Of a stretch of 64,000 nucleotides of DNA, positions 1-64,000 are shown piece by piece. The DNA lies in NCBI GenBank assembly GCA_041653675.1, contig JBAZEY010000003.1:13284-77283 (forward strand), written 5' to 3'. This DNA comes from Patescibacteria group bacterium (GTDB lineage: Bacteria; Patescibacteriota; Patescibacteriia; XYB2-FULL-38-15). Under the pieces are notes generated by a model that saw only the letters and a program-made list of their open reading frames with translations, had not been told where the DNA came from and searched no databases. Both the position numbers and the translations under genes were made by a program. Within the stretch, counting starts at the first letter, position 1. Every line of letters begins with the position of its first letter.

Positions 1-650
1 TAATCACTCTTGTTTTTATATCTCTGGTCTCTTTATGGAGGGCGCCCATTAGTTTAGCCTTGATGAATTCTGAAAGCTATATTAATTGGATGGATTCCTT
101 AAATTTCGGGGGAGAAGAAACTTCTACCTCAACAAATTATAAATTTCAAGATACATTGGGGGAAATTGGAACAGGAAGAATTACAAGCACTAATTACGCC
201 GGATTGATAGGGTTTCGTCAAACTGAGTCAGACCCCAAAATGACTTTTACAATTTCTGGGAATACAATTGATTTTGGTACTTTAACCACAAGTGGTGTTT
301 CTTCTGACAGTATCACGATCACAACTACAACGAACGCAGTTGATGGTTACGTGACAACAATTTACGAAACGGAAAATTTAAAAACTTTGGGAAGTGCTGA
401 CATTGATGATGTGGCGGATGGAACCGTATCTGCCGGTTCAGAAGAATATGGAATTATAACTTCTGGTGCAGCCGGGCAGATGAATGGAGCTGACACAGCT
501 ATCACAACTTCGCCGCAGGCAGTAGCATTATATAGCAGCTGGGTGAACGGAAGCACGGTGACAATTACTTTTAAAGCGGCAATTTCATCAACGACAGGAG
601 CTGGTGCTTATTCACATGCCGTCACGTTGGTTTCCACTGGAAGATTTTAG
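1..650 (+). CDS. Secreted cell-surface protein, 5' end outside window (paralog of 681..1766)
   Basis: The frame stays open from nt 3, so the gene starts upstream of the window. The upstream translation ITLVFISLVSLWRAPISLA looks like a signal peptide. The C-terminal half aligns with 681..1766 (TFTISG...TTSTNAVGGY...AGSEE(Y/F)GI...STG(R/T)F end). It is Thr/Ser/Gly-rich. Confidence 0.6.
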   Translation, partial: ITLVFISLVSLWRAPISLALMNSESYINWMDSLNFGGEETSTSTNYKFQDTLGEIGTGRITSTNYAGLIGFRQTESDPKMTFTISGNTIDFGTLTTSGVSSDSITITTTTNAVDGYVTTIYETENLKTLGSADIDDVADGTVSAGSEEYGIITSGAAGQMNGADTAITTSPQAVALYSSWVNGSTVTITFKAAISSTTGAGAYSHAVTLVSTGRF

Positions 651-680
651 GATTACAATATATAAATAATTTTAAAAAAT

Positions 681-1766
681 ATGAAAAGGAAAATTTCAAA
701 CAAAAAAATTATTCAAATCACTGTCGTGAGTATGATTTTGTTTACGGTCTTTCCGCTTTTATCGGTTCATGCCGCGGCTTTGTCGAGCATCACGGACACG
801 CTAACTCGTTTAAAGGCCAGCACAGTTTCAAATCATACTATTAAGTTTGTCCAACTTACTGGCGTGGCTGCTGGACAAAAGGTAAAGGTAACTTTTCCGA
901 CGGGTTTTGCGATGGGTACAGTTGATTATACAGACGTTGATTTGGCTGAAGGCAGTACAAACAATTGTTCCTCGGCCGTCTTTACGGATAAAGTTTTAGC
1001 GGCAGCACCAACGGGCGCTACTTGGGGCGCGGTTGTTGCCGGACAAGTTTTAACTTTTACTTCTGATACGGACACAATTACTGCCGACAGGTGTGTTTTG
1101 GTTGAAGTGGGAACAAATGCGACGAGCGGCGGTGCAGGAGATCAACAGGTAACAAACTCTACTGCGGGAAATGATAAATTGATGGCCATAGCTACAACCA
1201 CGGCAGCTGACGCAGAGATTGATGCGGGCACTTTAGCTCTTTCAATTATTTCTGAAGATCAGGTAACGGTGACTGCCACTGTTAACGCGACTTTTACTTT
1301 TACTATTTCTTCAAGCTCTTGCGCTTTAGGGACGCTTTCAACTTCAAACGTCCAGACTTGTAGCGTAACCTTGACTACGAGTACTAATGCTGTCGGCGGC
1401 TATACCACTACAGTTGTGGGGACAGCTACTGGCGCTGAATTAGTGCACGCCAATTTAACGGACAATATTGATAATGCAACAGGAATTGAGGTTAATGCTG
1501 GGTCAGAAGAATTTGGAATAGGTACGAGTGATTCGGGGGTTGATATTGTAACGGAATCTGATTGCGCCGGAGCTGATGGGGGAGCTGCGGCTGATGCCGA
1601 ATCAATTGACACGGTTGGAGATAATACTGCCGCTTCAGTTGCCTCCGCGGCTGGTCCAGTTTCTGGTGATGCGACGACAGCTTGTTTTGCCGCTTCCATT
1701 GCCGGGTCAACCGTTGCCGGTTCTTACACCGCTACAACGACATTTATTTCTACTGGAACATTTTAA
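681..1766 (+). CDS. Secreted surface protein with an N-terminal SSITDTLTRLKAS domain shared with 2980..5247
   Basis: Signal peptide MKRKISNKKIIQITVVSMILFTVFPLLSVHAAA. The N-terminal domain is homologous to the N-terminus of 2980..5247, and the C-terminal half is homologous to 1..650. The C-terminus GSYTATTTFISTGTF may be WxL-like, which is speculative. Confidence 0.65.
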   Translation: MKRKISNKKIIQITVVSMILFTVFPLLSVHAAALSSITDTLTRLKASTVSNHTIKFVQLTGVAAGQKVKVTFPTGFAMGTVDYTDVDLAEGSTNNCSSAVFTDKVLAAAPTGATWGAVVAGQVLTFTSDTDTITADRCVLVEVGTNATSGGAGDQQVTNSTAGNDKLMAIATTTAADAEIDAGTLALSIISEDQVTVTATVNATFTFTISSSSCALGTLSTSNVQTCSVTLTTSTNAVGGYTTTVVGTATGAELVHANLTDNIDNATGIEVNAGSEEFGIGTSDSGVDIVTESDCAGADGGAAADAESIDTVGDNTAASVASAAGPVSGDATTACFAASIAGSTVAGSYTATTTFISTGTF

Positions 1767-1831
1767 TTTCTAAATTATTTTAAAATAACATACAGGCCGC
1801 GATATTTTTCACGACTTGTTAGGGGGAAGGT

Positions 1832-2821
1832 ATGAAAAATTTTTTTTTCGTGAGTACGCTCGCCGCTTTAATTTTTGCGCTAGCGCCGATTTCCGCATTT
1901 GCAATAACGGTTTCTCCGCCAATTATAGAATTTGATGCGCGGCCAGGAGACGTTATAGTGGATACTATAAAATTGTATAACGAAACAACAGAGGCCCAAA
2001 CTTTGAACGGGGCGGTGCAAACATTTAAAGCGTTAAATGAAACTGGCGCTCCCTCATTTCTTCCACCCGAGCAGTCGACTGATTTAGCGACTTGGCTAAA
2101 ACTCGATGAGTCCGCGGTTACCCTGAAGGCTGACGAGAGAAAAGATATTTTGTTTAGCATAAATGTTCCTGTTGATGCTGAACCGGGCGGCCATTATGCC
2201 GGAATTCTTTGGACGCCGGCTGGCACAACCACGCTTGAGGGCAGCGGGGTTGGTATCACCGTTAAAACTGGCACTTTGATTTTAGTCAGGGTCGCGGGTG
2301 ATATTACTGAAACAGGCCGGTTAATTAGTTTTACCGCCGACAAAACTTCTTACAATTATTTGCCCGCTAATTTTTCTGTCCGTTTTGAAAATTTAGGAAA
2401 CGTCCATTTGAAACCAGTTGGCACTATTGAAATCAGTAATTTATTGGGAAGAAAAGTTACCTCACTTCCGATCAACGGAGACCTGTCTAATGTCCTTCCA
2501 GATTCAATCAGAAAATTTGACGCGACTTGGCAAAAAACGGAAGAGCCTCTCGGCGCATCCGAATGGCAAAGAGAAAGAGAAAATTTTGCTTGGGGTAAAT
2601 ATACGGCGACTCTTAATTTAGATTACGGAGTGGAGGGGCAGAAAACTACGGCCTCACTTGTGTTTTGGGTTTTTCCGTGGCGCGTAACCCTTTTCTATCT
2701 CGCCATAGCTTTGGTCATAATTATTCTTATAATTATCGGTATCAAAAGTTACAATAAGTGGCTTATTAAAAAGTATAGCCAGGGAAATAGTCCGGTGGAT
2801 GATAAAAAGATTGAAGAATAG
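1832..2821 (+). CDS. Membrane-anchored cell-surface protein with DUF916/DUF3324-like architecture (N-terminal signal, C-terminal TM anchor)
   Basis: RBS GGGGGAAGG. Signal peptide, then ITVSPPIIEFDARPGD, and a C-terminal TM (FWVFPWRVTLFYLAIALVIIILIIIGI) followed by a basic tail. The size and topology match the CscA-type anchor proteins of WxL clusters. Family membership was not verified. Confidence 0.5.
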   Translation: MKNFFFVSTLAALIFALAPISAFAITVSPPIIEFDARPGDVIVDTIKLYNETTEAQTLNGAVQTFKALNETGAPSFLPPEQSTDLATWLKLDESAVTLKADERKDILFSINVPVDAEPGGHYAGILWTPAGTTTLEGSGVGITVKTGTLILVRVAGDITETGRLISFTADKTSYNYLPANFSVRFENLGNVHLKPVGTIEISNLLGRKVTSLPINGDLSNVLPDSIRKFDATWQKTEEPLGASEWQRERENFAWGKYTATLNLDYGVEGQKTTASLVFWVFPWRVTLFYLAIALVIIILIIIGIKSYNKWLIKKYSQGNSPVDDKKIEE

Positions 2822-2979
2822 TTCAATAATTTTATTGATGTCCTCTGATTTTTCGGAGGACAAAATAAGATCGTTGATGTTTCAAAAAACAAAAAACAAA
2901 AATCAAAAGTTATATTTTATTTTCTAGCTTCTCAAGCTTTTGACGTTTGTCTTTTGAGTTTTGAATTTATAGGAGGCGC

Positions 2980-5247
2980 ATGAAAAAATTAATCAAAAGA
3001 AAAGGCGTCGTAATCCTAATCGCGGTTTTTGTTTTGACTAGCCTTTTTACTATATATAATCAATCTGAAGCTAGTTCTCTTTCTTCGGTGAGTGATACTT
3101 TGAGCCGACAAAAGATTAGCGTGGCGGCTAATCACGAATTCGCTTTTACCTTGTCCTCGGGCACGACGGTCGTAGAAGATGAAACTATCACGGTAACATT
3201 TCCATCAACCTTTGCGTCGGGCCTGGATGGGATTGATTGCGGCGACATTGATTTATTAGAGGATTCTGTCCAAGAAAATTTAAATAATGAAGCCGGCGGT
3301 TGCGCGGCCACGGCGACGGAGTGGGGTGCGGCAGTCAGCGCGCGAATTTTGACTCTCACAGCGCCGTCTACGGCGGCAACCTATATGGATGCGAGTTCGG
3401 CCGTAATTATCCGGATTGGGGCAAACACTACGGAAGAAGGAGTGGGCGGAGAACAAATTATAAATCCTGCGAGTATTGGAAGCCACATAATTCATATAGG
3501 CGGAACATTTGGTGTTTCAAGTAATATTGCCATTGCCATTGTGACGGATGATCAAGTCGGTGTTGGCGCGAATATTAGCGCACCGACGGGCGGAGGCGCG
3601 CCTGGAACTGGTGTTACACCGCCGATTGTTTCAAATATAAGAGTTGAAAATATTCTTCAAACATCAGCAACTGTTCTTTGGGATACCAACGAACCCGCGA
3701 CTTCAGTTGTAAATTATGGCTTATCAAATAGTTATGGATCAAGCGCGACGGGTGATGTTGGCGGATTGGTAACGAGCCACAGAGTTGATTTGTCGGGGTT
3801 GACCGCCGATGCGATTTATCACTTTCAAATAGTAACAGCCGACGCGGGAGGAGCCGCGACAACCACGGGCGACGATGTCTTTGAAACTCTTTCCGGTCCG
3901 GATATAACTCCTCCGACGATTTCCGGTATTAGCGCGATCAATATAACACAAGTTGGAGCTACTGTTATTTGGACAACCAACGAACCAGCGAATTCAAAAG
4001 TAGAATACGGCTTAACTGACGCGTATGAGTTGGGAGAAGTAAGTGCCACAGATTTTGTCACGTCGCATAGTTTGGCGGTTTCAGGACTTTTGGAAAATAC
4101 AACTTATCATTTCCGCGTGACCTCGGCCGATGCTTCGGGCAATACGACGGTCTCGGGCGACAATACTTTTGTAACCTTGGCTCCGCCTGACGCGATTCCT
4201 CCGATTATTTCAAATATCAGAGTTATCAATATTACAGAAACATCGGCGACCGTAACTTGGGAAACAGATGAACGAACTACCTCCCGCGTGAGATTTGGGT
4301 TAACGGGTACTTATACCGCGGGTAATATTTTTTCCGCAGATTTGGTCACGACGCATAGCGTTAATTTAAGTTCCTTGACTCGGAGCACGCTCTATCATTT
4401 TGAAGTTTCTTCAGTTGATGGTTATGGCAATACTACGACTTCCGCGGATCAGATTTTTTCTACTTTACCCGACGCGATTCCTCCGGCCAACGTTACGGAT
4501 TTCACGGCAGTTCCAACGGCGGATTTAACAATACTTTTGAACTGGATAAATCCAGCCGATCCGGACTTCGCTGGGGTTTTGATAAAGAGAAGTTTTACGG
4601 ATTATCCGGCAAATCCCACAGAAGGCGAGATAGCCTTTGATGGCATGGCGACTTCATTTGAAGATACTAGTATTACACCCGCTAATTATAATCAGCCAAT
4701 TTATTACACAGCTTTTGCTTATGATGCGGCTGGAAATTTTGCTTCGGGCGCTATGGCAGAAGCGACAATCTCGGCTGAAATTACTTTGGAGGTTAAGGCT
4801 TGGCCAGAAAAAAGATGGCCGCGGAGCGGGAACTGGTCAACGGATGGTACGATTGAAATGCGGGAACCAGCAGATGGGACCGTTGTAGACGAGGGCACGG
4901 TTACAACTTCTGATCTTGGACAAGGCACGATTCGATTTGCTTCAACTCCCGTCGGAAACTATGATATCGGTTTTAAGGGTTTGTCTCATTTGCGAAAAAT
5001 TTTGCGCAATGTCCCGCTTGCGAGCGGCGTAAATTCTGTAGATTTTACTTTAGGAAATATTTTTTATCTTTTAGCCGGAGACGTGCATCGCTCGTCTGAC
5101 AATGTAGTAAACGCTTTGGATATTTCTACTTTGCTTGGTGCTCTTTCTACCAGTAATAATGTTGTTGACTTAAATAATGATACTGGGGTTAATTCTTTGG
5201 ATATAAATATCTTGTTGGCTAACCTAATGAAGGTTGGAGATAATTAA
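2980..5247 (+). CDS. Large secreted protein: shared N-terminal domain, four FN3/PKD-like repeats and a C-terminal dockerin-like module
   Basis: RBS AGGAGG. Signal/TM at the N-terminus. Four repeats of about 97 aa (PPI(V/I)SNIRV...T(V/A)xW(D/T)TNEP...YHF...) at nt 3616-4790. The C-terminus carries two Ca-binding-loop-like segments, DVHRSSDNVVNALDISTLL and a canonical DLNNDTGVNSLDINILL. Confidence 0.7.
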   Translation: MKKLIKRKGVVILIAVFVLTSLFTIYNQSEASSLSSVSDTLSRQKISVAANHEFAFTLSSGTTVVEDETITVTFPSTFASGLDGIDCGDIDLLEDSVQENLNNEAGGCAATATEWGAAVSARILTLTAPSTAATYMDASSAVIIRIGANTTEEGVGGEQIINPASIGSHIIHIGGTFGVSSNIAIAIVTDDQVGVGANISAPTGGGAPGTGVTPPIVSNIRVENILQTSATVLWDTNEPATSVVNYGLSNSYGSSATGDVGGLVTSHRVDLSGLTADAIYHFQIVTADAGGAATTTGDDVFETLSGPDITPPTISGISAINITQVGATVIWTTNEPANSKVEYGLTDAYELGEVSATDFVTSHSLAVSGLLENTTYHFRVTSADASGNTTVSGDNTFVTLAPPDAIPPIISNIRVINITETSATVTWETDERTTSRVRFGLTGTYTAGNIFSADLVTTHSVNLSSLTRSTLYHFEVSSVDGYGNTTTSADQIFSTLPDAIPPANVTDFTAVPTADLTILLNWINPADPDFAGVLIKRSFTDYPANPTEGEIAFDGMATSFEDTSITPANYNQPIYYTAFAYDAAGNFASGAMAEATISAEITLEVKAWPEKRWPRSGNWSTDGTIEMREPADGTVVDEGTVTTSDLGQGTIRFASTPVGNYDIGFKGLSHLRKILRNVPLASGVNSVDFTLGNIFYLLAGDVHRSSDNVVNALDISTLLGALSTSNNVVDLNNDTGVNSLDINILLANLMKVGDN
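3616..4790 (+). repeat. Four tandem FN3-like coding repeats (about 290 nt each)
   Basis: Near-identical nucleotide stretches (ccgccgattgtttcaaatataagagtt at about 3616 and cctccgattatttcaaatatcagagtt at about 4198) and the corresponding protein repeats. Confidence 0.7.
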
Positions 5248-5265
5248 TCATTAGATTTATATATT

Positions 5266-7905
5266 ATGAGGAGGATAATTTACACGATCGCCGCAGTTGG
5301 ATTTAGTTTTTTTCTTGGCCATGCCGTCTTGGCCGCTCGTTTTGAATTATCTCCGGCTACAACAGGATTTATTACTGGCTGTGATTCGGCAGTAAACATT
5401 GAAATTAATACCGAGGGAGAAACTTCTGATGCCGCAAATATTTTGATTCATTATAATCCCGCGCAAATTGAAATTGTTGATTCTAATCCCGCAGCGGGTG
5501 GAGTTCAAATAAGAAATGGCAATGCGTATGAAGCATATGCTGATAATATTGTTTTGCCGGCTGAAGGATTGATTCGCTTAACAGGATTTTCTTTTTTGGA
5601 ACAGCTTACCGGCCAGGCTACTTTGGGCACAATTATTTTCCGTCCGCGAGCGGGCGCGGCCGGTACGGACATCACGATAGAATATGTTGCTGGCAGCACG
5701 ACCGATAGTAATGTTGCTGAATATATAACAAGCGATGATCTTTTGACTGGCGTAACAAACGGTTCTTATACCTTCCGCGGCGGTTCTTGCGTGGCTGATG
5801 TCACGCCGCCGAATGTCACAAATCCCGATCCGACGCCAGATGAACATGATGTGCCGCTTGATTCAAATGTTACTTTTGACATTCACGACAGCCAATCAGG
5901 AGTTGATCTTGATACATTAACCATAAATGTTGACGGCGTCGTTTACACGCGAGACGGCGTAAATAGATTTTCTTTTGTCGGGACACCTGAATCGTATGCG
6001 GTAGCAATTAATCCAGATGCGGATTTTACTCCGGGTGCCACGGTTCTTGTAGAAATCAATGCAGCAGATTTATCAGGGAACGCGATGACGGCTTATCGTT
6101 ATATCTTTAATCAGCCGGCTGGACCTCCACTCATTCCGCCATCTTGTGAGGCTCTTGGTTGCGCCGCTCCCGCCGCTTGCACGGCCGAGCCGGTTCTTCC
6201 GGAAGACATTGCAGAGGAACCGACCGTTCCGGAATCACAAGCCCTAGATCTTGAAGATTTTTCTTTTTACGTGGCTGACGGCACCCTCAAAATTTATCCA
6301 ACAAGAAGCGGAGAACTTGTCACTTTATTAAATTCACCGCTTGTCTTTTCTATTTCTGAAAGTAAATTTCCACGTGAAGTAGAAAGGGTCGCTCTGACAA
6401 TGAACGGATTTTCTTACCTTTTGGGTTATAGTGATCAGGCTGACGCGCGGCAAACAACAATTCAAACGCCGCCCGGAGCTGGTCGCTTGGCATTTTCAAT
6501 TTTGATTGATTATATTGACGGAGCCCACGACAGAGTTGATGGGACGCTCAATCTTTTATCTAAAGGTTTTATTTGGCAAGGAACAACAGCCGGTAAATTA
6601 GCCGGAGCTAAAGTAACTCTTTATGAAGAGTACGCCAGCTTCCGCGTTTGGGATGCTGCTCCTTACCATCAAATCAATCCGCAAACAACTGATTCTTCTG
6701 GCCAATTTTCTTTCTTGGTTCCTCCTGGCCGTTATTATTTGCTTGTTCAAAAAGATGGATACCGCGATCAAGCTACTACGGTTTTTGAAATAGCCAACAA
6801 TGTTGTGAATCCTGGCGTGGAAATTCTTGTCGTTCCGCCGACGTTTGCCGAGGTCTGGGATCCGGCTGCGCCAGTCACGGAAAATATTCAGAATGTCGCC
6901 CAAAATATTGGTGAAAAAACAATTTATGCTACCGAAGTTATTCGTAAAGATGTTTTGGATAATCCCGAAGTAGAAAAAACAAATGAAAGCATTGCCGCGC
7001 CGGCCGTGGCCGCAGTGGCAATCGTAAGTTATGGGACAGCGATTTCTCTCGGTTCACTTTTGCCATTTTTACAATTACTTTTTACTCAACCCATCCTTCT
7101 CCTTTTTCCAAAAAGACGAAAAGGCTGGGGCATTGTTTTTCATTCTTTATCAAAAATGCCGGTGGATCTTGCGATTGTCCGGCTTTATGAAAAAGTTACC
7201 GGCCGACTCGTGCAGACTCGCGTTACCGACAAAGAAGGCCGCTTTGCTTTCTTTGTTCAGCCGGGCCAATATTTTATCAAAGTTGTTAAACCGAATTTTT
7301 CTTTCCCGACGGGATATTTAAAAAATAAAAAAGAGGATGTTAAATATTTAGATCTTTATCACGGCGAAGAGATTACAGTGACGGAAAAAAATACGCTTGT
7401 CACACCGAATATTCCGATTGATCCGGTGGAAGCGGAGCGCGGCAAACCGGATAGGAGAATTGTTCTCGCGCATTTTGGCAGAAAAGTTCAAAATGTTGCC
7501 GCCCTCTTGGGAGTTATCTTCGCTGCAATTTCAGTTTTAATTTCTCCAAAACTTTGGATGGTGGGAATTTTGATTGGCCATTGCTTGCTCTACATACTTT
7601 TCCGAAGGCTCGCTCGCAGCAGAAAACCAAAAAGCTGGGGCATTGTTTATGAAACGAAAACTAAAGCGCCGGTCGGCCTTACCGTGGCAAGAATTTTTGA
7701 AACCGAATATAACAAGTTGCTTGAAACTCAAGTTACCGATGGTCGAGGCCGTTACGCGTTCTTGGTTGGAAATAGTTCTTATTATGTGACTTTCAGCAAA
7801 CCGGGATTTTCGCCAAAACGGACGGAAACAATTGATCTCCGCGGAAGAAAAGAAGGAGCAGCAGTGGGATTGGACGTGGGGTTGGACTTAGAAAAAACAT
7901 CATAA
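5266..7905 (+). CDS. Membrane protein: N-terminal cohesin-like domain, Ig-like (Big) domain, three CarboxypepD_reg-like beta-sandwich domains and 2-3 TM segments
   Basis: Signal peptide. FELSPATTGFITGCDSAVNIEINTEGE...ILIHYNPAQIEIVDSNPAAGGVQIRNG follows the cohesin pattern (f.l.YDp..lE.v.v..G). The stretch VTPPNVTNPDPTPDEHDVPLD...TLTINVDG is Ig-like. CarboxypepD_reg-like domains are KVTLYEEYASFRVWD...SSGQFSFLVPPGRYYLLVQKDGY, and a duplicated unit KRRKGWGIVFHS...AIVRLYEKVTGRLVQTRVTDKEGRFAFFVQPGQYFIKVVKPNFSFP versus SRKPKSWGIVYET...TVARIFETEYNKLLETQVTDGRGRYAFLVGNSSYYVTFSKPGFSP. Each unit is preceded by a TM helix. Confidence 0.6.
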   Translation: MRRIIYTIAAVGFSFFLGHAVLAARFELSPATTGFITGCDSAVNIEINTEGETSDAANILIHYNPAQIEIVDSNPAAGGVQIRNGNAYEAYADNIVLPAEGLIRLTGFSFLEQLTGQATLGTIIFRPRAGAAGTDITIEYVAGSTTDSNVAEYITSDDLLTGVTNGSYTFRGGSCVADVTPPNVTNPDPTPDEHDVPLDSNVTFDIHDSQSGVDLDTLTINVDGVVYTRDGVNRFSFVGTPESYAVAINPDADFTPGATVLVEINAADLSGNAMTAYRYIFNQPAGPPLIPPSCEALGCAAPAACTAEPVLPEDIAEEPTVPESQALDLEDFSFYVADGTLKIYPTRSGELVTLLNSPLVFSISESKFPREVERVALTMNGFSYLLGYSDQADARQTTIQTPPGAGRLAFSILIDYIDGAHDRVDGTLNLLSKGFIWQGTTAGKLAGAKVTLYEEYASFRVWDAAPYHQINPQTTDSSGQFSFLVPPGRYYLLVQKDGYRDQATTVFEIANNVVNPGVEILVVPPTFAEVWDPAAPVTENIQNVAQNIGEKTIYATEVIRKDVLDNPEVEKTNESIAAPAVAAVAIVSYGTAISLGSLLPFLQLLFTQPILLLFPKRRKGWGIVFHSLSKMPVDLAIVRLYEKVTGRLVQTRVTDKEGRFAFFVQPGQYFIKVVKPNFSFPTGYLKNKKEDVKYLDLYHGEEITVTEKNTLVTPNIPIDPVEAERGKPDRRIVLAHFGRKVQNVAALLGVIFAAISVLISPKLWMVGILIGHCLLYILFRRLARSRKPKSWGIVYETKTKAPVGLTVARIFETEYNKLLETQVTDGRGRYAFLVGNSSYYVTFSKPGFSPKRTETIDLRGRKEGAAVGLDVGLDLEKTS

Positions 7906-7991
7906 AATTCAATACTTCATACAAAAAAATCAAAAAAGAAAAAATAAAAAAGTCGAAATAAAAAGCAAAAGCAAAAACAAAAAGTACCCAT

Positions 7992-10900
7992 ATGTTTAGT
8001 TCAGGAGGAGAAAAACCTAATATTAAATTACCATCCCAAAGCGGAACCAACTTAACTTTGTTGGTGTTTGCTTTGGGTATTTTGTCATTAGCAAGTATTG
8101 GAGTAATGACTCTTTCTGTTGTGAAACAACTTCGGCCGACAGCGTTCACGGCAATTAATAAACAGCTGAACTATCAAGGTAAATTACAAAACGCGGGAGG
8201 CATAACGCTCGCGGACGGAAATTACTCAATGAAGTTTTCCATTTACGACGATCCAACCGTCGGCTCGAGACTTTGGACAGAATGTGGCACAGTCGGTACG
8301 CCGACGGCTCGTACCGTCGCGGTTGCGAACGGGGTTTTCTCGGTGATGCTCGGAGATACAAATTCCAATTCTTGTCCCGGTGGAACGGATTCCAACGCCA
8401 TCACACTGGATTTTAATAGTGACAGTTATTATCTTGGTTTTACCGTGGAGTCCGATTCAGAAATGCTTCCGAGAAAACGATTGGGTGCTTCGGGTTACGC
8501 TTTCAACGCGGATTTATTAGACGGATTTAATACTTCAGCCGCCGGCGGTTCGGTCGCTTTCGTGCCGGTGACGGACGCAAGCGGACATTTAACTTTGACG
8601 CAAAATTTAATTTTGGGTGGAGTTTTAAAAAATGCAGACGGTACTGTCGGCGCGCCGAGCTATACCTTCACGAGCGACCTTGATACAGGACTTTATTATT
8701 CAGCGACACAAATAAATATTGGTGTCGGCGGAAGCACGGTGGCAAATGTAAGCGCTTCGGGTTTAGCCGTAGATACGGTCAAAACTTTAACCGCGACGAC
8801 TTTAACTTTAAAAGGCACGGTTGCCGACGGCGGAACAGCTGTTGGCGCGACGATTGGTTCCAACAGTACTCTTTCTACTACCGGCGCGAAACTTGCTTCC
8901 TTTGTAAACAACACTACTGAGAAAGCATATATAGATAAAGATGGTTATTGGAACGCCCCTAATGGTGCGGCTGGCACTCCTTCAATTACTTTTGCAAATG
9001 ATAAAGATAATGGATTTTTTTATTCTTCCGCTAATAATTGGCGGGCGGTTGCTAACGGAACTGCTATTTTAGAATTTGATGCAAGTGGCATTTATGTTGG
9101 TGGTTCAGGAAACATAGGGTCAGGTAATAATATTACTCTTACTCTTAAGAGTTTTCAGGTCGATGGTGCCGCAAATGTTGCAGTTGCTCAGGATACTTAT
9201 TATGCGTTTGTAACTGCTGGAGCTAAACTTTTTTCTTGGAAAAATCATCAAGTTGAAAAAGCATATGTTGATTATCTAGGCTCGTTCAACGCCGGAGCGG
9301 GGACAAATCTTTTACCAGCGTATTCGTTTGTTGGCGATCCAAATACTGGAATATATAATCCGAGTGCAGACCGTGTAGATTTAGTCGCAGGAGGAACCGT
9401 TCAACTCGCAATAACCTCTGGCACTATTTATTTTGATAATATGAGGGCTTTGAACTTGGTGAGTCTTGGATTAAGAGGGGCGATTGCCGACGGAGCAAGT
9501 GCGATCGGCACAAAAATGGGAAATGCTATAGCTCTTACCACTGCTGGAGCAAAGATTGTAAGTTTTTATAATGATGCTTGGGTAACTGAAAAAGCATATA
9601 TTGATAAAGACGGAAATTTTTATGGCCCCGGGGCAAATTTTTCCGGTCTCTCTGTCTCGTCGGCTGTTTATACCGACGCTTCAAAAAATTTAACTTCTAC
9701 AGCTCCGGCCACGGGCACGATTGGATATTGGTCCCGCGCCACGACAACTTTGTCTCCAGCTACAGCCAATGATATTGTCGCGGTCACCGGCAACTCCGGA
9801 GATCTTTTAACTTTAACTTCAACCGCAACCGGCGCTTCTAACAAAGCTTTAAGTATTGCCGCTTCCGGCGCAACAGTTGGCACAGATTACGGCGCATATA
9901 TTTCAAATACCGGCGCGGCCACAACAAATGTCGGTCTCTACACGACCGCCTCTGGCGCAACAAATAACTACGCTGCGATTTTTGACGCGGGGTATGTTGG
10001 TATTGGTAATACAACTCCAACAGCGTCTTTGACTTTAACTCAGGCTGCCGGCACGACTGGCACTCCCTCAGCTTTTATTATTACGGGGGGTGCTCACACC
10101 GGAATAACTGCGGCGACAGAAGATATTGGGGTGAATTTAAATTTTTCAGCGAATAAAACTTGGGCGGCCGGCGCCGGACCATTGGCCACTCAAAGGGAAG
10201 TCGTGGTTCAAGCCCCAACTTATATTGGTGATGTAGGCGGAGCATTGACCATGACTGATGCGGCGACATTCTATATCTCTGGTGCGCCTACGGCCGGGGC
10301 GAATATGACTATTAGTAATCCGTGGGCATTATGGATTGATGCCGGAAATGTTAGACTAGATGGAAATTTAAAAGTAGATTCACTTTCCGCTTCCTCCGCT
10401 GTTTATACTGACGCTTCCAAAAATTTAACTTCAACCCCGCCTGCTACGGGCGCGATCGGATATTGGTCTCGTACCGGCACGACTCTCTCTCCCGCGACGG
10501 CGAATGATGTGGTTAATGTCGATTCCAATACTGTGGGTGCAGCTATTAGTTCTACGGCGACGAATAGTGGCGCGGTTGCAAACTCTGGCGGTAATTTTTT
10601 GGCTGCCGGAACTAGCGGAGCAATGGGCGTTTATGGTGGCGCGAGCGGCGCTGGCACGGTTTACGGTGTTTATGGCCAAGCTTCTAATCCTGGGGCAGTA
10701 ACAAATTATGGTGTTTATGGAACGGCCGCCGGAGATACGGGCGTCGGTGTTTTTGGCTCTGCTACGGACACTGGCGCAGCTATAAACTACGGCGGTTACT
10801 TTACGGCCGCTGGAACGGGTGGCGCAGTTGGTATTTATAGTGAAGCGACTGGAACTGGCGGTGCGGCTGTTTCCGGTCTAGCTAGTGCTACTACCAGTGC

Positions 10901-13900
10901 TCTTAATTTTGGCGGATATTTTGAAGCAAGAGGTGACCATAGCTGGAGCTTCGGAGTTAAGGGATATCTTCCGAATAGTGTTGACGGTAAGGCAGTAGTC
11001 GGACATGCTGCGGAAACGACATCAACAAATTATGGCGGTTGGTTTCAATCAGATGGCGCAACGGGCATTGGAGTTTATGGTAAATCAACTTATACATCAA
11101 CGGCGACTGTTAATTATGGCGGTTGGTTTAGGGCAGACGGTCTGGCGGGTCGCGGCGTTTATGGCGAAACGACCACTGTGGGAGCAACCATTACTCACGG
11201 CGGCGATTTTTGGGCGGCGAGTACGGGGACAAGTACAAGTGGCGCGCGCGGCGTAGCAACTGGCGCTGGAACGGTTTATGGCGTTGAGGGTCTTGCTCAA
11301 AGTACCGGCGCGGTTACAAACTTCGGCGGCTATTTTACTGCTAGCGGTGAGACTGGCCGCGGCGTTTATGGCATGGCTGACAACACTGCCGTTGCGGCAA
11401 CCAACTATGGCGGTCACTTTACGGCCGCGGGTGCAGGTGCCAACACTACAGGCGTTTATGGTGAAGGCAGCAGCTCCGGCGCGGTTACAAATTATGGTGG
11501 TCGCTTTATCGCTGCAGGTGAAACAGGCATTGGCGCTTATGGCAATGCGACTTCAACTGGCGCGACAGTTAACTATGGCGGAAAATTTTATGCTGGAGGT
11601 TCGGGAGGAGCATACGGCGTCTATGGCGAAGCCAACAATGTTTCCGGAACAAACTATGGCGTCTATGGCAAGGTAACTTCTGGTTATGCTGTTTATGGTG
11701 ACCACGGAACAGTTTTTGGTTATTTGGCTGATAAAAATTATGGAGTTTATGGCCAATACAGCGCGACTCAGTTTGGCTATATAGGCGATTCAACTTATGG
11801 TGTTTATGCCCGTGGGACGATTGGCGTTTATGGAACAGACGGAACAAGATATGGACAATTGGGAACGGGAAGTAATGGTGTGTATGGTTATTATGACGCC
11901 ACGCATTATGGTTATATTGGCGGCGCAACCAATGGTGTGTATGGCACTGGCGGCACAGGCGAAGGCGTGCGCGGCGAAGCAACGACTGGTTATGGCGTTA
12001 TTGGTTTAGCTAGCGATACCGGCGCGGTCACAAATTATGGCGGATATTTTTCAGCGGCCGGCGATACTGGTCAAGGCGTTTATGGAACAGCTCCTGACGC
12101 TGGCGCGGTTATAAACTATGGCGGATATTTCTCTTCCGCCGGTACAGGCACCGGCGCGACCGGCGTCCTTGGCACAACTGCTGCCGCTGGTACGGTTTAT
12201 GGCGTTCAAGGAAAAGCGACGAACACGGGCGCTGTCACAAACTACGGCGGATATTTCTTGGCGTATGGCGACACGGGCCAAGGTATCTATGCCGGTGGCA
12301 TGGATACCGGCGCGGTCACAAATTATGGCGGTTATTTTGAAGCCGCTGGCACAACTGGCCGCGCGGTTTTTGGTGCGGCTCTGGCAACCGGAGCGTCAAC
12401 TGCGTATGGTGGATATTTTACATCGGCAAGTGATACTGGCCGCGGCGTTTATGGCGCAGCGACTGATACCGGCGCGGTTGTAAATTACGGCGGATATTTT
12501 TCTTCTGCCGGCACGGGCACTGGCGCAGCCGGCGTTTATGGCACAAGCGCTGCCACGGGAACGGTTTACGGAGTGCAAGGTTACGCTTCAAACACAGGCG
12601 CTTACGAAAATTATGGCGGTTATTTTGTCGCCAATGGCACAACTAGTCGCGGCGTTTATGGTCAGGCCAATACTTCTGGCGCGACTGTAAGTTACGGCGG
12701 TTATTTTTCATCTTCTAGTACTGGCGCAGGCACAGCTGGCGTTTACGGTATAGGCGCCGGCGCGGGTACGGTTTATGGCGTTACTGGTTTAGCTAGCAAT
12801 ACCGGCGCGGTTACAAATTATGGCGGCGTTTTTTCGGCCGCTGGCACAACTGGCCGCGCGGTGTATGGCGAAGCAAGTAGCTCGGGGGCGACAGCGAACT
12901 ATGGAGGTTACTTTACGGCAGCCGGAACAGGTGGCGCTCGAGGCGTCTTTGGTACTGCCAGCGGTGCGAGCGGCACCAATTACGGAATTTACGGCAGCGT
13001 AACTTCTGCAACAGGCTACGCAGGTTATTTCACCGGCGGTTACGGCGTCTACGCGAGTTTGGCGCATATTGCCGGAACCGGAGCGGGCGGAGAAGAGCTT
13101 GACGTGGAAGGACAAATCCAGTTTGATCTTGATGGTACAACCGATACATTAATTGGTGTTTGTAAAAGCGTGGCTGATGGGGCGGGCGTGGAAGCTGATG
13201 TAGAATTCCGTGATTGTACTTCAACGCCTTCCGATATTGCCGAATGGTATGATACAACTGGCACTGAGGCCGGGGATGTTGTTGCGGCAACCGACGACAC
13301 AGTTACTTTCCAAGGTGAAATGTATGATCCATTAACTGGCTTGCCGCTCGGCACACAAGAAACTATTACGGCAACAATTTTGACTCCCTCATCAGAGCCG
13401 TATCAAAAAACACTCCTTGGCGTAGTTTCTACAAACCCTTATGAATCTTTTGGTAAGGGCGTGATCGATGTTTCACATTTGCCAAATCCAATAGCTGTTG
13501 TTGGCCGTGTGCCAACTAAAGTTTCCACTGAAAACGGCGTCATCCGTCCGGGCGATCCGATTACTTCTTCATCAGTTACCGGCGTGGGCATGAAAGCAAC
13601 TAAACCAGGCATGATTATTGGTTACGCGGTTGATCACTATTCTGGCGCTGGCATTGGAACAGCTTTTGTTAACATTAATCCAGGCTGGCATTCTGGTTTT
13701 GCTATAAATACCGACGGAGTGATTTCTTTATTTGATGATGATTTTACTTTTAATACTTCCGGCATAGCTGATGGAATAATTCAGGGATATAATTCCAAAG
13801 GCTTGGCGTTCCGCGGATCTGGTTGGGACGGTGCCGCGGCGCAAAATATAGAAATGAAAATTGGTAACGTTGTTACGGACGCGTCAAATTATAAATTATC

Positions 13901-15230
13901 AGTTCTAAATAATGCGGGAACCGAAGTAGCTTATCTTGATCAGGCTGGAGCTCTTGGACTTTCTGGGAAATTTTATCCTGCCTCGCCGACTGGCGCGCAG
14001 ACCGACGCTTACATTTTTTATCGCAATAACCGCATTAGAACCAACGCCTCTGGGTGGGCGACCGGTTCATTTGATTTTGCGGAAATGTTTTTATCACGCG
14101 AATTATTAGAAGCCGGCGATGTTGTCATCTTGGATGAAACAACAAATGAGTATGTGAAAAAATCGACCGCGGCTTATGATAAGATGGCGCTCGGCATTGT
14201 TTCCACCGAACCAGGTTTTTTGGCCGGAACTAATGTTAATTTTGATGATCCTTCGGCAGATCAAGGTTATCCGATTGCTTTGGCTGGCCGTGTGCCGACA
14301 AAAGTTTCCGCGGAAAACGGACCAATCAGGCCTGGCGATTTTCTTACGACTTCAACTACTTCTGGCGCAGCCATGAAAGCTACGGAATCGGGCATAATCA
14401 TCGGCACGGCGCTTGAAAGTTTTGATGGCCCAGGAGTTGGTTTAATCAAAGTTTTTGTAAATCTTGCTTGGTACAACGTAACCGGAGACGTGACGCCGGT
14501 TAGTGAAATGTCACAGCTCACTCTTTCTGGTGATTTGAATATGAATGGTAATTACATTTTGAATGTTGGGAAAATTGTCGGACAAGATGAAAAATGGAGT
14601 ATTGATGAAAATGGAATTTTAAAAATTAAATTAATCGCGGAAGACGCGACAGAAAAAGAAATGTTTGGACTTTCTTCGGCCAAAGTGGAACTGACTTTGT
14701 CCGGAACCGACCGGCTGGAAAATGGGACCAAGATGATAGATCTCAGTTTAATTGATCCAGAATTTGTTAAAAATATTTCGGCCGAGACGCCGCTTAAAGT
14801 TGTGGTAACTTTAAACGAACAAGCTTATGGAGTCTACGTTGCTGAAAAAACTGCTTACAGTTTCCGCGTGGCGGAATTGAACGCCGGAACTTCCGACGCG
14901 GCTTTTGATTGGATTGTAATTGCGAGACGAAAAGGCTATGATGATCCGCCGCCGACCGAGGTTGCACCTCCAACCGAACCAGCTCCGGCTCCGAGTGAAC
15001 CGGCACCAGTAGAATCAACTCCGAGTGAGCCAGCGCCAAGCGAACCAGCACCGTCAGAGCCTGCACCTTCTGAACCAATTCCGACTGAACCAGCCCCCGC
15101 GCCAACCGAACCGGTACCAACTGAACCAGCCCCCGCCGAGCCGACTCCTGCGCCGACTGAACCAGCTCCAAGTGAACCCGCACCGGCGCCAACAGAACCT
15201 GCTCCAAGCGAACCGGCTCCGGCAATATAA
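7992..15230 (+). CDS. Giant (2412 aa) N-terminally anchored surface fiber-like protein
   Basis: N-terminal TM anchor (LTLLVFALGILSLASIGVMTL). A conserved domain (LNYQGKL...YYLGFTVESDSEMLPRKRLGASGYAFNADLLDG) is shared with 15415..17829. Two repeats of about 230 aa (SSAVYTDASKNLTST...GYVGIGNTTPTASLTL, tail-fibre-like motif). About 35 repeats of 20 aa (NYGGYF(T/S)AAGxTGxGVYG). A C-terminal module occurs twice (D(I/F)AE(W/M)...GDVV...LG(V/I)VST(N/E)P...AGRVPTKVSxENGxIRPGDxxTTS...AMKAT). Pro-rich PAPSE/PAPTE tail. Confidence 0.8.
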   Translation: MFSSGGEKPNIKLPSQSGTNLTLLVFALGILSLASIGVMTLSVVKQLRPTAFTAINKQLNYQGKLQNAGGITLADGNYSMKFSIYDDPTVGSRLWTECGTVGTPTARTVAVANGVFSVMLGDTNSNSCPGGTDSNAITLDFNSDSYYLGFTVESDSEMLPRKRLGASGYAFNADLLDGFNTSAAGGSVAFVPVTDASGHLTLTQNLILGGVLKNADGTVGAPSYTFTSDLDTGLYYSATQINIGVGGSTVANVSASGLAVDTVKTLTATTLTLKGTVADGGTAVGATIGSNSTLSTTGAKLASFVNNTTEKAYIDKDGYWNAPNGAAGTPSITFANDKDNGFFYSSANNWRAVANGTAILEFDASGIYVGGSGNIGSGNNITLTLKSFQVDGAANVAVAQDTYYAFVTAGAKLFSWKNHQVEKAYVDYLGSFNAGAGTNLLPAYSFVGDPNTGIYNPSADRVDLVAGGTVQLAITSGTIYFDNMRALNLVSLGLRGAIADGASAIGTKMGNAIALTTAGAKIVSFYNDAWVTEKAYIDKDGNFYGPGANFSGLSVSSAVYTDASKNLTSTAPATGTIGYWSRATTTLSPATANDIVAVTGNSGDLLTLTSTATGASNKALSIAASGATVGTDYGAYISNTGAATTNVGLYTTASGATNNYAAIFDAGYVGIGNTTPTASLTLTQAAGTTGTPSAFIITGGAHTGITAATEDIGVNLNFSANKTWAAGAGPLATQREVVVQAPTYIGDVGGALTMTDAATFYISGAPTAGANMTISNPWALWIDAGNVRLDGNLKVDSLSASSAVYTDASKNLTSTPPATGAIGYWSRTGTTLSPATANDVVNVDSNTVGAAISSTATNSGAVANSGGNFLAAGTSGAMGVYGGASGAGTVYGVYGQASNPGAVTNYGVYGTAAGDTGVGVFGSATDTGAAINYGGYFTAAGTGGAVGIYSEATGTGGAAVSGLASATTSALNFGGYFEARGDHSWSFGVKGYLPNSVDGKAVVGHAAETTSTNYGGWFQSDGATGIGVYGKSTYTSTATVNYGGWFRADGLAGRGVYGETTTVGATITHGGDFWAASTGTSTSGARGVATGAGTVYGVEGLAQSTGAVTNFGGYFTASGETGRGVYGMADNTAVAATNYGGHFTAAGAGANTTGVYGEGSSSGAVTNYGGRFIAAGETGIGAYGNATSTGATVNYGGKFYAGGSGGAYGVYGEANNVSGTNYGVYGKVTSGYAVYGDHGTVFGYLADKNYGVYGQYSATQFGYIGDSTYGVYARGTIGVYGTDGTRYGQLGTGSNGVYGYYDATHYGYIGGATNGVYGTGGTGEGVRGEATTGYGVIGLASDTGAVTNYGGYFSAAGDTGQGVYGTAPDAGAVINYGGYFSSAGTGTGATGVLGTTAAAGTVYGVQGKATNTGAVTNYGGYFLAYGDTGQGIYAGGMDTGAVTNYGGYFEAAGTTGRAVFGAALATGASTAYGGYFTSASDTGRGVYGAATDTGAVVNYGGYFSSAGTGTGAAGVYGTSAATGTVYGVQGYASNTGAYENYGGYFVANGTTSRGVYGQANTSGATVSYGGYFSSSSTGAGTAGVYGIGAGAGTVYGVTGLASNTGAVTNYGGVFSAAGTTGRAVYGEASSSGATANYGGYFTAAGTGGARGVFGTASGASGTNYGIYGSVTSATGYAGYFTGGYGVYASLAHIAGTGAGGEELDVEGQIQFDLDGTTDTLIGVCKSVADGAGVEADVEFRDCTSTPSDIAEWYDTTGTEAGDVVAATDDTVTFQGEMYDPLTGLPLGTQETITATILTPSSEPYQKTLLGVVSTNPYESFGKGVIDVSHLPNPIAVVGRVPTKVSTENGVIRPGDPITSSSVTGVGMKATKPGMIIGYAVDHYSGAGIGTAFVNINPGWHSGFAINTDGVISLFDDDFTFNTSGIADGIIQGYNSKGLAFRGSGWDGAAAQNIEMKIGNVVTDASNYKLSVLNNAGTEVAYLDQAGALGLSGKFYPASPTGAQTDAYIFYRNNRIRTNASGWATGSFDFAEMFLSRELLEAGDVVILDETTNEYVKKSTAAYDKMALGIVSTEPGFLAGTNVNFDDPSADQGYPIALAGRVPTKVSAENGPIRPGDFLTTSTTSGAAMKATESGIIIGTALESFDGPGVGLIKVFVNLAWYNVTGDVTPVSEMSQLTLSGDLNMNGNYILNVGKIVGQDEKWSIDENGILKIKLIAEDATEKEMFGLSSAKVELTLSGTDRLENGTKMIDLSLIDPEFVKNISAETPLKVVVTLNEQAYGVYVAEKTAYSFRVAELNAGTSDAAFDWIVIARRKGYDDPPPTEVAPPTEPAPAPSEPAPVESTPSEPAPSEPAPSEPAPSEPIPTEPAPAPTEPVPTEPAPAEPTPAPTEPAPSEPAPAPTEPAPSEPAPAI
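10590..13060 (+). repeat. About 35 tandem copies of a 60-nt / 20-aa Gly-Tyr repeat (NYGGYFxAAGxxGxGVYG) inside the giant gene
   Basis: Highly periodic nucleotide and protein repeat. It generates many spurious antisense ORFs in the six-frame track. Confidence 0.85.
14944..15227 (+). repeat. Pro-rich PAPSE/PAPTE low-complexity tandem repeat encoding the C-terminal tail
   Basis: gaaccagc(a/t)cc(g/a)(a/t)(g/c)(c/t)ga-type repeats encoding APSEPAPSEPAPTEPAPAP. Confidence 0.8.
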
Positions 15231-15282
15231 AAAGAATTGTAAGCGAGTTGTGCCTTCGGGTACGGGCCATAACTCGTATATA

Positions 15283-15316
15283 AGAGCAGCTCCCCACCGC
15301 AAGGTGAGGAGTTGTT
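15283..15316 (+). terminator. Rho-independent terminator after the giant gene
   Basis: Hairpin agctccccacc gcaa ggtgaggag followed by ttgttgtatt. Confidence 0.5.
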
Positions 15317-15401
15317 GTATTATGTTAGATAAAGGGGATCTCGGAAAAATTTAAAATTATATAGTGATACAAACTTGACTAAAGAATTTTTGAGTATTTT
15401 G

Positions 15402-15410
15402 TGGTATAAT
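15402..15410 (+). promoter_or_regulatory. Extended -10 element (TGgTATAAT) for the paralogous surface-protein gene
   Basis: tggtataat sits 4 nt before the track's GTG start at 15415. That start is therefore improbable, and the ATG at 15439 is more likely. Confidence 0.4.
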
Positions 15411-15438
15411 AAATGTGGATAATTTATTTAGTAATCTT

Positions 15439-17829
15439 CATATGTTTGATTACAAAGAAAAAAAGATTTCTCGGCAGCCAAAACGCAGAAAAACAAAATT
15501 GCGCCCTCTGGTTTTAATTTTAGGGATTTTTGCCGTGGCAAGTCTTGGTATTATTGCTATTGCCTTGTTGAAAAATTGGAGTTTTCCAGCTTCCGCAGCG
15601 CCAGGAATTTATAAGGTTTTAAATTACCAGGGAAAATTAGAAGATTCAGGCGGAGTTACGGTAGCTGATGGTGCATACAATATTAAATTTACAATTTACG
15701 ACGCAGCCGCGGCAGGAAATGTCCTTTGGTCTGCCCGAGAATCGGATGCTTGCGGCGCGGCTTTTAATCCTGCGGTAAAATCAGTCACAACTTCGCTTGG
15801 CGTATTCTCTACCCAACTTGGTGAGTCGGGTGATTGTCCGTTGAATTTAGATTTTAATAGTGATTCATATTATCTCGGCATAACCATTGGCGCTGATTCA
15901 GAAATGACTCCGAGAAAACGTATTGGCGCGGCCGGTTACGCTTTTAATGCGGATTTATTGGATGGTTTAACCACCTCTCTGGTCGGCGGCGCCTCTTCTT
16001 TTGTTCCCGCAACTGACGCTTCAGGAAATTTAGTTTTAACCGCCAATGTTACTTTTGACACACCCACTTTTTTTCTTGATTCTACTAATGATAATATTGG
16101 TATTGGTACCATTACACCAACCGCGACTCGTACCCTGGATTTAACGACGGCGAAAAAATATGGCATTTATGCCTCCTCAAGCGCGGCCATAAACCACATG
16201 GCGGTAATTTATGCCGAGGCAACGGACACAACAAACGTTGATCAGATGGGCGGATATTTTTCTTCAGCGAGTCCGAGCGGGAAGGGCGTTTATGGGGCAG
16301 CGGTTACAACGGGAAATCCGCTTGTCGCGAACCAGGGAGGATATTTTACCGCGGCTGGTGATTCGGGGCAGGGTGTTTATGGCGAAGGTTCAGCCTCTGG
16401 CGCTGTGACAAATTACGGGGGATATTTTGTGACACAAGGCGATACAGGATATGCAATTAGGGGCTTGGCTATGGCTACGGGTGGCGTAAACTATGGCGGA
16501 TATTTTAGAGCAAATGGTCCGGGCGGCTATGGAGTTTATGGCTACGCGGCGGATGCAAGTGCAGTGGCAAACTACGGCGGATATTTTACGGCAGCGGGTA
16601 CAGGCGCGGGAACAAGCGGTGTTTACGGTTTGGCATCGGGGGCTGGGGCAGTTTATGGTGTTAGAGGAGAAGTTTCAAACGCAACCGCAGTAACAAACTA
16701 TGGTGGATATTTTACCGCGGCTGGCAGTGGAGCTCTCGCGAGCGGTGTTTACGGAGAGGCTACTGCCGCCGGTTCAGTTATAGGTGTTAGGGGTTATGCG
16801 TCAGACCTTACTGCCGGAATTACAAATTATGGCGGATATTTTTCAGCTCAAGGCGGTACAGCCCGTGCCGTTTTTGGTGATGCCACCAATAATGGAGCAG
16901 AAATAAACTATGGAGGATATTTTACAGCGAGAGGAAGTGCTGTTGGCACCTCTGGAGTTTATGGGGAGGCGAGCGCGTCGGCTGCAGTCTACGGCGTTTA
17001 CGGAAAAGCTACTGACACTGGCGCGGTCGCGAATTATGGCGGATATTTTACTGCGGCTGGCGAGGACGGCGCTGCAGTTTATGGCGCAGCTACATCTGCG
17101 GCTGGCACGGCGAACAATGTAGGCGGATATTTTACGGCGGCGGGAGGTGGCGCAGATGCTTACGGCGTTTACGCTACTGTTACTGGGGGCGGCAACAACT
17201 TTGGTATTTATGCAAGTACGATATCAGCTACTGGCTGGGCTGGGTTTTTTAACGGTGGCAGGGGAATTTACGCTCTTCGTTTTTCAATTAATGACGGCAT
17301 CACCGTGGTTGATTATAATACCATTGGTCCGGCCCTTGCAGGTCACGTTGCGGCAGGAGAAATTACCGATCAGAACGATCTTTTCATTAATGGTAACTTG
17401 GAAGTTGACGGTGCCGTTTGGCTTGATGGTGGGCATACTGATTTGGCAGAAATGGTGGCGTATAGCGGAGAGGGTGAAGCCGGCGATGTTGTTGTGGTTG
17501 ATGAAAATAACGATAACTCGGCAAAGATTGCGGCCAAACCTTATGACCAAAGTATTCTTGGTATAATTTCTACCAAGCCGACATTGGTCATCACGGGTGA
17601 TATCACGGAAGGAAAATTAATGGCCGTAGCCGGCCGCGTCCCAACCAAGGTGACAAATATAAATGGAGCAATTCATCGTGGTGACCCGCTCACAACTTCT
17701 TCTTTGCCCGGTTACGCCATGAAGGCAACTGAAGCAGGGCCGATTGTTGGAAAATCTTTAGGTGAATGTGACCAACAAGAATGCGTCATTTGGGTTTTCT
17801 TAAATGTCAGTTGGTACGGAGGAATATAA
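15439..17829 (+). CDS. Paralogous anchored surface fiber-like protein (about 800 aa)
   Basis: N-terminal TM (LVLILGIFAVASLGIIAIALL). The same post-TM conserved domain (LNYQGKLEDSGG...YYLGITIGADSEMTPRKRIGAAGYAFNADLLDG), the NIGIGTITPTATRTLDL motif, about 15 NYGGYFTAAG repeats, and the shared C-terminal module (DLAEMV...LGIISTKP...AGRVPTKVTNINGAIHRGDPLTTS...AMKAT). Confidence 0.75.
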   Translation, partial: HMFDYKEKKISRQPKRRKTKLRPLVLILGIFAVASLGIIAIALLKNWSFPASAAPGIYKVLNYQGKLEDSGGVTVADGAYNIKFTIYDAAAAGNVLWSARESDACGAAFNPAVKSVTTSLGVFSTQLGESGDCPLNLDFNSDSYYLGITIGADSEMTPRKRIGAAGYAFNADLLDGLTTSLVGGASSFVPATDASGNLVLTANVTFDTPTFFLDSTNDNIGIGTITPTATRTLDLTTAKKYGIYASSSAAINHMAVIYAEATDTTNVDQMGGYFSSASPSGKGVYGAAVTTGNPLVANQGGYFTAAGDSGQGVYGEGSASGAVTNYGGYFVTQGDTGYAIRGLAMATGGVNYGGYFRANGPGGYGVYGYAADASAVANYGGYFTAAGTGAGTSGVYGLASGAGAVYGVRGEVSNATAVTNYGGYFTAAGSGALASGVYGEATAAGSVIGVRGYASDLTAGITNYGGYFSAQGGTARAVFGDATNNGAEINYGGYFTARGSAVGTSGVYGEASASAAVYGVYGKATDTGAVANYGGYFTAAGEDGAAVYGAATSAAGTANNVGGYFTAAGGGADAYGVYATVTGGGNNFGIYASTISATGWAGFFNGGRGIYALRFSINDGITVVDYNTIGPALAGHVAAGEITDQNDLFINGNLEVDGAVWLDGGHTDLAEMVAYSGEGEAGDVVVVDENNDNSAKIAAKPYDQSILGIISTKPTLVITGDITEGKLMAVAGRVPTKVTNINGAIHRGDPLTTSSLPGYAMKATEAGPIVGKSLGECDQQECVIWVFLNVSWYGGI
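16240..17260 (+). repeat. NYGGYF 20-aa tandem repeat region of the paralog
   Basis: Same period and consensus as 10590-13060. Confidence 0.8.
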
Positions 17830-17850
17830 AATTAAAAAATATTTTAGTAA

Positions 17851-17888
17851 AACTCCTCATCTTTTGGTGGGGAGTTTTTGTTTTTTGG
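17851..17888 (+). terminator. Rho-independent terminator
   Basis: aactcctcatcttttggtggggagtt followed by tttgtttttt. Confidence 0.55.
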
Positions 17889-17900
17889 TGTTTGACAAGG

Positions 17901-17929
17901 TTGACAAAATGTTAAAAATATGCTATTAT
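17901..17929 (+). promoter_or_regulatory. Sigma70-like promoter (TTGACA-17-TATTAT) upstream of the GC-rich lipoprotein gene
   Basis: ttgaca aaatgttaaaaatatgc tattat. An AT-rich host-type promoter that abuts the GC-rich gene. Confidence 0.5.
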
Positions 17930-18059
17930 TAATTGTAAAATTAGAGATGGAGATTAAGTGAAATTTGCTTTAAAATAAAGGATAAAGCCAATTTCAGGTG
18001 ACCTTCAACTTTTGGAGAACAACCGTTCCGCGAGAGGGCGGAACAAGGAGGATTTAGTG

Positions 18060-18665
18060 ATGAAGACGACGATGATCGCGATGGTGCTTGTTTCCGTGTT
18101 CGCGACTGGCTGCTGGGATAGCTACCAGAACTACGGCGAAGACACTTCGCCCCTCGCGACTTGCGAGGTCGAGGTGACGACGAACGTGGTCGAGGTGGTG
18201 ATCACGGTGGACGGCGTCGTGATCGGTGGCGTTGCGGAACTCGCGACGGGCATGCACACTTTCGCTGCTACGGCTCCCGGGTATTACCCGGCAAGCGTGG
18301 TTGCGGAAGTAACCGAAGCATGCGCTCCGGTCGAACTCCAGCTCTTCCCGGATCTCGCCGGTGACTACGATCTCGTGCTACACAATAGCATCTATGATCG
18401 GCTGCTGCTCCACCTCGACCAGGATGAGGAAGGCAACCTCGTCGGCTACGACTGGTACACTGATGATCCGGGACACAGCTTCCAGGATTTCACCGGCACT
18501 GTTTCGTTCGATGGAGAAGTTCATCTCCTCTCGGACGATTCGGTCCGGCTGAATCTCACTGGCCGCTGGACTCCTCCGGGAATTGGTGGCGTCAGCCGTA
18601 TCGTCGGCAACTGGACCTCCGCTGCGGGAGGCGACGGAGACTGGCTCGCCGAGTCGCGACCGTAG
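18060..18665 (+). CDS. GC-rich lipoprotein with a PEGA-like domain
   Basis: RBS AAGGAGG 10 nt upstream. Lipoprotein signal MKTTMIAMVLVSVFATGC. The segment VVITVDGVVIGGVAELATGMHTFAATAPGYYPAS fits the PEGA pattern. About 60% GC against a roughly 40% background. Confidence 0.6.
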   Translation: MKTTMIAMVLVSVFATGCWDSYQNYGEDTSPLATCEVEVTTNVVEVVITVDGVVIGGVAELATGMHTFAATAPGYYPASVVAEVTEACAPVELQLFPDLAGDYDLVLHNSIYDRLLLHLDQDEEGNLVGYDWYTDDPGHSFQDFTGTVSFDGEVHLLSDDSVRLNLTGRWTPPGIGGVSRIVGNWTSAAGGDGDWLAESRP

Positions 18666-18676
18666 GTTACGACTCG

Positions 18677-18736
18677 AACCGGCATCTGGCAGAAATCGTG
18701 AAGAACGATTCTGTCGGATGCCGGTGTTTTTATTTC
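18677..18736 (+). terminator. Long imperfect hairpin plus T-run; copy 1 of a duplicated 58-nt element
   Basis: ccggcatctggcagaaatcg tgaagaa cgattctgtcggatgccgg followed by tgtttttatttc. Near-identical to 20278-20336. Confidence 0.6.
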
Positions 18737-18834
18737 AGAAAATCTAAAGAAGCACGCCTTGACTTTTGAGACATAATATATATGATAACGGCATAGATGG
18801 TCGGCTAGAGGTAGCCGACACAAGGAGGAGAAAG

Positions 18835-20184
18835 ATGAAAAAGGGGAACGGAAGGATCAAGGGGCTCTTTTTGATCGTCATCGCGACGATCGCGATTCTC
18901 GCCTATGCCGCTTGTGGCGACGACGAGCAGTTGTGTCCCAGCGCAGGGGACTGCATGGGACGGGAGTGCGGGCCGGATCCGGTTTGCATGACATCGTGCG
19001 GTGCATGCTCAATCGGAGAAGCATGTTCGGCGGACGGGATATGTATGCCGGACTGCGTGTCCAACTGCGCCGGCCGCGAGTGCGGATGGGACCCGGTCTG
19101 CGGCAACATGTCTTGCGGGACATGCCCGGCGGATCGGCCCAACTGCAATGCCACTACGGGGACTTGTTCGACTGATGGCCCGGATTGTCCGGCAGACCGC
19201 GACTGCGCCGGCCGCGAGTGCGGCCTCGATCCAATCTGCAGCGTTTCCTGCGGGACGTGTTCGGGCGGTGAGACGTGCAGTTCATCAGGAAGATGTGTTT
19301 GCGCTCCCAACTGCTCCGGCCGCGAGTGTGGGCTTGACCCAGTTTGTAGCGTCTCCTGCGGGACGTGTTCAAGCCCAGAGACATGCACTCCATCTGGAAC
19401 GTGCAACTGTACCAGGAACTGCGCCGGCCGTGAATGTGGTCCCGATCCGATTTGTGGCGTTTCCTGCGGCTCGTGTTCAGCTGGCTCATGCACCACGACG
19501 GGCACGTGCACCACGTGTTCATCCGGCGCAACGGAGTCGTGCGCCAATCTTTGCGGTTCGGCTGGCACGCGGAGTTGTAGTGTTTCGGGCGAATGGGGGC
19601 GGTGTCAGGGTGGGACTGCTCTGGTTCCTGTGGCTCTTACGGATGACACCTACATCGACAACGACCCCCCAACTGTCAACCACGGAACCGAAGAATTCGT
19701 GATCATAGGAAAGGGCGTTGCCGCTGACCCACGTCGCCTAGCATTCTTCCGTTTTGATGCGGATTTGGATACGTGGCGGGCGGAGGGCGCCACGTCGATA
19801 ATTCAGGCCGACCTGAGCGTATACGTGAGTGACCGCTTAGGCAGTCAACTTGAACTCTATGGTCTCTCAAATACGACCGGTGGTACTTGCGTGTGGAATG
19901 AAGATACACTGACGTATTACACCCAAGTCACCGCAGGAAGCACGAACTGCTATCCGGACCCGCTTGGCTGGGTCTACCCCGACATTTCGATGATTGTGGA
20001 TTACTCGATGGGCTACGTGGATATCACGGCGTATGTCCAGTGGCTTTGGGACGGCGCGGAGAACGACGGCTTCATGTTGACGAACAATTCGGGGAGTTCC
20101 ACTCCGTTTGCACGGTTGATTATCAACAGCACCGAGAATTCCCGGGATCCACCGAGCGTTTTGGTGAGAGTATCCTGCGAATAG
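18835..20184 (+). CDS. GC-rich secreted/lipoprotein: about 7 Cys-rich repeats (C..GRECG.DP.C..SCG.CS) plus a C-terminal DNRLRE-like domain
   Basis: RBS AAGGAGGAG. Signal LFLIVIATIAILAYAAC. Repeats such as DCAGRECGLDPICSVSCGTCSGGETCSSSGRC. The C-terminal domain carries the DNRLRE-family landmarks (DDTYIDNDPPTVNHG..., RLAFFRFDADL, WNEDTLTYYT, VDITAYVQWLWDGAENDGFML, INSTENSRDPPSVLVRV). Confidence 0.6.
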   Translation: MKKGNGRIKGLFLIVIATIAILAYAACGDDEQLCPSAGDCMGRECGPDPVCMTSCGACSIGEACSADGICMPDCVSNCAGRECGWDPVCGNMSCGTCPADRPNCNATTGTCSTDGPDCPADRDCAGRECGLDPICSVSCGTCSGGETCSSSGRCVCAPNCSGRECGLDPVCSVSCGTCSSPETCTPSGTCNCTRNCAGRECGPDPICGVSCGSCSAGSCTTTGTCTTCSSGATESCANLCGSAGTRSCSVSGEWGRCQGGTALVPVALTDDTYIDNDPPTVNHGTEEFVIIGKGVAADPRRLAFFRFDADLDTWRAEGATSIIQADLSVYVSDRLGSQLELYGLSNTTGGTCVWNEDTLTYYTQVTAGSTNCYPDPLGWVYPDISMIVDYSMGYVDITAYVQWLWDGAENDGFMLTNNSGSSTPFARLIINSTENSRDPPSVLVRVSCE

Positions 20185-20277
20185 CAGGAGAGCGGGCCGT
20201 GGACGGATTGTCTTAGCCCTCAGTACATAGATCGACGGGTGGCTGAATCTGGGTAGCCGAGTCACGGACGTGACCTA

Positions 20278-20336
20278 AACCGGCATCTGGCAGAAATCGC
20301 GAAGAACGATTCTGTCAGGTGCCGGCATTTTTTATT
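20278..20336 (+). terminator. Copy 2 of the duplicated hairpin-terminator element
   Basis: ccggcatctggcagaaatcg cgaagaa cgattctgtcaggtgccgg followed by cattttttatt. Confidence 0.6.
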
Positions 20337-20435
20337 ATAGAATTTTTCTTGACTTGATTTTTATGCTATAATTACTTAATTAATTTAACCGCTTATCCCC
20401 TAAAGTGAGTCTTTTGGGGAAAGTAAAACTTAAAT

Positions 20436-22787
20436 ATGAACACAATCGCGAACATTTGTGACAAGCTAGTGAAAGTTTGCCTAGCTTTTTTAGTTTTTGT
20501 TTTGCCAGTATTTTTTCTGCCATGGACGTTTGAAACTCTGGATTTTAACAAACAAAATATGTTGATCATTCTTACTCTTTTGGCCGGTCTAGCCTGGCTT
20601 GGGAAGATGATCGCTTCAAGACAAGTAACCTTAAGGAGAAGTTTTTTAAATGTATTAATTTTGTTATACACTGCGATTTATACTTTAGCGACGATTTTTT
20701 CATTCGATAAAATAAGAAGCTTTATCGGCGCATCTGGGCTCGAAAAGGAAGGGCTTGTGACAGTTCTTTGTTTTGTTGTTTTATACTTTATTATTATTAA
20801 CAATTTCCGTGATATAAAGGCGATAAAAAATTTACTTTACGCCTACCTTCTAGGCGCGGGGCTTGTAACAATATGGACAACACTCGCTTTTTTTGGAGTG
20901 TTGCCATCAGTGTTAATTTCTAGCCAGGCTCTAAACACGGTCGGCACCCTTAACGCTTTAGGAATTTTTCTTGTAGCCGCGTTTGTTTTACTTTGCCCAC
21001 TATTTTTAGGAGCTGAAACGGAAAAGGGCAAGAGCAGTAAAAAAGATCTTATAATAAAAATTGTGATGGCTGTAGTCGCCGCTCTTATGCTTTTTATCTT
21101 GGCGACGATTGATAACTGGACCGTATGGGCAATTTTTGTCCCGGCTATCGCCTTGATTTTAGCTTTTGCCATTATCAGAGCCCATGAAATCAAAAATTTA
21201 GGATGGTTATCTTTGCCCATGGCAGCTTTTGTTATCGCAGTTCTTTTATTTTTTATTAATACTCCGATTCCTTCACGTTTGCCGGCGGAAATTATGCCCT
21301 CTTTTTCTGCGAGTAGCGGGATTGCGAGGCAGACCTTGAGGGAGTCGCCGCTTTTGGGTTCTGGGCCGAGCACATATGTTTTTGATTATGCCAAATACAA
21401 GCCAGAGGGAGTAAATGAAACGCAACTTTGGGATGTTAAATTTGATCGCTCCGCCTCACGAGTATTAACCATGCTTACGACCACCGGGCTTTTTGGGATT
21501 ATTTCATGGCTGTTTGTTGTAGTCTTTTTGGGAGTTTTGGTTATTATTAATTTGATCAAAGAAAAATCCGGAGCGCTGTGGCTCAACCAATTGGCTGTTG
21601 GCGGAGCTTGGTTTGCCTTGCTTCTCGCAAAATTTATCTATTCTTCAAATTTAACTTTGGAATTTTCTTTCTGGATTCTTACGGCAATTTTAGTGGTTAT
21701 GACCTCTCATAAATTTTGGGAAATTTCTTTGAGTGGCGCGCCACGCATTTCCTTGATTTTGTCTTTTGCTTTAGCCCTCGGGTTGATTTTAACAGTCTCG
21801 TCGTTTTATCTTGTCGGCGAGCGCTATGCGGCTGACGCGAAGTTTGTCCAGGCAATAACATCCTTTAATAAAGGAGAAGACTTAAGCAAGTCTACGGAAC
21901 TTTTGAATCAAGCTGCTTCATTAAACCAACACAACGATGTTTATCTCAGAAATTTAGCTCAAAGTTTGCAGGCTGAAATAAATCAGACGATGGCAGCCAA
22001 ACCTTCCGAGGATGTGGCTAAAAAAATTCAGGATTTGGTGGCGGCTGATGTCCAGGTGGCAAAGCGCGCAACCGAAATTTCTCCAAAAAATTCAGCTAAT
22101 TGGGCGACGCTAGCGTCAATTTATCAAACAATCATGTCTCTTATCTCTGGAGCCGATGAATGGGCAGTGAATTCTTGGCAGAAGGCGATTGAGCTTGAGC
22201 CGTCGAGCCCGTATCTTTACACAGAGTTGGGAAAAACTTACGCGGCAATGGCCGATATGCTCGCGCCAAGTCTTCAATCGAAAGACGATAAGGTAAAAGC
22301 TGACGCTGAGACTAAGGTCAAGGAATATTTAACTAAAGCCGAGGAACAACTTAATAAGGCGATTGAAATCAAGGCGGATTATGCGCCAGCACATTTTGAA
22401 TTGGCTTTAGTGTATGGCCGTCAGGGAAAAATAAATGAGGCAATTAGTAAATTGGAAACCATTCAAGATTCTTTGTCGAACGACGTCGGCGTTGCTTTTC
22501 AGCTCGGCTTACTCTATGCGCAAAATAAAGAACTGGACAAAGCTACAGCTGAATTGGAAAAGGCAGTTGAACTTGCGCCAAGCTTTGCTAACGCGCGGTG
22601 GTATTTAGCGGCAATTTATGAGGAGCAGGGCAAAAAAGATTTAGCGTTGGCGCAGCTGGAAGAAATTTTAAAGACCAATCCGGATAATGAGACTGTTAAG
22701 CAGAAGATCGAGTCTTTAAAAAATCCAGCAGCCGAAGAAACCACGCCTTTACCAAATCCAATCCCCGAAACGGTTCCGGCACAATAG
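20436..22787 (+). CDS. Polytopic membrane protein (O-antigen ligase/Wzy_C-like) fused to a C-terminal TPR domain
   Basis: About 12 TM helices, then RESPLLGSGPSTYVF (ligase-like loop), then 4-5 TPR units (e.g. ARWYLAAIYEEQGKKDLALAQLEEILKTNPDNE). Confidence 0.5.
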   Translation: MNTIANICDKLVKVCLAFLVFVLPVFFLPWTFETLDFNKQNMLIILTLLAGLAWLGKMIASRQVTLRRSFLNVLILLYTAIYTLATIFSFDKIRSFIGASGLEKEGLVTVLCFVVLYFIIINNFRDIKAIKNLLYAYLLGAGLVTIWTTLAFFGVLPSVLISSQALNTVGTLNALGIFLVAAFVLLCPLFLGAETEKGKSSKKDLIIKIVMAVVAALMLFILATIDNWTVWAIFVPAIALILAFAIIRAHEIKNLGWLSLPMAAFVIAVLLFFINTPIPSRLPAEIMPSFSASSGIARQTLRESPLLGSGPSTYVFDYAKYKPEGVNETQLWDVKFDRSASRVLTMLTTTGLFGIISWLFVVVFLGVLVIINLIKEKSGALWLNQLAVGGAWFALLLAKFIYSSNLTLEFSFWILTAILVVMTSHKFWEISLSGAPRISLILSFALALGLILTVSSFYLVGERYAADAKFVQAITSFNKGEDLSKSTELLNQAASLNQHNDVYLRNLAQSLQAEINQTMAAKPSEDVAKKIQDLVAADVQVAKRATEISPKNSANWATLASIYQTIMSLISGADEWAVNSWQKAIELEPSSPYLYTELGKTYAAMADMLAPSLQSKDDKVKADAETKVKEYLTKAEEQLNKAIEIKADYAPAHFELALVYGRQGKINEAISKLETIQDSLSNDVGVAFQLGLLYAQNKELDKATAELEKAVELAPSFANARWYLAAIYEEQGKKDLALAQLEEILKTNPDNETVKQKIESLKNPAAEETTPLPNPIPETVPAQ

Positions 22788-22852
22788 AAATTATTGACAA
22801 AATTATAACTTGTTGTAATCTAGGATAATCTCCCGCTCAGATTTTTGGACTT

Positions 22853-22926
22853 GGGCCTATAGTATAGTAGTAAAACGCCTCCATGGCATGGAGGAGTCGA
22901 GGGTGCGATTCCCTCTAGGTCCACCA
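22853..22926 (+). tRNA. tRNA-Ala (anticodon GGC), encoded CCA, atypical D-arm
   Basis: Acceptor GGGCCTA/TAGGTCC with G3:U70. Anticodon stem CCTCC/GGAGG with loop ATGGCAT. T-arm GAGGG TGCGATT CCCTC. Discriminator A plus CCA. The D-arm pairs poorly (GTAT...AAAC, and the loop has no GG). Confidence 0.55.
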
Positions 22927-22979
22927 GAAACTTGAGCGGGAGGTTTTGTCTAAAAATTTAAGAGGTAGATTATTAAATT

Positions 22980-24074
22980 ATGTCCTTCAAAGTCGGAATT
23001 GTTGGCCTGCCAAACGTTGGTAAATCAACCCTTTTTAAAGCGTTGACCAGAAAGCAAGTAGACATCGCCAACTATCCTTTTTGTACTATTGAACCAAATG
23101 TTGGTACGGTTGCCGTGCCCGATTTTCGACTGCAAAAATTGGCCGATTTATATAATTCCGCGAAAATTGTTCCGACTGTAATTGAATTTGTTGATATAGC
23201 CGGATTGGTAAAGGGTGCGCATGAAGGTCAGGGCTTGGGCAATAAATTTTTATCGCACATCAGAGAAGTTGATGCCATTTGCCAGGTAATCCGGGCGTTC
23301 GAAGATCCAAATGTTATTCACGTTGACGGAAAAATTAATCCAATTTCCGATTTAGAAGTTATAAATTTAGAATTAATTTTTGCCGACCAGGATTCAGTGA
23401 AAAAACGTTTGTCGAGTTTAGCCAGTGAGCTCAAAGGCTCGAAGGAAAAAATGCTGGTTAAAACAAATGAGACGGTTTTGAAAATTAAAGAAGGGCTGGA
23501 AAAAGGAATTATGGCCTCGAAGCTCGGCCTTAGTGAAGAAGAAAAATTTTTAGTTAAAGAATTGAATTTATTGACTCTGAAGCCGGCACTTTATGCCTTA
23601 AACGTGGCTGAGGCAGACACCAAGGCCGAGAAAAAGGAAATTTTAGAAAAATTTAAGTTGGCGCTCGATCCGGAAAAAGTGATTTTGGTTTCAGCAAAAA
23701 TTGAGTCAGAGGTAGCGGAATTGCCGCCCGAAGAAGCAAAAAATTATTTGAAAGAATTAGGGGTAGAGGAATCGGGTTTAGATAAATTAATTCGGGTGAG
23801 TTATCATGAATTAAATTTAATTACCTTTTTTACGGCTGGGCCGAAAGAAGCGCACGCTTGGACGATTATTCGGGAAACTTTGGCGCCGCAGGCTGCCGGA
23901 AAAATTCATTCTGACTTTGAGCGCGGTTTTATCGCGGCAGAAATAATTAATTGGAAAGATTTGCTGGACGTCGGAGGCGATGTGAAAGCCAAAGAAAAAG
24001 GATTGATTCGCCTGGAGGGTAAAGAATACGTGATGCAAGATGGCGATGTGGTTGAGTTTAGGTTTAGCGTATAA
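22980..24074 (+). CDS. ychF: Ribosome-binding ATPase YchF (Obg-family GTPase)
   Basis: GIVGLPNVGKSTLF P-loop, and a TGS-like C-terminus (VMQDGDVVEFRF). Confidence 0.9.
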   Translation: MSFKVGIVGLPNVGKSTLFKALTRKQVDIANYPFCTIEPNVGTVAVPDFRLQKLADLYNSAKIVPTVIEFVDIAGLVKGAHEGQGLGNKFLSHIREVDAICQVIRAFEDPNVIHVDGKINPISDLEVINLELIFADQDSVKKRLSSLASELKGSKEKMLVKTNETVLKIKEGLEKGIMASKLGLSEEEKFLVKELNLLTLKPALYALNVAEADTKAEKKEILEKFKLALDPEKVILVSAKIESEVAELPPEEAKNYLKELGVEESGLDKLIRVSYHELNLITFFTAGPKEAHAWTIIRETLAPQAAGKIHSDFERGFIAAEIINWKDLLDVGGDVKAKEKGLIRLEGKEYVMQDGDVVEFRFSV

Positions 24075-24079
24075 TAAAA

Positions 24080-24110
24080 AAATTCCTCGCTGTCTTGCGA
24101 GGAATTTTTA
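24080..24110. terminator. Bidirectional hairpin terminator between ychF and the methyltransferase gene
   Basis: attcctcgctgtcttgcgaggaat followed by ttttat. Confidence 0.5.
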
Positions 24111-24116
24111 TAATGA

Positions 24117-25358
24117 CTAGCCAGGGATAAAAAGTAAGATTTCTCGCCGAACGAACTGGTCTGGGCGGAAGTAGAGGATGGAGTTACGAGGCGTGGTTTT
24201 TAAAAATGAATATTTTCTTAATTCTTTTGGCAGAGGATCGGCAACAGTAAAGCCGATTTTTTTTATTTCATCTAAAATTGGTAAAAAGAAATCTTGTTTT
24301 TCTGTATGAAAAACAGGGAAGATAATAGAAATTTTTCCCTCTGGCCTTATAATTTTTTTGAATTCTTGAAAAGCAGCTAAATACAAATCGGAAAGCTCTT
24401 TCATAGTTTCTTTTATTTTTTCCAGCGGTTCATCTCCTTTAAGCGGCGGTCCGAGATATGGTTCGCTAATAATCGCGTCGATTGATTGAGGGGGAAATTT
24501 ATTGGAGAGGTGGTGTACATCGCACTCCAGTAATTGATAATCGGCAGTTGGCAGTTGATAATTTTTTTTCAGCCACTCCAAGTTTTCTCTTGCTCCTGAT
24601 AGAGTTTCGGTGTTGACGTCCGAGCCAATCAAATTTTTATATCCCCAAAGCAACGCCTCTTCCAAAATTGTTCCAAAACCGCAGAAAGGATCGAGGATTG
24701 TCTCGTCTTTTTCAACCTTCGCGAAGTTTATCATGGTTTTAGCGAGTTTCGGCGGCATGAGCCCAACCTTCATACTGCGAGCCGGCCGGCCGTAATCGCG
24801 AAAACTTAAGTCCTCAAATTCTTGGACAGCCAAAGTTTTGCCAAGATAAGTTTTTTCTTTACCTATCAAAAAAATTAATTCGGCACCGGCTTCAGTCAAT
24901 AATTTATTTTTCTTAACCACAACAGAACTTAAATTATTCTCTTTTGAGGTTACCCACCTAGCTTGGATTTTTACGTCTTTAAGCAAATCTTTAATCGCCA
25001 TAGCCAGATTTTTTATTTTCTGACTTTCTTTTTTAAGGCGCGCAGTGGAAACATCTTCTTCTAATTTATAGAAACTAAAGCCGAAATAAATTTTTTTTGC
25101 TGAATAATTTTTTAATATTTCAGCAATGTCTTCGGCGGCTAATTCATCCGGCATTTCAAGAATTTTTCCGAATTTAACCGTACCGCCAAGACGCGGCATA
25201 ACGTCGTTTGCGGAAAGTTCACCCTGAATGTCAACCAAAATAGCCTCGTCCGAGAGAGAAGAAAAGGTCGCTCGTTTGCCAAAAATAGCAGCGATTTCAG
25301 CGCTTGACAAAGCTGGATTTCTGCCTAAAATAAAAAAGTATTGCATATTGGTGGACAT
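24117..25358 (-). CDS. Putative RNA (guanine-N2) methyltransferase, THUMP/UPF0020 family
   Basis: SAM-binding motif ILDPFCGFGTILEEA, and RPARSMKVGLMPPKLAKTMINFA typical of Trm11/RlmL-type enzymes. Confidence 0.55.
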   Translation of the reverse strand: MSTNMQYFFILGRNPALSSAEIAAIFGKRATFSSLSDEAILVDIQGELSANDVMPRLGGTVKFGKILEMPDELAAEDIAEILKNYSAKKIYFGFSFYKLEEDVSTARLKKESQKIKNLAMAIKDLLKDVKIQARWVTSKENNLSSVVVKKNKLLTEAGAELIFLIGKEKTYLGKTLAVQEFEDLSFRDYGRPARSMKVGLMPPKLAKTMINFAKVEKDETILDPFCGFGTILEEALLWGYKNLIGSDVNTETLSGARENLEWLKKNYQLPTADYQLLECDVHHLSNKFPPQSIDAIISEPYLGPPLKGDEPLEKIKETMKELSDLYLAAFQEFKKIIRPEGKISIIFPVFHTEKQDFFLPILDEIKKIGFTVADPLPKELRKYSFLKTTPRNSILYFRPDQFVRREILLFIPG

Positions 25359-25445
25359 TGCCTTGGTTTGGCTTTATTATACCACATCTTGCGCAAATTT
25401 TAGTCCTGTGCTAAACTTTTAGAAACTTTAAATTTAAATAGTTTT

Positions 25446-25886
25446 ATGAAACACTACGAATTATTGTACATCATTCCGGGTAAATACACCGAGGAAGAGA
25501 TGGACGGGATCAGCGGAAAAATCAACGAGATTGTCAAAAAACATGGCGGAGAGATAACCTCGACCGACAATTTAGGTTCCAAAAAATTGGCCTACCCCAT
25601 TGCGAATACGCAGGTTGGAAATTATCTTGTGATTGAGTTTAACAGTGAACCGGAAAAAATTAAAGAGCTTGGGGGAGAATTAAAATTGACTCCTGAAATT
25701 TTGAGATTTGGTATCACTATTAAGAAACTTAAAACTCAGGCAGAGATAGACGCCGCAAAAGTCAGAAAAGAAAAAATGGCCCAAAAACAAAAAGCAGAAG
25801 AGGTAAAAGCTGAACCGGCGCCGAAAGTCAGCCTTGAAGAACTGGATAAAAAGCTTGGAGAAATTCTTGAAGGGGATATTATTTAA
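25446..25886 (+). CDS. rpsF: 30S ribosomal protein S6
   Basis: MKHYELLYII...LAYPI pattern, and position upstream of ssb-rpsR. Confidence 0.85.
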   Translation: MKHYELLYIIPGKYTEEEMDGISGKINEIVKKHGGEITSTDNLGSKKLAYPIANTQVGNYLVIEFNSEPEKIKELGGELKLTPEILRFGITIKKLKTQAEIDAAKVRKEKMAQKQKAEEVKAEPAPKVSLEELDKKLGEILEGDII

Positions 25887-25912
25887 AAATATAATCTCTA
25901 AATAGAAAATTT

Positions 25913-26356
25913 ATGAATCTGAATAAGGCAATGATTATTGGCAACGTGACCCGCGACCCAGAGGTAAAAACTACTCCTTCAGGGCAAAGCGTCACTTCTT
26001 TTTCCGTAGCGACAAACCGCGTTTGGACAAACGCGCAGGGGCAAAAACAAGAAGCAGTAGAATATCACAATATTGTTGCCTGGGGAAAGTTAGCGGAAAT
26101 TTGCGGCCAGTATTTGAATAAAGGGAAAAAGATTTATGTTGAAGGGAGACTCCAGACAAGAGATTGGCAAGGACAAGATGGTATAAAAAGATATAAAACA
26201 GAAATTGTCGCGGAAAATATGATTATGTTGGATCGGGGCGGCGCGCCGGGCGGCAGTTCGGGCAGAGAACCAGCGGCAAACCCACCGATGGAAGAACAGG
26301 CTCCTGCCGAAGAGCCGCAAGAAGAAGAAATTAAAGTCGAAAATATTCCTTTTTAA
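25913..26356 (+). CDS. ssb: Single-stranded DNA-binding protein
   Basis: OB-fold region (IIGNVTRDPEV...HNIVAWGKLAE), a Gly/Pro-rich linker and an acidic tail ending IPF. Confidence 0.9.
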   Translation: MNLNKAMIIGNVTRDPEVKTTPSGQSVTSFSVATNRVWTNAQGQKQEAVEYHNIVAWGKLAEICGQYLNKGKKIYVEGRLQTRDWQGQDGIKRYKTEIVAENMIMLDRGGAPGGSSGREPAANPPMEEQAPAEEPQEEEIKVENIPF

Positions 26357-26359
26357 ACT

Positions 26360-26599
26360 ATGATGAGACAACAAAATTCTAGCACAACAAGCACCGGGAA
26401 AAAGACCTGTTATTTCTGCGCTGACAACGTCAGAGAAATTGATTTTAAGGATGAAACAGTTCTCCGAAAATTTATTTCTTCTTACGGAAAAATTGTTCCA
26501 CGCCGAAGAAGTGGTGTTTGTTCAAAACATCAACGTAAATTGGCGTTGGCAATAAAGCGAGCGAGAATTGCCGGGATTTTACCCTTCACAAATAAGTAA
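26360..26599 (+). CDS. rpsR: 30S ribosomal protein S18
   Basis: CYFCADNVREIDFKD...KHQRKLALAIKRARIAGILPF. Confidence 0.9.
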   Translation: MMRQQNSSTTSTGKKTCYFCADNVREIDFKDETVLRKFISSYGKIVPRRRSGVCSKHQRKLALAIKRARIAGILPFTNK

Positions 26600-26676
26600 A
26601 CATGGCGATGTGATAAAATCCACTCTTTAAAATGAGTGGATTTTGTAATAAGAAGTATATCTAAAAGCGGAGTTCT

Positions 26677-27723
26677 ATGGTGCCCAAAAAGATGAGTTTA
26701 AAAAAAGAAAAAGGCAGACAAGAAAAATTTTTATTGAGGGCGAAAATTATTTCATTGATTAGAGATTTTTTTTGTAAAGAAAATTTTTTAGAGGTGGAGA
26801 CCCCGAGTCTTGTAAAATTTCCGGGGATGGAGCCGCACCTTGATCCTGTCAAAGTATCCTTGCCGATTTTGGACGGCCGGTGTGAAGTGTATCTTATAAC
26901 TTCGCCCGAGTACGCTATGAAGAAAATTTTAGCGGCGGGGTTTCGTAATATTTTTCAAATATGTAAAAGTTTTCGCGGGGGAGAGGCAATGGACGAGCTG
27001 CATAATCCGGAGTTCACTATTTTGGAGTGGTATAGAGCGCACGCCGACTACAAAGATATAATGAAGGACGTGGAACGGTTGATGGTCTATATTGCCCGTA
27101 ATTTGCAAAAAAAGACCGGGGATAATTTAAAATTGAAAATTGAATATCAAAACCAGGAAATCGATTTGACGCCGCCGTGGGAGAAATTAACAGTGAGGGA
27201 GGCTTTTCGAAAGTATGCTAAAATAGACTTAGATAAGGTATTGTCTCGGGAAACAATGGCGGCCGCGGCAGAGAAAAAGGGATACGTGATTTCAAAAGAT
27301 GATAGTTTTGACGATATATTTTTTAAAATATTTTTAAGCGAGATTGAGGCCCATCTGGGCAGAAAAAAGCCAACAATCCTTTATGATTGGCCGGCACAGA
27401 TGGCGGCATTATCTCGACTTAAGAGGACCGATCCGCGATATGCCGAAAGATTTGAAGTTTATGTTGGTGGATTGGAACTCGGCAATGCATTTTCGGAATT
27501 AGTTGATTCGGCCGAGCAGAGAAAGAGACTTGTCGCGGAAAGAAAATTAAGAAAAAAATTAGGTAAGGTAATTTATGGTCTTGATGAAGAGTTTTTAGAA
27601 GCACTCCGAGAAATGCCGCCGTCCGGAGGAATCGCTATGGGGATAGATAGAATTGTGATGCTTTTCACCGGTGCCAAAAGTATTAACGAAGTTTTATTTT
27701 TTCCAGCTAGTAAAATTTTTTAA
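26677..27723 (+). CDS. epmA: EF-P lysine ligase EpmA (class II aaRS-like, GenX/PoxA)
   Basis: About 330 aa catalytic-domain-only LysRS paralog (FRNIFQICKSFRGGE, ELGNAFSEL, GGIAMGIDRIVML). It lies directly upstream of efp. Confidence 0.7.
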   Translation: MVPKKMSLKKEKGRQEKFLLRAKIISLIRDFFCKENFLEVETPSLVKFPGMEPHLDPVKVSLPILDGRCEVYLITSPEYAMKKILAAGFRNIFQICKSFRGGEAMDELHNPEFTILEWYRAHADYKDIMKDVERLMVYIARNLQKKTGDNLKLKIEYQNQEIDLTPPWEKLTVREAFRKYAKIDLDKVLSRETMAAAAEKKGYVISKDDSFDDIFFKIFLSEIEAHLGRKKPTILYDWPAQMAALSRLKRTDPRYAERFEVYVGGLELGNAFSELVDSAEQRKRLVAERKLRKKLGKVIYGLDEEFLEALREMPPSGGIAMGIDRIVMLFTGAKSINEVLFFPASKIF

Positions 27724-27755
27724 TTATAATTTTATAAATTCTAACTTTTTAAATT

Positions 27756-28322
27756 ATGGCTTCAACGCAAGACATTAAAAGAGGTGTGGTAATTTCATGG
27801 AAAAATGATCCGCATCTCGTGACGGAATTTGAACATATTATGCCGGGCAAGGGTTCAGCTTTTGTACGTACAAAATTAAAAAACTTAAAGACGGGAAAAG
27901 TTTTAGAAAATACTTTTAAGGTTGGAGAAAAAATAGATTTGGTGGATTTAGAAAAAAGGAAAGTCCAGTATCTTTATGCAAGCGGTGATAAATTTGCGTT
28001 TATGGACAATGGCACTTATGAACAATTTGAATTAGGCGTTGAGGTTTTGGCGGGATTTGAAAAGTATTTGAAGGAAGGGTTGGAAGTAGTGTTGCTTTTT
28101 TCGGATGGAACCCCCATCACCGTAGAATTCCCCAAAAAAGTTTCTTACAAAGTTACAGAAGCTGAGCCGGGCGTAAAAGGAGATACTGCTTCTGGCCGGG
28201 TGACAAAAGAAGTTACCGCGGAAAATGGTTTAAAAATTCGTGCACCGCTTTTTATCAAAGAAGGGGATACAATTGTCGTTAATACGGAAACTGGAGAATA
28301 TGCAGAGAGAGCGGCAGAATAA
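27756..28322 (+). CDS. efp: Elongation factor P
   Basis: Loop PGKGSAFVRTKLKNLKTGK carries the conserved modified Lys. Three OB/KOW domains. Confidence 0.9.
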   Translation: MASTQDIKRGVVISWKNDPHLVTEFEHIMPGKGSAFVRTKLKNLKTGKVLENTFKVGEKIDLVDLEKRKVQYLYASGDKFAFMDNGTYEQFELGVEVLAGFEKYLKEGLEVVLLFSDGTPITVEFPKKVSYKVTEAEPGVKGDTASGRVTKEVTAENGLKIRAPLFIKEGDTIVVNTETGEYAERAAE

Positions 28323-28339
28323 TATTTTCAGGAAAAATT

Positions 28340-28376
28340 AAACCCCGCCTCTCACGAGAGGCGGGGTTATTTTATC
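28340..28376. terminator. Bidirectional terminator between efp and recA
   Basis: aaccccgcctctcacgagaggcggggtt followed by attttat. Confidence 0.7.
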
Positions 28377-28391
28377 TTCTATTTTATTCTT

Positions 28392-29435
28392 CTATTCCTC
28401 AGCAGGACCGTTTTCGGTATTTTCTGCGGCGGCCTCTGATGATTTTATGACTTTTGTTCTAATTTCCGCCATAAGTTTTGGATTTTCTTTCAAAAATCTT
28501 TTTGCCGTTTCCCGGCCAACACCGAGTTTCGTCTCGCCGTAATTGTAGGAGTTTCCACTTTTATTTATGACTTTAAAAACAACCGCGGTATCAAGAAGAT
28601 CTCCCGAGAGAGAAATTCCTTCATTGTACATGATATCAAATTCGCAAAATCTGAAAGGTGGAGCAACCTTATTTTTCACAATTTTTGCTTTGACGCGGTT
28701 ACCAATAATCTGATCGCCTTGTTTGATTTGGGCGGCTCGGCGCACCTCGATACGGACCGAGGAATAAAATTTTAGAGCCATTCCGCCAGTTGTCGTTTCC
28801 GGGTTCCCGAAAACAATGCCAATTTTATGTCTGATCTGGTTGATGAAAATGAGGGCAGTTTTGGTTTTAGAAATAACACCAGTCAGTTTGCGAAGAGCTT
28901 GAGACATCAATCTTGCCTGAAGGCCCATGTGTTGATCTCCCATTTCTCCCTCTATTTCTGCTTTTGGTACAAGCGCGGCGACCGAGTCCACGACTATGAC
29001 GTCAACGCCGCCCGAGCGAACTAATGTTTCTACAATTTCGAGCGCTTGCTCTCCTGTGTCTGGTTGAGAAATTAAGAGTTCCTCTATATTGACACCAATT
29101 TTTGAAGCGTATTCCGGGTCGAGCGCGTGCTCGGCATCAACAAAGGCCGCGATGCCGCCAGCTTTTTGGATTTCCGCCACAACATGCTGGGCTAAAGTTG
29201 TTTTACCGCTTGCTTCCGGGCCAAAAATTTCAATAATTCTTCCGCGAGGCATGCCGCCGATACCTAAAGCTAAATCCAAAGACAAACAACCAGAAGGAAT
29301 AGATTCAACTTCCATTCTCTTTGCCTCGCCGAGTTTCATAATTGAACCATCGCCGAATCTTTCTTTGATTTGATTAATTGCTTCCTCGGCCGCTTTGAAT
29401 TTTTCTGAGATTTTTTCTTTATTTTCTTTGGTCAT
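28392..29435 (-). CDS. recA: Recombinase RecA
   Basis: [11 protein letters not shown] Walker A. L1/L2 regions. Confidence 0.95.
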
Positions 29436-29444
29436 ATTTTTAAA

Positions 29445-30104
29445 TTATTTTAAAATAACTTGTCGATAAATAATATTTTCCCGGCTGCGTTTTTTGGCCG
29501 CAGAAACTTTAATTATATTTAAGCCGGTTTTGAGACTAAGAGTTTCACTAAAATTTCCCAGGGCGTCGATTTGAATTATCTGGTCGTTTATTTTAACATT
29601 AACTTCTTTTTCTGCATAGCCCGCCACGGTAATAGTTGGATTTTCGGTTGTTAGATTATCGTTTGGGCTTGTGAGAAAAAGATCGGGGGGTGAAAAAATA
29701 TTGTTTATTTCAAATCCGAGATAGGTAAGAAGGAGGATAATAAAAATAGCGGCAATGGAAAGTTCAATTAGACGAGGAGTAACGATAAAGTTTTTTGGAG
29801 AAATTTTTTGGAGAAAAGCCCCTCGTGGCGTCTTTCTTGTAGCCAAGCTTTCTTTTTCAAATTTTTTTTTCAAGCCCTCGAGATCTAAATTTAAAAAATT
29901 AGCGTAGGTTTCCAAAATTTTTTCAGAATAAACTCCGCCGGGCAGGTTTTCATAGTCTCCGGCCTCGAGGGCGATAAGGTGGTTCAGTCTCAAGTTAGTT
30001 TCTTCCACTACATCCTCGAGGGAAAGATTTTGTTCCCGGCGGGTTTCAGAAAGAATTTCACCAACAGTTTTATTTTTTATTTGGGTAACGGAAAATTTAT
30101 ACAT
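29445..30104 (-). CDS. RodZ-like cytoskeleton protein (HTH-XRE, TM, C-terminal domain)
   Basis: Probable start at MYKFSV. HTH (LSLEDVVEETNLRLNHLIALE), one TM segment, and a C-terminal beta-rich domain. Confidence 0.55.
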   Translation of the reverse strand: MYKFSVTQIKNKTVGEILSETRREQNLSLEDVVEETNLRLNHLIALEAGDYENLPGGVYSEKILETYANFLNLDLEGLKKKFEKESLATRKTPRGAFLQKISPKNFIVTPRLIELSIAAIFIILLLTYLGFEINNIFSPPDLFLTSPNDNLTTENPTITVAGYAEKEVNVKINDQIIQIDALGNFSETLSLKTGLNIIKVSAAKKRSRENIIYRQVILK

Positions 30105-32316
30105 TTTCTTCGGAGTTTTCTTCCTCCTCCAGAAGATTATCACTTTCAATTTCTCTAGGAGCGGCTACGGCGCCGGCGATCAAGAGATCACGCGGTTTGG
30201 CACCATCCGCTGGTCCGATTATACCCTGTTCTTCCATGAGATCAAGAAGTCGAGCAGCTCTGGCATAACCAACTTTAAGCCGCCGCTGAAGAAGCGAGGC
30301 AGAAGCTTTGCCAGCCTGGACTATAACTTCTTTAGCATCGGAAAGCAATTCATCGTCAGAATCATTTCCTAAATCTAAACCAGGAACAGAAATGCCGAAA
30401 GCGGGTTTTTGCGTAACCTCTTCTAAATAATCCGGTTCGTCTTCGTTTTTTAAATAATCAATAACTTTTTTAATTTCATGATCTCGGACGAGCGCTCCTT
30501 GCAAACGTTTTGGTTTGCCAAGATCTGAACAAGTGTAAAGCATATCGCCGCGTCCCAAAAGTTTTTCCGCGCCGGAAGTGTCCAAAATTGTTCGCGAGTC
30601 TGTACTAGAAGCTACGGCAAAAGCAATGCGCGTCGTGATGTTGGCTTTGATTAAACCAGTGATAATATTAACTGATGGTCTTTGTGTCGCCAAAATTAAA
30701 TGAATGCCGACGGCGCGAGCCATTTGAGCTAAACGAATAATGGCTGCTTCAACTTCTGCCGCGGCCACGGCCATTAAATCCGCTAACTCATCAATAATCA
30801 AAACAAGATAAGGCATTTTTTCGCCACTTTCTCGGTTGAAAGCGCCAATATCGCGCTTGCCGTGTTTGGAAAGCAATTCAAAACGTCGATCCATTTCTCC
30901 AATTACCCACTTTAGAGCATTTACTGTCTTTACCGTATCCGTGATGACCGGAGTTAAAAGATGGGGAATACCATTATAAACCGTAAATTCCACGCGTTTC
31001 GGATCGACCATAATTAAACGCAAATCATCTGGACTATTTTGATAAAGTAAACTTACAATCACAGTATTTAGGCAGACGCTTTTACCGGAGCCAGTCGAGC
31101 CGGCGACAAGCAAGTGCGGCATTTTTCCTAAATCCGCAACCCAAACTTTTCCCGAAACATCTTTGCCAAGAGCGACCGTAAGATTTGTTTTTCTTTGTTT
31201 AAATTCTTGCGCCCGTAAAATTTCTTTTAAATTTACCGCAGCAACTTTTTGGTTTGGAACTTCAATTCCGACAAGTGATTTTCCGGGGATTGGCGCTTCA
31301 ATTCTGATTGGGTGGGCCGCGAGAGCCAGAGCTAAATCATTGTGTAGGCTTGTAATTTTGGCGAGCTTTACGCCGTCGGCCGGTTTTAAAGTATATTGAG
31401 TCACTGTCGGTCCAACTGAGATATCACCCATTTCCACAACAATGCCAAAATTTTCCAAAGTTTTTTGGATGATATTCATTTGGGTTTTTATGTCGCCGCT
31501 AGTTGGTTTTTCTGATTGATCGTCTAAAAGATCAAGGGGTATGTCAATTTTTTTTCTTTCAGTCTTAACAACGATTGGACTTATTTCGGCGGGAGTAGCC
31601 TGGATTTCTGCTCCGGCCGGTATATCTTTTGTTTCAAAAGAGGGAGCACCCGCCGGTGTTGCCTCAGCTGGTTCCCGTTGGGGCTCATTTTCTTCAGTAA
31701 TTGTTTCTTTTCCGTTGCTGCTAAATTTCATGCCCAAAAATAAAAGTTTGATATTTTGATAAATTTTTTTCCAAAAATTTCCTTTTTCTGCGATGGTGTG
31801 GAGTGAAGTGTTGAACGTCAAAAGGATAGAAGAAATGAAAACGGCGAAAATAATTAAAACAGTTGCCACCTGCCCCAACGAAATTAAAAGAGGATAAGAA
31901 AGAATGAGTCCAAGATAACCACCACCGCTCGCGAGGCCAGTGAAAGAAAATGGATCGTCATAAGAAAATCCGAGGTGCAGGAGACTTTCAATTGAAAGAA
32001 CTAAAAAGAAAAGGCCAACATAATTTGAGGCCCCAAGTTCGTATTTTTCTCCATTTAAAATAATGTACCCCAATCCCAAAAGAACAATGGGGATAACGAA
32101 ACGGCCTAAACCAAAAAAAGAAGCGAGAGCGTTTTCTATGTGTTGTCCCGCCGTACCAGCTAAATTAAAAAGGCTCAGAATACTAATTCCAGCTAGTGCA
32201 AAAAGAAAAATAATAACAATGCCTCTTTTTGTGTCAGGATTAATTCGTCCGGCACTTCGGCGACCGCTTTTTCGACCTTCATTTTTTTCCTCTTTTGAAT
32301 ATTTGATTTTAGGCAT
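30097..32316 (-). CDS. ftsK: DNA translocase FtsK/SpoIIIE
   Basis: N-terminal TM helices, Walker A LVAGSTGSGKSVCLN, and a gamma-like C-terminus. Confidence 0.9.
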   Translation of the reverse strand: MPKIKYSKEEKNEGRKSGRRSAGRINPDTKRGIVIIFLFALAGISILSLFNLAGTAGQHIENALASFFGLGRFVIPIVLLGLGYIILNGEKYELGASNYVGLFFLVLSIESLLHLGFSYDDPFSFTGLASGGGYLGLILSYPLLISLGQVATVLIIFAVFISSILLTFNTSLHTIAEKGNFWKKIYQNIKLLFLGMKFSSNGKETITEENEPQREPAEATPAGAPSFETKDIPAGAEIQATPAEISPIVVKTERKKIDIPLDLLDDQSEKPTSGDIKTQMNIIQKTLENFGIVVEMGDISVGPTVTQYTLKPADGVKLAKITSLHNDLALALAAHPIRIEAPIPGKSLVGIEVPNQKVAAVNLKEILRAQEFKQRKTNLTVALGKDVSGKVWVADLGKMPHLLVAGSTGSGKSVCLNTVIVSLLYQNSPDDLRLIMVDPKRVEFTVYNGIPHLLTPVITDTVKTVNALKWVIGEMDRRFELLSKHGKRDIGAFNRESGEKMPYLVLIIDELADLMAVAAAEVEAAIIRLAQMARAVGIHLILATQRPSVNIITGLIKANITTRIAFAVASSTDSRTILDTSGAEKLLGRGDMLYTCSDLGKPKRLQGALVRDHEIKKVIDYLKNEDEPDYLEEVTQKPAFGISVPGLDLGNDSDDELLSDAKEVIVQAGKASASLLQRRLKVGYARAARLLDLMEEQGIIGPADGAKPRDLLIAGAVAAPREIESDNLLEEEENSEENV

Positions 32317-32699
32317 AAGCTGTTAATAGATGACATTTTATTTCTAAATTATACTATAATTATAGCTAAAAGTAAATATGGGATTATGGGTAAATTTCGT
32401 ACTATTGACAACAGCGGTTATTTTATTTTAATATAACAAAAACCCGCACTCAGAACGAAAATGCGGGACAAGATAGCAGAGAAAGAACTGGAGGCAGTGA
32501 GCATGACTTAGTCCCATCATTCGACGAGACGCCATGTTCGGGATTGGTTAAAGTGAAAAATTGAGTGTGCACCCGATTTTTACTATTCCAATCCTTTCCG
32601 ACCCCCATTTCTTCTTCTGCTATTTTGTTTAAGATTAGCGCTTTTTAGACACTAACAATAAAGTATATCATAAATTTGAAATTTTGTCAATAGTTATTG

Positions 32700-32730
32700 A
32701 CAAAACCGCCCAAAGAGGCGGTTTTAAGTT
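32700..32730. terminator. Bidirectional hairpin terminator
   Basis: aaaaccgcccaaagaggcggtttt. Confidence 0.5.
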
Positions 32731-32753
32731 TATATTCGATTTTTTATAAATTA

Positions 32754-34379
32754 TTACTTTTTCACTTTGTAGATCGATATTTCTTCGTTTTGATAAACAT
32801 TTTCTAAGTAGCTATCTCTATCAGGATTGAAATTACTCATTTTTTGTTCAGTTGGCCCGTAAAAGAGATAGTCAATTTTATTGATTTTCAAAAAAGCAGC
32901 TCGGGTCCTATCGCCGTATTTCTGAAAAAATAACTCCACTTGTTCGGTTTTTTTCCCGCTTAGAGCGGTGTTGCCATTTGAGCCGAGAAAAACCGGCTTC
33001 ACACCAAAGGCAGGAATGACATTTCCGCTATCATAACTCGAAAAGATAACACTTTCTTGAGGAGTATTATTTTTTAGCCAAACCATCGCGTCGACCATTT
33101 CTTTTTTTAAAAAAATAAAAGAATCGTGATCTAGGTATAATTTTATGTCGCGTACCAGAATATAGTAACTTGAAAAGAAAAACAATGATGAAAGTAACAA
33201 AATAATTGATAGCAATATTTTAGGGTGAGAGAAGGAAATCAGTTTTTTTCTTTCCAGGAAATTTTTTAAAAAATATAACCCCATAATAGCCATAAGTACC
33301 ATTACAAAATGTAGGCCTTCGATCATTTTACGCTGAAAATTTAAGAACGGCAGAAAGGGTAAAATTATTTGAGTGGGAAACCATGTTAGTAAAAAAAATT
33401 CTTTATCCAATTTTTCTTTTTTTAGGAGAAGAACAAAAAAACCAAGAATACCAAAGATAAAAAGAAAACCATAACTCAGTAAGAAGTTATAGAAGGGCGG
33501 AGTTGGCAGATTATTTTGCAGGGCAAATTGCTGTCTTGTCCAAAAAACATTCAGGGTCCAGAGGTGGTAGACGATGGCCGGAGAAGAAACGGCAATTAAA
33601 ATTATATAGTGTTTTATGAGATCCCACCTGATTGATGATTTTTTTATGCTTTGGATAATAATGTAAAGGCCGATTACGCCGAAAATAGTCGGCACATGAT
33701 ATGGATGGAAGAAAAAAAGAAATAGGGCGACTAAGCCGGCTAAAAAACTAAGGAGATAACTTTTTTTTTCGAAAGATCGTAGGGTAAGTAAAAAAATCAG
33801 TATGGTACAAAAAAGTGAGGCGATGAAGTGGGGTGAATGGTAAAGAGTATAAAAAGTTGAAGATTCTATACTCCACAAATCCAGTGGGGGCGGCCAAAAG
33901 TTGGAGGCGCCGATTTCTACAAGCGGCCACAGCAAGCCGCTTATCCCCGAAGAAAAAATAAGAAGAATAAAACAAAATTTTCTTGTCTTTGTCTCTTTAA
34001 AAAAATAAGAGATAAAAATATAGGCAATGGCTAGAAAAACGGGGATAAGGAATACCCTGGCGAGTTGATAGGCGGCAAAACCAGAAAGGGAAAACATTTT
34101 GGCGAAAAGGCCGACGCCGAGCCAAAAGGGATCAAAAATAAAACGAGGTTCTGTCTCGGAAGTATACAAATTTTTGAAAAGGAGATGGCCGTCTTTGGCT
34201 TGTTCAATCCAGGAATAATAAACGGGAGTGTCTCGAGAATTTGTTGTTTGCAAGCCCCAAAAGATGGTGTCTCTGGGGGCAGCAAAAATTCCTACCATGT
34301 TTGGCAAGAAAGTTATGATAATAATAAGTGCGCCCAGTATCGCGACAAATTTCCATTCCTTTGTACTAATTTCGGGCAT
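32754..34379 (-). CDS. Polytopic membrane glycosyltransferase-like protein (GT-C fold, ArnT/PMT-like)
   Basis: More than 10 TM helices in the N-terminal two-thirds, and a soluble C-terminal domain. Adjacent to a GT2 polyprenyl-phosphate sugar synthase. Confidence 0.45.
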   Translation of the reverse strand: MPEISTKEWKFVAILGALIIIITFLPNMVGIFAAPRDTIFWGLQTTNSRDTPVYYSWIEQAKDGHLLFKNLYTSETEPRFIFDPFWLGVGLFAKMFSLSGFAAYQLARVFLIPVFLAIAYIFISYFFKETKTRKFCFILLIFSSGISGLLWPLVEIGASNFWPPPLDLWSIESSTFYTLYHSPHFIASLFCTILIFLLTLRSFEKKSYLLSFLAGLVALFLFFFHPYHVPTIFGVIGLYIIIQSIKKSSIRWDLIKHYIILIAVSSPAIVYHLWTLNVFWTRQQFALQNNLPTPPFYNFLLSYGFLFIFGILGFFVLLLKKEKLDKEFFLLTWFPTQIILPFLPFLNFQRKMIEGLHFVMVLMAIMGLYFLKNFLERKKLISFSHPKILLSIILLLSSLFFFSSYYILVRDIKLYLDHDSFIFLKKEMVDAMVWLKNNTPQESVIFSSYDSGNVIPAFGVKPVFLGSNGNTALSGKKTEQVELFFQKYGDRTRAAFLKINKIDYLFYGPTEQKMSNFNPDRDSYLENVYQNEEISIYKVKK

Positions 34380-35085
34380 GGGTTTTTTTTAATCGCCAGA
34401 TTTCTTTTAAATATCCGAGAGAAACTTTTATAAAGCTTACCCGACTTTTACGGCCGATTTTTTTGTGTTCAGTCCAGACGACCGGTACTTCTTTGATGCG
34501 ATAATTATTTTTCTCTGCCAGAACTACCATCTCTGTATCAAAAAACCATTCATTATTTTTTATTTGCGGTAAAATGCTTTGAACAACGCGACGGTTTACA
34601 GCTTTAAAACCGCAAGGGGCATCTTTTATTTTCAGACCAAGTGCGAAATGGAGGGCAAGGCGGTAAACTCGAGAAATAAATTTTCTAAGCAGCGATCTAT
34701 TAACTCTAGAATTTTTATGAAAACGCGCGCCGGCAGCGAGATCAAAATTTTCCTGGCCAATCGCGGCGATTAGCGCGGGTAGGGAAGAAAGGTTGGTTGC
34801 TAAATCCGCGTCCATAAAAATATAGACATCAGCATCGTTCGTTTCCCAGGCGGCGCGGATGGCCCGGCCTTTTCCTTTTTTCGGGATATTTAAATATTTT
34901 ATTTTTTCTAGATTTTTCTCTAAGTTTTTTCCGACTTCGCTAGTTCGGTCACCTGAATTATTGTCAGCAATAATAACTTGCCATTCTTCGGCGATATTGT
35001 TTTTTAAAAAATCATAAATTTTTTTGACGTTTTCTGCCAAAATAGATTCTTCGTTATAGGCTGGAACAGCAATTAAAATTTTCAT
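34366..35085 (-). CDS. GT2 glycosyltransferase (dolichyl/polyprenyl-phosphate hexose synthase-like)
   Basis: VPAYNEE, IIADNNSGD and FMDADLA motifs of DPM1-like GT2. Confidence 0.8.
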   Translation of the reverse strand: MKILIAVPAYNEESILAENVKKIYDFLKNNIAEEWQVIIADNNSGDRTSEVGKNLEKNLEKIKYLNIPKKGKGRAIRAAWETNDADVYIFMDADLATNLSSLPALIAAIGQENFDLAAGARFHKNSRVNRSLLRKFISRVYRLALHFALGLKIKDAPCGFKAVNRRVVQSILPQIKNNEWFFDTEMVVLAEKNNYRIKEVPVVWTEHKKIGRKSRVSFIKVSLGYLKEIWRLKKTHARN

Positions 35086-36683
35086 TAGTATTTCCGAATC
35101 AATTTATAAATTTTTCCCTCATCATCTTTGTAAGCCATTTCAAAATTGCCATTACTTTTTAGATTATTTTCTAGGGCGATGTGGTCTTTATCCACAAAAA
35201 CATATTCGGAATGAAAATCATTTTTAACAATTTCGGAAATGTTTGGCCGTCGGCCGGTCGTAATATCAACCCAAACTTTGTGTAGGTCTTTATTATAATC
35301 ATACATAAAGGTTGGATCAAGGCCGGCGATATAATAATTATGAGTATTATAATAAAAAAGAGCAGGAAAATCGTCCCAATCATTATGGAAAACAATTGCC
35401 CCGGCGGGAGTATTATTTTTTAACCATTCGGCGACGTCCTGATATTTATAAATTGATCCGCCGGAAAGATAGAGCTGTTTTATTGACCAAATATTTCGTC
35501 CGGCGGTAAACGGCACCATAATTAAAATATAAAGAATAACTAGGCTTGAAAAAACTTTTCTCTTCTGCCGCCAAGCATTAATCGCGGGCAGATATTTTTT
35601 TATTAAAGAAAGGGGTTGATTTAAAACAAAAGCAGAGGCGAGCGTGGCGAAGGGAATGAAATATTCAACGTTGCGGCGGGAACGCAGAGTCAGCGCCAAG
35701 AAAAAAAGCGCAAGAAAAGTAAGAGTAATAATTCGAGTTTTATTTTTTGAATCTATTTTGGCAGGTTTTTCTTTACCAGCGAAATTTTTAAGAAAATTTA
35801 TAAAAAATACGGCAAAAGAGAGGATCAATAAAATAAAAATAAATGAAGAGTTGGCAATAAGATCTCCTAAACCATAAGGATACCACTCTGCTCCGACGCC
35901 GATTTTGTCCTGATAATTGATAACGGCGATTTTTATAATTTGTTGCCAATAAAAAAATAAATTTTTAGGAAAAAACGGGTTTAGTACAACGCCAGCGACG
36001 AGCCCCCCGAAGCAAGCTAAAAATAATTTAAAGTTTTCTTTAGAAAAAATATTTTTAAAGAAATTTTTTATCAGCAATCTTATATTCTGAAAGGAATGAG
36101 CGGTGTTTACGATAGCCTCGGCAAAAATATAAAATAATGTCAGAACTAAAATTAACGGCCAGCCGCCGTAAGTCCAGACATAAATAAATGATAGGACGAA
36201 AAGCGGCCAGAGTTTTCGATGAAAAATAAAATAAAGTCCAAAGAGCAAAATTATGAGTGAAAAAGACGACGCCTTGGCTAAATTAATTCTAAAAATAAAA
36301 GGACTAGAAGCTAAAAGAATCAAACAATAAAAAATCGCGCCCTTGATTTGAAATTTTTTTAAAAACCAATAAAAAATTAAAATCAAAAGCGCGGCAAAAA
36401 ATGCGGTGGCAAGTTTTATGCCGACCAGCGGATCTAAAAAGGTGACAAAAGGGACAAGTGCAACATGATATAAAAAATGGTGGTCGATGTAGTAATCTTT
36501 TAAAACAGTGAATTGCAGCCAAGGAAAGTCGGCGACAATTCCCTGGTCGCGGGTTAAAACCGCCATTTTGGCGTGGTAAAAAGAATCTGGATCGGGAAAG
36601 GTCGGAGAAATTTGAAAGTACGAAAAAAGAGAAAACGAAACGACGAAAAGTAAAAGGAATTTTAAGAGTTCGTTTTTTTTCAT
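35085..36683 (-). CDS. Second GT-C-type polytopic membrane glycosyltransferase-like protein
   Basis: N-terminal loop FPDPDSFYH, many TM helices, and a soluble C-terminal domain. It forms a GT-C / GT2 / GT-C operon. Confidence 0.45.
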   Translation of the reverse strand: MKKNELLKFLLLFVVSFSLFSYFQISPTFPDPDSFYHAKMAVLTRDQGIVADFPWLQFTVLKDYYIDHHFLYHVALVPFVTFLDPLVGIKLATAFFAALLILIFYWFLKKFQIKGAIFYCLILLASSPFIFRINLAKASSFSLIILLFGLYFIFHRKLWPLFVLSFIYVWTYGGWPLILVLTLFYIFAEAIVNTAHSFQNIRLLIKNFFKNIFSKENFKLFLACFGGLVAGVVLNPFFPKNLFFYWQQIIKIAVINYQDKIGVGAEWYPYGLGDLIANSSFIFILLILSFAVFFINFLKNFAGKEKPAKIDSKNKTRIITLTFLALFFLALTLRSRRNVEYFIPFATLASAFVLNQPLSLIKKYLPAINAWRQKRKVFSSLVILYILIMVPFTAGRNIWSIKQLYLSGGSIYKYQDVAEWLKNNTPAGAIVFHNDWDDFPALFYYNTHNYYIAGLDPTFMYDYNKDLHKVWVDITTGRRPNISEIVKNDFHSEYVFVDKDHIALENNLKSNGNFEMAYKDDEGKIYKLIRKY

Positions 36684-36716
36684 CGAGTAGCTTCCTCCTT
36701 TAAAATTTTTTGATAT

Positions 36717-37742
36717 TTAGCCAAGTTGTTTTTTGAAAAAATCAACCCAAGGAACGGGAGAGGGGTCAATATTGTAAATCATTGCGAGATAAAAACTTAA
36801 ATAGCTGCCGAGGGAAAGGATTTCGAAAGTTTGGAGAAGTTTATTTTTTTCCACCGGACGGTATTCAATAAAATTTATTTTATTTTTAGTGAGAACGGTT
36901 TTTAATATTTTATATCTTTTTTGATTTCGTGGGAGATAGAGGCCGGAATTTATAAGAATGAATTTTAGATTTTGTTTATTAGCCGCCGGATTTTTCAGCC
37001 CTTCCATCAAATGATGGTTTAATTCCGGTAGTTCAAAATAGGTAGCAAAATTTTTGGCATTCTCATTAATCTGATTTGCCATTATGTGGCCGTTGCCAGA
37101 TAAAAATTCTGAAGCAACAATAATTGGGATTTTATTTTTAAGTGCCGATGAGATTTTTTCTACCTGGCGAGGTTTGTGGTCGAGCACCGAAACAACGGTT
37201 TTTATTTCTTGGTCGCTAATTTTAAGTAAACTACACTTAGCAAGAAGCCCAAGCTGGCCTATGATCGAATATCCAAGTCCCATGCGCGGTTGGTTTGAGG
37301 GATTGGAAGTTGGTTTAAAAATATAGGCCGGGTAATTGTTGGCGCGTAAAAAGTTTGCCAATTTTCCGCCAGTCGCGAGACCCAAGATTTTTGCTTTTCT
37401 ATTTTTACCTTCGTGAGCTGCGGCTAAAGTTTCTTCAGTATTGCCAGAGTAGCTGGAAAGAATTAAAAGAGTTTTTGGGCCGACGTAAGCGGGGAGAGTA
37501 TAACCGCGGACGATTTCAATCGGCGTTTTTAATTTGTCGGCAAAAAGCGATTGAATCAAATGCCCTCCAAGCGCCGAGCCGCCCATTCCCGATATAACAA
37601 TATTTTCTACACTGCGATAGCTGGTTGGGATTTTTATTTCTTTAATATCCCGCCAGGCTTCAGCGCACTGTTTACCTAATAATTTAATAGATCCGAACAA
37701 GTTTGATTTGTCCAATTTTTTGATTTGTTGTGAGGTAATCAT
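36717..37742 (-). CDS. SIS-domain bifunctional phosphoglucose/phosphomannose isomerase-like
   Basis: Two SIS-like halves, and GMGGSALGG. Confidence 0.5.
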   Translation of the reverse strand: MITSQQIKKLDKSNLFGSIKLLGKQCAEAWRDIKEIKIPTSYRSVENIVISGMGGSALGGHLIQSLFADKLKTPIEIVRGYTLPAYVGPKTLLILSSYSGNTEETLAAAHEGKNRKAKILGLATGGKLANFLRANNYPAYIFKPTSNPSNQPRMGLGYSIIGQLGLLAKCSLLKISDQEIKTVVSVLDHKPRQVEKISSALKNKIPIIVASEFLSGNGHIMANQINENAKNFATYFELPELNHHLMEGLKNPAANKQNLKFILINSGLYLPRNQKRYKILKTVLTKNKINFIEYRPVEKNKLLQTFEILSLGSYLSFYLAMIYNIDPSPVPWVDFFKKQLG

Positions 37743-37836
37743 GATTATAATATCATTATTTTTATTTCTTTATTCTATCAAATTTACGATAAATAAAAAA
37801 GCCCGGCTCTCGGCCGGGTAAAAACGCGTAATTTTA

Positions 37837-39087
37837 TCATTTATTCAATAATTTTTTTCGGCGGAGAAGTTTATGGTAGCCAATGGCAAAACGGTGGGCT
37901 TCGTCTCGAATTTGGAGCAAAATATCTTTGTGCAGCTCGGCGACACGGACGAGTTCTAAATTTTTAGGGTCGGCGATTAGTCGGTCTTGTTTGCGGTCAA
38001 AGCCTTTGGCGATACCCAAGACTGGAATTTTAATTTTTTGTTCAGATAAAATTTCTCGAACCGCGTTTATTTGTCCCCAGCCGCCGTCAACTAAAATTAA
38101 ATTTGGCTGCGGCCACTCTTTGTGTGCCAGCCGCCGCGTCATTACTTCTCTTATCATACCAACATCATTTGGCGTATCTAATGTTTTTATTTTGAATTTC
38201 CGGTATTCATTTTTGTTTGGTTTTCCATCTTCAAAAATAACCATACTACCCGTGGCCGAAGTGCCGCTGATGTTTGAAATATCGTAACCTTCAATCCGGC
38301 CGAAAATATTGATGCCAGATTCCCGATTTTTAAATTTTGATTCTTCTTTGATAACAGCCACGTCCTGGATATGTTCTAGGGAAAAAATTTGATTACGAAG
38401 TCGCGCCGCTTTTTCAAAATCTTCTTCGCGGCTTGCGAGGGTCATTTCTTTATTTAAATTTTTTATAATTTTTTCTTTTTTACCTTCAAAAAATAAAATC
38501 AGATGGCGGATAAGGCGGCGATAATCTTTCGCGGAAATAAGATCGGCGCAGGGAGCTGGGCATTGTTTCAAATGGTAATGAAGGCAGGGGCGTTTTGGCA
38601 GAGTGGCACAATCGCGGAAGGGAAAAATTCGCCGGCGCAAAATGCCCAGCGCGGCACGGAGCGAGGAGGCGCTTGTGTATGGTCCAAAAAGTTTGGAAAT
38701 TTGTTTTTTTTCGCGCGGGGTCATCCGTTCCAATTCTAAACCTCGTAGTAAGATGATCCTTGGAAATTTTTCTTTGGTAAAAGCCACGTATAAAAATGAT
38801 CTATCGTCTTTTTCTTTAACATTATATTTTGGCAAATATTTTTTTATCAAATTAGCTTCTAGGATTAGAGCCTCAATCACGGTGGGCGTTTTTTTAAAAT
38901 TAATATCCGCGATTTCCCCAACTAATTTTTCAATCCTAATATCATGAGGCCGGTCAAAATAACTTCTGACGCGGTCATGGATAGAAGTAGCTTTCCCAAC
39001 ATAAATAATCTTGCCCGCGGCGTTTTTCATTAAGTATACGCCCGGAGTTTTGGGAAATTTTTGTATTTTATTTTTTAAGTCGCGCAT
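37837..39087 (-). CDS. uvrC: Short UvrC: GIY-YIG, UvrB-interacting and RNase H-like endonuclease domains, no C-terminal HhH
   Basis: GVYLMKNAAGKIIYVGKATSIHDRVRSYF (GIY-YIG), and IRDEAHRFAIGYHKLLRRKK at the C-terminus. At 416 aa it is far shorter than canonical UvrC (about 600). Confidence 0.7.
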   Translation of the reverse strand: MRDLKNKIQKFPKTPGVYLMKNAAGKIIYVGKATSIHDRVRSYFDRPHDIRIEKLVGEIADINFKKTPTVIEALILEANLIKKYLPKYNVKEKDDRSFLYVAFTKEKFPRIILLRGLELERMTPREKKQISKLFGPYTSASSLRAALGILRRRIFPFRDCATLPKRPCLHYHLKQCPAPCADLISAKDYRRLIRHLILFFEGKKEKIIKNLNKEMTLASREEDFEKAARLRNQIFSLEHIQDVAVIKEESKFKNRESGINIFGRIEGYDISNISGTSATGSMVIFEDGKPNKNEYRKFKIKTLDTPNDVGMIREVMTRRLAHKEWPQPNLILVDGGWGQINAVREILSEQKIKIPVLGIAKGFDRKQDRLIADPKNLELVRVAELHKDILLQIRDEAHRFAIGYHKLLRRKKLLNK

Positions 39088-39270
39088 GGAGGTTGCCCCG
39101 TTAGAAGTCCTTGGAAAAAATTTTAATTAAAATTTTTTCGGAAGCAACGAGGTGAAATAAAATTCTCGCCATCTATTTAAGTAAAGCGTCTCTTAAATAG
39201 AGACAGACTTCTAACGGGGTTGACTTTTTTATTTTTTTGTTTCAAGATAAAGTCGCGAAAGGAGGACGCA

Positions 39271-39543
39271 ATGATGATCGGTCACCTCAAGGAGGAACTG
39301 AACGGCCCCGGGAGATATGTCTTTGGAATCTGGGATGGCACTGCCGGTTGTTACATCGGCGGAGCCGAGTGGATTGCTATCGTAACAGACGATCGTCAAA
39401 AGATGGCTGTGCGGCTTCAGGGAACGATTGACTTTTTTTCGTCGCAGGGATGTGACGGCGTGTCGAGTGACGTGCAGCGGATTATGACGCGCTACGGCGT
39501 CTCTCTATCGGAGAAGCTGAAGGTCTATCGGACCGCGAAGTGA
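39271..39543 (+). CDS. GC-rich orphan small protein (90 aa), unknown function
   Basis: RBS AAAGGAGGAcgcaATG. Composition is about 58% GC, in the spacer between uvrC and uvrA. Followed by a hairpin terminator. Confidence 0.5.
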   Translation: MMIGHLKEELNGPGRYVFGIWDGTAGCYIGGAEWIAIVTDDRQKMAVRLQGTIDFFSSQGCDGVSSDVQRIMTRYGVSLSEKLKVYRTAK

Positions 39544-39572
39544 GCCTTGGCAAACTTGCCCAGGCTCTTTTT
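39541..39572. terminator. Bidirectional terminator (serves the GC-rich gene on + and uvrA on -)
   Basis: agccttggcaaacttgcccaggct followed by ctttttttatttttt. Confidence 0.6.
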
Positions 39573-42167
39573 TTATTTTTTACTCAAGACTTTTTTCAAA
39601 TATTGTCCGGTGTATGATTTTGGATTTTTTGCCAATTCTTCCGGCGTGCCGACTGCGATAAGTTGTCCGCCGGCGTCGCCGCCATCAGGCCCTAAATCAA
39701 TAACCCAATCTGCTGTTTTAATAAAATCCAAATTGTGCTCGATAACGATAACTGTATTGCCCAAACTAACCAAGCGATGTAAAACTTCCAGCAATTTTTC
39801 CACGTCAGCATAATGCAAGCCAACAGTCGGTTCATCCAAAATATAAATTGTTCGGCCGGTAGAACGCCGGGCGAGTTCAGCGCCAAGTTTAATTCTCTGA
39901 GCTTCGCCGCCGGATAAAGTCGTCGCGGCTTGTCCAAGCGTTAAATATTGCAAACCAACTTCGCGGAGAATTTTTAGCCGATCATAAACCGGAGGGATAT
40001 TTCGGAAAAATCCTTCAGCCTCTTCAATTGTCATTTGCAAAATGTCGTGGATATTTTTTTCTTTATATTTTATGGCTAAAGTTTCCCGATCAAAACGAGT
40101 TCCCTTGCAAACTGGACAGGTAACATAAACTGCCGGCAGAAAATGCATTTCAATTTTAATTAAACCGGCGCCTTCGCAATTTTCGCAGCGTCCGCCCGGC
40201 ACGTTAAAACTAAATCGTCCCGGTTGGTAGCCGCGGGCGCGGGATTCGGGCAATGCGGTGAAAAGTTCACGAATGTGCGTCCAGGCACCGGTATAAGTTA
40301 CCGGGTTGGAGCGCGGCGTGCGGCCGATAGGAGATTGATCAATCACAATAACTTTATCTAAATAATCTAATCCTTCAATCCGGGCATGTTTTCCGATTTT
40401 CCAATTGGTATGATTTAGTTTATTGGAAAGCTCTTTATAAAGAATGTCATTTACGAGTGTGCTTTTTCCAGAGCCAGAAACGCCCGTCACGCAAACAAAT
40501 CTTTTGAGCGGAATTCTAACATCAATATTTTTTAAATTATTTTCCGTCGCCCCGACAATTTTTAATTGGCCGGAAGAAAAATATTTATTTTTTTCGTCAA
40601 CGTGTCGGCGTTTTTCCGGAATTTTTATAAATTTATCACCGCGCAAATACGCCGCGGTCAGAGAATTTTTGTCTTGTAAAACATCGGGCATCGGGCCAGC
40701 AGCGACAATTTCTCCGCCGTGCGTTCCGGCGCCGGGGCCGAGGTCAACTAAATAATCAGCCATCCAAATTGTTTCCGGATCGTGTTCCACGACAATCACC
40801 GTATTACCGATGTCGCGCAAATTCGCGAGGGTCGCCAATAATTTTTCATTATCTTTGGGATGGAGACCAATGGTCGGTTCGTCCAAAATATAGAGCGCGC
40901 CAACTAAGCGCGAGCCAACTTGCGAAGCGAGACGAATGCGTTGGGCTTCACCGCCGGAAAGAGTGCCGGCCGTGCGGCCAAGCGTTAAATATCCCAAGCC
41001 AACATTTAACATAAATTCCAGCCGGTTCATTATTTCTTTTAAAACAGTTTCCGCAATTTCAAGCTCGGTGTCATTTAATTTTTGCGTGGCCGTTTTTGAT
41101 TTTTCTTTGCCAGCCAAGGCGGTAAAAAAATCGCGCGCCTCTTCAATAGACATTTTTGTCACTTCAACAATATTTTTTTTGCCAACCAAAACATGCAAAC
41201 TTTCTTTTCTTAGTCTGTCTCCGCCGCAATCAGGACAGGGTTTTTCTGAAAATAAAGATTCAATACCAAGCCCATGGCATGTTGGGCAGGCGCCATAAGG
41301 ACTGTTGAACGAAAAAAGTCGCGGTTCAATTTCCGGAAAAGAAAAACCATCATCCGGACAAGAATATTTGGAAGACATTACAATTTCGTCGCCATTATCT
41401 AAAATAACTGTCGCGACTCCCTCCCCATGCTTTAAGGCTGTTTCCATGGCTTCGGCCAAACGCGCGCGCAGACCTTTATTATTTTCGAGCGGCCAGCCGA
41501 GCGTGATTTTGTCCACGACTAAATCAATGTTGTGCTGCTTGTAGCGGGCAAGAACAATTTTATTTCTAAGTTCTCTAAATTTTCCATTGACGCGCACTTC
41601 AGAAAATCCATCGTTATATAGATTGTATAGCAATTGATAATATTCGCCCTTTCGGCCGCGAACAACCGGCGCAAGAATCGTAAGGTGGTCGCTAAATTTT
41701 GTCGTAGGATTTTTATCCTGTTCATGAATTTCCGAAGTTTTTTTCAAAATCAAATCAACCATTTCCTCAACAGTCATTTTTTTAATTTCTTTTCCGCAGA
41801 CTGGACAATATGGTTTGCCGACGCGCGCGAAAAGCACGCGGAGGTAATCGTAAATTTCCGTGATGGTCGCGACCGTGGAGCGGGGATTGGCGCTGTGGGC
41901 TTTTTGGTCAATAGAAATGGCCGGCGACAATCCTTCAATTTCATCAACATCGGGTTTATCCATCTGACCCAAAAATTGCCGGGCGTAAGCCGAGAGTGAT
42001 TCCACATAACGCCGTTGGCCTTCGGCAAAAATGGTATCAAAAGCCAGGCTGGATTTTCCTGAACCGGAAAGTCCGGTGAAGACCGTTAATTTGTTTCGCG
42101 GAATTTCGAGAGAAACATTTTTTAGGTTATGTTCTCGCGCGCCTTTTATAATTATTTTATCTTGCAT
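39573..42167 (-). CDS. uvrA: Excinuclease ABC subunit A
   Basis: Two ABC ATPase modules ([29 protein letters not shown]), Zn fingers and LSGGE signatures. Confidence 0.95.
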
Positions 42168-42173
42168 ATATTG

Positions 42174-42202
42174 TTGACATTTTTTAATTTATTTGGAATA
42201 AT
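42174..42202 (+). promoter_or_regulatory. Sigma70-like promoter (TTGACA-17-AATAAT) driving the GC-rich element between uvrA and uvrB
   Basis: ttgaca ttttttaatttatttgg aataat. Confidence 0.45.
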
Positions 42203-42475
42203 TTTGTTATACGGTTTTGGTTTGCCACTTCGGCGAACCACCGTCCGAGGAAAGAAGGAGGTGGGAAGAACGGAGATGGAGAAGCGGTTCTCGCGGTTCG
42301 GCCTGCTGGACAAGGGCCAAGCGACGGCGCAGTCGGCGTGATGCGGTGATCCCGCTGGAGGTGAATGTCGGGGCACCCCTGACACGGGACGGAATTTCGT
42401 CGGTCAGCGGCTAACGGCCGCAACAGAAATGTGAGCCGGCGGGAAATTCTGGCAGCTCCGCAAGTCAAACCTTTC

Positions 42476-44500
42476 CTATGGCCCCGGGACGTGCTTCGGC
42501 GCGTTTCGGGGTTTTTTTAATTCTTTAATTTCATCCCGTAGTAATGCCGCCAGTTCGAATTCAAGCGCTTGCGCCGCGGCCTTCATTTGTCCTTCCTTCT
42601 CTTTTATAATTTCTTCAATATTTTTTCCTTTTTCGCCGATAACATCCAGATCCAAAATATTTTTAACTTTTTCTTTTGAAATTTCTTCGCCGACAATATC
42701 TTTTATTTTCTTTTGGATCGTCTTCGGAGTGATGCCGTGTTTTTTGTTATATTCCGTTTGTCTTTTTCTTCGGCGTTCGGTTTCGTTGATGGCGCGTTCC
42801 ATTGAGCCAGTCATTTGATCGGCATAAAGGATAACTTGGCCGCGAACATTGCGGGCTGCTCGCCCGATTGTCTGGATGAGTGAAGTTTCACTTCGCAAAA
42901 ATCCTTCTTTATCCGCGTCTAAAATTGCGACAAGCGTCACTTCCGGTAAATCCAGTCCTTCGCGCAATAAATTCACACCAACTAAAATATCAAATTTTCC
43001 TCGGCGGAATTCAGTCAAAATTTTTATCCGGTCCAATGTTTGCACTTCGCTATGAATATAATTAACTTTGAATTTTTTCTCCGCGAGATATTCGCTTAAA
43101 TCCTCGGCCATTTTTTTGGTTAGAGTTGTGACAAGGACGCGTTCGTTTCGTTTCACGCGATCGGCGATTCGTTCCATCAAATCATCAACCTGGGATTTTT
43201 CATCTTTGTTTTTTGGTGTGATAGGTTTAACAATAATTTCCGGGTCAATAAGGCCGGTTGGCCGGATTATTTGCTCAACGATTTGTCCACTTTTAGTTAA
43301 TTCATAATCAGCCGGCGTGGCTGAAGTATAAATTGTCTGTGGCACTCTTTTTTCAAATTCACTAAATTTCAGCGGCCGGTTGTCGGCGGCGGAAGGCAGG
43401 CGAAAACCAAAATCAACCAACGCCCGTTTCCGCGAAGCATCGCCTTCGTACATTCCGGAAAGCTGCGGCACGGTGACGTGTGATTCATCAATTACCATTA
43501 ACCAATCCTTATTTTTTCCAAAATAATCGAGCAAAGTTTCTGGCGGTTCGCCCGCGGCGCGGCCAGAAAGATGCCGTGAGTAATTTTCAATTCCGTGGCA
43601 GTAGCCGACCTCTTTAATCATTTCCAAATCATAATTTGTCCGACGTTCCAATCTTTCCGCTTCAAGCAATTTTCCATTTTTATTAAAATATTCCAAGCGG
43701 TCTTTTAATTCCGCTTTGATAGTTTTGAAAGCTCGTTCGCGTTCCGGGCCGAGGGTGACAAAATGTTTGGCTGGAAAAATCCAGACGTCGGTCGGTTCAT
43801 CTTTTATTTTTCTTGTCACCGGATCAATAGCAAAAATTTTCACGATTTTTTGTGCGCTTGATTCCACTCGATAAATAATTTCTTGGTTCACGGGCATTAT
43901 TTCTAAAGTTTCGCCACGCAAACGAAACTCGCCACGCTTTAAATCGGAATTTGTCCGATTGAATTGCATGGTGATGAGTTGGCTTAACAAATCAGTGCGG
44001 GTGATAACTTGATCTTTGGCCAAATGTAAAACTATTTTTTGATAAGTTTCCGGAGCACCCAAGCCGTAAATGCAAGAAACCGAAGCGACAATAATCACGT
44101 CGCGTCGTGTTAAAAGCGCCTGGGTCGCGGCGTGGCGGAGGCGATCGATCTCATCATTGATCATCGCTTCTTTTTCAATATAAGTGTCGGTCCGCGGCAA
44201 GTATGCTTCGGGCTGGTAGTAATCATAATAAGAAACAAAATATTCCACGGCATTGTCCGGAAAAAATTCGCGGAATTCATTGCAAAGTTGCGCCGCCAAA
44301 GTTTTGTTGTGAGCAATAACGAGCGTGGGTTTATTGATTTTCGCGATAACATTCGCCACGGTAAAAGTTTTTCCTGAACCAGTGACACCCAAAAGTGTTT
44401 GATGGGCGTGATTTTTTTTCAAACCATTAACAAGTTCGGCGATTGCTTTGGGCTGATCGCCGGCGGGTTTAAATTTTGATTTTAATTTGAATTTGTCCAT
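42476..44500 (-). CDS. uvrB: Excinuclease ABC subunit B
   Basis: Helicase motifs (GVTGSGKT, DESH), beta-hairpin and a C-terminal UVR domain. Confidence 0.95.
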   Translation of the reverse strand: MDKFKLKSKFKPAGDQPKAIAELVNGLKKNHAHQTLLGVTGSGKTFTVANVIAKINKPTLVIAHNKTLAAQLCNEFREFFPDNAVEYFVSYYDYYQPEAYLPRTDTYIEKEAMINDEIDRLRHAATQALLTRRDVIIVASVSCIYGLGAPETYQKIVLHLAKDQVITRTDLLSQLITMQFNRTNSDLKRGEFRLRGETLEIMPVNQEIIYRVESSAQKIVKIFAIDPVTRKIKDEPTDVWIFPAKHFVTLGPERERAFKTIKAELKDRLEYFNKNGKLLEAERLERRTNYDLEMIKEVGYCHGIENYSRHLSGRAAGEPPETLLDYFGKNKDWLMVIDESHVTVPQLSGMYEGDASRKRALVDFGFRLPSAADNRPLKFSEFEKRVPQTIYTSATPADYELTKSGQIVEQIIRPTGLIDPEIIVKPITPKNKDEKSQVDDLMERIADRVKRNERVLVTTLTKKMAEDLSEYLAEKKFKVNYIHSEVQTLDRIKILTEFRRGKFDILVGVNLLREGLDLPEVTLVAILDADKEGFLRSETSLIQTIGRAARNVRGQVILYADQMTGSMERAINETERRRKRQTEYNKKHGITPKTIQKKIKDIVGEEISKEKVKNILDLDVIGEKGKNIEEIIKEKEGQMKAAAQALEFELAALLRDEIKELKKPRNAPKHVPGP
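42482..42518 (+). terminator. Rho-independent terminator ending the GC-rich transcript (overlaps the last uvrB codons on the opposite strand)
   Basis: ccccgggacgtgcttcggcgcgtttcgggg followed by ttttttt. Confidence 0.55.
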
Positions 44501-44630
44501 ATACGCAAAAAATCCCCCAAGATTCCTCCTCGCTGGGAGGAGTGGGGCGCGTCTGTAAAGAAACGGCTGTCTAGCCGTTTGTTATTGTGAAGCCATCATA
44601 ACATGGACTGAGCCTATTGTCAACTCGTAC

Positions 44631-44659
44631 TTGACAAATGATATTTTCTGGCCTAAGAT
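44631..44659 (+). promoter_or_regulatory. Promoter (TTGACA-17-TAAGAT) for the GC-rich cNMP-binding gene
   Basis: ttgaca aatgatattttctggcc taagat. Confidence 0.45.
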
Positions 44660-44700
44660 GGGTAATCACGAACAAAAAGGGAGGGAAGGGAGGACTGATC

Positions 44701-45555
44701 GTGAGTGAAGAAACGAATGGTTGCCAGGGTAGTGAGCCCGTGGTCGAGGACAGATCTGAAAATTGCGTCCCTGGCGTCGAAGAAGACGGGGGAAGCAGCG
44801 AAAGGCAGTGCGATACTCTTGAGGGTTTGACGCAGTCGAAGGCGCTTGCCGCTTTTCTCGGGCAGCTCAAGATTGTGGAGATCCCTCCGGGCGGACGCCT
44901 TTACCAAGAAGGCGACCTCATCTCGCAAGTCTGCTACATCGTGAGCGGCAGGGTCGAAGTCAAGGCGACCGGTGAATTGATCGCCACAGTAGAAAAGGGC
45001 GAGCTGCTTGGGCTGGAAGAATTTCGTTACCGCAAGGAGAGCCCGAAATATACCCAAGAAGCGGTAGCTGTTCTGCCAACCTCGGTTGTCTGGCTGGATA
45101 ACGAAGGCCTAAGGACAGTCTTGGACTTGAACGCGGATTGTTTGGCGGCCTACGTTCGGCTACAGGCCAGAGTGAAGAGGGCGATCGAAAAGAAGCTCGG
45201 CCAGCTCAAGATAGACAAGAGCAAGCTGGAGGTTAGGGTTGCCCGACTGGGGGTAGCTTTGGGAGCAACCCAGGAGCAGCTCGTCAAGCTGCAAAAGCCG
45301 CCGCAGCCGCCTCCACCGCCGCGCAAACCTCTTCCATCAACAGCACTTCTTGGAAAGTTGGATGAAGCGCGTCGGGTTATTCGCGAGATGGGCCAGCTTT
45401 TCGTCGCGAGGGCCACAAACCTCAAGAAACTGCTCGTGGCTTTGCACGAGTTCGCCACGAAACATCCAGACTGGGCCAAACAGGAGGATTTCGTCGCGTT
45501 CAAGAAGAGCTTCGAAGGGCTTGTAGAACGTGATTCTCAATTCAAGGTGCCGTGA
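44701..45555 (+). CDS. GC-rich cyclic-nucleotide-binding domain protein with coiled-coil and Pro-rich segment
   Basis: GTG start with RBS AGGGAGGA. cNMP-binding fold (YQEGDLISQVCYIVSGRVEVKATGELIATVEKGELLGLEEF...). PPQPPPPPRKP linker. Confidence 0.6.
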   Translation: MSEETNGCQGSEPVVEDRSENCVPGVEEDGGSSERQCDTLEGLTQSKALAAFLGQLKIVEIPPGGRLYQEGDLISQVCYIVSGRVEVKATGELIATVEKGELLGLEEFRYRKESPKYTQEAVAVLPTSVVWLDNEGLRTVLDLNADCLAAYVRLQARVKRAIEKKLGQLKIDKSKLEVRVARLGVALGATQEQLVKLQKPPQPPPPPRKPLPSTALLGKLDEARRVIREMGQLFVARATNLKKLLVALHEFATKHPDWAKQEDFVAFKKSFEGLVERDSQFKVP

Positions 45556-45600
45556 AGCGGCACGAGCCGGACACTTTCAAGAGGTGTCCGGCATTTTATT
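45548..45600. terminator. Double hairpin bidirectional terminator
   Basis: gtgccgtgaagcggcac plus gccggacactttcaagaggtgtccggc followed by attttatttt. Confidence 0.6.
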
Positions 45601-45693
45601 TTATAACTTAATTATTAAATTTTTATAAAAAAATTCTGCCGCGGCTTGTGGCTTTGGCAGAATGGTGAAAACGATGGCGGCTGCTCGAGTTCG

Positions 45694-46449
45694 TTACCCG
45701 CAGCCGATTGGCGGGCACTTCACGGCAGTCCAGATTCCGAGGTTGTCGCCACTTGGCGAAACGATCGCTTCGCCCGTGACGTGCGTCTCGTCCGTAAAAT
45801 GGCCGACGTAACTTGTGCTGCCCGACGAGAAATTGATTTGCCGGCCATGGATCGTTGGCTCGTAGTAACTCGAGATGGCAGTAATGTCTCGGCCAGTTTG
45901 GCTGGCGTAGACGGCGACCGGAAAGGGGAAAGTTGCCCCGCTTAGTTCCCAGGCGCCTTCAGCGTTGATGACACTTTTCACGATGTGCGGCGCACTGCAG
46001 ACTTCCGGTTGGCAATCAACACAGCCTGCATCAATCGCCTCGCAGTCGTTCGTCACGCAAGCTGTGACAGTAGCCTCTGGTTCTGTATCACCGCCGAGGT
46101 CAAGAATGTCAGCCGTGGTTTGGACGAGCGTCATGGCTTCTCGCCGCGTTTCGATTGACGCTTCAATGGGTGCGAGACTCACAAGCGACGAATCGGAAAC
46201 GCGCCACTCCACGTCCTTGATCAGGATTCCATCGGAATTGTAGACGTAGGCGTGGAGTTTGTAGGCGTCGGCGTTCGTGGTGTCGCCGGTTGGCACGGGA
46301 GAAACGTTGGCTTCCGTGCTCGGAGTGCAATCCGAGACGATCGCCACAGCCATGGCGACACTCGAGTCGTTGGGACAGCGTTCGATGAACTCGTTCCGGC
46401 AGCCGAGCGCCATCACGAAAAGAACCGCAATCATCATCTTCGTTTTCAT
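45694..46449 (-). CDS. GC-rich lipoprotein, possibly Ig-like (Big_2-like) fold
   Basis: RBS TAAGGAGGA with promoter TTGAAA-16-TAAAAT on the minus strand. Lipoprotein signal MKTKMMIAVLFVMALGC. Multiple Cys pairs. Confidence 0.5.
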   Translation of the reverse strand: MKTKMMIAVLFVMALGCRNEFIERCPNDSSVAMAVAIVSDCTPSTEANVSPVPTGDTTNADAYKLHAYVYNSDGILIKDVEWRVSDSSLVSLAPIEASIETRREAMTLVQTTADILDLGGDTEPEATVTACVTNDCEAIDAGCVDCQPEVCSAPHIVKSVINAEGAWELSGATFPFPVAVYASQTGRDITAISSYYEPTIHGRQINFSSGSTSYVGHFTDETHVTGEAIVSPSGDNLGIWTAVKCPPIGCG

Positions 46450-46516
46450 CTGTATCCTCCTTACTGATTTTATTTTAACAAACTAAAAATAAATTTCAAA
46501 ATTTATAAAATAAAAA

Positions 46517-46560
46517 AAGGGGCTTCCGCGCGGCGTTACGAAACACCTTGCGGAAGCCCT
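46517..46560 (-). terminator. Strong Rho-independent terminator (minus strand)
   Basis: gggcttccgcaaggtgtttcgtaacgccgcgcggaagcccc followed by tttttttatttt on the minus strand. Confidence 0.7.
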
Positions 46561-47140
46561 TGGTCCCTTGGGAGTTATCCTCCAGATTTCTCCTTTGAAT
46601 CTCTCCCGGGAGTCCTTGGTCAGGCGCCCTTGCCCAACCTCATCGGGGAGTTAACCCCGTCTGGTAGCCCGTTTTTTCCCATCGGGCTCGGGGCGGCATT
46701 TTTAGACCGGAGTGACTGACATGCTAGCCAGCACGCGATCTTAACGAGGTAACCGCCGCTTTTCACTGCGTTTACGGCGCCGCGCTTGTGACGGCGATTG
46801 CAGCACCCCGACGGGTCTGCTGATTCTGGTCTTGGGGCGCATTCCATTTTGTCCCCAAAACTCTGGTTGCCCGTCCACCAGGGATCAGACGATTTATATT
46901 GCCGCGCCGTCTGCCAGGGCGCTTTAACCCTCCGCTCTGATCTCCTTCCCTTGGTAGCGAAGATGTGGAGCCGCCGGTTATCTACCTCAATCGAAGCACG
47001 GCTCCGATCGCGCCGTTTTGCGGGCACTGGTTATCTCCGAGCTCAAACCAATCCCGCCCCCGGGTAGACGAATTTATGTCCGCGCCAGCCTACCTTTGGC
47101 GCTCTGCCGATACATCCCCGTGCCACCACCTCCTTCTGTG
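46561..47140 (-). other. About 600-nt GC-rich non-coding block ending at the terminator
   Basis: No ORF with protein-like composition in any frame (only Arg-rich artefactual ORFs). Many local hairpins. It is contiguous with the GC-rich island and could be a structured RNA or a decayed coding remnant. Confidence 0.3.
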
Positions 47141-47473
47141 AAGAAAAACAAATTATTTATTTATCTTCATAGAAGGAAATAGGCGCAGAGAATTTTTAAG
47201 GTTAGTATAGATCTATTTTTTTGTCAAGAGTTTCGGAAAAAACAAAGAAAGGCCACTTGGCCCTCCTTGTTAATATATTTTAATATTAACTTTAAGAACA
47301 GCAGGAACAGCCTTTTAATCTCTTCGTGTGCTTCCGCAATTCTTTGCCCTTTTTGGTATTTTTAAGAGCGTGTTTTGTTCTGGCTTTCGCCGCGCTATTT
47401 TGTCCCATATTATTTAACTATTAATGATTTAATGAATTAATTTTGTCATATTGTCGGTAAGTCGTCAACTCCA

Positions 47474-47502
47474 TTGATTTTTTACGCTAAATTTTGTATA
47501 AT
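47474..47502 (+). promoter_or_regulatory. Promoter TTGATT-17-TGtTATAAT for the SPFH gene
   Basis: ttgatt ttttacgctaaattttg tataat. Confidence 0.5.
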
Positions 47503-47532
47503 TAAAGACAAACTAATTAATAAATTTAAACT

Positions 47533-48297
47533 ATGGAAAACGCTTTAATTACGATAGGCATAATCGTGGTGGCGATTATTTTAGCTTCCATCCGCCAGGT
47601 CAACCAATACCAGCGGGGAGTGAAGTTCACGATGGGGCGATATTCTGGAATTATGGCGCCGGGTTGGCGTTTGGTGATTCCCGTTTTTCAAACCGCTAGA
47701 AAAGTTGATATGAGAATCAAAGCGGTTGATGTTCCGGATCAAGAAGCGATTACTAAAGACAACATTTCTGTTCGCGTGAACGCCGTGATTTATTACAAAG
47801 TCCGCGACGCGAATCAAGTAATTATTGAAGTAGAAGATTTTGGTTATGCCACTTCTCAACTTGCCCAGACGACGATGAGAAACGTGGTCGGCGAAGTAAA
47901 TCTCGATGAGTTACTTTCAAGCCGCGAAGCCATTGCCGAGAAAATTAGAGAAATTGTTGATAAGGCCACAGACGCCTGGGGTATCGAAGTTCATTCCGTG
48001 GAATTGAAAGACGTGACTTTGCCGGAAGAAATGAAACGGGTCATTGGCAAACAGGCCGAGGCAGAAAGAGAAAAGAGATCAGTAATTATTAAGGCTGAAG
48101 GCGAAGTAATTGCCGCGGAAAATTTGGCCAAAGCCGCGAATACTCTAGCAACTTCCGACGGTGCGTTGCATCTTCGAACCTTAAGCACGATCAATGATGT
48201 AAGTTCTGACCAATCCAACACAATTGTTTTTGCTATACCGCTTGAAATTTTGAGAGCGTTTGAGAGGATAGGAAAAAAAGATAAAGATCAGGCGTAA
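47533..48297 (+). CDS. SPFH/band-7 (stomatin/prohibitin-like) membrane protein
   Basis: N-terminal TM, SPFH core (YQRGVKFTMGRYSGIMAPGWRLVIPVF...) and a coiled-coil C-terminus. Confidence 0.85.
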   Translation: MENALITIGIIVVAIILASIRQVNQYQRGVKFTMGRYSGIMAPGWRLVIPVFQTARKVDMRIKAVDVPDQEAITKDNISVRVNAVIYYKVRDANQVIIEVEDFGYATSQLAQTTMRNVVGEVNLDELLSSREAIAEKIREIVDKATDAWGIEVHSVELKDVTLPEEMKRVIGKQAEAEREKRSVIIKAEGEVIAAENLAKAANTLATSDGALHLRTLSTINDVSSDQSNTIVFAIPLEILRAFERIGKKDKDQA

Positions 48298-48390
48298 AAA
48301 TTTTTAGAAATAAAAGGTAGCCCCACGAAGGCTGCTTTTTATTTTGCAAAAGATATTGACAAAAAGAGTCGGAGGTGTTAAAACAAAAAC

Positions 48391-48550
48391 GGTGAGGCGA
48401 CTGTGTCCTTGGCTTACTACGTAAGACCGGGGCGGTCGAGGACCAAGCCGCGCGCGGCTAACTCACGAGGGCGGATCGGATGTGGTCCCGCGACTCCTCC
48501 ACGACGGGGTGTGCAGTTCTAGACAACCTGCCCCCCGTCACTTTTTTTTA
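48391..48550 (+). ncRNA. Candidate small RNA (about 160 nt, GC-rich) with its own promoter and terminator; class unknown
   Basis: Promoter TTGACA(48356)-17-TAAAAC. Nested hairpins. Terminator gacggggtgtgcag...ctgccccccgtc plus T8. No plausible ORF or RBS. Confidence 0.35.
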
Positions 48551-48595
48551 TCAAAAAAACGCTCCGATCACCTCGGGGCGTTTTTGTTTAAAAAT

Positions 48596-49039
48596 TTATT
48601 TTATTCCGCGTTCGTTAAAAAAATCAGTGTAGTGTTTGTCTAGAGAAATGACGTGGCGCAAAAGCCAGTCTATGGCAAAATCGGAAAGATCGTGGGCGAT
48701 TTTTTTTACGTCCGCGTTCGGACTTTGCGCTTTGGCTAAAAATTCTTTTATTGTTTCACGATAGCGATTATGTTCGGCAACGTGAAGTTCTTGCTCGGGA
48801 AATTTATATGCTTCAAAATAAGTTTCTTCAGAGGAAAAGTGGAGTGAGGCGTAATTGCTAAACTCAATTAAGCTCATTAAGATTTTTTCCTGACTGACCC
48901 CGTCCTGAATAGAGAGGACATCAATCTGATTTGCGAGATCGATATAACGTTTGTGTTGGTCGTCAAAAGTTTTTACGCCGACGCTGTAATTTTCGTTCCA
49001 AATAAAAGGCATATTTTTAAAATAAAGTTTTATTATCAA
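48596..49039 (-). CDS. Bacteriohemerythrin-like protein
   Basis: FxWxxxYSVGxxxFDDQHKRYI, HFSSEE, HxxxH and a C-terminal HV motif consistent with hemerythrin metal ligands. Confidence 0.65.
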   Translation of the reverse strand: MIIKLYFKNMPFIWNENYSVGVKTFDDQHKRYIDLANQIDVLSIQDGVSQEKILMSLIEFSNYASLHFSSEETYFEAYKFPEQELHVAEHNRYRETIKEFLAKAQSPNADVKKIAHDLSDFAIDWLLRHVISLDKHYTDFFNERGIK

Positions 49040-49109
49040 GCGAGCGATGATAACATGAAGTATTGATTAAAATTTATCACTTTATATATTTTTTGTAAAT
49101 AAAAAAACC

Positions 49110-49138
49110 TTGACAAATTTTTAGAAAAATATTATTGT
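49110..49138 (+). promoter_or_regulatory. Canonical promoter TTGACA-17-TATTGT
   Basis: ttgaca aatttttagaaaaatat tattgt. Confidence 0.5.
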
Positions 49139-49192
49139 TTATAGTCCGAATTGGTTTTGGCACGCAACCCATTCCTGGAGAAGGAGGAGAGG

Positions 49193-49465
49193 ATGGACAA
49201 GAGGTTCACGGATCTGACGCGCGAGGGAAGGATTCGACTGAGGGACTTCCTCCTGGCGCACGCCGAGAAGGGCGAGGAGGTCGTCGCGATCAAGGAGGTA
49301 CCGGTCGAAGGGAGGGCGCGTGTGGCCTTCGAGGAAGGCGAGCTCATCTGCGTTTCCCCCGTCTTCGTGGTCGAGGCGACCAAGAAGGAGATCTGGGTGT
49401 GCCACGCGTGGGACACCGAAGGGATTGTCCTCTGCCCCGATTACCCCTGCATCGTGCGGGTGTAG
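49193..49465 (+). CDS. GC-rich orphan small protein (90 aa), unknown function
   Basis: RBS GGAGAAGGAGGAGAGG then ATG. About 62% GC. Terminator ggccacctgaaacatggtggcc plus T-run at 49478-49515. Confidence 0.5.
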   Translation: MDKRFTDLTREGRIRLRDFLLAHAEKGEEVVAIKEVPVEGRARVAFEEGELICVSPVFVVEATKKEIWVCHAWDTEGIVLCPDYPCIVRV

Positions 49466-49534
49466 CGCCCGCGAACAGCACAACCAATCTGGCTCCTGGC
49501 CACCTGAAACATGGTGGCCTTATTTTTTTATAAT

Positions 49535-49729
49535 TTATTTATCAAACGAAAACAGGTCGTCAATTTTAACGCGCAGAACTTTCGCTACGTCGTGAGCCAA
49601 GCCGAGCGAGGGATTGTATTTTCCTTGTTCCAAAAAGACGATCGTTTCTCGCCGGACGCCAACTAATTTCGCGAGATCTTCCTGCGTGAGGTTGTGTTTT
49701 ATTCTTAATTCTTTAATTTTATTTTGCAC
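49535..49729 (-). CDS. XRE-family HTH transcriptional regulator
   Basis: [29 protein letters not shown]. Confidence 0.85.
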
Positions 49730-50096
49730 GTTGGTAATACTTAAAAATAAAACTATAAAGAAGCATCAAGCCGCAAACGGCATAAGCCAGAGTTGAACCA
49801 ACCAGTTCAAAATCGGGCCTGTCTTTTTTTAGAGCGAACAAAACTAAAATTATTACGCAGGAAATGGCGGAGAAAATAGTCATCGCGTATCTCGCGGCGT
49901 TTCCGGCAATTTTATAATCTCTCTCATCGGCCAAGACTTCGTTAACTTTTTTCCGCATAAGTAGGAGAAAAATTAGGGCCGTGATTACGGCCGCGATTGG
50001 CACGAGGTAATTGCCGGCCGCGACAAAAGAAGAAACTACGCCGGCCAGCAGCATAACTACTATCAGGCGATAAACCAGGAATTTTTTTGCAGTCAT
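49719..50096 (-). CDS. Small 4-TM membrane protein (DUF2178-like partner of the XRE regulator)
   Basis: Four hydrophobic helices. Translationally coupled with the downstream HTH gene. Confidence 0.5.
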
Positions 50097-50274
50097 AAGT
50101 TTTATTTAATATTTAACCTCTAATTCTATGTTACATATTTCTAACATACTTGTCAAGTGGATAAAATTTATTATAACCATTTTAAAATAAAACAAAAACG
50201 CCTCCGATTTACTGGAGACATTTCAAATTATTTTTTTAGCCAGCGTTTTACATTTAACAATTAAAATTCAACAG

Positions 50275-51024
50275 TTAGTAAATAACCACGGCTTTTTTAT
50301 CAAGCAGCTCCCAGTTTTTTAAAAAATCTTTTACCGTTAATCTTATCTCGCCGTAAATAGGATCTAAAAGGATCATTAATTTTGGATTGTCCGAGTTGCC
50401 GGTAAAACCAATTAATGTCCGAGCATGTTCATCCAGCTGGGCATTAATAATTTTTCCTTCGGGAGTTGTCCAAGATATATCTTTGGTTCTGCCAACTATT
50501 TTTCCCCAAACTACGATCGGATTATTATTTGTTAATTCTGTTATCAAATCATTCAGCGTTCCGTTGGCAATAATTTTTGCCGATCGGTATTTTGAAGCTA
50601 GATCATAAATCGGTTGTTCGTAAACGCCATAGCCGGTATTTGGCATTGCACCGTCGATGTTGCCGACAAAACCTAAATTAGGATCGCCCCAGATATTATT
50701 TTGATGGCGCGGCTCCGGATCGGAAATAGGCAACTGCTGAATTAATTCGCTTTCCGTAACTTTTATTCCTTTGTAGTTTAAGGCCATCAGCAAGGAAGCA
50801 ATTTCACAAGAGAGCGCATGTTCCTGGCGGTGGTAGGGGACAGCTAGATCAACCGCCGGTTTAATTGGTATAATAACGCGTTCAATCTGGTAGTAAATTT
50901 TTTTGACAACACTTACTTTCCCCTTAACACTATCTATCGTCAGCTCAAACACCAACCAGGCAATCAATAAAACAACTATCACCAGTAATAGCAAAAGACG
51001 TATTTTTTTTATTTTTTTAAACAT
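50275..51024 (-). CDS. Secreted peptidase C39-like (papain-fold) domain protein
   Basis: Signal anchor. YHRQEHALSCEIASLLMALNY matches the C39-like catalytic Cys context. Confidence 0.45.
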   Translation of the reverse strand: MFKKIKKIRLLLLLVIVVLLIAWLVFELTIDSVKGKVSVVKKIYYQIERVIIPIKPAVDLAVPYHRQEHALSCEIASLLMALNYKGIKVTESELIQQLPISDPEPRHQNNIWGDPNLGFVGNIDGAMPNTGYGVYEQPIYDLASKYRSAKIIANGTLNDLITELTNNNPIVVWGKIVGRTKDISWTTPEGKIINAQLDEHARTLIGFTGNSDNPKLMILLDPIYGEIRLTVKDFLKNWELLDKKAVVIY

Positions 51025-51029
51025 AGTGG

Positions 51030-51521
51030 TTAGATGTTATAAAAATCAAAATCTTGAGGTACAGATAAGGCGTCCATGTTCATTTTATTGTTTTTCTCAA
51101 AATTACATTCCATTATGATATTACAGGCTTTTCTAAAATCATCATATAAATCTTCAGCCACCAGTATAAGTTGGCCATTAACTATTTTGAGGTGATAATT
51201 GCCGTATCTTTTTGCTTCTTCTCTGTGTGTTAGACCGATATTGTGTTTGGGTAATAATGCATGGGTCATGCCATTTCGAAGAGAGTCACATAGATTAAAT
51301 TGGCTATTAAACGGAATGTATTTTGGCATGAGCTCATTTATGGCCATGTTGAAGTGAATTGCGGAAAAGCCGCTCTGCTGCCAAGATCTATTTTCGTCTA
51401 AACATTTACCGAGAAATTCTATTCCGATTCCAATTAAAACAAAAGACAAATAAGGATATTTATAAGAAATTTGTCTGTATTGTTCTAGAAAAGTGATTCT
51501 GATAAATTCTTTTGGCAACAT
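51030..51521 (-). CDS. Hypothetical protein
   Basis: ORF only. Confidence 0.3.
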   Translation of the reverse strand: MLPKEFIRITFLEQYRQISYKYPYLSFVLIGIGIEFLGKCLDENRSWQQSGFSAIHFNMAINELMPKYIPFNSQFNLCDSLRNGMTHALLPKHNIGLTHREEAKRYGNYHLKIVNGQLILVAEDLYDDFRKACNIIMECNFEKNNKMNMDALSVPQDFDFYNI

Positions 51522-51585
51522 AAGATTTTTTTATAATTTCGTCTGGCTGGTTTATTATACGAACTAGTATATTTTAATTATACTC

Positions 51586-51650
51586 TATTTCCCAAAACCA
51601 AAACACCTCCAGCAAAGGAGATGTTTTAGTGGGGTCGCGTAGTGGAGGTT
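51586..51650 (-). terminator. Copy 1 of a duplicated terminator element (conserved flanks, compensatory stem changes)
   Basis: tatttcccaaaaccaaaacacctcc...tagtggggt is shared with 52087-52133. The stem is acatctcctttgctggaggtgt here versus acacctctctaaaaggaggtgt in copy 2. Confidence 0.5.
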
Positions 51651-51781
51651 GTTAGAACTTTTTTCGGGGATAAGCAATTTTCCATTCCTTGCTTGGAGGA
51701 ATATCTTGACAGAAAAATTTTTGTATGTTAATTTAACCTGTCCATCCGAAATTAAGGTCGGTTGAGGATAAGGAGGGCAAC

Positions 51782-52036
51782 ATGAGGCTCCGTGAAGTGC
51801 GAATCGGGATGCGGGTGAAAGTGACGCGGCTCGGAAGCACGGAAGGCATGGCCGTTAAGCCAAAATATCTGCAGGCACGCCGACTTGGCGCTCGCGGCAA
51901 GATCATGAACTACATCGCCGGCCACGGTGGCGATTGTTGGTGGATCCGGCATGACGACGGAACGATCGGCGGCTACGGCTACATGGAATTCCAGCGCGTC
52001 CGGTCAAAGCGTCGGACCGGGGAGCGGACCAAGTAG
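51782..52036 (+). CDS. GC-rich small protein (84 aa), SH3/KOW-like and possibly DUF1918-like
   Basis: RBS TAAGGAGGG. Motifs IGMRVKVTRLG...GKIMNYIAGHGGDCWWIRHDDGTIGGY. About 62% GC. Terminator at 52055-52090. Confidence 0.5.
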   Translation: MRLREVRIGMRVKVTRLGSTEGMAVKPKYLQARRLGARGKIMNYIAGHGGDCWWIRHDDGTIGGYGYMEFQRVRSKRRTGERTK

Positions 52037-52129
52037 CCGCATACTTCACGCAGTTAGACCTCTGCAGAACAAAAGGTCTTTTTTTTATTTCCCAAAACCA
52101 AAACACCTCCTTTTAGAGAGGTGTTCTAG

Positions 52130-52204
52130 TGGGGTGGCTACTGGGAGTTGAACCCAGGCTAGCGGGACCACAACCCGCTGTTCTACCGTTAAACTATAGC
52201 CACC
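52130..52204 (-). tRNA. tRNA-His (GTG) with encoded G-1 and CCA
   Basis: G-1 pairs with C73. Acceptor GTGGCTA/TAGCCAC. Anticodon loop TTGTGGT. T-arm CTGGG TTCAACT CCCAG. Confidence 0.85.
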
Positions 52205-52213
52205 ATTAAATTC

Positions 52214-52288
52214 TGGTGACCCCAGCAGGAATCGAACCTACATCTTCACCTTAGAAGGGTGTTGCTCTGTCCATTGAGCTATGGGGCC
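52214..52288 (-). tRNA. tRNA-Arg (TCT) with encoded CCA
   Basis: Acceptor GGCCCCA/TGGGGTC. D-loop with GG. Anticodon loop CTTCTAA. T-loop TTCGATT. Confidence 0.8.
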
Positions 52289-52346
52289 GTAATGCGAAAA
52301 AAGTATTTTTTATTTTAACAGAAATTTTTGCCGCTGTCAAGAATCT

Positions 52347-53264
52347 TTATTTGCCGCGTTGGCGGCCGTGAAAACTTTTATGGACGTCACGGAGTTGTTG
52401 ATTTGTAATATGCGTATAAATTTGAGTTGTTGTAATAGATGAATGGCCGAGCATGGCTTGGACCGAACGGATGTCGGCGCCATTCATTAATAGATCAGTG
52501 GCATAAGAATGACGCATAGTGTGCGGCGTAACTTTTTTTGTGATGCCGGCAATCTTGGAATATTTTTTCACAAGCCGTTCCACGCTCCGGGGAGTGAGAG
52601 CTCCTTCACTCTCGTGCGCTCGGTCATGGGAAACAAACAAAAATGGTGAAACATCTTGGCGTCCCTCTAAATATTGTTTGATCCAGAATTTCGCCTGGTT
52701 TGATAAAAAGACTATGCGCGGTTTGTCGCCCTTGCCGCGAACCGTGAATTCTTCTTTTTTCAAATTGACTTGTTCCTTTTTTAAATTTGCCAACTCGGAA
52801 ACGCGGAGTCCCGTAGAAAAAAGCATTTCCACAATGGCCTTATCTCTTTTTTTGATAATTTCTGGCGACTCGGTCAAGGTCGGCGCTTCAAGAATTCGTT
52901 CCAAATCAGATCCTTCCAAAAAATCCACCACACGTTCGGGCATTTTTCCCAATTCAATTTTTTCCGCCGACATTGTTTTGATGTCGCGCTTGGCCAGATA
53001 TTTCAGAAAAGCTCGGAGAGCGATCAGATGGTAATTTTGAGTATTTTTTTTCAGGGTGCGGCCGTGCTCGTCGGCAAAACGATTTAGCCAAAGCCGGTAT
53101 TGCCGGACTTTTTCCTGGGTAATGCCGGAAGGGGAAGTGTCTCCCGCCCATTCGTTAAATCTTTTCAAATAAAAATCATAATTCCGCACAGTTTTGGATG
53201 AACGGTTTTTTTCTATTTCCAGATATTCAAGAAATTGGGTTATTAGATTGTTGAGGTTGGCCAT
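52347..53264 (-). CDS. Tyrosine recombinase XerC/XerD family
   Basis: N-terminal SAM-like core-binding domain. Catalytic HTMRHSYATDLL...LGHSSITTTQIYTH. Confidence 0.85.
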   Translation of the reverse strand: MANLNNLITQFLEYLEIEKNRSSKTVRNYDFYLKRFNEWAGDTSPSGITQEKVRQYRLWLNRFADEHGRTLKKNTQNYHLIALRAFLKYLAKRDIKTMSAEKIELGKMPERVVDFLEGSDLERILEAPTLTESPEIIKKRDKAIVEMLFSTGLRVSELANLKKEQVNLKKEEFTVRGKGDKPRIVFLSNQAKFWIKQYLEGRQDVSPFLFVSHDRAHESEGALTPRSVERLVKKYSKIAGITKKVTPHTMRHSYATDLLMNGADIRSVQAMLGHSSITTTQIYTHITNQQLRDVHKSFHGRQRGK

Positions 53265-53401
53265 AACGGATTTTAGTGTCGTACAATCTTATTATAGCGC
53301 AGCCTTGCCAAATAAAAAAGGCTATGATAATATGATTAAGTAAATTATTAATGACGGTTCGCTGGGCCAGGGATGGGTGGACTCGGCAACCCGTGACAAA
53401 A

Positions 53402-53662
53402 ATGTTAGAAAAAAAAGCAAAAGACAAAATTATTGAAAAGTTTCGGATCCACGAAACTGACACAGGTTCTCCGCAGGTGCAAGTCGCCATTTTGACATCA
53501 GAGATTAAGGAATTGGTGGAGCACTTGAAAGAGCACAAAAAAGATTTCTCTTCCCGCCGCGGCCTTTTAAAGAAAGTCGGTGAACGGCGCAGGCTCTTGA
53601 AATATTTAGAAAGGGAAGACACAAAAGGCCACGCTGAATTGATGGAGAAATTAAAATTATAA
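53402..53662 (+). CDS. rpsO: 30S ribosomal protein S15
   Basis: [49 protein letters not shown]. Confidence 0.9.
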
Positions 53663-53717
53663 AAAATTTTTAGACCCCTCCTTTATCGGAGGGGTTTTAC
53701 ACTTAAGGAGGAAAATT

Positions 53718-54239
53718 ATGGTAACTTATAAAGAACAGCGCGTCGGAGTTTTTATCGACGTGCAGAACATGTATTATTCGGCGAAGAATCTTTACAATGC
53801 GAAAGTTAATTTTGGCAATATTTTAGAAACAGCGGTAGGAAATAGAAAATTAATCCGCGCCATTGCTTATGTTGTAAAAACAAAAACCGGCGAGGAAAAA
53901 GTATTTTTTGAAGCGTTAGAAAAATTGGGTCTTGAAACTCGTGAGAAAGAATTGATGGTTTATGACGGCGCGAAAAAAGCCGATTGGGACGTCGGAATTT
54001 GTATTGACTCAATCGCTTTGGCTGATCGGCTGGACGTGATCGTTGTGGTTTCCGGCGACGGAGATTTTATCCCGCTCGTGCAATATTTAAAAATGAATAA
54101 AGGTTGTCGGGTGGAGTCAATTGCTTTCCGGGAAACAACTTCCACAAAACTCGTGGAGACAGTTGACAATTTTGTAGATTTGAGCCAAGATAAAAGGCGC
54201 TACTTAATTAGCGGTCGGACAAAAAGAACGATAATTTAA
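53718..54239 (+). CDS. NYN-domain (LabA/DUF88-like, PIN-fold) ribonuclease-like protein
   Basis: VGVFIDVQNMYYS...VVVSGDGDFIPLV acidic signature. RBS AAGGAGG. Confidence 0.75.
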   Translation: MVTYKEQRVGVFIDVQNMYYSAKNLYNAKVNFGNILETAVGNRKLIRAIAYVVKTKTGEEKVFFEALEKLGLETREKELMVYDGAKKADWDVGICIDSIALADRLDVIVVVSGDGDFIPLVQYLKMNKGCRVESIAFRETTSTKLVETVDNFVDLSQDKRRYLISGRTKRTII

Positions 54240-54340
54240 TTAAAAAAATAATAATTAAGAATTAATTTTTTGATCGCCAGACAAGTAGGCTTCTTCTGGA
54301 TAACCAGAAGTCTAAAGTTTGGCGGTCAAACGAGAATTTT

Positions 54341-56518
54341 ATGGTAAAAAAGTTTGAGTTGGAGTGGGGAGGGAAGAATCTAATTATTGAAACTGGAAAA
54401 TTCGCCGGACAAGCAAACGGCAGCTGCACGGTGCGTTACGGCGATACGTTAGTTTTGGCCACGGCGGTAATATCGGGAAATCAAAGAGAAGGCATTGATT
54501 ATTTCCCGCTCATGGTTGAGTACGAAGAAAAACTTTACGCGGCTGGAAAAATTAAGGGCTCACGTTTTATAAAACGCGAAGGCCGCCCGACTGACGAAGC
54601 AATTTTAACATCGCGGCTGGTTGATCGTGCAATCAGGCCGTTTTTTGATGACCGAATGAGAAACGATATTCAGGTTGTTGCTTCAACCTTGTCTTGGGAT
54701 CAGGAAAATGATTCCGATATCCCGGCATTAATCGGCGCTTCAATTGCCCTTTCCATTTCCGATATTCCTTGGAACGGGCCGATTGCCGCGGTACGCGTTG
54801 GCCGGGTAAACGGAGAATGGGTTTTGAACCCAACTTACGAAGCGCGGAGCAAAAGCGCCATTGATATTGTTGTCGCCGGTACGGAAGAAAAAGTTTGCAT
54901 GCTTGAAGCCGGAGCCAGTGAAGTTTTAGAAACAGATGTTTTAGAAGGAATAAAATTCGGCCAAAAGCATTTGAAAAAAGTTATTGAATTGATTGAAAAT
55001 ATCCGCGAAGAAATTGGCAAAACAAAAATTTCAATTGTGGAAGAAGATTTGGAAGCGGCTTCGGAAAAAGAAGGATTAAAAAATAAAGTTAAAGAGTTTG
55101 TCCATAAGGAATTAGCCGCTAAATTTTTTGACAGCAAAAAAGAGAATAAGGCTTCGCGCCAGGAAGTTTTGAACAAATTAGAAAACGACCTTGGAGAATA
55201 TCTAAAGACAGAGGGAATCGGTAAGGATAAAAGAAAAGACGCGATGGGTTTTTTCTATGTTTGTATTGAAGAAGAAGTTAGCCGGGCGATTTTGGAAAGA
55301 GATGCGCGCGTGGATGGGCGGGCCCTGACTGAAATCAGGCCGCTTGCTTCCGAGATTGCGCTCTTGCCTCGCACTCATGGTTCGGGATATTTTACTCGCG
55401 GCGATACGCATGTTTTATCCGCAGTGACTTTGGGTTCGCCTGCTGAAGAGCAGACTTTAGACGGCATGGAGGTTTCCGGCAAAAAAAGATTTATGCATCA
55501 TTATAATTTTCCTCCATTTTCAGTTGGAGAGGCTTCGCCTATGCGCGGACCCGGCCGGCGGGAAATTGGCCATGGTGCTTTAGCTGAACGCGCTCTTCTT
55601 CCGGTTTTGCCGAAGACGGAAATCTTTCCTTATACCATTCGCGTTGTCTCTGAAGTTTTGAGTTCTAATGGTTCATCTTCCATGGCTTCAACTTGCGCCT
55701 CAACCTTGGCTTTGATGGACGCTGGCGTACCGATTAAATCTCCTGTCGCGGGCATTGCCATGGGTCTCGCATCGGACGAAAAAGGAAATTTTAAAATTTT
55801 AACTGACCTTCAAGATTTAGAAGATAGCAAGGGCGGTATGGATTTTAAAATCGCGGGGACGAGAACGGGTGTGACCGCTATTCAGATGGATACAAAAACT
55901 TTGGGGTTAACGATGGAAATGGTGGAGAAAACTTTGACGCAGGGCCGGGAAGCAAGAATGGAAATTTTGGATGTAATAGAGAGCGCGATTGCCGCGCCGC
56001 GTCCGGAGCTTTCCCAATATGCTCCGAGAATTATCACCTTTAAAATCAATCCGGATAGAATCCGCGATGTTATTGGTCCGGGCGGAAAGATTATTAATGA
56101 AATTATTGACGCGACCGGCGTATCAATTGATATTGAAAATGATGGGACGGTAGTTGTCTGTTCATCTCAACCGCCAGCGCTTGATAAAGCCGTGGCTTGG
56201 GTGAAAAGTTTGACGCAGGAAGCTGAGGTTGGAGAAATTTATCAAGGTCCGGTGACGCGCATTTTGGACTTCGGCGCGTTTGTGGAAATTTTTCCGCATA
56301 AAGACGGGCTAGTCCATATTTCTGAACTTGCGCCATATCGCGTAGATAAAGTTACCGACATTGTAAAAATCGGCGATGTTGTCCGCGTAAAAGTTATAAA
56401 AGTTGATGAACAGGGGAGAGTTGATCTCTCCATCAAACGGCTGCAGGAAAATGGAGATAAAAATGGCGGACGCGACCAAGACAATACGCGACCGAGAAAC
56501 GATCGTCCGAGAAGGTAA
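54341..56518 (+). CDS. pnp: Polynucleotide phosphorylase
   Basis: Two RNase PH domains, KH and S1. Confidence 0.95.
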
Positions 56519-56537
56519 TAAATTGGGAGGCATAATA

Positions 56538-57659
56538 ATGTTTTTTGAATTCTTCAAAAAATTTAAAACAAAAACCTTGCTATTTGCGGCAGGGTTTTTG
56601 GTTCTCGCGGGACTAATCAGCCTTTCACTTTGGTTTTATTTTAGTTTTTTAAAAAGTGATGGGTTGTTTTTAGAAGTTGTCCCGGCCAAATCATCAGTCT
56701 ATTGGCAAAGCGATTTTAGCAGGGGAGCTGACGATGTTTGGCTTTGGGCAACCACAAGAGCGATTCTCCCGGGGGAAGCGGCAAATCAGGCGAGGTTTTT
56801 GGAAGAATCTATTGCGCCAGAGGCAAGCAAGATTGGTTTTGCTATTTTGCCAGATTCCACAGATTTTATTTTCTTCGCCAAAATCGACGCCGGGGAATTT
56901 AATTTACAAAAAAGCAAGCTTGAAGAATTAAATTACCATTATATTTTTGAAGAAAATAATAGACTAATAATTTCAAACAGCAGGTCTGGTCTTGAAGCGG
57001 CGGTTGCGGTCTTAAGCCAAGAAGAAAAATCTTTTGCCGACGATAAAATGAAATTAATTTCTTTTAATGGGGCGAAACGACATTCTTCGGCACAAATTTA
57101 TTTTGAAAAAAACTTTAAAGTAGATACTTTTCTCCCCCTACCGTGGTCTTCTGATTTTTGGTCAAGCAATAAGTTGATCATAGCGATGAAAAGAGGAGTA
57201 AAAGATGAATACAATATCGCCGATTTTTATTTTTTGGCCGTTTCGGATGACAAATATCTTAAAAATAATATGGAGAATGTTTTAAAAGATGATTTGGCTG
57301 TTCTTCTTCCCGAAATCAGAGAGAAGATTTTACCCGATAATACGGTAGTTAAAGAACTTTTGGCCAATCCTGACGCTTTTAAATTCCAAGAGAAGAAAAT
57401 CGGCGGCTTTCCGGCCAGTTATCTTCCCGTGCCTGCCTTGAACCAAGAATTTTTTCTCGGGAAAGAGCGGCAAAAGACGATATTTGGAAATTCAGAAGAA
57501 ATGATTCTTGATTTTTGGGCCAATTCGGGGCACAAACCAGATTATTACGGTAAAAATTTGATAGAAGCACTTTTAGACGGACTAAAATGGCTGACAGCTG
57601 ATTTCGGAGGGGTTATTTTTGAGGTAAATGCGAGCAACGTACAAAATAAAGGTGATTGA
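56538..57659 (+). CDS. Membrane-anchored hypothetical protein
   Basis: RBS GGGAGG. N-terminal TM (LLFAAGFLVLAGLISLSLWFYF). The start was chosen downstream of the pnp stop. Confidence 0.5.
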   Translation: MFFEFFKKFKTKTLLFAAGFLVLAGLISLSLWFYFSFLKSDGLFLEVVPAKSSVYWQSDFSRGADDVWLWATTRAILPGEAANQARFLEESIAPEASKIGFAILPDSTDFIFFAKIDAGEFNLQKSKLEELNYHYIFEENNRLIISNSRSGLEAAVAVLSQEEKSFADDKMKLISFNGAKRHSSAQIYFEKNFKVDTFLPLPWSSDFWSSNKLIIAMKRGVKDEYNIADFYFLAVSDDKYLKNNMENVLKDDLAVLLPEIREKILPDNTVVKELLANPDAFKFQEKKIGGFPASYLPVPALNQEFFLGKERQKTIFGNSEEMILDFWANSGHKPDYYGKNLIEALLDGLKWLTADFGGVIFEVNASNVQNKGD

Positions 57660-57834
57660 TGTGATGAATGGCCAAAAATATTTTATGGCATTGCTCTGCT
57701 GGGTATGCCAACGAGCTTAAATTTTGTATGTTGTGGATAACTTGTGAACAAGAATCTTGTTCTCTTGGGGATAAGTAGCTTCTTATTTTGGGCTTAGAAA
57801 TGTTTTTTGTTTTAAATAAGCCAAAGTTTGAGGA

Positions 57835-57864
57835 TTGACAAGAACGCTATTTTCGTGGTATAAT
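57835..57864 (+). promoter_or_regulatory. Strong promoter TTGACA-18-TGgTATAAT
   Basis: ttgaca agaacgctattttcgtgg tataat. Confidence 0.55.
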
Positions 57865-57871
57865 ATTTATA

Positions 57872-58190
57872 GAACATTAAAACCAGAGACGTTTGGCTGA
57901 GAGTCAGCCACATTTCTCTCTTCTCTACTCTTCGTCAGAGGTCTTCTGCTGGCAAGACCTGACCCTAAAACAAAAACAAAAATTACTTTTTTGGTGAGTT
58001 CCCCTCTGGAGTTCACCACAAGAATGGTAGAGGAGTTTCTCGCTTTGAAGTCAGCAAAAAGCGTTCCTTCCCCCAAGACCGGTATCTCTTTAATCCTCTC
58101 CGGAGGACAAAAGGGTGTGTCGAGGGGGCAACAAGGGCGCAACGGCCAATTATTAATTATATTATTAAGGGCGCAGTTGCGCCCTTTTAA
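57872..58190 (+). ncRNA. Candidate structured RNA of about 310 nt (promoter, hairpins, terminator, no credible ORF); class unknown
   Basis: Hairpins ggctgagagtcagcc, gtcagaggtctt...aagacctgac and cctctccggagg. Terminator aagggcgcagttgcgccctt plus T. The 76-aa ORF inside has no RBS. Confidence 0.35.
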
Positions 58191-58276
58191 AGTTGAAATG
58201 CTAAGTAGGATTAATACTTGAAAAAAATAACCTCTTCATATATACTTAATTTAAATAAGATAATATTAAAAAATTA

Positions 58277-58681
58277 GTGTCGCTAATCTCCAAATTTATG
58301 GCAGTACAAAATAATCTTGATAAGGAATTTTTAAAGAAAATCGAAGATCAACTTTTGGCGGAAAAAGCTCGTTTGGAAAAGGAGCTATCCCAATTCACTC
58401 AAAAGAACCCACACAACGCGTCTGATTACGACGCTGATTTTCCAACAATTGGCGATGCGGAAGATGAAAATGCCGCCGAAGTTGCGGTTTATGGCGATAA
58501 CTTGACCTTGGAGAGAACACTAGAGTCGGCTTTGCGCGACGTAAATGGCGCCTTAAAGCGGATTGAAGATGGAACTTATGGAGTTTGTCGTTATTGTGGC
58601 AAGCCAATTGATCCAAAAAGATTAGAGGCCCGTCCGGCGTCATCTGCCTGTATGGAATGTAAATCAAAGTTTAGTAAATAA
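58277..58681 (+). CDS. DksA/TraR-family C4 zinc-finger protein
   Basis: N-terminal coiled-coil, and CRYCGKPIDPKRLEARPASSACMEC. Confidence 0.8.
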   Translation: MSLISKFMAVQNNLDKEFLKKIEDQLLAEKARLEKELSQFTQKNPHNASDYDADFPTIGDAEDENAAEVAVYGDNLTLERTLESALRDVNGALKRIEDGTYGVCRYCGKPIDPKRLEARPASSACMECKSKFSK

Positions 58682-58691
58682 GGTTTTTAGA

Positions 58692-59159
58692 ATGCCATTT
58701 TTTCGTAAAATAATGCTTATCAATTTTTTGGTAAGCATTTTGTTTTTTCTTGATCGTTTGACTAAGTGGTTTGCCTTGAAGATTCCCGAGGGGGGAGTTT
58801 TTTTGTTTTCGAAAAAGTTTATAGGATTTAATTTATACAAAAATTTTAATTTAATTTTTAATATTGTTCTTCCGGAATGGCTGATGTATAGCCTGATAGT
58901 TTTGATTTTAGCAGCTCTCGTTTGGCTTTTATTTAAAAATTACGCGCGGCAAAATATTTTCTTAATTTTTTCTTTGAGCTTAATTGTTGCCGGTGCGATG
59001 AGCAATTTGTTAGATCGGCTGTATTTTGGATTTGTGGTAGATTTCTTAAGTTTTTTTGATTATTCCATTTTTAATTTATCAGATGTTTATATTTTTAGCG
59101 GTGTTGGTTTAATTTTTATTGCAGAGTTTATTTTAAAGAGAGAAAAGATTAATAGTTGA
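58692..59159 (+). CDS. lspA: Lipoprotein signal peptidase II
   Basis: Four TM helices. SNLLDRL and FNLSDVYI motifs. Confidence 0.8.
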   Translation: MPFFRKIMLINFLVSILFFLDRLTKWFALKIPEGGVFLFSKKFIGFNLYKNFNLIFNIVLPEWLMYSLIVLILAALVWLLFKNYARQNIFLIFSLSLIVAGAMSNLLDRLYFGFVVDFLSFFDYSIFNLSDVYIFSGVGLIFIAEFILKREKINS

Positions 59160-59173
59160 AAAAATAAGGAGGT

Positions 59174-60214
59174 ATGTCTTCAAAAATTTTATCTGCGGCG
59201 ATTGTTGGATTAGACGCGGAACTTGTGGAGGTGGAGGCCGACATTTCGCCGGGACTTAGTCATTTTACGATAGTTGGTTTGCCGGATATGGCCGTGCAGG
59301 AGTCGCGTGAGCGGGTAAGGGCGGCTATTAAAAATAGTGAATTGCCGTTTCCCCGGACGCGCGTCACGGTTAATTTGGCTCCGGCCGATTTAAAAAAGGA
59401 AGGGCCGTCTTATGATTTGCCCATTGCCATTGCCATTCTTCTGGCTTCGAAATTTTTAAGATTACCGGCGGCGGCGAGTGCAAGAGAAACAGCCGGGGAA
59501 AATCTTGAACTTTTGCCGAGCACGAAAGCTGTGGCAAATCTCTTTTGTCCCCAATCTCTTTTTGTTGGCGAGTTGGCGCTGGATGGAATTTTGCGGCCGG
59601 TGAATGGAATACTGGCCATTGCTTCCGCCGCTCGGGCGAGGGGAATTAAAACTTTGTATGTTCCGGAAACTAACGCCCGAGAAGCAAGTTTGATCGAAAA
59701 TTTGGAAATTTTTTCCGTAAAAAACATTTTTCAGTTGGTAGAACATTTGGCGGGAAAAAATTTAATTGCGCCGTTTTCTCGTGAGGAACCTTTTAATTTT
59801 AACGAGCCAGTCGGAAGTGATGAAGAAAATTTTGATATGGCATATGTGCGCGGACAAGAGTATGCAAAGCGAGCTCTGGAAATTGTCGCCGCCGGTGGCC
59901 ACAACCTCCTGATGTCCGGGCCGCCTGGTTCCGGGAAAACACTGCTTTCAAAAACATTGCCGTCAATTTTGCCGGCGCTTACGATTGATGAGGCGCTTGA
60001 AGTAACAAGAATCTATTCCGTCGCCGGACTTTTACCGCCGGATTTGCCACTTATGACGCGACGGCCGTTTAGAAATCCGCATCACACGGCATCAAATGTC
60101 TCGCTCGTGGGCGGTGGAACTTGGCCGCGGCCGGGAGAAGTAAGTTTGTCTCATCGCGGAGTTTTATTTTTAAGAATCGTCCCGCAATTTATGCAAACAG
60201 TAGTATACTCATAA
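59174..60214 (+). pseudogene. comM: comM/yifB (Mg-chelatase-like AAA+ ATPase) truncated after the sensor-1 region by an insertion
   Basis: Lon-like N-domain plus AAA+ (LLMSGPPGSGKTLL). It reads GVLFL and then diverges (RIVPQFMQTVVYS stop) where LDELPEF and about 170 more residues are expected. Confidence 0.7.
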
Positions 60215-60306
60215 AACTACCAATACTCTCTGAAACCGATAGGAGACGGGAGGTTTTGGCCGTAAATCTGGGAATGCACGGCGCAAAAAGGACTTAGTGA
60301 AATTCT

Positions 60307-60348
60307 ACAAAATTCGACAAAATTCGACAAAATCCGACAAAATCCGAC
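60307..60348. repeat. Four tandem copies of ACAAAATYCG
   Basis: acaaaattcg acaaaattcg acaaaatccg acaaaatccg. Confidence 0.8.
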
Positions 60349-60388
60349 TAATTAGGGTAAAATATTTTGGGTTTTAGGAACTAAAATC

Positions 60389-60414
60389 AGACAAAAGCAG
60401 ACAAAAGCAGACAC
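60389..60414. repeat. About 2.6 tandem copies of CAGACAAAAG
   Basis: cagacaaaag cagacaaaag cagaca. Confidence 0.8.
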
Positions 60415-60504
60415 TTTTAGGGATAAATGTTGGGAATTTTACAAGTTTAGTATGGGACAGAACGTAACACCTTTATTAAAATCTAATTTTGCGGTAAAGT
60501 TAAA

Positions 60505-62190
60505 TTGATTTTAAGAACAACTATGGCTCGCAAAATAAACTATGACAACTGGTCAAAGGAAGAATTAGCCAAAGAATTACGCCGTATTAAGGAAACAAAA
60601 TACGGGCTTGTTTGGCATAGGGATTTGCCGGAAGAAAAAATTGACACGCTCATCAATCCTGACGCGCGCACGCCGAACGAAATGTTTCCGAATGAAATGG
60701 CCGGCAGGCCGTTTCCGATTTTGAAAGAAACCAAAGGCAAAGAGATAAACGGCGATAAAGGCAAGCCAGTAAATTTGCTTATTGAGGGCGACAATTATCA
60801 CTCGCTAGCGGTTTTAAATTTCACGCACCAAGAAGCGATTGATTTGATATATATCGATCCGCCCTATAACACAGGAGAAAATGACTTTATATACAATGAT
60901 AAAATGGTTGATAAGGAAGACCCCTTTAGACACAGCAAGTGGCTCTCTTTTATGGAAAAAAGATTAAAACTTGCTAAAAACCTTCTTAAATCTGACGGAG
61001 TACTTTTTGTGAGTATAGATGATAACGAACAAGCACCACTCAAATTATTATGCGATGAGATTTTTGACGACGGTCACTTTCTTGGAACTTTAACCTGGAT
61101 TAATAAAACGAAACCAGTTAATTCGGGTAAGGCGAAATATCAAATACAGCAGAATACGGAATATATTTTTGCCTATTCAAAAACAAAAAGAGAAGATTTT
61201 CTCGGCTTTGATTTAACAAAACAAGGGGAAAGAAAGTATGCTCTCTCGGACCAAGGAGGCGACTACAGACTAATAGACATCGAGGATTCTGATCGCGGGA
61301 GAAAAAAACGGGACACAATGAAATTTGAAATTTTGGGAATTAAGCCGGGAACCGGCAAGCGTTGGAAAATTGGACAATTGGAAATAAACAACCTGATAAA
61401 GACGGGTAGAATTGTTAAAGTAGAAGGAAAAATAAAAAGGAAGATATATAGTTATGAGGAATCAGGATTTGTTGAAAATCCTTTTTGGTCACATCTTGAA
61501 GCCGTTGGTACTGCCGAAGATGGCAAAAAAGAGCTCTCGGATATTATTGGGCAGGATCATGGCTTTGATACTGTAAAGCCCGTAAATTTGATAGAAAGTT
61601 TACTGCAGCATTTTACGAAAAATGTATGCGTCCTTGATTTTTTTGCTGGTTCGGGGTCGACAGGTCAAGCAGTTCTTGATTTGAATAAAGAAGGGGGCAA
61701 TCGGCGATTTATTCTTTGCACTAACAACGATAACAATATCTGCTTGGATGTCTGCTACCCTCGCTTAAAAAAAGTCATCAAGGGCTATAAAAATACCAAG
61801 GGCGAAAATATCGCCGGACTTGGCGGTAATTTAAAATATTATACTTGCGATTTTGTTGAGGCCGAACCGACTGACCAAAACAAACGAAAACTTGTGAGCG
61901 AATCAACGGAAATGCTTTGCATCCGCGAAAACGCTTTCGATCTAGTACAAGACGAAAGCGATTTTAAGATTTTTAAGAACGAAAAAAAATATCTTGGAAT
62001 TGTTTTTTACGAAGAAGCGATTGGCGATTTTAAAAAAGCGATTAAAAAGATTAAAGGTCATTTTAACACGTACGTTTTCTCGCTCGGCGACGAGCCGCAC
62101 GAAAAACAGTTTACTGATGTAAAAAGAAAAGTCACGCTCTGCGCCATCCCGGAAGTGATTTTGAAAGTTTATAGGGAGATTTTTAAATAA
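60505..62190 (+). CDS. Beta-class N6-adenine DNA methyltransferase (type III Mod-like), no Res partner
   Basis: Motif IV IYIDPPYNTGENDFIYND lies before motif I VLDFFAGSGSTGQAV. Also WLSFMEKRLKLAKNLLKSDGVLFVSIDDNE and TEYIFAYSK. Confidence 0.8.
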   Translation: MILRTTMARKINYDNWSKEELAKELRRIKETKYGLVWHRDLPEEKIDTLINPDARTPNEMFPNEMAGRPFPILKETKGKEINGDKGKPVNLLIEGDNYHSLAVLNFTHQEAIDLIYIDPPYNTGENDFIYNDKMVDKEDPFRHSKWLSFMEKRLKLAKNLLKSDGVLFVSIDDNEQAPLKLLCDEIFDDGHFLGTLTWINKTKPVNSGKAKYQIQQNTEYIFAYSKTKREDFLGFDLTKQGERKYALSDQGGDYRLIDIEDSDRGRKKRDTMKFEILGIKPGTGKRWKIGQLEINNLIKTGRIVKVEGKIKRKIYSYEESGFVENPFWSHLEAVGTAEDGKKELSDIIGQDHGFDTVKPVNLIESLLQHFTKNVCVLDFFAGSGSTGQAVLDLNKEGGNRRFILCTNNDNNICLDVCYPRLKKVIKGYKNTKGENIAGLGGNLKYYTCDFVEAEPTDQNKRKLVSESTEMLCIRENAFDLVQDESDFKIFKNEKKYLGIVFYEEAIGDFKKAIKKIKGHFNTYVFSLGDEPHEKQFTDVKRKVTLCAIPEVILKVYREIFK

Positions 62191-62202
62191 AAAATCGAAA
62201 AT

Positions 62203-62388
62203 ATGAGCAGACAACAAACAAATTCTGGACAAATAAGGAAAAAAAGAGAGGACACCCTAATCAAGAATATCGAGAAAAAGTATAATGTTGATTTTGGTGT
62301 ACGCGATGATATGAAATTAGGCACTTACTTAAGGGAAAAAGGACTGCCGTCGCTTTCCAAAGCTATAGAAAAGGTAACAAAGGAATGA
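62203..62388 (+). CDS. Small hypothetical protein (61 aa)
   Basis: ORF only. Basic N-terminus. Confidence 0.3.
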   Translation: MSRQQTNSGQIRKKREDTLIKNIEKKYNVDFGVRDDMKLGTYLREKGLPSLSKAIEKVTKE

Positions 62389-62391
62389 TAT

Positions 62392-62904
62392 ATGATATCA
62401 GAAGCTTTTAAGAGAAATGTTTTATGGAATCTTGAACAAGTTGCTGTTCAGGTTGGCCATGCCGAAAAAGTTAGGACTAGAGCTAGAAGCGGATATTATA
62501 AAGCTGCTATAATTTTAGCCGCTGCTATCGTCGAAGCACTTGTGTATAAAATTTTAGAACAAAATAATACCCTGAAGATGCCGCTGGAAGATTGGCGATG
62601 TATTCGTTCAAATTTTTTGTCTCAGCGGTATAAAAGCGACAAAGGAGAGAGACTAAGTGTCTGTGAAAGAATAAGACCACAGTTTGAATTAAATAAACAA
62701 ACGGATTTTAAAAAAGTTAATGAAGTATGTCTTGCTTTAAAGATATTTCCAAAAAAAATTTTTAAGAAAATAGAAAAAATTAGAACATTGAGAAATAAAA
62801 TCCATATTCAGGGGCTAGATAATATAGATAGGAGTTATACAAAACATGAGCTGGAATTTATTTCGTCCGTAATGGATGAGTTACTTAGTAAAATAAAAGC
62901 ATAG
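62392..62904 (+). CDS. Hypothetical protein, possible HEPN-like (C-terminal R-x6-H)
   Basis: RTLRNKIH near the C-terminus, in an alpha-helical context. Weak. Confidence 0.3.
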   Translation: MISEAFKRNVLWNLEQVAVQVGHAEKVRTRARSGYYKAAIILAAAIVEALVYKILEQNNTLKMPLEDWRCIRSNFLSQRYKSDKGERLSVCERIRPQFELNKQTDFKKVNEVCLALKIFPKKIFKKIEKIRTLRNKIHIQGLDNIDRSYTKHELEFISSVMDELLSKIKA

Positions 62905-62981
62905 GCATTTAACATGAGGCATGGAAAAAACAATTAAACTATGTTGATTTAATTTAAAGATTATTTTTAAAAATAGCTTAT

Positions 62982-63950
62982 ATGAAAGAACCAATAAAAG
63001 AATTAGCTAATGTAGAGAATATAAAAGAAGATTTGATTAAAGAATTTGAGCGATCGTTAAATGAATTTAAGAAAAAAGTTGATTGTTTTATTTACCCGCT
63101 AATTATCCCGCCGCTTAATAGCATAGACGAAGATGTACTTTTCGAAGTTTTTCCTGATTTGAAGAAAATAGGAAAACAAAAACGTTTACACGTGCTTTTG
63201 TATTCATATGGAGGTGATGCCCACACAGCATTTCATATAGGTCGCCTTTTGCAAGATTATGCTACAGAGGAGTTATATATTTATATTCTGAGAGAAGCTA
63301 AGAGTGCAGCAACACTGTTAGCGAGTTCAGCTGACAAGATTATTTTTTCTGAAATTTCAGAATTGGGGCCGATGGATCCTCAGATTAAAGATTCCGAGGG
63401 AGGAGAAAGATTTAGTCCGCTTGCCATAAAACATGTTATGGATTTTTTGTCCGATGAAAGCAGAAAAGGACATTCAGAGCTAGTCAAGACACTGGCCGCG
63501 AAGTTACCAACGACGCTTCAATTAGGAGAACATTTGAAATCCCTAGAAACTGGAAAAGATTATCTTTTCAAACTTCTTAAGACTAGAATGTTTAAAGAAG
63601 ATAGCGATGAAATTGTGCAAAAAATTGCAGAAAAGTTAGTGACGGGATACCCGGATCACGGTTATTGTATTGATTTTAAAGAAGCGTTAGAGATTGGCTT
63701 AAAAGTTGAAAAAGTTGATCCAAAAATAGAAAATGAACTTTTTTCGGTTATGGAGAATTATAAAAAAGTTTGGGATACATTTGAAAAATTGATACGAGAC
63801 GCAAAAAATAGAGATGATCAAAAAATTAAGGATGCAATGAAATTATTGAAAGGGATTAGAACCGTTGCGACTAATATTATAGAAGGTGAAATTAAAGAAA
63901 ATCTGGAACCAAAAAATCAAGGCAGCACTGAGTTAATAGAACAAAGATAA
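62982..63950 (+). CDS. ClpP/crotonase-fold serine-protease-like protein
   Basis: LHVLLYSYGGDAHTAFHIGRLLQDY...KSAATLLASSADKIIFSEISELGPMDPQI follows the ClpP/SppA fold pattern. Confidence 0.5.
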   Translation: MKEPIKELANVENIKEDLIKEFERSLNEFKKKVDCFIYPLIIPPLNSIDEDVLFEVFPDLKKIGKQKRLHVLLYSYGGDAHTAFHIGRLLQDYATEELYIYILREAKSAATLLASSADKIIFSEISELGPMDPQIKDSEGGERFSPLAIKHVMDFLSDESRKGHSELVKTLAAKLPTTLQLGEHLKSLETGKDYLFKLLKTRMFKEDSDEIVQKIAEKLVTGYPDHGYCIDFKEALEIGLKVEKVDPKIENELFSVMENYKKVWDTFEKLIRDAKNRDDQKIKDAMKLLKGIRTVATNIIEGEIKENLEPKNQGSTELIEQR

Positions 63951-64000
63951 ATTTATGTGGGTTGAATTTAAAGATTATCAAGAAAAAGCCATTGTAAAGT

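Follow-up and report, generated by a model that had tools for sequence, protein, structure and literature searches.

The window, that is, the whole stretch of 64,000 nucleotides analysed here, carries on its minus strand a gene for a Xer-family recombinase followed by tRNA-Arg and an intact tRNA-His. Past the 3' end of tRNA-His lies a short slot, bounded by two copies of a hairpin-forming repeat module and occupied by a small GC-rich gene on the opposite strand. The features of the locus are:

50275-51024 (-), C39-like peptidase gene (Pfam Peptidase_C39_2), the first conserved gene past the array
51033-51521 (-), 163-aa ORF of 33% GC, between the module and the peptidase gene
51549-51585 (-), AT-rich extension of the module, GGTTTATTATACGAACTAGTATATTTTAATTATACTC, delimited by alignment and per-segment identities
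51586-51638 (-), distal module copy R1, with hairpin 51597-51630 and invariant 25-nt block 51586-51610
51630-51671 (-), segment resembling the 3' part of tRNA-His (pseudo-tRNA) plus a short conserved arm, from alignments and an anchored shuffle test
51706-51776 (+), predicted expression signals of the 84-aa gene: TTGACA 51706-51711, TAATTT 51729-51734, Shine-Dalgarno AAGGAGG 51770-51776
51782-52036 (+), 84-aa SH3-fold protein gene (ORF; family alignment supports the start at 51782)
52056-52086 (+), weak terminator-like hairpin of the 84-aa gene, AGACCT...AGGTCT plus a run of seven T, abutting R2
52086-52138 (-), tRNA-adjoining module copy R2, with hairpin 52097-52130 and invariant 25-nt block 52086-52110
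52130-52203 (-), intact tRNA-His(GTG) (ARAGORN; Rfam 65 bits)
52214-52288 (-), tRNA-Arg(TCT) (ARAGORN; Rfam 67.7 bits)
52312-52340 (-), promoter-like site of the tRNA-Arg/tRNA-His unit: TTGACA, 17-nt spacer with TG, TAAAAT
52347-53264 (-), Xer-family tyrosine recombinase gene, 305 aa (Pfam Phage_integrase plus SAM-like N-terminal domain)

The repeat module and the tRNA genes

A repeat search over the window returned the two module copies as 53-nt sequences of 83% identity, with a start-to-start spacing of 500. Their opening 25 nt, TATTTCCCAAAACCAAAACACCTCC, are identical, occur twice in the 64 kb and were matched in none of 100 shuffles; the core common to both copies at the tRNA end, ACCCCACTA, is identical as well. 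The repeat announced in a preliminary description of this DNA is therefore real, with its second coordinate off by one (52086 rather than 52087). The same description had the second copy sharing the last six nucleotides of tRNA-His, and R2 indeed includes ACCCCA and abuts the tRNA, its hairpin pairing with the final base of the tRNA.

Folded as minus-strand sequence, the strand of the tRNAs, both copies form a 14-bp hairpin (-24 kcal/mol; z from -4.5 to -5.5) whose descending arm and U-rich tail are invariant; a dyad search gave the R1 hairpin a geometry of 11-6-11. Because a strict terminator scan calls neither hairpin, we use the word terminator for a putative role, and the earlier name of terminator repeats is to be read in that sense. 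The R2 hairpin is presumed to terminate the tRNA unit, whose promoter-like site scored 11 of 12 matches in a promoter scan and recurs as a motif in two related loci (L001 and L002).

Read in the tRNA direction, a module consists of the arm, the tRNA-His-3'-like segment ending in ACCCCA, the 14-bp hairpin and, usually, an AT-rich extension into the next gene. The extension, which stands ahead of that gene, is kept in seven of the eight aligned copies; R2 lacks the one present in relatives. At R1, ACCCCA is followed by 23 nt more (51636-51658) resembling the T-loop and the 3' acceptor strand of tRNA-His. The pseudo-tRNA (51630-51658) is thus made up of ACCCCA and a diverged acceptor/T-loop stretch whose T-loop contains additional bases; the arm occupies 51659-51671. 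Anchored alignment of the pseudo-tRNA to tRNA-His, evaluated against shuffles, gave p ~0.014 for R1 and p values of 0.004-0.16 for the copies in relatives, while unanchored local alignment was not significant, so that the likeness beyond ACCCCA appears modest. Inspection of the sequence around the joint revealed no dyad symmetry of the tyrosine-recombinase-core type, and Rfam searches (the window at gathering threshold and 51400-52400 at E<=10) reported tRNAs only. We also considered GTTCTAAC, within the pseudo-tRNA, as a relic of the 'LEP' codons of a serine recombinase; order and frame do not fit, and the candidate was rejected.

As in islands of the Islander type, an intact target tRNA is here accompanied by a direct repeat of its 3' part at the far end, in the same orientation. 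The integrase that such an island should contain is absent, since the 84-aa ORF is the only one between the repeats. The tyrosine recombinase that had been placed right after the tRNAs is there, as the 305-aa product of 52347-53264(-). Among NCBIfam models it passes XerA_Arch (244 bits, cutoff 220), and its top matches, XerC (252) and XerD (247), both fall under their equivalog cutoffs. Integron integrase models score 127 bits (cutoff 265) and 76 bits (cutoff 435), and match only the C-terminal ~70 residues. Homologues of 60-92% identity are found across the 80 related loci kept; tRNA-Arg and tRNA-His lie downstream in most of the 30 loci scanned, and the tRNA-His 3'-part repeat occurs in few of the related loci that have a tRNA-His. 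Since the gene holds the same position in those 80 loci, most of them without the duplication, it is not a cassette-borne integrase; by sequence and synteny it is a conserved Xer-family gene outside the cassette. To the earlier question of XerC/D or integrase, the answer is thus the Xer family, and not the integrase of an element. Within the 64-kb window there is no second Xer and no canonical dif site within three mismatches; a generic 11-6/8-11 dyad search of the same stretch recovered terminator hairpins and nothing informative beyond them.

Large serine recombinase genes abut or overlap the 3' end of tRNA-His in L001, L007 and L010, which shows that the site is used by integrative elements. 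The L001 element sits downstream of a native-looking hairpin, a joint unlike that of the cassette. The only trace of its recombinase in the window is the antisense of hairpin and tRNA, and viral contigs contain nothing nearer to this protein than 21-33% identity.

The SH3-fold gene in the slot

The GC-rich ORF between the copies, as previously noted, is real: it has 61% GC and a GC3 of 0.74, compared with 0.38-0.46 in host genes. An AlphaFold2 model of its product (pLDDT 92, pTM 0.80; strands 11-14, 38-44, 52-57, 62-66 and 70-72) predicts a five-stranded SH3-like small beta-barrel. Foldseek matched the model to YorP, PetP and many SH3 domains with probability ~1 and E from 1e-3 to 5e-2, among them YorP 2heq at E 1.4e-3 (TM 0.57), and to phage DUF4314 proteins at E ~1e-3. 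The SH3-like fold proposed earlier is therefore borne out, but the label 'DUF1918-like' is not: no Pfam family, DUF1918 (PF08940) included, was matched at E<=0.01 by the ORF or at E<=0.1 by the ORF and 39 family members, stray single hits aside. PHROGs and NCBIfam likewise give no family for the protein. In size and fold the protein is like small phage proteins with an SH3 fold, YorP (of the SPbeta prophage) and DUF4314 among them; it has no significant Pfam or PHROG sequence match.

Its family, which has no name, comprises ~430 cluster representatives (E<=1e-3), mostly from high-GC phage contigs, with members on viral contigs of 54-63% GC beside Erf-like, RecE-like and SbcC-like genes. A word-index protein search returned only the self-match, and the isolate phages of INPHARED contain no homologue of this ORF or of a 104-aa ORF. 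Judged by composition and family contexts, the gene is of foreign origin and derives from a phage-associated family.

Upstream of the gene, the regular expression TTGACA-N16-18-TAnnnT finds a candidate promoter (TTGACA, a 17-nt spacer with TG, TAATTT) that a stricter promoter scan does not call. Assignment of the downstream hairpin (52056-52086) as a terminator is weak because it folds with only -6.2 kcal/mol (z -0.7). The unit converges on the tRNA as the single cassette of the window, in the orientation opposite to that of array cargo. A phage moron is a promoter-gene-terminator unit of deviant composition, and the sequence from 51706 to 52086 would fit such a description, with a sigma-70-type promoter, one ORF, a terminator-like hairpin, deviant GC and a phage-borne family. 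Unlike a moron, it occupies a slot at a tRNA in a bacterial chromosome; its neighbours are tRNAs, xer, the C39 peptidase gene and an orphan ORF, with no prophage.

An assembly artefact, in which the GC-rich 0.45 kb would have been joined chimerically at the shared 25-mer, has to be considered for a contig from a metagenome-assembled genome. One border of the insert is the exact 25-nt repeat, its composition differs strongly, and its protein is found in only two records, probably of the same data. However, the other border is unique sequence running into the module arm, the cassette promoter is of host style (TTGACA-N17 with TG) and the two-module layout is repeated in independent assemblies. 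The window has, moreover, another GC-rich insert with a single gene (49024-49523, 500 bp), and L107 shows the corresponding site cleanly empty. Altogether, we hold an artefact to be highly improbable.

Module arrays in related genomes

Between two and at least four module copies are present in each of five related genomes or contigs. They share one orientation, lie without exception downstream of tRNA-His and enclose cargo that differs from one genome or contig to another. In L087 two copies surround a GH3 hydrolase gene; L088 has two clear copies and a weak third around genes for a SAM methyltransferase and a DUF7670 protein; L085, a partial contig, has two. L107 presents four modules in a row around DUF7670, GH3, a DUF5320+DUF134+YibE_F unit and at least five small ORFs, its cargo being co-oriented, compared with two or three modules in L088 and L085. 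In this clade a single module, about 100-170 nt long, stands between one array unit and the next, and neither the remainder of these loci nor that of the 64-kb window contains a further copy. Unlike cargo is found in close relatives, given a Xer identity of 96.6% for L087 and a C39 peptidase identity of 96% for L107.

Beyond the array, orthologues of the C39 peptidase gene flank it in L085, L087 and L107. The module there abuts the peptidase start and the 163-aa ORF is absent; this ORF, which has no Pfam or NCBIfam match, is a strain-specific insertion. The 74-aa ORF of L107 with a 'YPDEDG' motif was rejected as a member of the SH3 family (hhalign probability 0.2%), and exact-word hits in L086 (the coding region of an unrelated contig) and in L096, L101, L102 and L104-L106 were discarded as chance.

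The comparison also dates the duplication. Relatives without an insert, suggested earlier as a check, do exist, with a single trailer hairpin and no duplication in L001 and L002. The cargo of L087 and L088 (GH3; methyltransferase and the DUF7670 membrane protein) is not GC-rich, and since such cargo lies between the same modules, the duplication predates the GC-rich gene. The claim that arrival of this gene created the repeats must consequently be abandoned; the preliminary description had itself named relatives with the same arrangement but AT-rich sequence as evidence against it, and L087 and L088, with their non-GC-rich cargo, are relatives of that kind. From its notion of a small site-specific integration at a tRNA 3' end, the att-like duplication survives, without the GC-rich gene as its cause and without the adjacent gene as its integrase.

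The modules themselves carry traces of exchange. The 25-nt block is identical at 25 of 25 positions in four copies from two genomes whose Xer proteins are only 86% identical, whereas the loop and the other hairpin arm of the same four copies differ (10/18). L087_R1 is a hybrid, its left part like L085_RA (32/36) and its right part like RB (28/31), as expected from recombination between modules that removes the DUF7670 unit. The oldest copy of L088, R0, has the same pseudo-tRNA and arm joined at GA|CCCC to another trailer, one that is almost the same as the trailer native to tRNA-His in L002. All nine distal copies of the relatives contain the pseudo-tRNA in diverged form, and in none is the tRNA 3' part fresh. 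The additional T-loop bases are common to seven of them, and divergence is greater in the copy on the peptidase side (L085_RA / L107_Ra). Variants group by genome (R0 and R1 of L088 both read CACGCAG), and therefore gene conversion could mimic ends that seem to be carried by the element.

A proposed cassette array at tRNA-His and its alternatives

Taken together, these data lead to the hypothesis of a small array of gene cassettes for which the tRNA-His 3' end serves as anchor, the repeats of the window bounding the unit nearest to the tRNA; we assign it a probability of roughly 0.55. On our best reading, the array is site-specific, served by a recombinase in trans in the manner of CIMEs or tycheposons, and later reshuffled between modules. 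Mechanistically, units would enter, presumably as circular intermediates, by site-specific recombination between the junction of the tRNA-His 3' end with its trailer hairpin and the look-alike junction of pseudo-tRNA and hairpin on the incoming unit, the crossover falling within or beside the shared ACCCCA(CTA). Insertion would keep tRNA-His intact, supply it with a new trailer hairpin and move the older trailer and units away from the tRNA, whose 3' end would be the anchor (the attB- or attI-like side). No unit contains a recombinase gene, and the enzyme would thus be supplied in trans. Recombination of module with module would then delete and shuffle units.

In this scheme the slot of the window would hold a 'moron-like' unit with a sigma-70-type promoter, a Shine-Dalgarno sequence, the SH3-fold gene and a weak terminator. 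The GC-rich cassette comes without the AT-rich extension and without most of the arm, and for this reason looks like a later replacement in an existing slot; the 84-aa unit has probably replaced the interior of an earlier one. Its borders are off register with the module borders of relatives (no AT-rich extension at R2, a truncated arm), and the cassette itself may have come in by an illegitimate and not a site-specific event.

The off-register borders would also suit a single old island, the first rival to be weighed. Here an integrase-bearing element, with a tyrosine or large serine recombinase, would have entered tRNA-His by a crossover in the T-loop and later decayed. The distal pseudo-tRNA would be the displaced 3' part of the chromosomal gene, the integrase would be lost, and no cassette traffic would be going on; the variants would come from internal duplications, gene conversion, deletions and unrelated insertions, including the GC-rich moron. 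This is the textbook route, in which the two ends of an island are marked by a regenerated target and by a displaced fragment (PMC4383910). R1 and the tRNA do cease to be homologous in the T-loop, intact serine-recombinase elements occupy tRNA-His in L001, L007 and L010, and the grouping of variants by genome is what gene conversion predicts. Nevertheless, the nine distal copies from five genomes or contigs are all diverged, seven of them with common extra T-loop bases and none with the look of a functional 3' part displaced in recent times, L088 joins the same pseudo-tRNA to two trailers, one of the native L002 type, and arrays of at least four units require repeated events. We therefore regard the decayed island as unlikely.

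A quite unlikely explanation, in our view, is that the module itself spreads, as an intergenic repeat of terminator plus promoter derived from the tRNA-His trailer. It would be copied between resident genes that are not mobile cassettes, and homologous recombination between copies would delete the genes in between, for which the hybrid L087_R1 could serve as an example. In L108 (C39 identity 82%) the GH3, 130-aa, 103-aa and methyltransferase genes lie side by side without modules, so the GH3 and methyltransferase gene kinds also occur as ordinary neighbours; in L107 a module is inserted after GH3, ahead of DUF7670. All cargo except the 84-aa gene is co-oriented with the tRNA and consists of ordinary Patescibacteria genes. 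Against such spreading, every copy lies within a few kb of tRNA-His, with none in the other ~60 kb of the window or in the other ~9 kb of L107, the order of the cargo varies between genomes, a clearly foreign gene fills the slot of the window, and there are no evident transposase-like ends or target duplications.

The nearest precedents for the cassette array are CIMEs with tandem accretion (PMC5704250) and the ssrA islands with and without integration modules (PMC3146451). As in these tandem tRNA/tmRNA islands and CIMEs (ICESt1-related, Dehalococcoides ssrA), the 3' end of a small-RNA gene is the anchor, direct repeats separate the units, the newest unit lies beside the intact gene, some units lack integration genes and their number varies by strain (PMC5704250, PMC3146451). 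In keeping with the definition of a CIME, two ends are retained (the module copies, as putative att sites of assumed function) and integration and transfer genes are absent. The ~540-aa serine recombinase gene of relatives also runs into the tRNA end, like Dehalococcoides dsiB at ssrA. In contrast to these islands, our units measure 0.45-2 kb with one to three genes and not one integrase in at least nine units; the repeat is a composite of 100-170 nt (pseudo-tRNA, hairpin, AT-rich leader) and not a 20-nt exact tRNA end; and the pseudo-tRNA appears to be owned by the unit rather than to be a displaced tRNA end.

In tycheposon islands, partial tRNAs lie between successive integrations (10.1101/2020.12.28.424599). 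The islands of Prochlorococcus share with our locus a streamlined genome, specific tRNAs, partial tRNA copies, integrase-less remnants and strain-variable cargo, but a tycheposon has an inward-facing integrase, often a replication module, and 10-20 kb (10.1101/2020.12.28.424599); no such genes are found here, and the array does not belong to that class.

Chromosomal integron arrays, such as those of Vibrio with their VCR repeats, consist of short recombinase-less cassettes separated by imperfect-hairpin repeats of ~100 nt. Our array resembles them in its mostly co-oriented cassettes without recombinases, its similar repeats and its fixed start near a tyrosine recombinase gene; in L107, L088 and L085, such co-oriented cassettes indeed lie beside the recombinase gene. 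It differs in that the recombinase is not IntI (127 bits, cutoff 265) and its gene is co-directional with the array instead of divergent, there are no R''/R' boxes, a tRNA end is the anchor, and the module includes promoter-like sequence.

A further alternative would take the integron likeness at face value, the upstream Xer inserting recombinase-less units at a hairpin plus pseudo-tRNA that acts as an attC or dif-like site. Hijacking of Xer by integrative elements and plasmid modules flanked by Xer sites are both known. That the units lack recombinases, that the conserved recombinase gene adjoins the anchor, that the cassettes are small, mostly co-oriented and separated by imperfect-hairpin repeats, and that the R1 hairpin has an 11-6-11 geometry would all agree with it. 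The protein, however, lies far under the integron-integrase cutoff with a match of the C-terminus only, most of the 80 loci with xer-tRNA synteny have no array, and large serine recombinases demonstrably use tRNA-His. On inspection of the module alignments the hairpin is present, but its flanks have no attC boxes (RYYYAAC / GTTRRRY) and the joint has no dif-like dyad. We consider this route very unlikely.

A bolder and rather improbable reading is that, in a clade of Patescibacteria, a gene-capture platform would have its docking site at the 3' end of tRNA-His. Units of one to three genes would each bring a ~100-nt mimic site, its pseudo-tRNA-His plus hairpin imitating the junction of tRNA-His and trailer, and would be inserted and excised singly by a host recombinase in trans, for which the conserved upstream Xer-type enzyme is the most interesting candidate. 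If so, organisms of minimal genome would have an integron-like system assembled from other components.

The ways in which Patescibacteria, with their very small genomes, acquire and exchange accessory genes are poorly understood. Here a compact, repeat-delimited array at one tRNA differs in content between strains ~93-97% identical in flanking genes, and its slot can take genes of clearly foreign, phage-related origin. If units do move singly with a recombinase in trans, the locus would offer a gene-flow route that is both simple and testable, convergent with integrons and tycheposon islands. Even under a conservative interpretation, the module is a handy marker of strain-variable cargo in Patescibacteria metagenomes.

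Rfam searches of L015, L031, L036, L061 and L088 returned tRNAs and rRNA only. In other Patescibacteria, a duplicated tRNA 3' part around small inserts beside the same xer gene is found in L015, L031, L036, L061, L007 and L088-Arg, and these are independent cases.

The repeat pair and the gene it encloses

The locus, in a Patescibacteria (CPR) genome with 43% GC in the window, contains a repeat present once beside tRNA-His (R2, the tRNA-proximal copy) and once beyond a small GC-rich ORF (R1, the distal copy).

Features of the locus
53264 to 52347, minus: tyrosine recombinase, 305 aa
52340 to 52312, minus: promoter-like site TTGACA-N17-TAAAAT
52288 to 52214, minus: tRNA-Arg(TCT)
52203 to 52130, minus: tRNA-His(GTG)
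52086-52138, minus: repeat copy R2, directly 3' of tRNA-His
51782-52036, plus: 84-aa GC-rich ORF
51586-51638: repeat copy R1, beyond the 84-aa ORF and before a 163-aa orphan ORF
Past R1: 163-aa orphan ORF, then a C39-like peptidase gene

The two copies (53 nt, 83% identity, spacing exactly 500) share their first 25 nt, a block that occurs twice in 64 kb and was unmatched in 100 shuffles, confirming the two-copy repeat of the preliminary description. Read in the tRNA direction, each folds as a 14-bp hairpin (-24 kcal/mol, z -4.5 to -5.5), and the R2 stem takes in the last base of tRNA-His. Since a strict terminator scan called neither the R1 nor the R2 hairpin, we treat both as inferred terminators. 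The 163-aa ORF (51033-51521, 33% GC, no family match) is specific to this strain: it is inserted precisely between the repeat and the start of the C39 peptidase gene and is missing from the related loci L085, L087 and L107.

The ORF between the copies is GC-rich as described, with 61% GC and a GC3 of 0.74 versus 0.38-0.46 in eight host genes. An HMMER search across all 1.84 billion representatives found 430 relatives at a threshold of E<=1e-3, of which 98 also pass E<=1e-10, with the family consensus ...LGST.GM.V....L..R..G..G.V..YVPGHGGDVWWV.HDDG..GAY...EFE. The family alignment and an AAGGAGG at 51770-51776 favour the ATG at 51782, so the public annotation (75 aa, starting at Met10; window 51782-51808 bears on the choice) probably starts too late. 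Pfam, PHROG and NCBIfam hold no family for the protein, leaving its first label, DUF1918-like, unsupported. Its SH3-like character was borne out: the confident AlphaFold2 model (pLDDT 92) is an SH3-type barrel, with structural matches to YorP of prophage SPbeta (E 1.4e-3), PetP, many SH3 domains and phage DUF4314 proteins. Relatives are found in stretches of small genes of phage type, along with DUF3310, endonuclease VII and DNA methylase, and also in seven IMG/VR contigs (54-63% GC) beside Erf-like, RecE-like and SbcC-like genes and DNA ligase; none was found in cultured-phage genomes. The gene has a promoter-like signal in the style of the tRNA unit (perfect TTGACA, 17-nt spacer with TG, TAATTT) and ends in a weak hairpin with T7. 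We read it as a self-contained, foreign, phage-family, "moron-like" putative transcription unit.

Module copies and cargo in relatives

Related loci (numbered L) come without exception from Patescibacteria MAGs. Among relatives lacking the insert, L001 and L002 (Xer proteins 92% and 87% identical to the window's recombinase) were checked and carry a single hairpin after tRNA-His, with no duplication. Four module-bearing relatives were found by a metagenome scan with the repeat 22-mer and by look-up via the C39 peptidase.

Gene order in module-bearing relatives (percentages, identity to the window's recombinase, Xer, or C39-like peptidase, C39; R with suffix, module copy)
L087 (Xer 96.6%): C39, R1, GH3 hydrolase, R2, tRNA-His
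L088 (Xer 86%): weak R0, DUF7670, R1, SAM methyltransferase, R2, tRNA-His
L085: C39, RA, small ORF + DUF7670, RB, GH3...
L107 (C39 96%): C39, Ra, DUF7670, Rb, GH3, Rc, DUF5320+DUF134+YibE_F, Rd, at least 5 small ORFs to contig end

Because close relatives have both modules around cargo of ordinary composition (GH3, methyltransferase), the comparison indicates that the duplication is not peculiar to the GC-rich gene. The original observation of a duplication at tRNA-His stands, and its interpretation holds in part, losing the tie to the GC-rich insert. Module orientation is identical in every copy, cargo genes are co-oriented with the tRNA (the window's 84-aa gene being the sole exception), and no module was found elsewhere in these relatives' loci or in the window's other 60 kb. 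We class the locus as a tRNA-anchored island or cassette array, carried by an under-studied phylum. That the module itself spreads among resident genes, with deletions through homologous recombination, gains some ground from contig L108, in which no modules separate the adjoining genes for GH3, a 130-aa protein, a 103-aa protein and a methyltransferase; we consider such spreading quite unlikely.

Alignments A2, A5 and A7 describe five module parts, in the tRNA direction.

Parts of the module
Part 1: short conserved arm (...ATC.C.GAAAAAAG)
Part 2: tRNA-His-3'-like segment (pseudo-tRNA), GTTCTAACAACCTCCACTACGCG-ACCCCA versus the tRNA's own GGGTTCAACTCCCAGTAGCC-ACCCCA
Part 3: hairpin
Part 4: invariant GGAGGTGTTTTGGTTTTGGGAAATA
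Part 5: usually an AT-rich extension, ~37 nt, leading to the next gene

Four copies, taken from two genomes with just 86% identity between their Xer proteins, agree at 25/25 positions of the 25-nt block; in the same copies the loop and ascending arm differ (10/18) with pairing kept. Past ACCCCA, the likeness of the pseudo-tRNA to tRNA-His is modest (anchored shuffle p 0.014 in the window, 0.004-0.16 in other copies; not significant in an unanchored test). In the window, R2 has no AT-rich extension, TATTTCCC is directly adjoined by the GC-rich gene's terminator, and only 13 nt of the arm remain, so that the GC-rich unit appears to have taken the place of an older unit's interior.

The joint and the candidate enzymes

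The nine distal copies, spread over five genomes or contigs, have all diverged from the tRNA; seven share the same extra T-loop bases and none has an intact-looking tRNA 3' part. L088 joins one pseudo-tRNA and arm to two trailers, the window-type hairpin in R1 and a different one in R0, which matches the tRNA-His trailer native to L002 almost throughout, with the joint at GA|CCCC. The divergence and the two trailers speak for a pseudo-tRNA that is part of the repeat unit, and against its being a recently displaced tRNA end. ACCCCA(CTA) is identical in both window copies, and from the L088 joint and the diverged distal copies we infer a crossover at or beside it; an incoming unit would bring along a junction resembling tRNA-His|trailer. 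Since pseudo-tRNA variants group by genome, this reasoning could be blurred by gene conversion, and the alternative of one ancient island, since decayed and subject to gene conversion, retains some chance, although we find it unlikely. L087_R1 resembles L085_RA on its left side (AT-rich extension 32/36, block 25/25) and RB on its right (pseudo-tRNA 28/31), as would be expected of RA x RB recombination deleting the DUF7670 unit.

We favour, at a probability of about 0.55, a site-specific cassette array mobilized by a recombinase in trans; an assembly chimera is hardly credible to us. None of the units seen (at least nine) includes a recombinase gene, nor does the joint show a typical dyad. The enzyme could be an element-borne integrase acting in trans. 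Large serine recombinases (538-542 aa), convergent on tRNA-His, are found in three loci and probably belong to intact integrative elements at the same tRNA; Resolvase, Recombinase and Zn_ribbon_recom domains are present in those of L001 and L010.

Serine recombinase genes, with frames crossing the trailer into the tRNA 3' half
L001 7094-8710, minus
L010 7661-9289, minus
L007 ~2419-3972, minus

The same design was described for dsiB at ssrA in Dehalococcoides (PMC3146451). The L001 element lies past a native-looking hairpin, and its joint differs from the cassette joint; small orphan ORFs follow its recombinase. The enzyme could also be an integrase since lost.

Some elements exploit Xer, and by analogy the neighbouring Xer is a third candidate. 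It has Phage_integrase and SAM-like domains and scores 252, 247 and 244 bits with the NCBIfam models XerC, XerD and XerA_Arch, passing the cutoff of XerA_Arch only. In a scan of one genome per species, the best 80 loci kept have 60-92% identity, and among 30 loci scanned tRNA-Arg lies downstream in 28 and tRNA-His in 21. This conservation marks the recombinase as a housekeeping-type Xer that, by its distribution, did not arrive with the insert, contrary to the earlier suggestion of a possible integrase. Neither a second Xer copy nor a canonical dif was found within the 64-kb window. Xer-driven, integron-like capture receives little credence from us, slightly less than module spreading. The array layout is like that of an integron, but the attC boxes fail and the recombinase falls far short of the integron integrase cutoff; integron membership was rejected.

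The closest concepts are tandem accretion at tRNA/tmRNA genes involving CIMEs that have no recombinase (PMC5704250, PMC3146451), and the tycheposon-shaped islands of streamlined genomes (10.1101/2020.12.28.424599). Unlike these, the units here are very small and wholly devoid of integrases, and the repeat is long and composite, with a tRNA-like part that seems unit-owned.

Other inserts in the window and at xer-adjacent tRNAs

Another GC-rich insert with a single gene, exactly 500 bp long (49024-49523), has its own TTGACA promoter (49110), AGGAGG, a hairpin with T-run and a 104-aa ORF (49151-49465; 62% GC, GC3 0.86, no family match). It is bordered by an imperfect ~20-nt direct repeat (TAAAATTTATTTATCAAA-like), and in L107 the site is cleanly empty, the hemerythrin and HTH genes lying side by side. 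The uvrA/uvrB interval (42170-42520) holds a GC-rich (~60%) unit of ~300 nt with TTGACA-N17-AATAAT upstream, a strong terminal hairpin with T-run and, as sole coding content, a 21-codon ORF preceded by AAGGAGG (fold z -3.1); it has no Rfam family and may be a small RNA or leader peptide unit. GC-rich gene blocks at 17901-20184 and 44631-47227 (55-60% GC versus 43% for the genome) each follow a consensus TTGACA-N17-TAnnnT site; 5 of the window's 13 such sites precede GC-rich genes. The GC-rich gene at 45700-46026 is conserved in L002 (~80% amino-acid identity).

Duplicated tRNA 3' parts surround small inserts beside the same xer in other Patescibacteria. At tRNA-His of L015 (Komeilibacteria, Xer 69%; 6114-6730), ACCCCA (...GACCCCA) and a hairpin recur ~510 nt downstream, around a putative convergent ORF of ~100 codons (found by inspection) with its own TTGACA promoter and terminator; here the design seen in the window arose separately. 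At tRNA-His of L031 (7416-11080), the tRNA 3' end recurs 3.65 kb further downstream as an exact 19-nt copy; a putative reverse-transcriptase-like ORF (9461-10480) is apparent within the insert. The tRNA-Arg cases are L031, L036, L061, L007 and L088. In L031 (7083-7325) and L036 (7306-7545), a GC-rich insert of ~125 nt comes after tRNA-Arg(TCT), and behind it stands a second copy of the tRNA 3' part, 40-42 nt long and beginning in the anticodon loop (100% and 97.6% identical, respectively). These inserts are homologous, with stem-preserving changes (GCATTTC...GAAATGC versus GCGCATCCGC...GCGGACGCGC) and no Rfam family; they may be a structured RNA or intron-like element.

In L103 (2620-2660), a phage contig from IMG/VR bearing an array of 17 tRNAs, an exact 17-nt match to the pseudo-tRNA segment (TGGAGGTTGTTAGAACT) sits inside a hairpin directly 3' of a phage tRNA-His and may be chance or a shared motif. 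Inserts of 95-170 nt lie between tRNA-Arg 3'-part repeats in L007 (1906-2090), L010 (7132-7420), L088 (6413-6581) and L061 (7128-7440); L007 and L010 have the GCGCACCCGCCTCTGGCGGG hairpin in common, and in L010 the tRNA-His 5' half is duplicated upstream of the real gene.

Follow-up and report, generated by a model that had tools for sequence, protein, structure and literature searches.

An 11.4-kb element with a large serine recombinase interrupts comM precisely in an uncultured Patescibacteria bacterium and belongs to a family with candidate alternative attP sites

Elements carrying large serine recombinases (LSRs), such as SPbeta, skin and Listeria phi10403S, split a host gene that precise excision can restore. 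With SSV1-type archaeal integrases, and in the integration-dependent immunity of mycobacteriophage BPs, a gene of the element contains attP, so integration alters the product of that gene. Patescibacteria, for their part, are thought to rely heavily on DNA uptake. In the part of the LSR catalogue of Durrant et al. (2022; PMC10083194) drawn on here, Mg-chelatase homologues are the targets of 12.4% of predicted site-specific LSRs, and competence genes are enriched among LSR targets. The sr1WO prophages of phage WO in Wolbachia encode an LSR and are flanked by the halves of a magnesium chelatase gene (PMC9203015), and the SPbeta integrase is treated in 10.1101/2025.01.03.631226. For the comM islands of Acinetobacter it was proposed that loss of ComM lowers the recombination of heterologous DNA and hence the curing of the element (PMC11472951). 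We found no report of serine recombinases with comM in Patescibacteria in the literature searched.

We analyzed such a locus near the end of a 64-kb stretch of Patescibacteria DNA, called the window below. The comM gene is broken off there and runs into foreign sequence:

59174 to 60172, plus strand: 5' part of comM (YifB/ComM), 333 codons, ending ...SHRGVLFL in Walker B
60173 to 60214, plus strand: 13 out-of-frame codons (RIVPQFMQTVVYS) and the TAA that closes the truncated ComM; element DNA, read from the sequence and the ORF list

A sequence-only reading of the window had claimed that ComM homology stops after GVLFL and that the frame ends 13 codons on. Pfam and the ORF list agree with it. 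The truncated ORF (59174 to 60214 in the ORF list) has 346 aa and matches ChlI (PF13541, 5.9e-42) and positions 1-123 only of the 207 of Mg_chelatase (PF01078). Homology ends at ...SHRGVLFL, the codon of the final leucine (Leu-333) occupying 60170-60172, so that the break lies within the hydrophobic strand of Walker B, just ahead of the catalytic Asp-Glu (LFL/DE, with the slash at the break). The insert is poorer in GC (about 0.35-0.39) than comM (about 0.46-0.51), and no second piece of comM is present elsewhere in the 64-kb window. A continuous comM would read past 60172 into GACGAACTTCC.

The rest of the gene was found beyond the window. Contig L004 overlaps window positions 60589-64000 at 100% identity over 3.4 kb (L004 coordinate + 60588 = window coordinate); the right half of the element was taken from other assemblies, not from the window, and was found via exact-protein look-ups. 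The comM 3' part occupies L004 11010-11618, adjoins the recombinase gene and matches PF01078 and PF13335 (Mg_chelatase_C). It has 202 codons, the exact length of the missing C-terminal part (202 aa); the earlier observation that the ComM C-terminus is missing was thus correct, its estimate of about 170 aa too low. When window 59174-60172 is joined to L004 11010-11618, a single ORF of 535 aa results (...GVLFL/DELPEF..., slash at the junction), which covers 100% of the YifB-family proteins of 533-537 aa. The rejoined ComM shares 98% protein and 93.5% DNA identity with the intact protein P0001 (contig L006), and the alignment is gapless over 1608 nt. A further contig, L007, encodes an uninterrupted ComM with 90% protein identity amid the same neighbours as in the window (rpsO, NYN, pnp, dksA-like, lspA, comM, LysM/M23 peptidase). 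The comparison with these two intact relatives shows that the insertion is precise, and the proposal that comM is interrupted by an integrated element is borne out: the 3' fragment, the other boundary and the integrase all lie just past the window end, fragment and far boundary both being located on L004, 11.4 kb downstream. There is neither a frameshift artefact nor a C-terminus fused elsewhere. Readings of the insert as an intein, an intron or a frameshift were rejected, the frame not being kept and the insert being an 11.4-kb multi-gene element.

We concluded that an 11,425-bp element is inserted precisely and conservatively into comM of an uncultured Patescibacteria bacterium. ComM is severed between its Walker A half and its Walker B/arginine-finger half and should be inactive.

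Within the window the element carries the following genes:

60523 to 62190, plus strand: type III restriction-modification methyltransferase (Mod), 555 aa; Pfam N6_N4_Mtase 1.3e-35, PADLOC MTase_III 4.7e-74
62203 to 62388, plus strand: 61-aa ORF without family match
62392 to 62904, plus strand: 170-aa ORF without family match
62982 to 63950, plus strand: ClpP-like SDH-type serine protease, 322 aa, between mod and res; Pfam SDH_protease 8.4e-14, phrog_11747 5.1e-36
63955 to 64000 (window end), plus strand: start of the type III Res (745 aa in full); Pfam ResIII 5.7e-19, PADLOC REase_III 3.2e-22

From here the element runs on for 7.6 kb in L004, to attR at L004 11007-11009. The protease gene is followed by res, small ORFs, a 236-aa ORF, the genes of an HTH_36 initiator and a DnaC-like loader, the LSR gene and the comM 3' part. 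Mod and Res are encoded together, as in a type III restriction-modification system, with, unusually, three genes separating mod from res. The replication module consists of the HTH_36 initiator (phrog_270) and the DnaC-like loader (phrog_50), and the element probably replicates autonomously. Pfam and PHROG scans revealed no partition genes in the element. No recombination directionality factor was found either, the small ORFs (61, 67, 82, and 132 aa) giving no informative match.

The recombinase gene abuts attR and encodes 580 aa from the ATG at L004 9281; the longest ORF (L004 9221-11023) opens at an upstream TTG. Pfam identified a Resolvase domain (PF00239, 2.5e-36) and a Recombinase domain (PF07508, 1.4e-14). 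The match to Zn_ribbon_recom (PF13408, 5.8e-4) is under the curated cut-off, but both invariant Cys pairs, C322/C325 and C362/C365, are in place. The protein has the motif RVSTDDQ, and its Ser19 does not vary among 20 homologues. The protein thus has the N-terminal resolvase domain with its serine nucleophile, and the Recombinase and zinc-ribbon regions in a long C-terminal extension, that define the LSRs.

The left junction of the element has the following layout:

60154 to 60187, no strand assigned: attL, with the host half-site at 60154-60169, the crossover TT at 60170-60171 and the right arm of the element (AAGAATCGTCCCGCAA) at 60172-60187

Across the junctions, attL reads ...GTTTTATTTTTA followed by AGAATCGTCCCGCAA, and attR reads TTGCGAGACAATAGTGTTA followed by GACGAACTT. 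An integrase and direct-repeat att sites had been suggested as things to look for; the integrase is present, direct repeats are not, attL and attR having only TTA in common, that is, the 2-nt crossover TT plus one chance base. The crossover TT makes up the first two bases of the Leu-333 codon. Reconstructed from the two junctions, attP reads TTGCGAGAC-AATAGTG-TT-AAGAATC-GTCCCGCAA, an imperfect palindrome centred on TT with 15 of 25 positions complementary. Its arms, TTGYGRGAC...GTCCCRCAA, are conserved family-wide at a constant distance from the crossover and are the predicted recombinase sites. The virtual attP junction reads …GAGACAATAGTGTTAAGAATCGTCCCGC… and the virtual attB junction …GTTTTATTTTTAGACGAACTTCC…. 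Simple dyads surround a 2-nt crossover and no target bases were gained or lost, as the gapless alignment with the intact relative shows. As reconstructed, the att sites have the anatomy of LSR sites; long direct repeats, as for a tyrosine integrase, or a target duplication, as for a transposon, are not part of it.

The explanation that we favour, with a probability of roughly 0.88, is that a small integrative element would have entered comM by conservative site-specific recombination via its own LSR. Judging from known LSRs, recombinase dimers would bind attP and attB, cut both strands with a 2-nt stagger, rotate the half-sites by 180 degrees and religate them. The element in the window would have used a TT site, here named site B, which matches the TTR codon of the host. 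By analogy with other comM-targeting elements, the loss of ComM may lower the recombination of heterologous transforming DNA and so shield the element from curing.

The element is one of a family. The recombinase has 229 homologues, and among the 120 that were listed every source-given name is either Patescibacteria/candidate phyla or generic; one genome scan and one metagenome scan yielded 45 related loci. A ComM 3' fragment starting at residue 329-334 is located downstream of the recombinase in every locus long enough to judge, and a 5' fragment ending at residue 333-338 is also present in six loci. About 25 related loci, with LSR identities as low as 44%, share the residue at which the ComM fragments break. 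The complete elements measure 8-13 kb, and each has the recombinase and a replication module (HTH_36 initiator or Prim-Pol/AAA_25 primase-helicase). Most of the cargo has to do with defence (type III and AlwI-type restriction-modification, methyltransferases, CBASS); the family brings type III and type II restriction-modification and CBASS into genomes of the candidate phyla radiation. In annotated phage and plasmid collections, identity to the nearest recombinases does not exceed about 30%. One identical recombinase, P0153, is found on 24 contigs in one and the same context throughout, with no differing site use.

Four other explanations for the break in comM were weighed. The insert might be a regulated intervening element that excises to restore comM for competence, a possibility that is compatible with LSR-mediated insertion. 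The insertion is exactly reversible in sequence, the free attP form of a relative exists (L016), and known gene-restoring intervening elements use LSRs. We nevertheless consider this improbable, because neither a directionality factor nor a regulatory link was found, the strain gave no sign of excision (searches yielded no excised circle of the window element and no empty site of the exact strain), and the cargo resembles selfish defence genes. We give even less weight to the idea that a temperate phage or a PICI-like satellite, and not a plasmid-like island, interrupts comM. Both replication genes fall into phage families, phrog_270 and phrog_50, the SDH-type protease has a weak similarity (2.5e-6) to families of head-maturation proteases, and the size and layout, with integrase, replication module and cargo, are satellite-like. 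However, capsid, portal, terminase, tail, and lysis genes are absent from this and five other complete elements, the complete family elements contain no virion or conjugation genes, a scan of IMG/VR with the recombinase alignment found no relatives, and 11.4 kb is too small for a tailed phage.

Metagenome assemblies do yield chimeras, and the window stops short of the other boundary, but the probability that sequencing or assembly created the break, through a frameshift or a chimeric contig, is negligible given that the junction is 100% identical in three other assemblies (ENA ERZ27247358, Logan SRR6484325, and Logan SRR18595300), that exactly the missing 202 codons lie beside the recombinase on the downstream contig, and that the break falls at this codon in about 25 related loci. 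A TnsD-guided transposon similar to Tn7, of the kind represented by AbaR/Tn6022, for which comM is the classic target in Acinetobacter (PMC11472951), deserves just as little credence: TnsA/B/C/D-like proteins are absent, there is no target-site duplication, the alignment of the rejoined gene with its intact counterpart being free of gaps, and the ends are the halves of a palindromic att beside a serine recombinase.

Returning to insertion by the LSR, we compared the crossovers across the family. The crossover dinucleotide equals the first two bases of the target codon, being TT in hosts with TTR, CT in hosts with CTN and AT in hosts with ATN. Family members have two or three tandem attP palindromes that differ in their central dinucleotides (CT, TT, AT). 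Of the 15 loci that use TT or AT, 13 have an additional full palindrome on the LSR side of attR, compared with none of the nine that use CT (Fisher p = 4e-5). In the TT and AT users this second palindrome sits 50-75 nt upstream, on the recombinase side, and its centre is mostly CT; the CT users with a visible attL (L019, L029, and L033) instead carry theirs just inside attL, complete and centred on TT or AT. Alignments of homologous attP regions gave, moreover, three independent sets (L019/L018+L022, L029/L040, and L033/L052) in each of which recombination had taken place at the upstream site on one side of the comparison and at the downstream site on the other. L016 is an unrecombined attP region with both sites present, 63 nt apart; we checked this contig for a terminal overlap, which would be a sign of a closed circle, and found none. 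Three sites (CT, TT, and AT) are present in L013 and L055, of which AT was used. In the window element, TT site B was used and an intact CT site A (TTGTGGGACAACAATG-CT-AAGAATGGTCTCACAA, centre at L004 10935-10936) is retained within the LSR gene, 63 nt further upstream. There are exceptions to the pattern: L027 is without a second site nearby, in L017 the second site is no closer than 540 nt upstream, the sites of L056 are separated by 2.6 kb of genes, and the centre in L025 is an unusual GC.

Two loci that used the palindromic AT centre, L037 and L055, are inverted relative to comM. The symmetric AT centre permits this inversion, a behaviour reported for symmetrised sites (10.1101/2025.01.03.631226). 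In phiC31 and Bxb1 the central dinucleotide alone sets attP-attB pairing, and sites with unlike centres do not cross-react (PMC3936721, PMC8971409). Because an LSR needs identical centres in attP and attB, one element with several centres could enter CTN, TTR, or ATN hosts. We therefore think it likely that the tandem attP copies are alternative crossover sites for different spellings of the target codon, and that both sites would be functional. Their differing centres would also stop the attP copies from recombining with one another. The extra palindromes could instead be accessory or regulatory recombinase-binding sites, comparable to res sites II and III, or neutral duplications. Small serine recombinases do use accessory sites, and the extra site of the window clade, situated inside the LSR gene, could serve autoregulation. 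This alternative is unlikely, as homologous attP regions were resolved at either site in the three independent sets and the centre of the used site always matches the host codon.

A search of the literature for natural tandem or dual attP sites returned only engineered analogues or unrelated papers. If confirmed, alternative attP sites would let a site-specific element reach more hosts even though its coding target varies synonymously, and would offer natural, mutually orthogonal attP sets with their recombinases for genome engineering. They would also run against the expectation in 10.1101/2025.01.03.631226, where the presence of several attP sites in one cell is held to be biologically unlikely.

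In the clade of the window element, the 3' end of the recombinase gene contains both attP sites, with L(R/W)DN encoded by the left arm, and the last part of the gene is found at the opposite end of the integrated element:

60172 to 60297, plus strand: detached recombinase 3' end, 41 codons (KNRPAIYANSSILIKLPILSETDRRREVLAVNLGMHGAKRT) and TAG, continuing the recombinase frame only when the element is excised (attP form)

After integration the LSR ORF enters comM by 14 nt and ends ...NSV-RRTS at 580 aa, whereas the virtual attP form reads on through 60172-60294 to a stop at 60295-60297, giving 617 aa. As attP is situated within the recombinase gene, integration exchanges a C-terminal tail of 41 aa for four residues (RRTS); and as the tail is present only in the attP form, the free and integrated states encode different proteins. 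At the protein level the tail is conserved in L015, L016, L055, and L056. It is part of real ORFs in L016 and L056 and also follows the third site of L055. Synonymous codon changes outnumber non-synonymous ones in three of six pairs; in comparisons among the window element, L015 and L016 the excess is large, the counts being, for example, 9 versus 2 (over 15 codons) and 7 versus 0, and against the more distant L056 the two kinds are about equal. The conserved block just inside attL was also considered as non-coding DNA or RNA, a candidate that we rejected, the block being the coding tail of the recombinase. Rfam, run on the whole window and in a permissive scan of 60100-60600, gave tRNAs and one chance match only, so the block is not a known RNA.

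That the tail swap has a regulatory role, in the direction or stability of integration, is a tentative and somewhat doubtful suggestion; the detached tail may be dispensable. If confirmed, the swap would be a testable new way for a serine integrase to sense its integration state. Taking sites and tail together, we lean towards the idea that the ordered CT/TT/AT attP set would hedge against the choice of a Leu, Met, or Ile codon in ComM Walker B and would be joined to a switch between the 617- and 580-aa enzymes, with possible control of directionality or stability.

Two tandem arrays are situated between the detached tail and mod:

60300 to 60348, plus strand: array 1, 4.9 copies of a 10-nt unit (AAATTCGACA / AAATCCGACA), Tandem Repeats Finder score 77
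60383 to 60413, plus strand: array 2, 3.1 copies of a 10-nt unit (AAAAGCAGAC), Tandem Repeats Finder score 55

The sequence-only reading had described 10-nt tandem repeats at the junction, and possible binding sites for a recombinase or a partition protein in them. The repeats are real by Tandem Repeats Finder; they are not at the junction, as they start 127 nt inside the insert, three bases past the stop of the detached tail, and end 110 nt ahead of mod. The arrays are 77% alike, with a GACAAAA core common to both and recurring every 10 nt. TTAGGG(T/A)TAAAT...TTGGG comes after each of them, and an AT-rich stretch of 34 nt separates them. The 64-kb window contains about nine independent arrays with a score of at least 50, of which these two alone have period 10, which argues that they are not due to chance. 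Clusters of GACAAAA were not seen elsewhere in the window or the element, and no similar arrays were found at the left ends of L015, L017, L019, L027, L029, and L033. The copy number is identical in four assemblies. Tandem AAATCCGA units are present between attP sites B and C in L013 and L055, where they have period 9 and are coding; the array unit may therefore be inherited within this clade. A promoter scan gave matches to 9 of 12 consensus positions at best, some of them within the arrays, and we gave it little weight.

We ranked as likeliest, still as a tentative reading, a lineage-specific operator or promoter-region array for a putative DNA-binding protein encoded by the element. A slippage product with no function is the next in rank and somewhat doubtful. 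We consider it unlikely that the arrays are replication-origin iterons or binding sites for partition or recombinase proteins. In favour of iterons, the arrays have at least three regularly spaced direct repeats, the two sets stand at helical pitch on either side of the AT-rich 34 nt, the element encodes an initiator and a helicase loader, and tandem AAATCCGA units are present between the attP sites of L013 and L055. The arrays are, however, neither near rep or par genes, the initiator being 7.6 kb away in the integrated map, nor conserved in relatives. Moreover, a 23-nt tandem repeat is located inside the initiator gene itself (L004 8083-8138), with counterparts of 22-24 nt in the initiator genes of L014 and L024, and these appear to be the better candidate for an origin than the 10-nt arrays. 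The O gene of lambda is a precedent for origin repeats inside an initiator gene. Partition or recombinase sites taken separately are very improbable. The 10-nt arrays are not recombinase sites, being unlike the arms TTGYGRGAC...GTCCCRCAA; par genes are absent; and six related left ends are without the arrays. The proposed binding of a recombinase or partition protein lacks support.

How unusual is this locus among described systems? Its core event is an ordinary island in a known hotspot, though in an unusual host, since LSR integration into comM/Mg-chelatase genes is already catalogued; the alternative attP sites and the recombinase tail swap, as predicted here, are unexpected features beyond the known insertion of LSR elements into comM. 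With the elements of Durrant et al. (PMC10083194), as far as that source is drawn on here, the comM element shares the enzyme class, the target family, the site specificity and the position inside a coding sequence. It differs from that set in its Patescibacteria host and in a recombinase that is at most about 30% identical to annotated phage and plasmid ones. Neither tandem alternative attP sites nor a split recombinase tail is described in the main text of that paper as searched.

The recombinase of phage WO is a distant match, with 25% identity to the LSR of the element. Phage WO is a tailed phage of 20-65 kb (PMC9203015), whereas the comM element has 11.4 kb and is without virion genes. 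AbaR/Tn6022 elements (PMC11472951) resemble it in the split comM, in the defence or resistance cargo and in the gain proposed from lowered transformation, but are Tn7-like, TnsD-guided and accompanied by target duplication, where the comM element has a serine recombinase and a conservative crossover. SPbeta, skin, and phi10403S are similar in being LSR elements within a host gene; their developmental or competence link was not found here. SSV1 and BPs use tyrosine recombinases, whereas the comM element alters a serine recombinase itself, and only in its last 41 residues. Finally, the engineered orthogonal att pairs of phiC31 and Bxb1 (PMC3936721, PMC8971409) follow the same central-dinucleotide principle; those pairs are laboratory constructs, whereas those of the comM family are apparently natural, with centres that match synonymous or near-synonymous codons of one target.

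Relatives of the window's large serine recombinase (LSR) element carry other cargo, and the family seems to serve as a vehicle for defence systems. Two of its members carry the following genes:

L057, 12424-13959: CBASS pair (CD-NTase and Cap15-like effector), between the recombinase and the 3' part of comM
L033, element coordinates 1234-5115: AlwI-type restriction enzyme and methyltransferase

In the window's element, three genes stand between mod and res of the type III system (window 62203-63950): two ORFs of 61 and 170 aa and a gene for a ClpP-like protease of the SDH type. The related L008/L012 element has mod directly next to res. The three-gene block may have been inserted as a module, or it may be accessory to the restriction system.

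Several relatives possess a short extra serine-recombinase ORF immediately upstream of the LSR, which encodes about 167-220 aa, comprises the catalytic domain only and shares 35-43% identity with the N-terminal part of the LSR. It is present in L013, L024, L035 and L045, and also at these positions:

L008, 10022-10525: short second serine-recombinase ORF
L055, 9028-9552: short second serine-recombinase ORF

The window's element has no such second ORF.

The 6.6-kb metagenome contig L016 encodes a related recombinase with a full tail and retains both attP sites unrecombined (L016 3481-3586). It is a free, or at minimum non-comM, form of such an element; a check of its ends for the terminal overlap of a closed circle found none. 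At the junction of one relative, L025 (about 2370-2392), GCC replaces the Leu codon that contains the crossover, giving an apparent centre of GC. This could reflect a fourth type of centre, a host whose protein has Ala there, or a mutation of the junction. In the window, the 9-mer spanning the crossover, TTTTAAGAA (60168-60176), has a second copy at 60509-60517, just 5' of the mod start codon; this recurrence is probably due to chance in AT-rich DNA.

Elsewhere, the window encodes a recombinase of another type:

Window about 52347-53264 (contig L001, 3174-4091), minus strand: tyrosine recombinase, 305 aa

This gene adjoins tRNA-His and tRNA-Arg (window 52130-52288). The syntenic relative L007, in which comM is uninterrupted, has the same gene in the same position, upstream of rpsO, which suggests that it is a resident Xer-like gene and not part of a second island. 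Long tandem repeats at window 14988-15223 and 19202-19479 (36-nt units, plus a 108-nt unit present 2.6 times; scores 106-290) sit in a G+C-rich stretch distant from the comM insertion. Their product is probably a repetitive protein that is secreted or displayed on the cell surface.

The HTH_36-type replication initiator genes of three family members, including that of the window's element (completed by the overlapping contig L004), contain tandem repeats with a 22-24-nt unit:

L004, 8083-8138: initiator-gene tandem repeats
L014, 9508-9574: initiator-gene tandem repeats
L024, 8794-8882: initiator-gene tandem repeats

As the period in L004 and L014 is not divisible by three, it is the DNA sequence itself that repeats. 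These repeats probably serve as origin iterons, as in lambda O.

Follow-up and report, generated by a model that had tools for sequence, protein, structure and literature searches.

No defence is commoner among prokaryotes than restriction-modification (R-M), and the genes found inside such systems, such as those for PrrC, the Rlo genes and many HEPN clades, have revealed that immunity can be layered. Type III systems of the EcoP15I and EcoP1I type are encoded as a mod-res operon, with Mod hemimethylating its sites and ATP-dependent cleavage needing two inversely oriented unmodified sites. Elements with large serine recombinases are known to split host genes, as SPbeta does in spsM and the skin element in sigK, and SCCmec uses the Ccr recombinases for its movement. 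For the Patescibacteria (CPR), to our knowledge, neither defence systems nor mobile elements have been well characterised. At least 16 clades of HEPN proteins are linked to R-M (PMC3710099), and the studied case is PrrC, which resides in the type Ic EcoprrI locus (PMC3710099; PMC12707154).

The locus described here lies at the end of the window, by which is meant the whole stretch of 64,000 nucleotides of Patescibacteria DNA that was analysed (Table 1). An ORF check of the window gave four co-directional ORFs at 60505-63950, at the coordinates first noted for them, and a fifth gene, res, whose ATG is 4 nt past the protease stop. The order is mod - p61 - p170 - protease - res on one strand, with intergenic gaps of 3-77 nt, and the five genes are therefore most likely co-transcribed. 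Promoter and terminator scans gave signals no higher than chance, and so it is from the spacing alone that the operon structure is read. Our preferred reading, to which we give a probability of about 70%, is that we have here the leading portion of a type III R-M operon carried by an integrative element, with accessory cassettes between mod and res that follow a PrrC-like layered logic.

Table 1. Features of the R-M locus and of the element that carries it, in window positions.
Feature	Position	Strand	Basis
comM 5' fragment, Mg-chelatase-like AAA+ protein, chromosomal target of the element	59174..60172	+	PF13541, PF01078
Integrative element, 11,425 bp, left ~3.8 kb in the window	60173..64000, on to window-equivalent 71597	+	overlap with contig L001
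Tandem repeats of 10-bp period upstream of mod	AAAATTCGAC-like x5 at 60299-60349; AAAAGCAGAC x3 at 60383-60413	+	repeat search
mod, beta-class type III N6-adenine DNA methyltransferase, 555 aa	60523..62190	+	PF01555, PADLOC MTase_III
p61, small basic three-helix protein, obligate upstream partner of p170	62203..62388	+	pairing, structure model
p170, HEPN-like protein, predicted RNase toxin/effector	62392..62904	+	structure model, motif, invariant residues
SDH-family ClpP-fold serine protease, 322 aa	62982..63950	+	PF01972
res, first 46 nt within the window	63955..64000	+	ORF beginning MWVEFKDYQEKAIVK, cut by the window end

The assignment of Mod as a beta-class, type III-like enzyme, made in the original prediction, is borne out by profile searches (PF01555 at 1.7e-35, the PADLOC MTase_III models at 5e-74) and by the placing of motif IV (DPPY, residue 112) ahead of motif I (FAGSG, residue 374), as the beta class has them, with the target-recognition region central. 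The reading frame is open from a TTG at 60505, and the start is likely the ATG at 60523, as also called on contig L004, rather than that TTG. Contig L001, which shares an identical overlap of 3,412 bp with the window, holds the complete res at 3367-5604, encoding 745 aa. Res matches PF04851 (ResIII, 5.7e-19) and PADLOC REase_III (3.2e-22, the match spanning residues ~150-410 only), and has the Walker A sequence GSGKT and a DESH motif, as in an SF2 helicase-like ATPase. Its C-terminus has FDTKG at residue 678, resembling PD-(D/E)xK, and residues 477-706 match the restriction endonuclease model NF046055 at 1.4e-8; a profile search of the 745-aa protein with PF19778 (RE_endonuc) gave no match, and no solved structure was found among the sequence relatives of Res. 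An SF2 helicase-like Res that follows mod on its strand fits the type III plan, here with three genes between the two. Both proteins have counterparts in the type III system of locus L113, Mod at 39% identity (590 aa) and Res at 31% over its full length (with Res747). A beta-class Mod upstream of a Res with GSGKT, DESH and, putatively, a PD-(D/E)xK-like C-terminal motif is what EcoP15I and EcoP1I have as well; the locus departs from them in the three genes that separate mod from res and in the shortness of Res, and as an R-M system by itself it is ordinary.

A Mod with no adjacent Res had been the starting point of the original prediction, which suggested that such a Mod could form, together with p61, the HEPN-like protein and the ClpP-fold protein, one new abortive-infection system that senses methylation. 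The ORFs and domains that it named stand, but Mod is not an orphan, and the plain alternative it had itself named, a Res just beyond the window, is what is found, in a res that begins at 63955 and runs past the window end. HEPN-type genes and the protease do co-occur with methyltransferases in several loci, as such a system would have it. However the complete block of mod, p61, p170 and protease occurs only in assemblies of the same strain, its parts being separate elsewhere in the loci examined; p61-p170 is in most loci without Mod, Res or the protease; the PADLOC models match the R-M parts and leave the middle genes without a match; and no support was found for epigenetic sensing. A single four-gene system is thereby very improbable.

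The region had also been taken for island cargo, and this can now be made precise. Downstream of res, L001 encodes a replication initiator (a phrog_270 match), a DnaC-like loader (phrog_50), a large serine integrase (PF00239 and PF07508; phrog_95 at 7e-110) and then, at 11004-11618, the 3' part of comM (PF01078 and Mg_chelatase_C), and because these follow, the R-M region is cargo of an element that splits comM. The break falls inside the comM Walker B motif (GVLFL then DELPEF), the 5' fragment covering with PF13541 and PF01078 only profile positions 1-123 of 207, and comparison of the junctions rejoins the halves as VLFL + DELPEF, with TA/TTA common to both. The recombinase, of 600 aa with Resolvase, Recombinase and Zn-ribbon domains, resembles CcrB and XisF, and its gene sits at the end of the element adjoining the split comM, an arrangement shared with SPbeta, skin and SCCmec. 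Unlike those, the element has comM as its target, is 11.4 kb in size, has no structural phage genes along that length and brings its own replication initiator and DnaC-like loader, and so is probably replicative. Upstream of mod the repeat search (60299..60413) resolved one family of 6 copies spaced 10 nt, and these tandem repeats look like iterons or operators.

The space between mod and res seems, from comparison of related loci, to act as a cassette-exchange slot in type III systems, because orthologous backbones carry different inserts there. The backbones of L007 and L111 are orthologous (Mod 58% and Res 65% identical), and the same slot holds p61-p170 in the former and the protease with a DUF3800 gene in the latter; in L113, orthologous to the R-M genes of the window, it is upstream of mod that the protease is found, with a DUF4145 gene. 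A more sceptical account is that of an ordinary type III system with a permissive slot occupied by unrelated passengers, a protease that strayed in and a toxin-antitoxin pair that is merely selfish, with transcription the sole tie. The GC content of the three inserted genes (0.36, 0.324 and 0.338) differs from that of mod (0.387) and res (0.384), as might that of inserted cassettes and of passengers alike, and it is known that genes for defence and addiction can lie in clusters and yet not interact. We hold this account to be somewhat unlikely, for reasons that lie with the inserted genes themselves.

The pairing of p61 with p170 is strict, p61 being directly upstream in 10 of 10 full-length copies from 9 genome loci and only a few nt away, and many of the 49 p61 homologues share contigs with p170 homologues. 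The two small genes adjoin, run in the same direction and stay together across unrelated contexts, as in a type II-like toxin-antitoxin module, in which the toxin would halt growth and its partner would neutralise it. The pair is a tightly coupled and independently mobile cassette that looks like a toxin-antitoxin or abortive-infection-like module. Searches with p61 of Pfam, NCBIfam, PHROGs and PADLOC gave no match, nor did a fold search with its structure model (pLDDT 81). Its position is antitoxin-like, but its conservation exceeds that of p170, an unusual trait in an antitoxin.

The p170 family comprises 412 clusters at 50% identity, all stand-alone and of about 170-210 aa. Across 55 diverse members E48, R134, N135 and H138 are invariant and K37 and R131 near-invariant, so that the R-x6-H motif first noted in the 170-aa protein holds up as R131-x6-H138; the spacing from R134 to H138 (x3) is non-canonical, and only R131-x6-H138 fits Rx4-6H. 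The AF2 model (pLDDT 90.8) has long helices at 3-25, 29-57, 121-138 and 151-165 plus a beta/alpha insert, and places E48 in the second of these and R131-x6-H138 at the end of helix 121-138, a site matching the expected position of the HEPN motif, where the third helix ends (PMC3710099). The HEPN core consists of four helices in an up-down arrangement, often with an insert between the second and third, and helix 2 carries a conserved acidic residue. Foldseek against the PDB returned best matches that are nearly all HEPN proteins (YutE, HepT, AF0298, the sacsin HEPN and Csm6), at E 0.045-1 and TM 0.4-0.6, weak but consistent, and lone distant members of the family match DUF4145 (1.3e-4) and HepT-like (9e-3) models. 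A profile-profile comparison of the family with DUF4145 was not significant, and no relationship of p170 to PrrC or any Pfam HEPN family was detectable. We take p170 to be HEPN-like, with a predicted RNase activity that, as in the HEPN superfamily, would be metal-independent.

Among described HEPN systems, HepT-MntA and RnlA-RnlB are the nearest in layout, with a small gene (here 3 nt upstream) preceding the HEPN-like gene and a distribution that is patchy, sometimes multi-copy and often mobile. HepT structures are also among the best p170 fold matches, but p61 is not an MNT nucleotidyltransferase as in HepT-MntA and matches no known antitoxin fold. With PrrC in EcoprrI the likeness is that of a HEPN-type gene inside an R-M operon, for which a two-layer defence is plausible, and p170 may work like PrrC by analogy. 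In contrast to PrrC, p170 is always found with p61, and the pair is frequently without a nearby R-M system. Membership of PrrC/RloC is ruled out, p170 being a 170-aa single domain without the N-terminal ABC-ATPase that those nucleases carry fused to a C-terminal HEPN domain.

The contexts of the pair bear on whether it is a mere passenger. In L007 it is flanked by divergent mod and res, between Mod755 and Res887 (Pfam), and in L016 it is two genes downstream of a 628-aa methyltransferase in the same gene string, contig L010 holds two copies, and elsewhere the pair stands alone among housekeeping genes. None of the window's Mod, Res or protease was found by tblastn in the loci of the 10 copies. 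Occurrence by itself and on other elements favours passengers, and with R-M so often not nearby the location of the pair in the window locus may be opportunistic; its return between mod and res in a type III system unrelated to this one speaks against them.

The third inserted gene had been called a ClpP/SppA-fold protein, and it proves to be of the SDH family, scoring 51.7 bits with PF01972 (SDH_protease, cut-off 31.3) and matching NCBIfam Clp_like_SDH at 3e-16 and phrog_11747 at 5e-36. With the NCBIfam equivalog NF047768 it scores 59.6 against a threshold of 250, and so represents a divergent SDH subfamily. The catalytic triad of SDH proteases runs in the order Ser-Asp-His, and here S108, D132 and H226, together with the oxyanion residues G77-G78, show no variation among 37 sequences, of which the most distant are 28% identical. 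Relatives at 46-84% identity form a clade for which 9 of 9 distinct contexts are restriction loci, these being few, selected for long contigs and mostly from Patescibacteria. They comprise four type III and two type I systems, one Eco57I-like/DpnII-MboI, one MmeI and one EcoRI methyltransferase/GmrSD-HNH locus, and so restriction types I, IIG/IIL, III and IV. A DUF4145 HEPN or DUF3800 gene is a frequent companion, and a HEPN-type gene (DUF4145 or p170) accompanies the protease in 4 of the 9; in the eight contexts other than the window it is present without p61-p170.

This distribution weighs against a stray protease, since its clade is within restriction loci in all nine contexts examined, often with an overlap with the R gene or a gap of 4-8 nt, whereas distant SDH relatives have R-M neighbours in only about 10% of 61 loci. 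Equally the set of SDH protease, DUF4145-type HEPN and DUF3800 genes recurs with both type I and type III backbones. The original prediction had allowed that the downstream genes could be unrelated cargo; there is no conserved four-gene system, yet the middle genes are not a random collection.

A different role for the protease would be that of restriction control encoded by the R-M locus itself, degrading or clipping the R subunit to prevent self-restriction when the mobile system arrives in a host that lacks the modification, or once DNA has been damaged. Degradation of HsdR dependent on ClpXP is established for types IA and IB (PMC12707154), likewise a ClpP-fold serine protease associated with a restriction enzyme, but the present protease is encoded in the R-M locus, is of the SDH family and occurs with types I-IV alike. 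In restriction alleviation of the ClpXP type a ClpP peptidase works on the R subunit with an AAA+ unfoldase; neither the operon nor the eight other protease loci contain a gene for such an unfoldase, and so the nine loci do not belong there. The protease gene is directly upstream of the R gene in the window (+4 nt), L026 (+8) and L029 (-4), and the loci are on mobile elements (a serine-integrase element, an ICE), as restriction control would favour; in L113 and L115 the protease and R genes do not adjoin. Moreover the protease is conserved while its HsdR, Res, MmeI and GmrSD-HNH partners are unrelated, which speaks against its recognising an R subunit specifically, and with GmrSD and MmeI that establishment problem does not arise in the same way. 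Control of restriction is accordingly a quite unlikely role.

The literature search found no paper on a restriction-linked clade of ClpP-fold proteases, and the clade appears to be undescribed. Its function may be in defence or in the regulation of restriction. A broader proposal, which we put forward tentatively as possible rather than probable, is that the SDH clade (members at least ~46% identical) may be a dedicated proteolytic component of type I, II and III R-M, often with a DUF4145-type HEPN or DUF3800 gene, that either controls the R subunit, in a version of restriction alleviation encoded by the system itself, or destroys a phage or host protein as a second layer of defence, with the mod-res gap as an exchange slot for such cassettes.

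Returning to the layered operon that we prefer, Mod would methylate the host DNA and Res, a helicase-nuclease, would cut incoming unmodified DNA. The large serine recombinase would have put the element into comM, and two independently mobile cassettes, p61 with p170 and the protease, would have been inserted in the mod-res gap, giving the R-M system additional layers. The HEPN pair may be a backup or addiction module, on the logic of PrrC in EcoprrI, and the protease may act on a substrate not tied to one R-M system, for example a phage or host protein, because it is so well conserved across unrelated R-M partners. That R-M, the HEPN protein and the ClpP-fold protease are linked in function is plausible because every protease context examined is a restriction context and nearly half of them include a HEPN-type gene.

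For the Patescibacteria, the locus documents a small defence-bearing element in a CPR genome, integrated in comM via a serine recombinase. The p61-p170 pair, with its 412 clusters, is a new and unannotated HEPN-like two-gene module, and the protease clade in restriction loci suggests that proteolysis has a part in R-M biology that goes further than the host ClpXP.

The ORF that begins at position 63955 and runs off the end of the window is res, as is clear from L001, a 14.8-kb contig from the assembly of a different sequencing run that was located by exact-protein look-ups and equals window 60589-64000 over 3,412 bp without a mismatch. Mod had been taken as solitary, with no adjacent Res, and as the basis of a new four-gene system, a reading that was to fall if a Res gene lay just past the window. 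One does lie there, and the region is instead a type III operon, mod...res, that belongs to a mobile element and has two accessory cassettes nested within it. The domain calls of the original prediction were good ones, in that Mod is type III-like, p170 carries a HEPN-like motif and the fourth protein is a ClpP-fold protease of the SDH family.

Mod has the beta-class order of motifs, with DPPY (residue 112) before FAGSG (residue 374), and the 745-residue Res (Res745) matches PF04851 ResIII (5.7e-19) and PADLOC REase_III (3.2e-22) and holds GSGKT and DESH helicase motifs, so that both Mod and the helicase part of Res are those of a type III enzyme. The C-terminus of Res745 has an FDTKG motif in a region resembling the BPTD_3080 restriction endonuclease family (1.4e-8); a sequence search of Res against PDB chains gave no match. 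Mod, p61, p170 and the protease are encoded co-directionally with gaps of 12, 3 and 77 nt, a spacing which suggests that the genes from mod to res may be co-transcribed. Promoter and terminator scans gave signals not above chance, and Rfam found no match in window 57000-64000.

Features of the mod-to-res region and of the element that carries it (coordinates are those of the window unless L001 is named)
Feature	Position	Strand	Details
comM 5' part	59174-60172		in window
Element junctions	left 60172/60173; right L001 11009/11010 = window-equivalent 71597		TA/TTA common to both
Mod	60505/60523-62190	+	555 aa counted from ATG; PF01555 1.7e-35; PADLOC MTase_III 5e-74
p61	62203-62388	+	61 aa; no Pfam, NCBIfam or PHROGs match
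p170	62392-62904	+	170 aa; no Pfam, NCBIfam or PHROGs match
Protease (SDH)	62982-63950	+	322 aa; PF01972 51.7 bits vs cut-off 31.3
res	from 63955, off window end	+	4 nt past protease stop; 745 aa on L001
Replication initiator, HTH_36	L001		phrog_270
DnaC-like loader	L001		phrog_50
Large serine recombinase	L001		600 aa; phrog_95, 7e-110; CcrB- and XisF-like

The operon is cargo of an 11,425-bp integrative element in this Patescibacteria MAG, because the two halves of the chromosomal gene comM rejoin as ...GVLFL/DELPEF..., the AAA+ Walker B motif within which the break point lies, and because both junctions have TA/TTA. In this Patescibacteria genome comM therefore serves as an integration target. 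On L001 the gene order 3' of res is LOOT RNA, three small or unannotated genes, the HTH_36 replication initiator, the DnaC-like loader, the serine recombinase and the comM 3' part. A prophage can be ruled out since structural genes are lacking. The LOOT RNA (Rfam RF03000; 77.6 bits against a gathering score of 46.4) lies directly 3' of res at L001 5785-5905, window-equivalent 66373-66493, and is closed by a terminator-like hairpin at L001 5903-5918. Between mod and the left end of the element, close to that end, are two tandem repeat arrays of 10-bp period, AAAATTCGAC-like in five copies (60299-60349) and AAAAGCAGAC in three (60383-60413). They may serve the replication initiator of the element as iterons, or else be operator sites. 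Elsewhere in the window, GC reaches 0.51-0.60 at 10001-13000, 18001-20000 and 45001-47000 against a mean of 0.43, and a gene at 53718-54239, between rpsO and pnp, encodes a predicted RNase with an NYN domain (PF01936, matched on the identical gene of contig L004).

The space separating mod from res serves as a slot for interchangeable accessory cassettes, of which the window holds two in tandem, because orthologous type III backbones differ in what they carry there and because the inserted genes are of lower GC. The backbones of loci L007 and L111 are orthologous (Mod 58% and Res 65% identical), and the slot holds p61-p170 in the first and SDH-DUF3800 in the second. The L113 system is likewise an orthologue of the window's (Mod 39% identical over 590 aa, Res 31% over the full length), and in it SDH-DUF4145 stands upstream of mod and DUF3800 between mod and res. 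In the window mod and res are close in GC, at 0.387 and 0.384, and the three inserted genes are at 0.36, 0.324 and 0.338.

The p61-p170 pair is an independent two-gene module. A p61 homologue stands directly 5' of every full-length p170 homologue (10 copies at nine reference-genome loci, two of them on one contig), many contigs are common to the two homologue lists, and tblastn with the window proteins across those nine loci did not detect Mod, Res or the protease. A role for p61 as an R-M controller (C) protein is ruled out by its being always with p170, even where no R-M is present. In L007 the pair lies between Mod755 and Res887 of a divergent type III system; in L016 it is two genes downstream of a 628-aa methyltransferase in one gene string, with a PD-(D/E)xK protein near; in L019 it belongs to a different element that also encodes a serine recombinase and an HTH_36 protein; and elsewhere it stands alone amid housekeeping genes. 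At L019 (6832-8534) a trypsin-like protease, PF13365, is directly 5' of the pair and so is a second case of a serine protease beside it, and L010, a 13-kb Peribacteria contig, has two diverged copies, at 2756-3483 and 7484-8208. No annotation was found for the module, PADLOC giving only a marginal PDC-M69A match (E 0.0087), and comparison of the p61 model, a basic three-helix protein, with the PDB brought no meaningful match. A toxin-antitoxin or abortive-infection pair would fit the close linkage of the two genes, their patchy and sometimes multi-copy occurrence and their presence on mobile elements.

That p170 is HEPN-like is probable. Its family, 412 clusters at 50% identity, consists throughout of stand-alone proteins of about 170-210 aa, and in 55 diverse members E48, R134, N135 and H138 are invariant and K37 and R131 nearly so. 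The motif R131-x2-R134-N135-x2-H138 closes helix 121-138, ahead of a loop and the last helix, and E48 lies in helix 2; the HEPN survey leads one to expect an Rx4-6H motif and a conserved acidic residue at exactly those positions (PMC3710099). The motif fits that of HEPN proteins and the fold is weakly matched: the model is confident (pLDDT 90.8), and its best PDB matches are nearly all HEPN (YutE, HepT toxins, AF0298, sacsin HEPN, Csm6) at E 0.045-1 and TM 0.4-0.6. Single distant members match DUF4145 (1.3e-4) and HepT-like (9e-3) families. When the p170 profile was compared with those of the DUF4145 proteins that adjoin the protease, neither run reached significance (E 0.81 and 0.67), although the R..N..H motif regions did align in the second; a profile search against PDB chains gave no match, and the model found nothing significant among viral structures.

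The protease passes the SDH family threshold and keeps its catalytic triad, with G77-G78, S108, D132 and H226 invariant in 37 relatives of identity down to 28%. Its close clade, the members of which are 46-84% identical to one another, was in restriction loci in all nine distinct contexts examined, and across these the proteases are highly similar, whereas their R-M partners can hardly be aligned or differ in type.

Gene order around close-clade SDH proteases
Locus	Gene order
Window/L001	Mod - p61 - p170 - SDH - Res745
L024	Eco57I-like methyltransferase-nuclease - DpnII/MboI - SDH - 466 aa - DUF3800
L026-28 (Nanosynbacter)	Mod570 - 385 aa - SDH - Res914
L029-30 (Kaiserbacteria)	HsdM - DUF4145 - HsdS - SDH - HsdR - YgjP
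L111	Mod754 - SDH - DUF3800 - Res893
L112, on ICE	MmeI - 499 aa - SDH
L031	EcoRI methyltransferase - SMC-like - DUF2130 - GmrSD/HNH - SDH
L113-114 (Ignavibacteria)	81 aa - SDH - DUF4145 - 164 aa - Mod630 - DUF3800 - Res747
L115	HsdM - SDH - DUF4145 - HsdS - HsdR

As a control, distant SDH relatives (27-46% identical) were taken at 61 loci and their 136 neighbours of at least 165 aa within 3 kb were scanned; R-M Pfam families again led the matches, but each in only 2-4 neighbours, or about a tenth of loci. At many loci of these distant relatives (metagenome loci L032-L110) the protease gene is overlapped or immediately followed by an ORF of 72-89 aa; the two make up a conserved pair of their own, for the most part with no R-M genes beside it. 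No close-clade relatives were found in IMG/VR viral contigs, the relatives from the plasmid and phage collections were all distant (30-32% identity), and a profile search against PDB chains gave no match. DUF3800 accompanies the protease in three R-M loci (L024 10513-11211, L111 7951-8571, L113 11110-11826), and DUF4145, a HEPN family, in three loci (L029, L113, L115). The unannotated neighbours of 385, 463, 466 and 499 aa are not one family, showing no significant similarity except a weak L115_158/L024_466 match. A literature search, with subscription-only papers outside it, found no relevant paper on PF01972, SDH or ClpP-like proteases in R-M loci.

How these parts might work together can be proposed by analogy. 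The R-M system would be the first line of defence and the HEPN pair a backup or addiction module, as is PrrC in EcoprrI, where a HEPN gene likewise lies inside an R-M locus, and as in the HEPN clades, at least 16, that are linked to R-M (PMC3710099); a HEPN gene embedded in an R-M operon is in this sense an already known kind of arrangement, although p170, having no ATPase domain, is not a member of the PrrC family. For the protease the main alternative is a self-encoded restriction alleviation, modelled on the degradation of HsdR by ClpXP, a model favoured by the frequent position of the gene immediately 5' of the R gene (+4, +8 or −4 nt). The gene is conserved beside HsdR, Res, MmeI and GmrSD alike with no unfoldase encoded nearby, and so the protease may instead act on a target not specific to one R-M type. 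DUF3800, which occurs alongside the protease, is a retron-associated (type VII) domain similar to RNase H2 (PMC7736814), in keeping with a group of effector-like accessories. The restriction-linked protease clade, together with the cassette-exchange slot, is the most valuable lead from this region.
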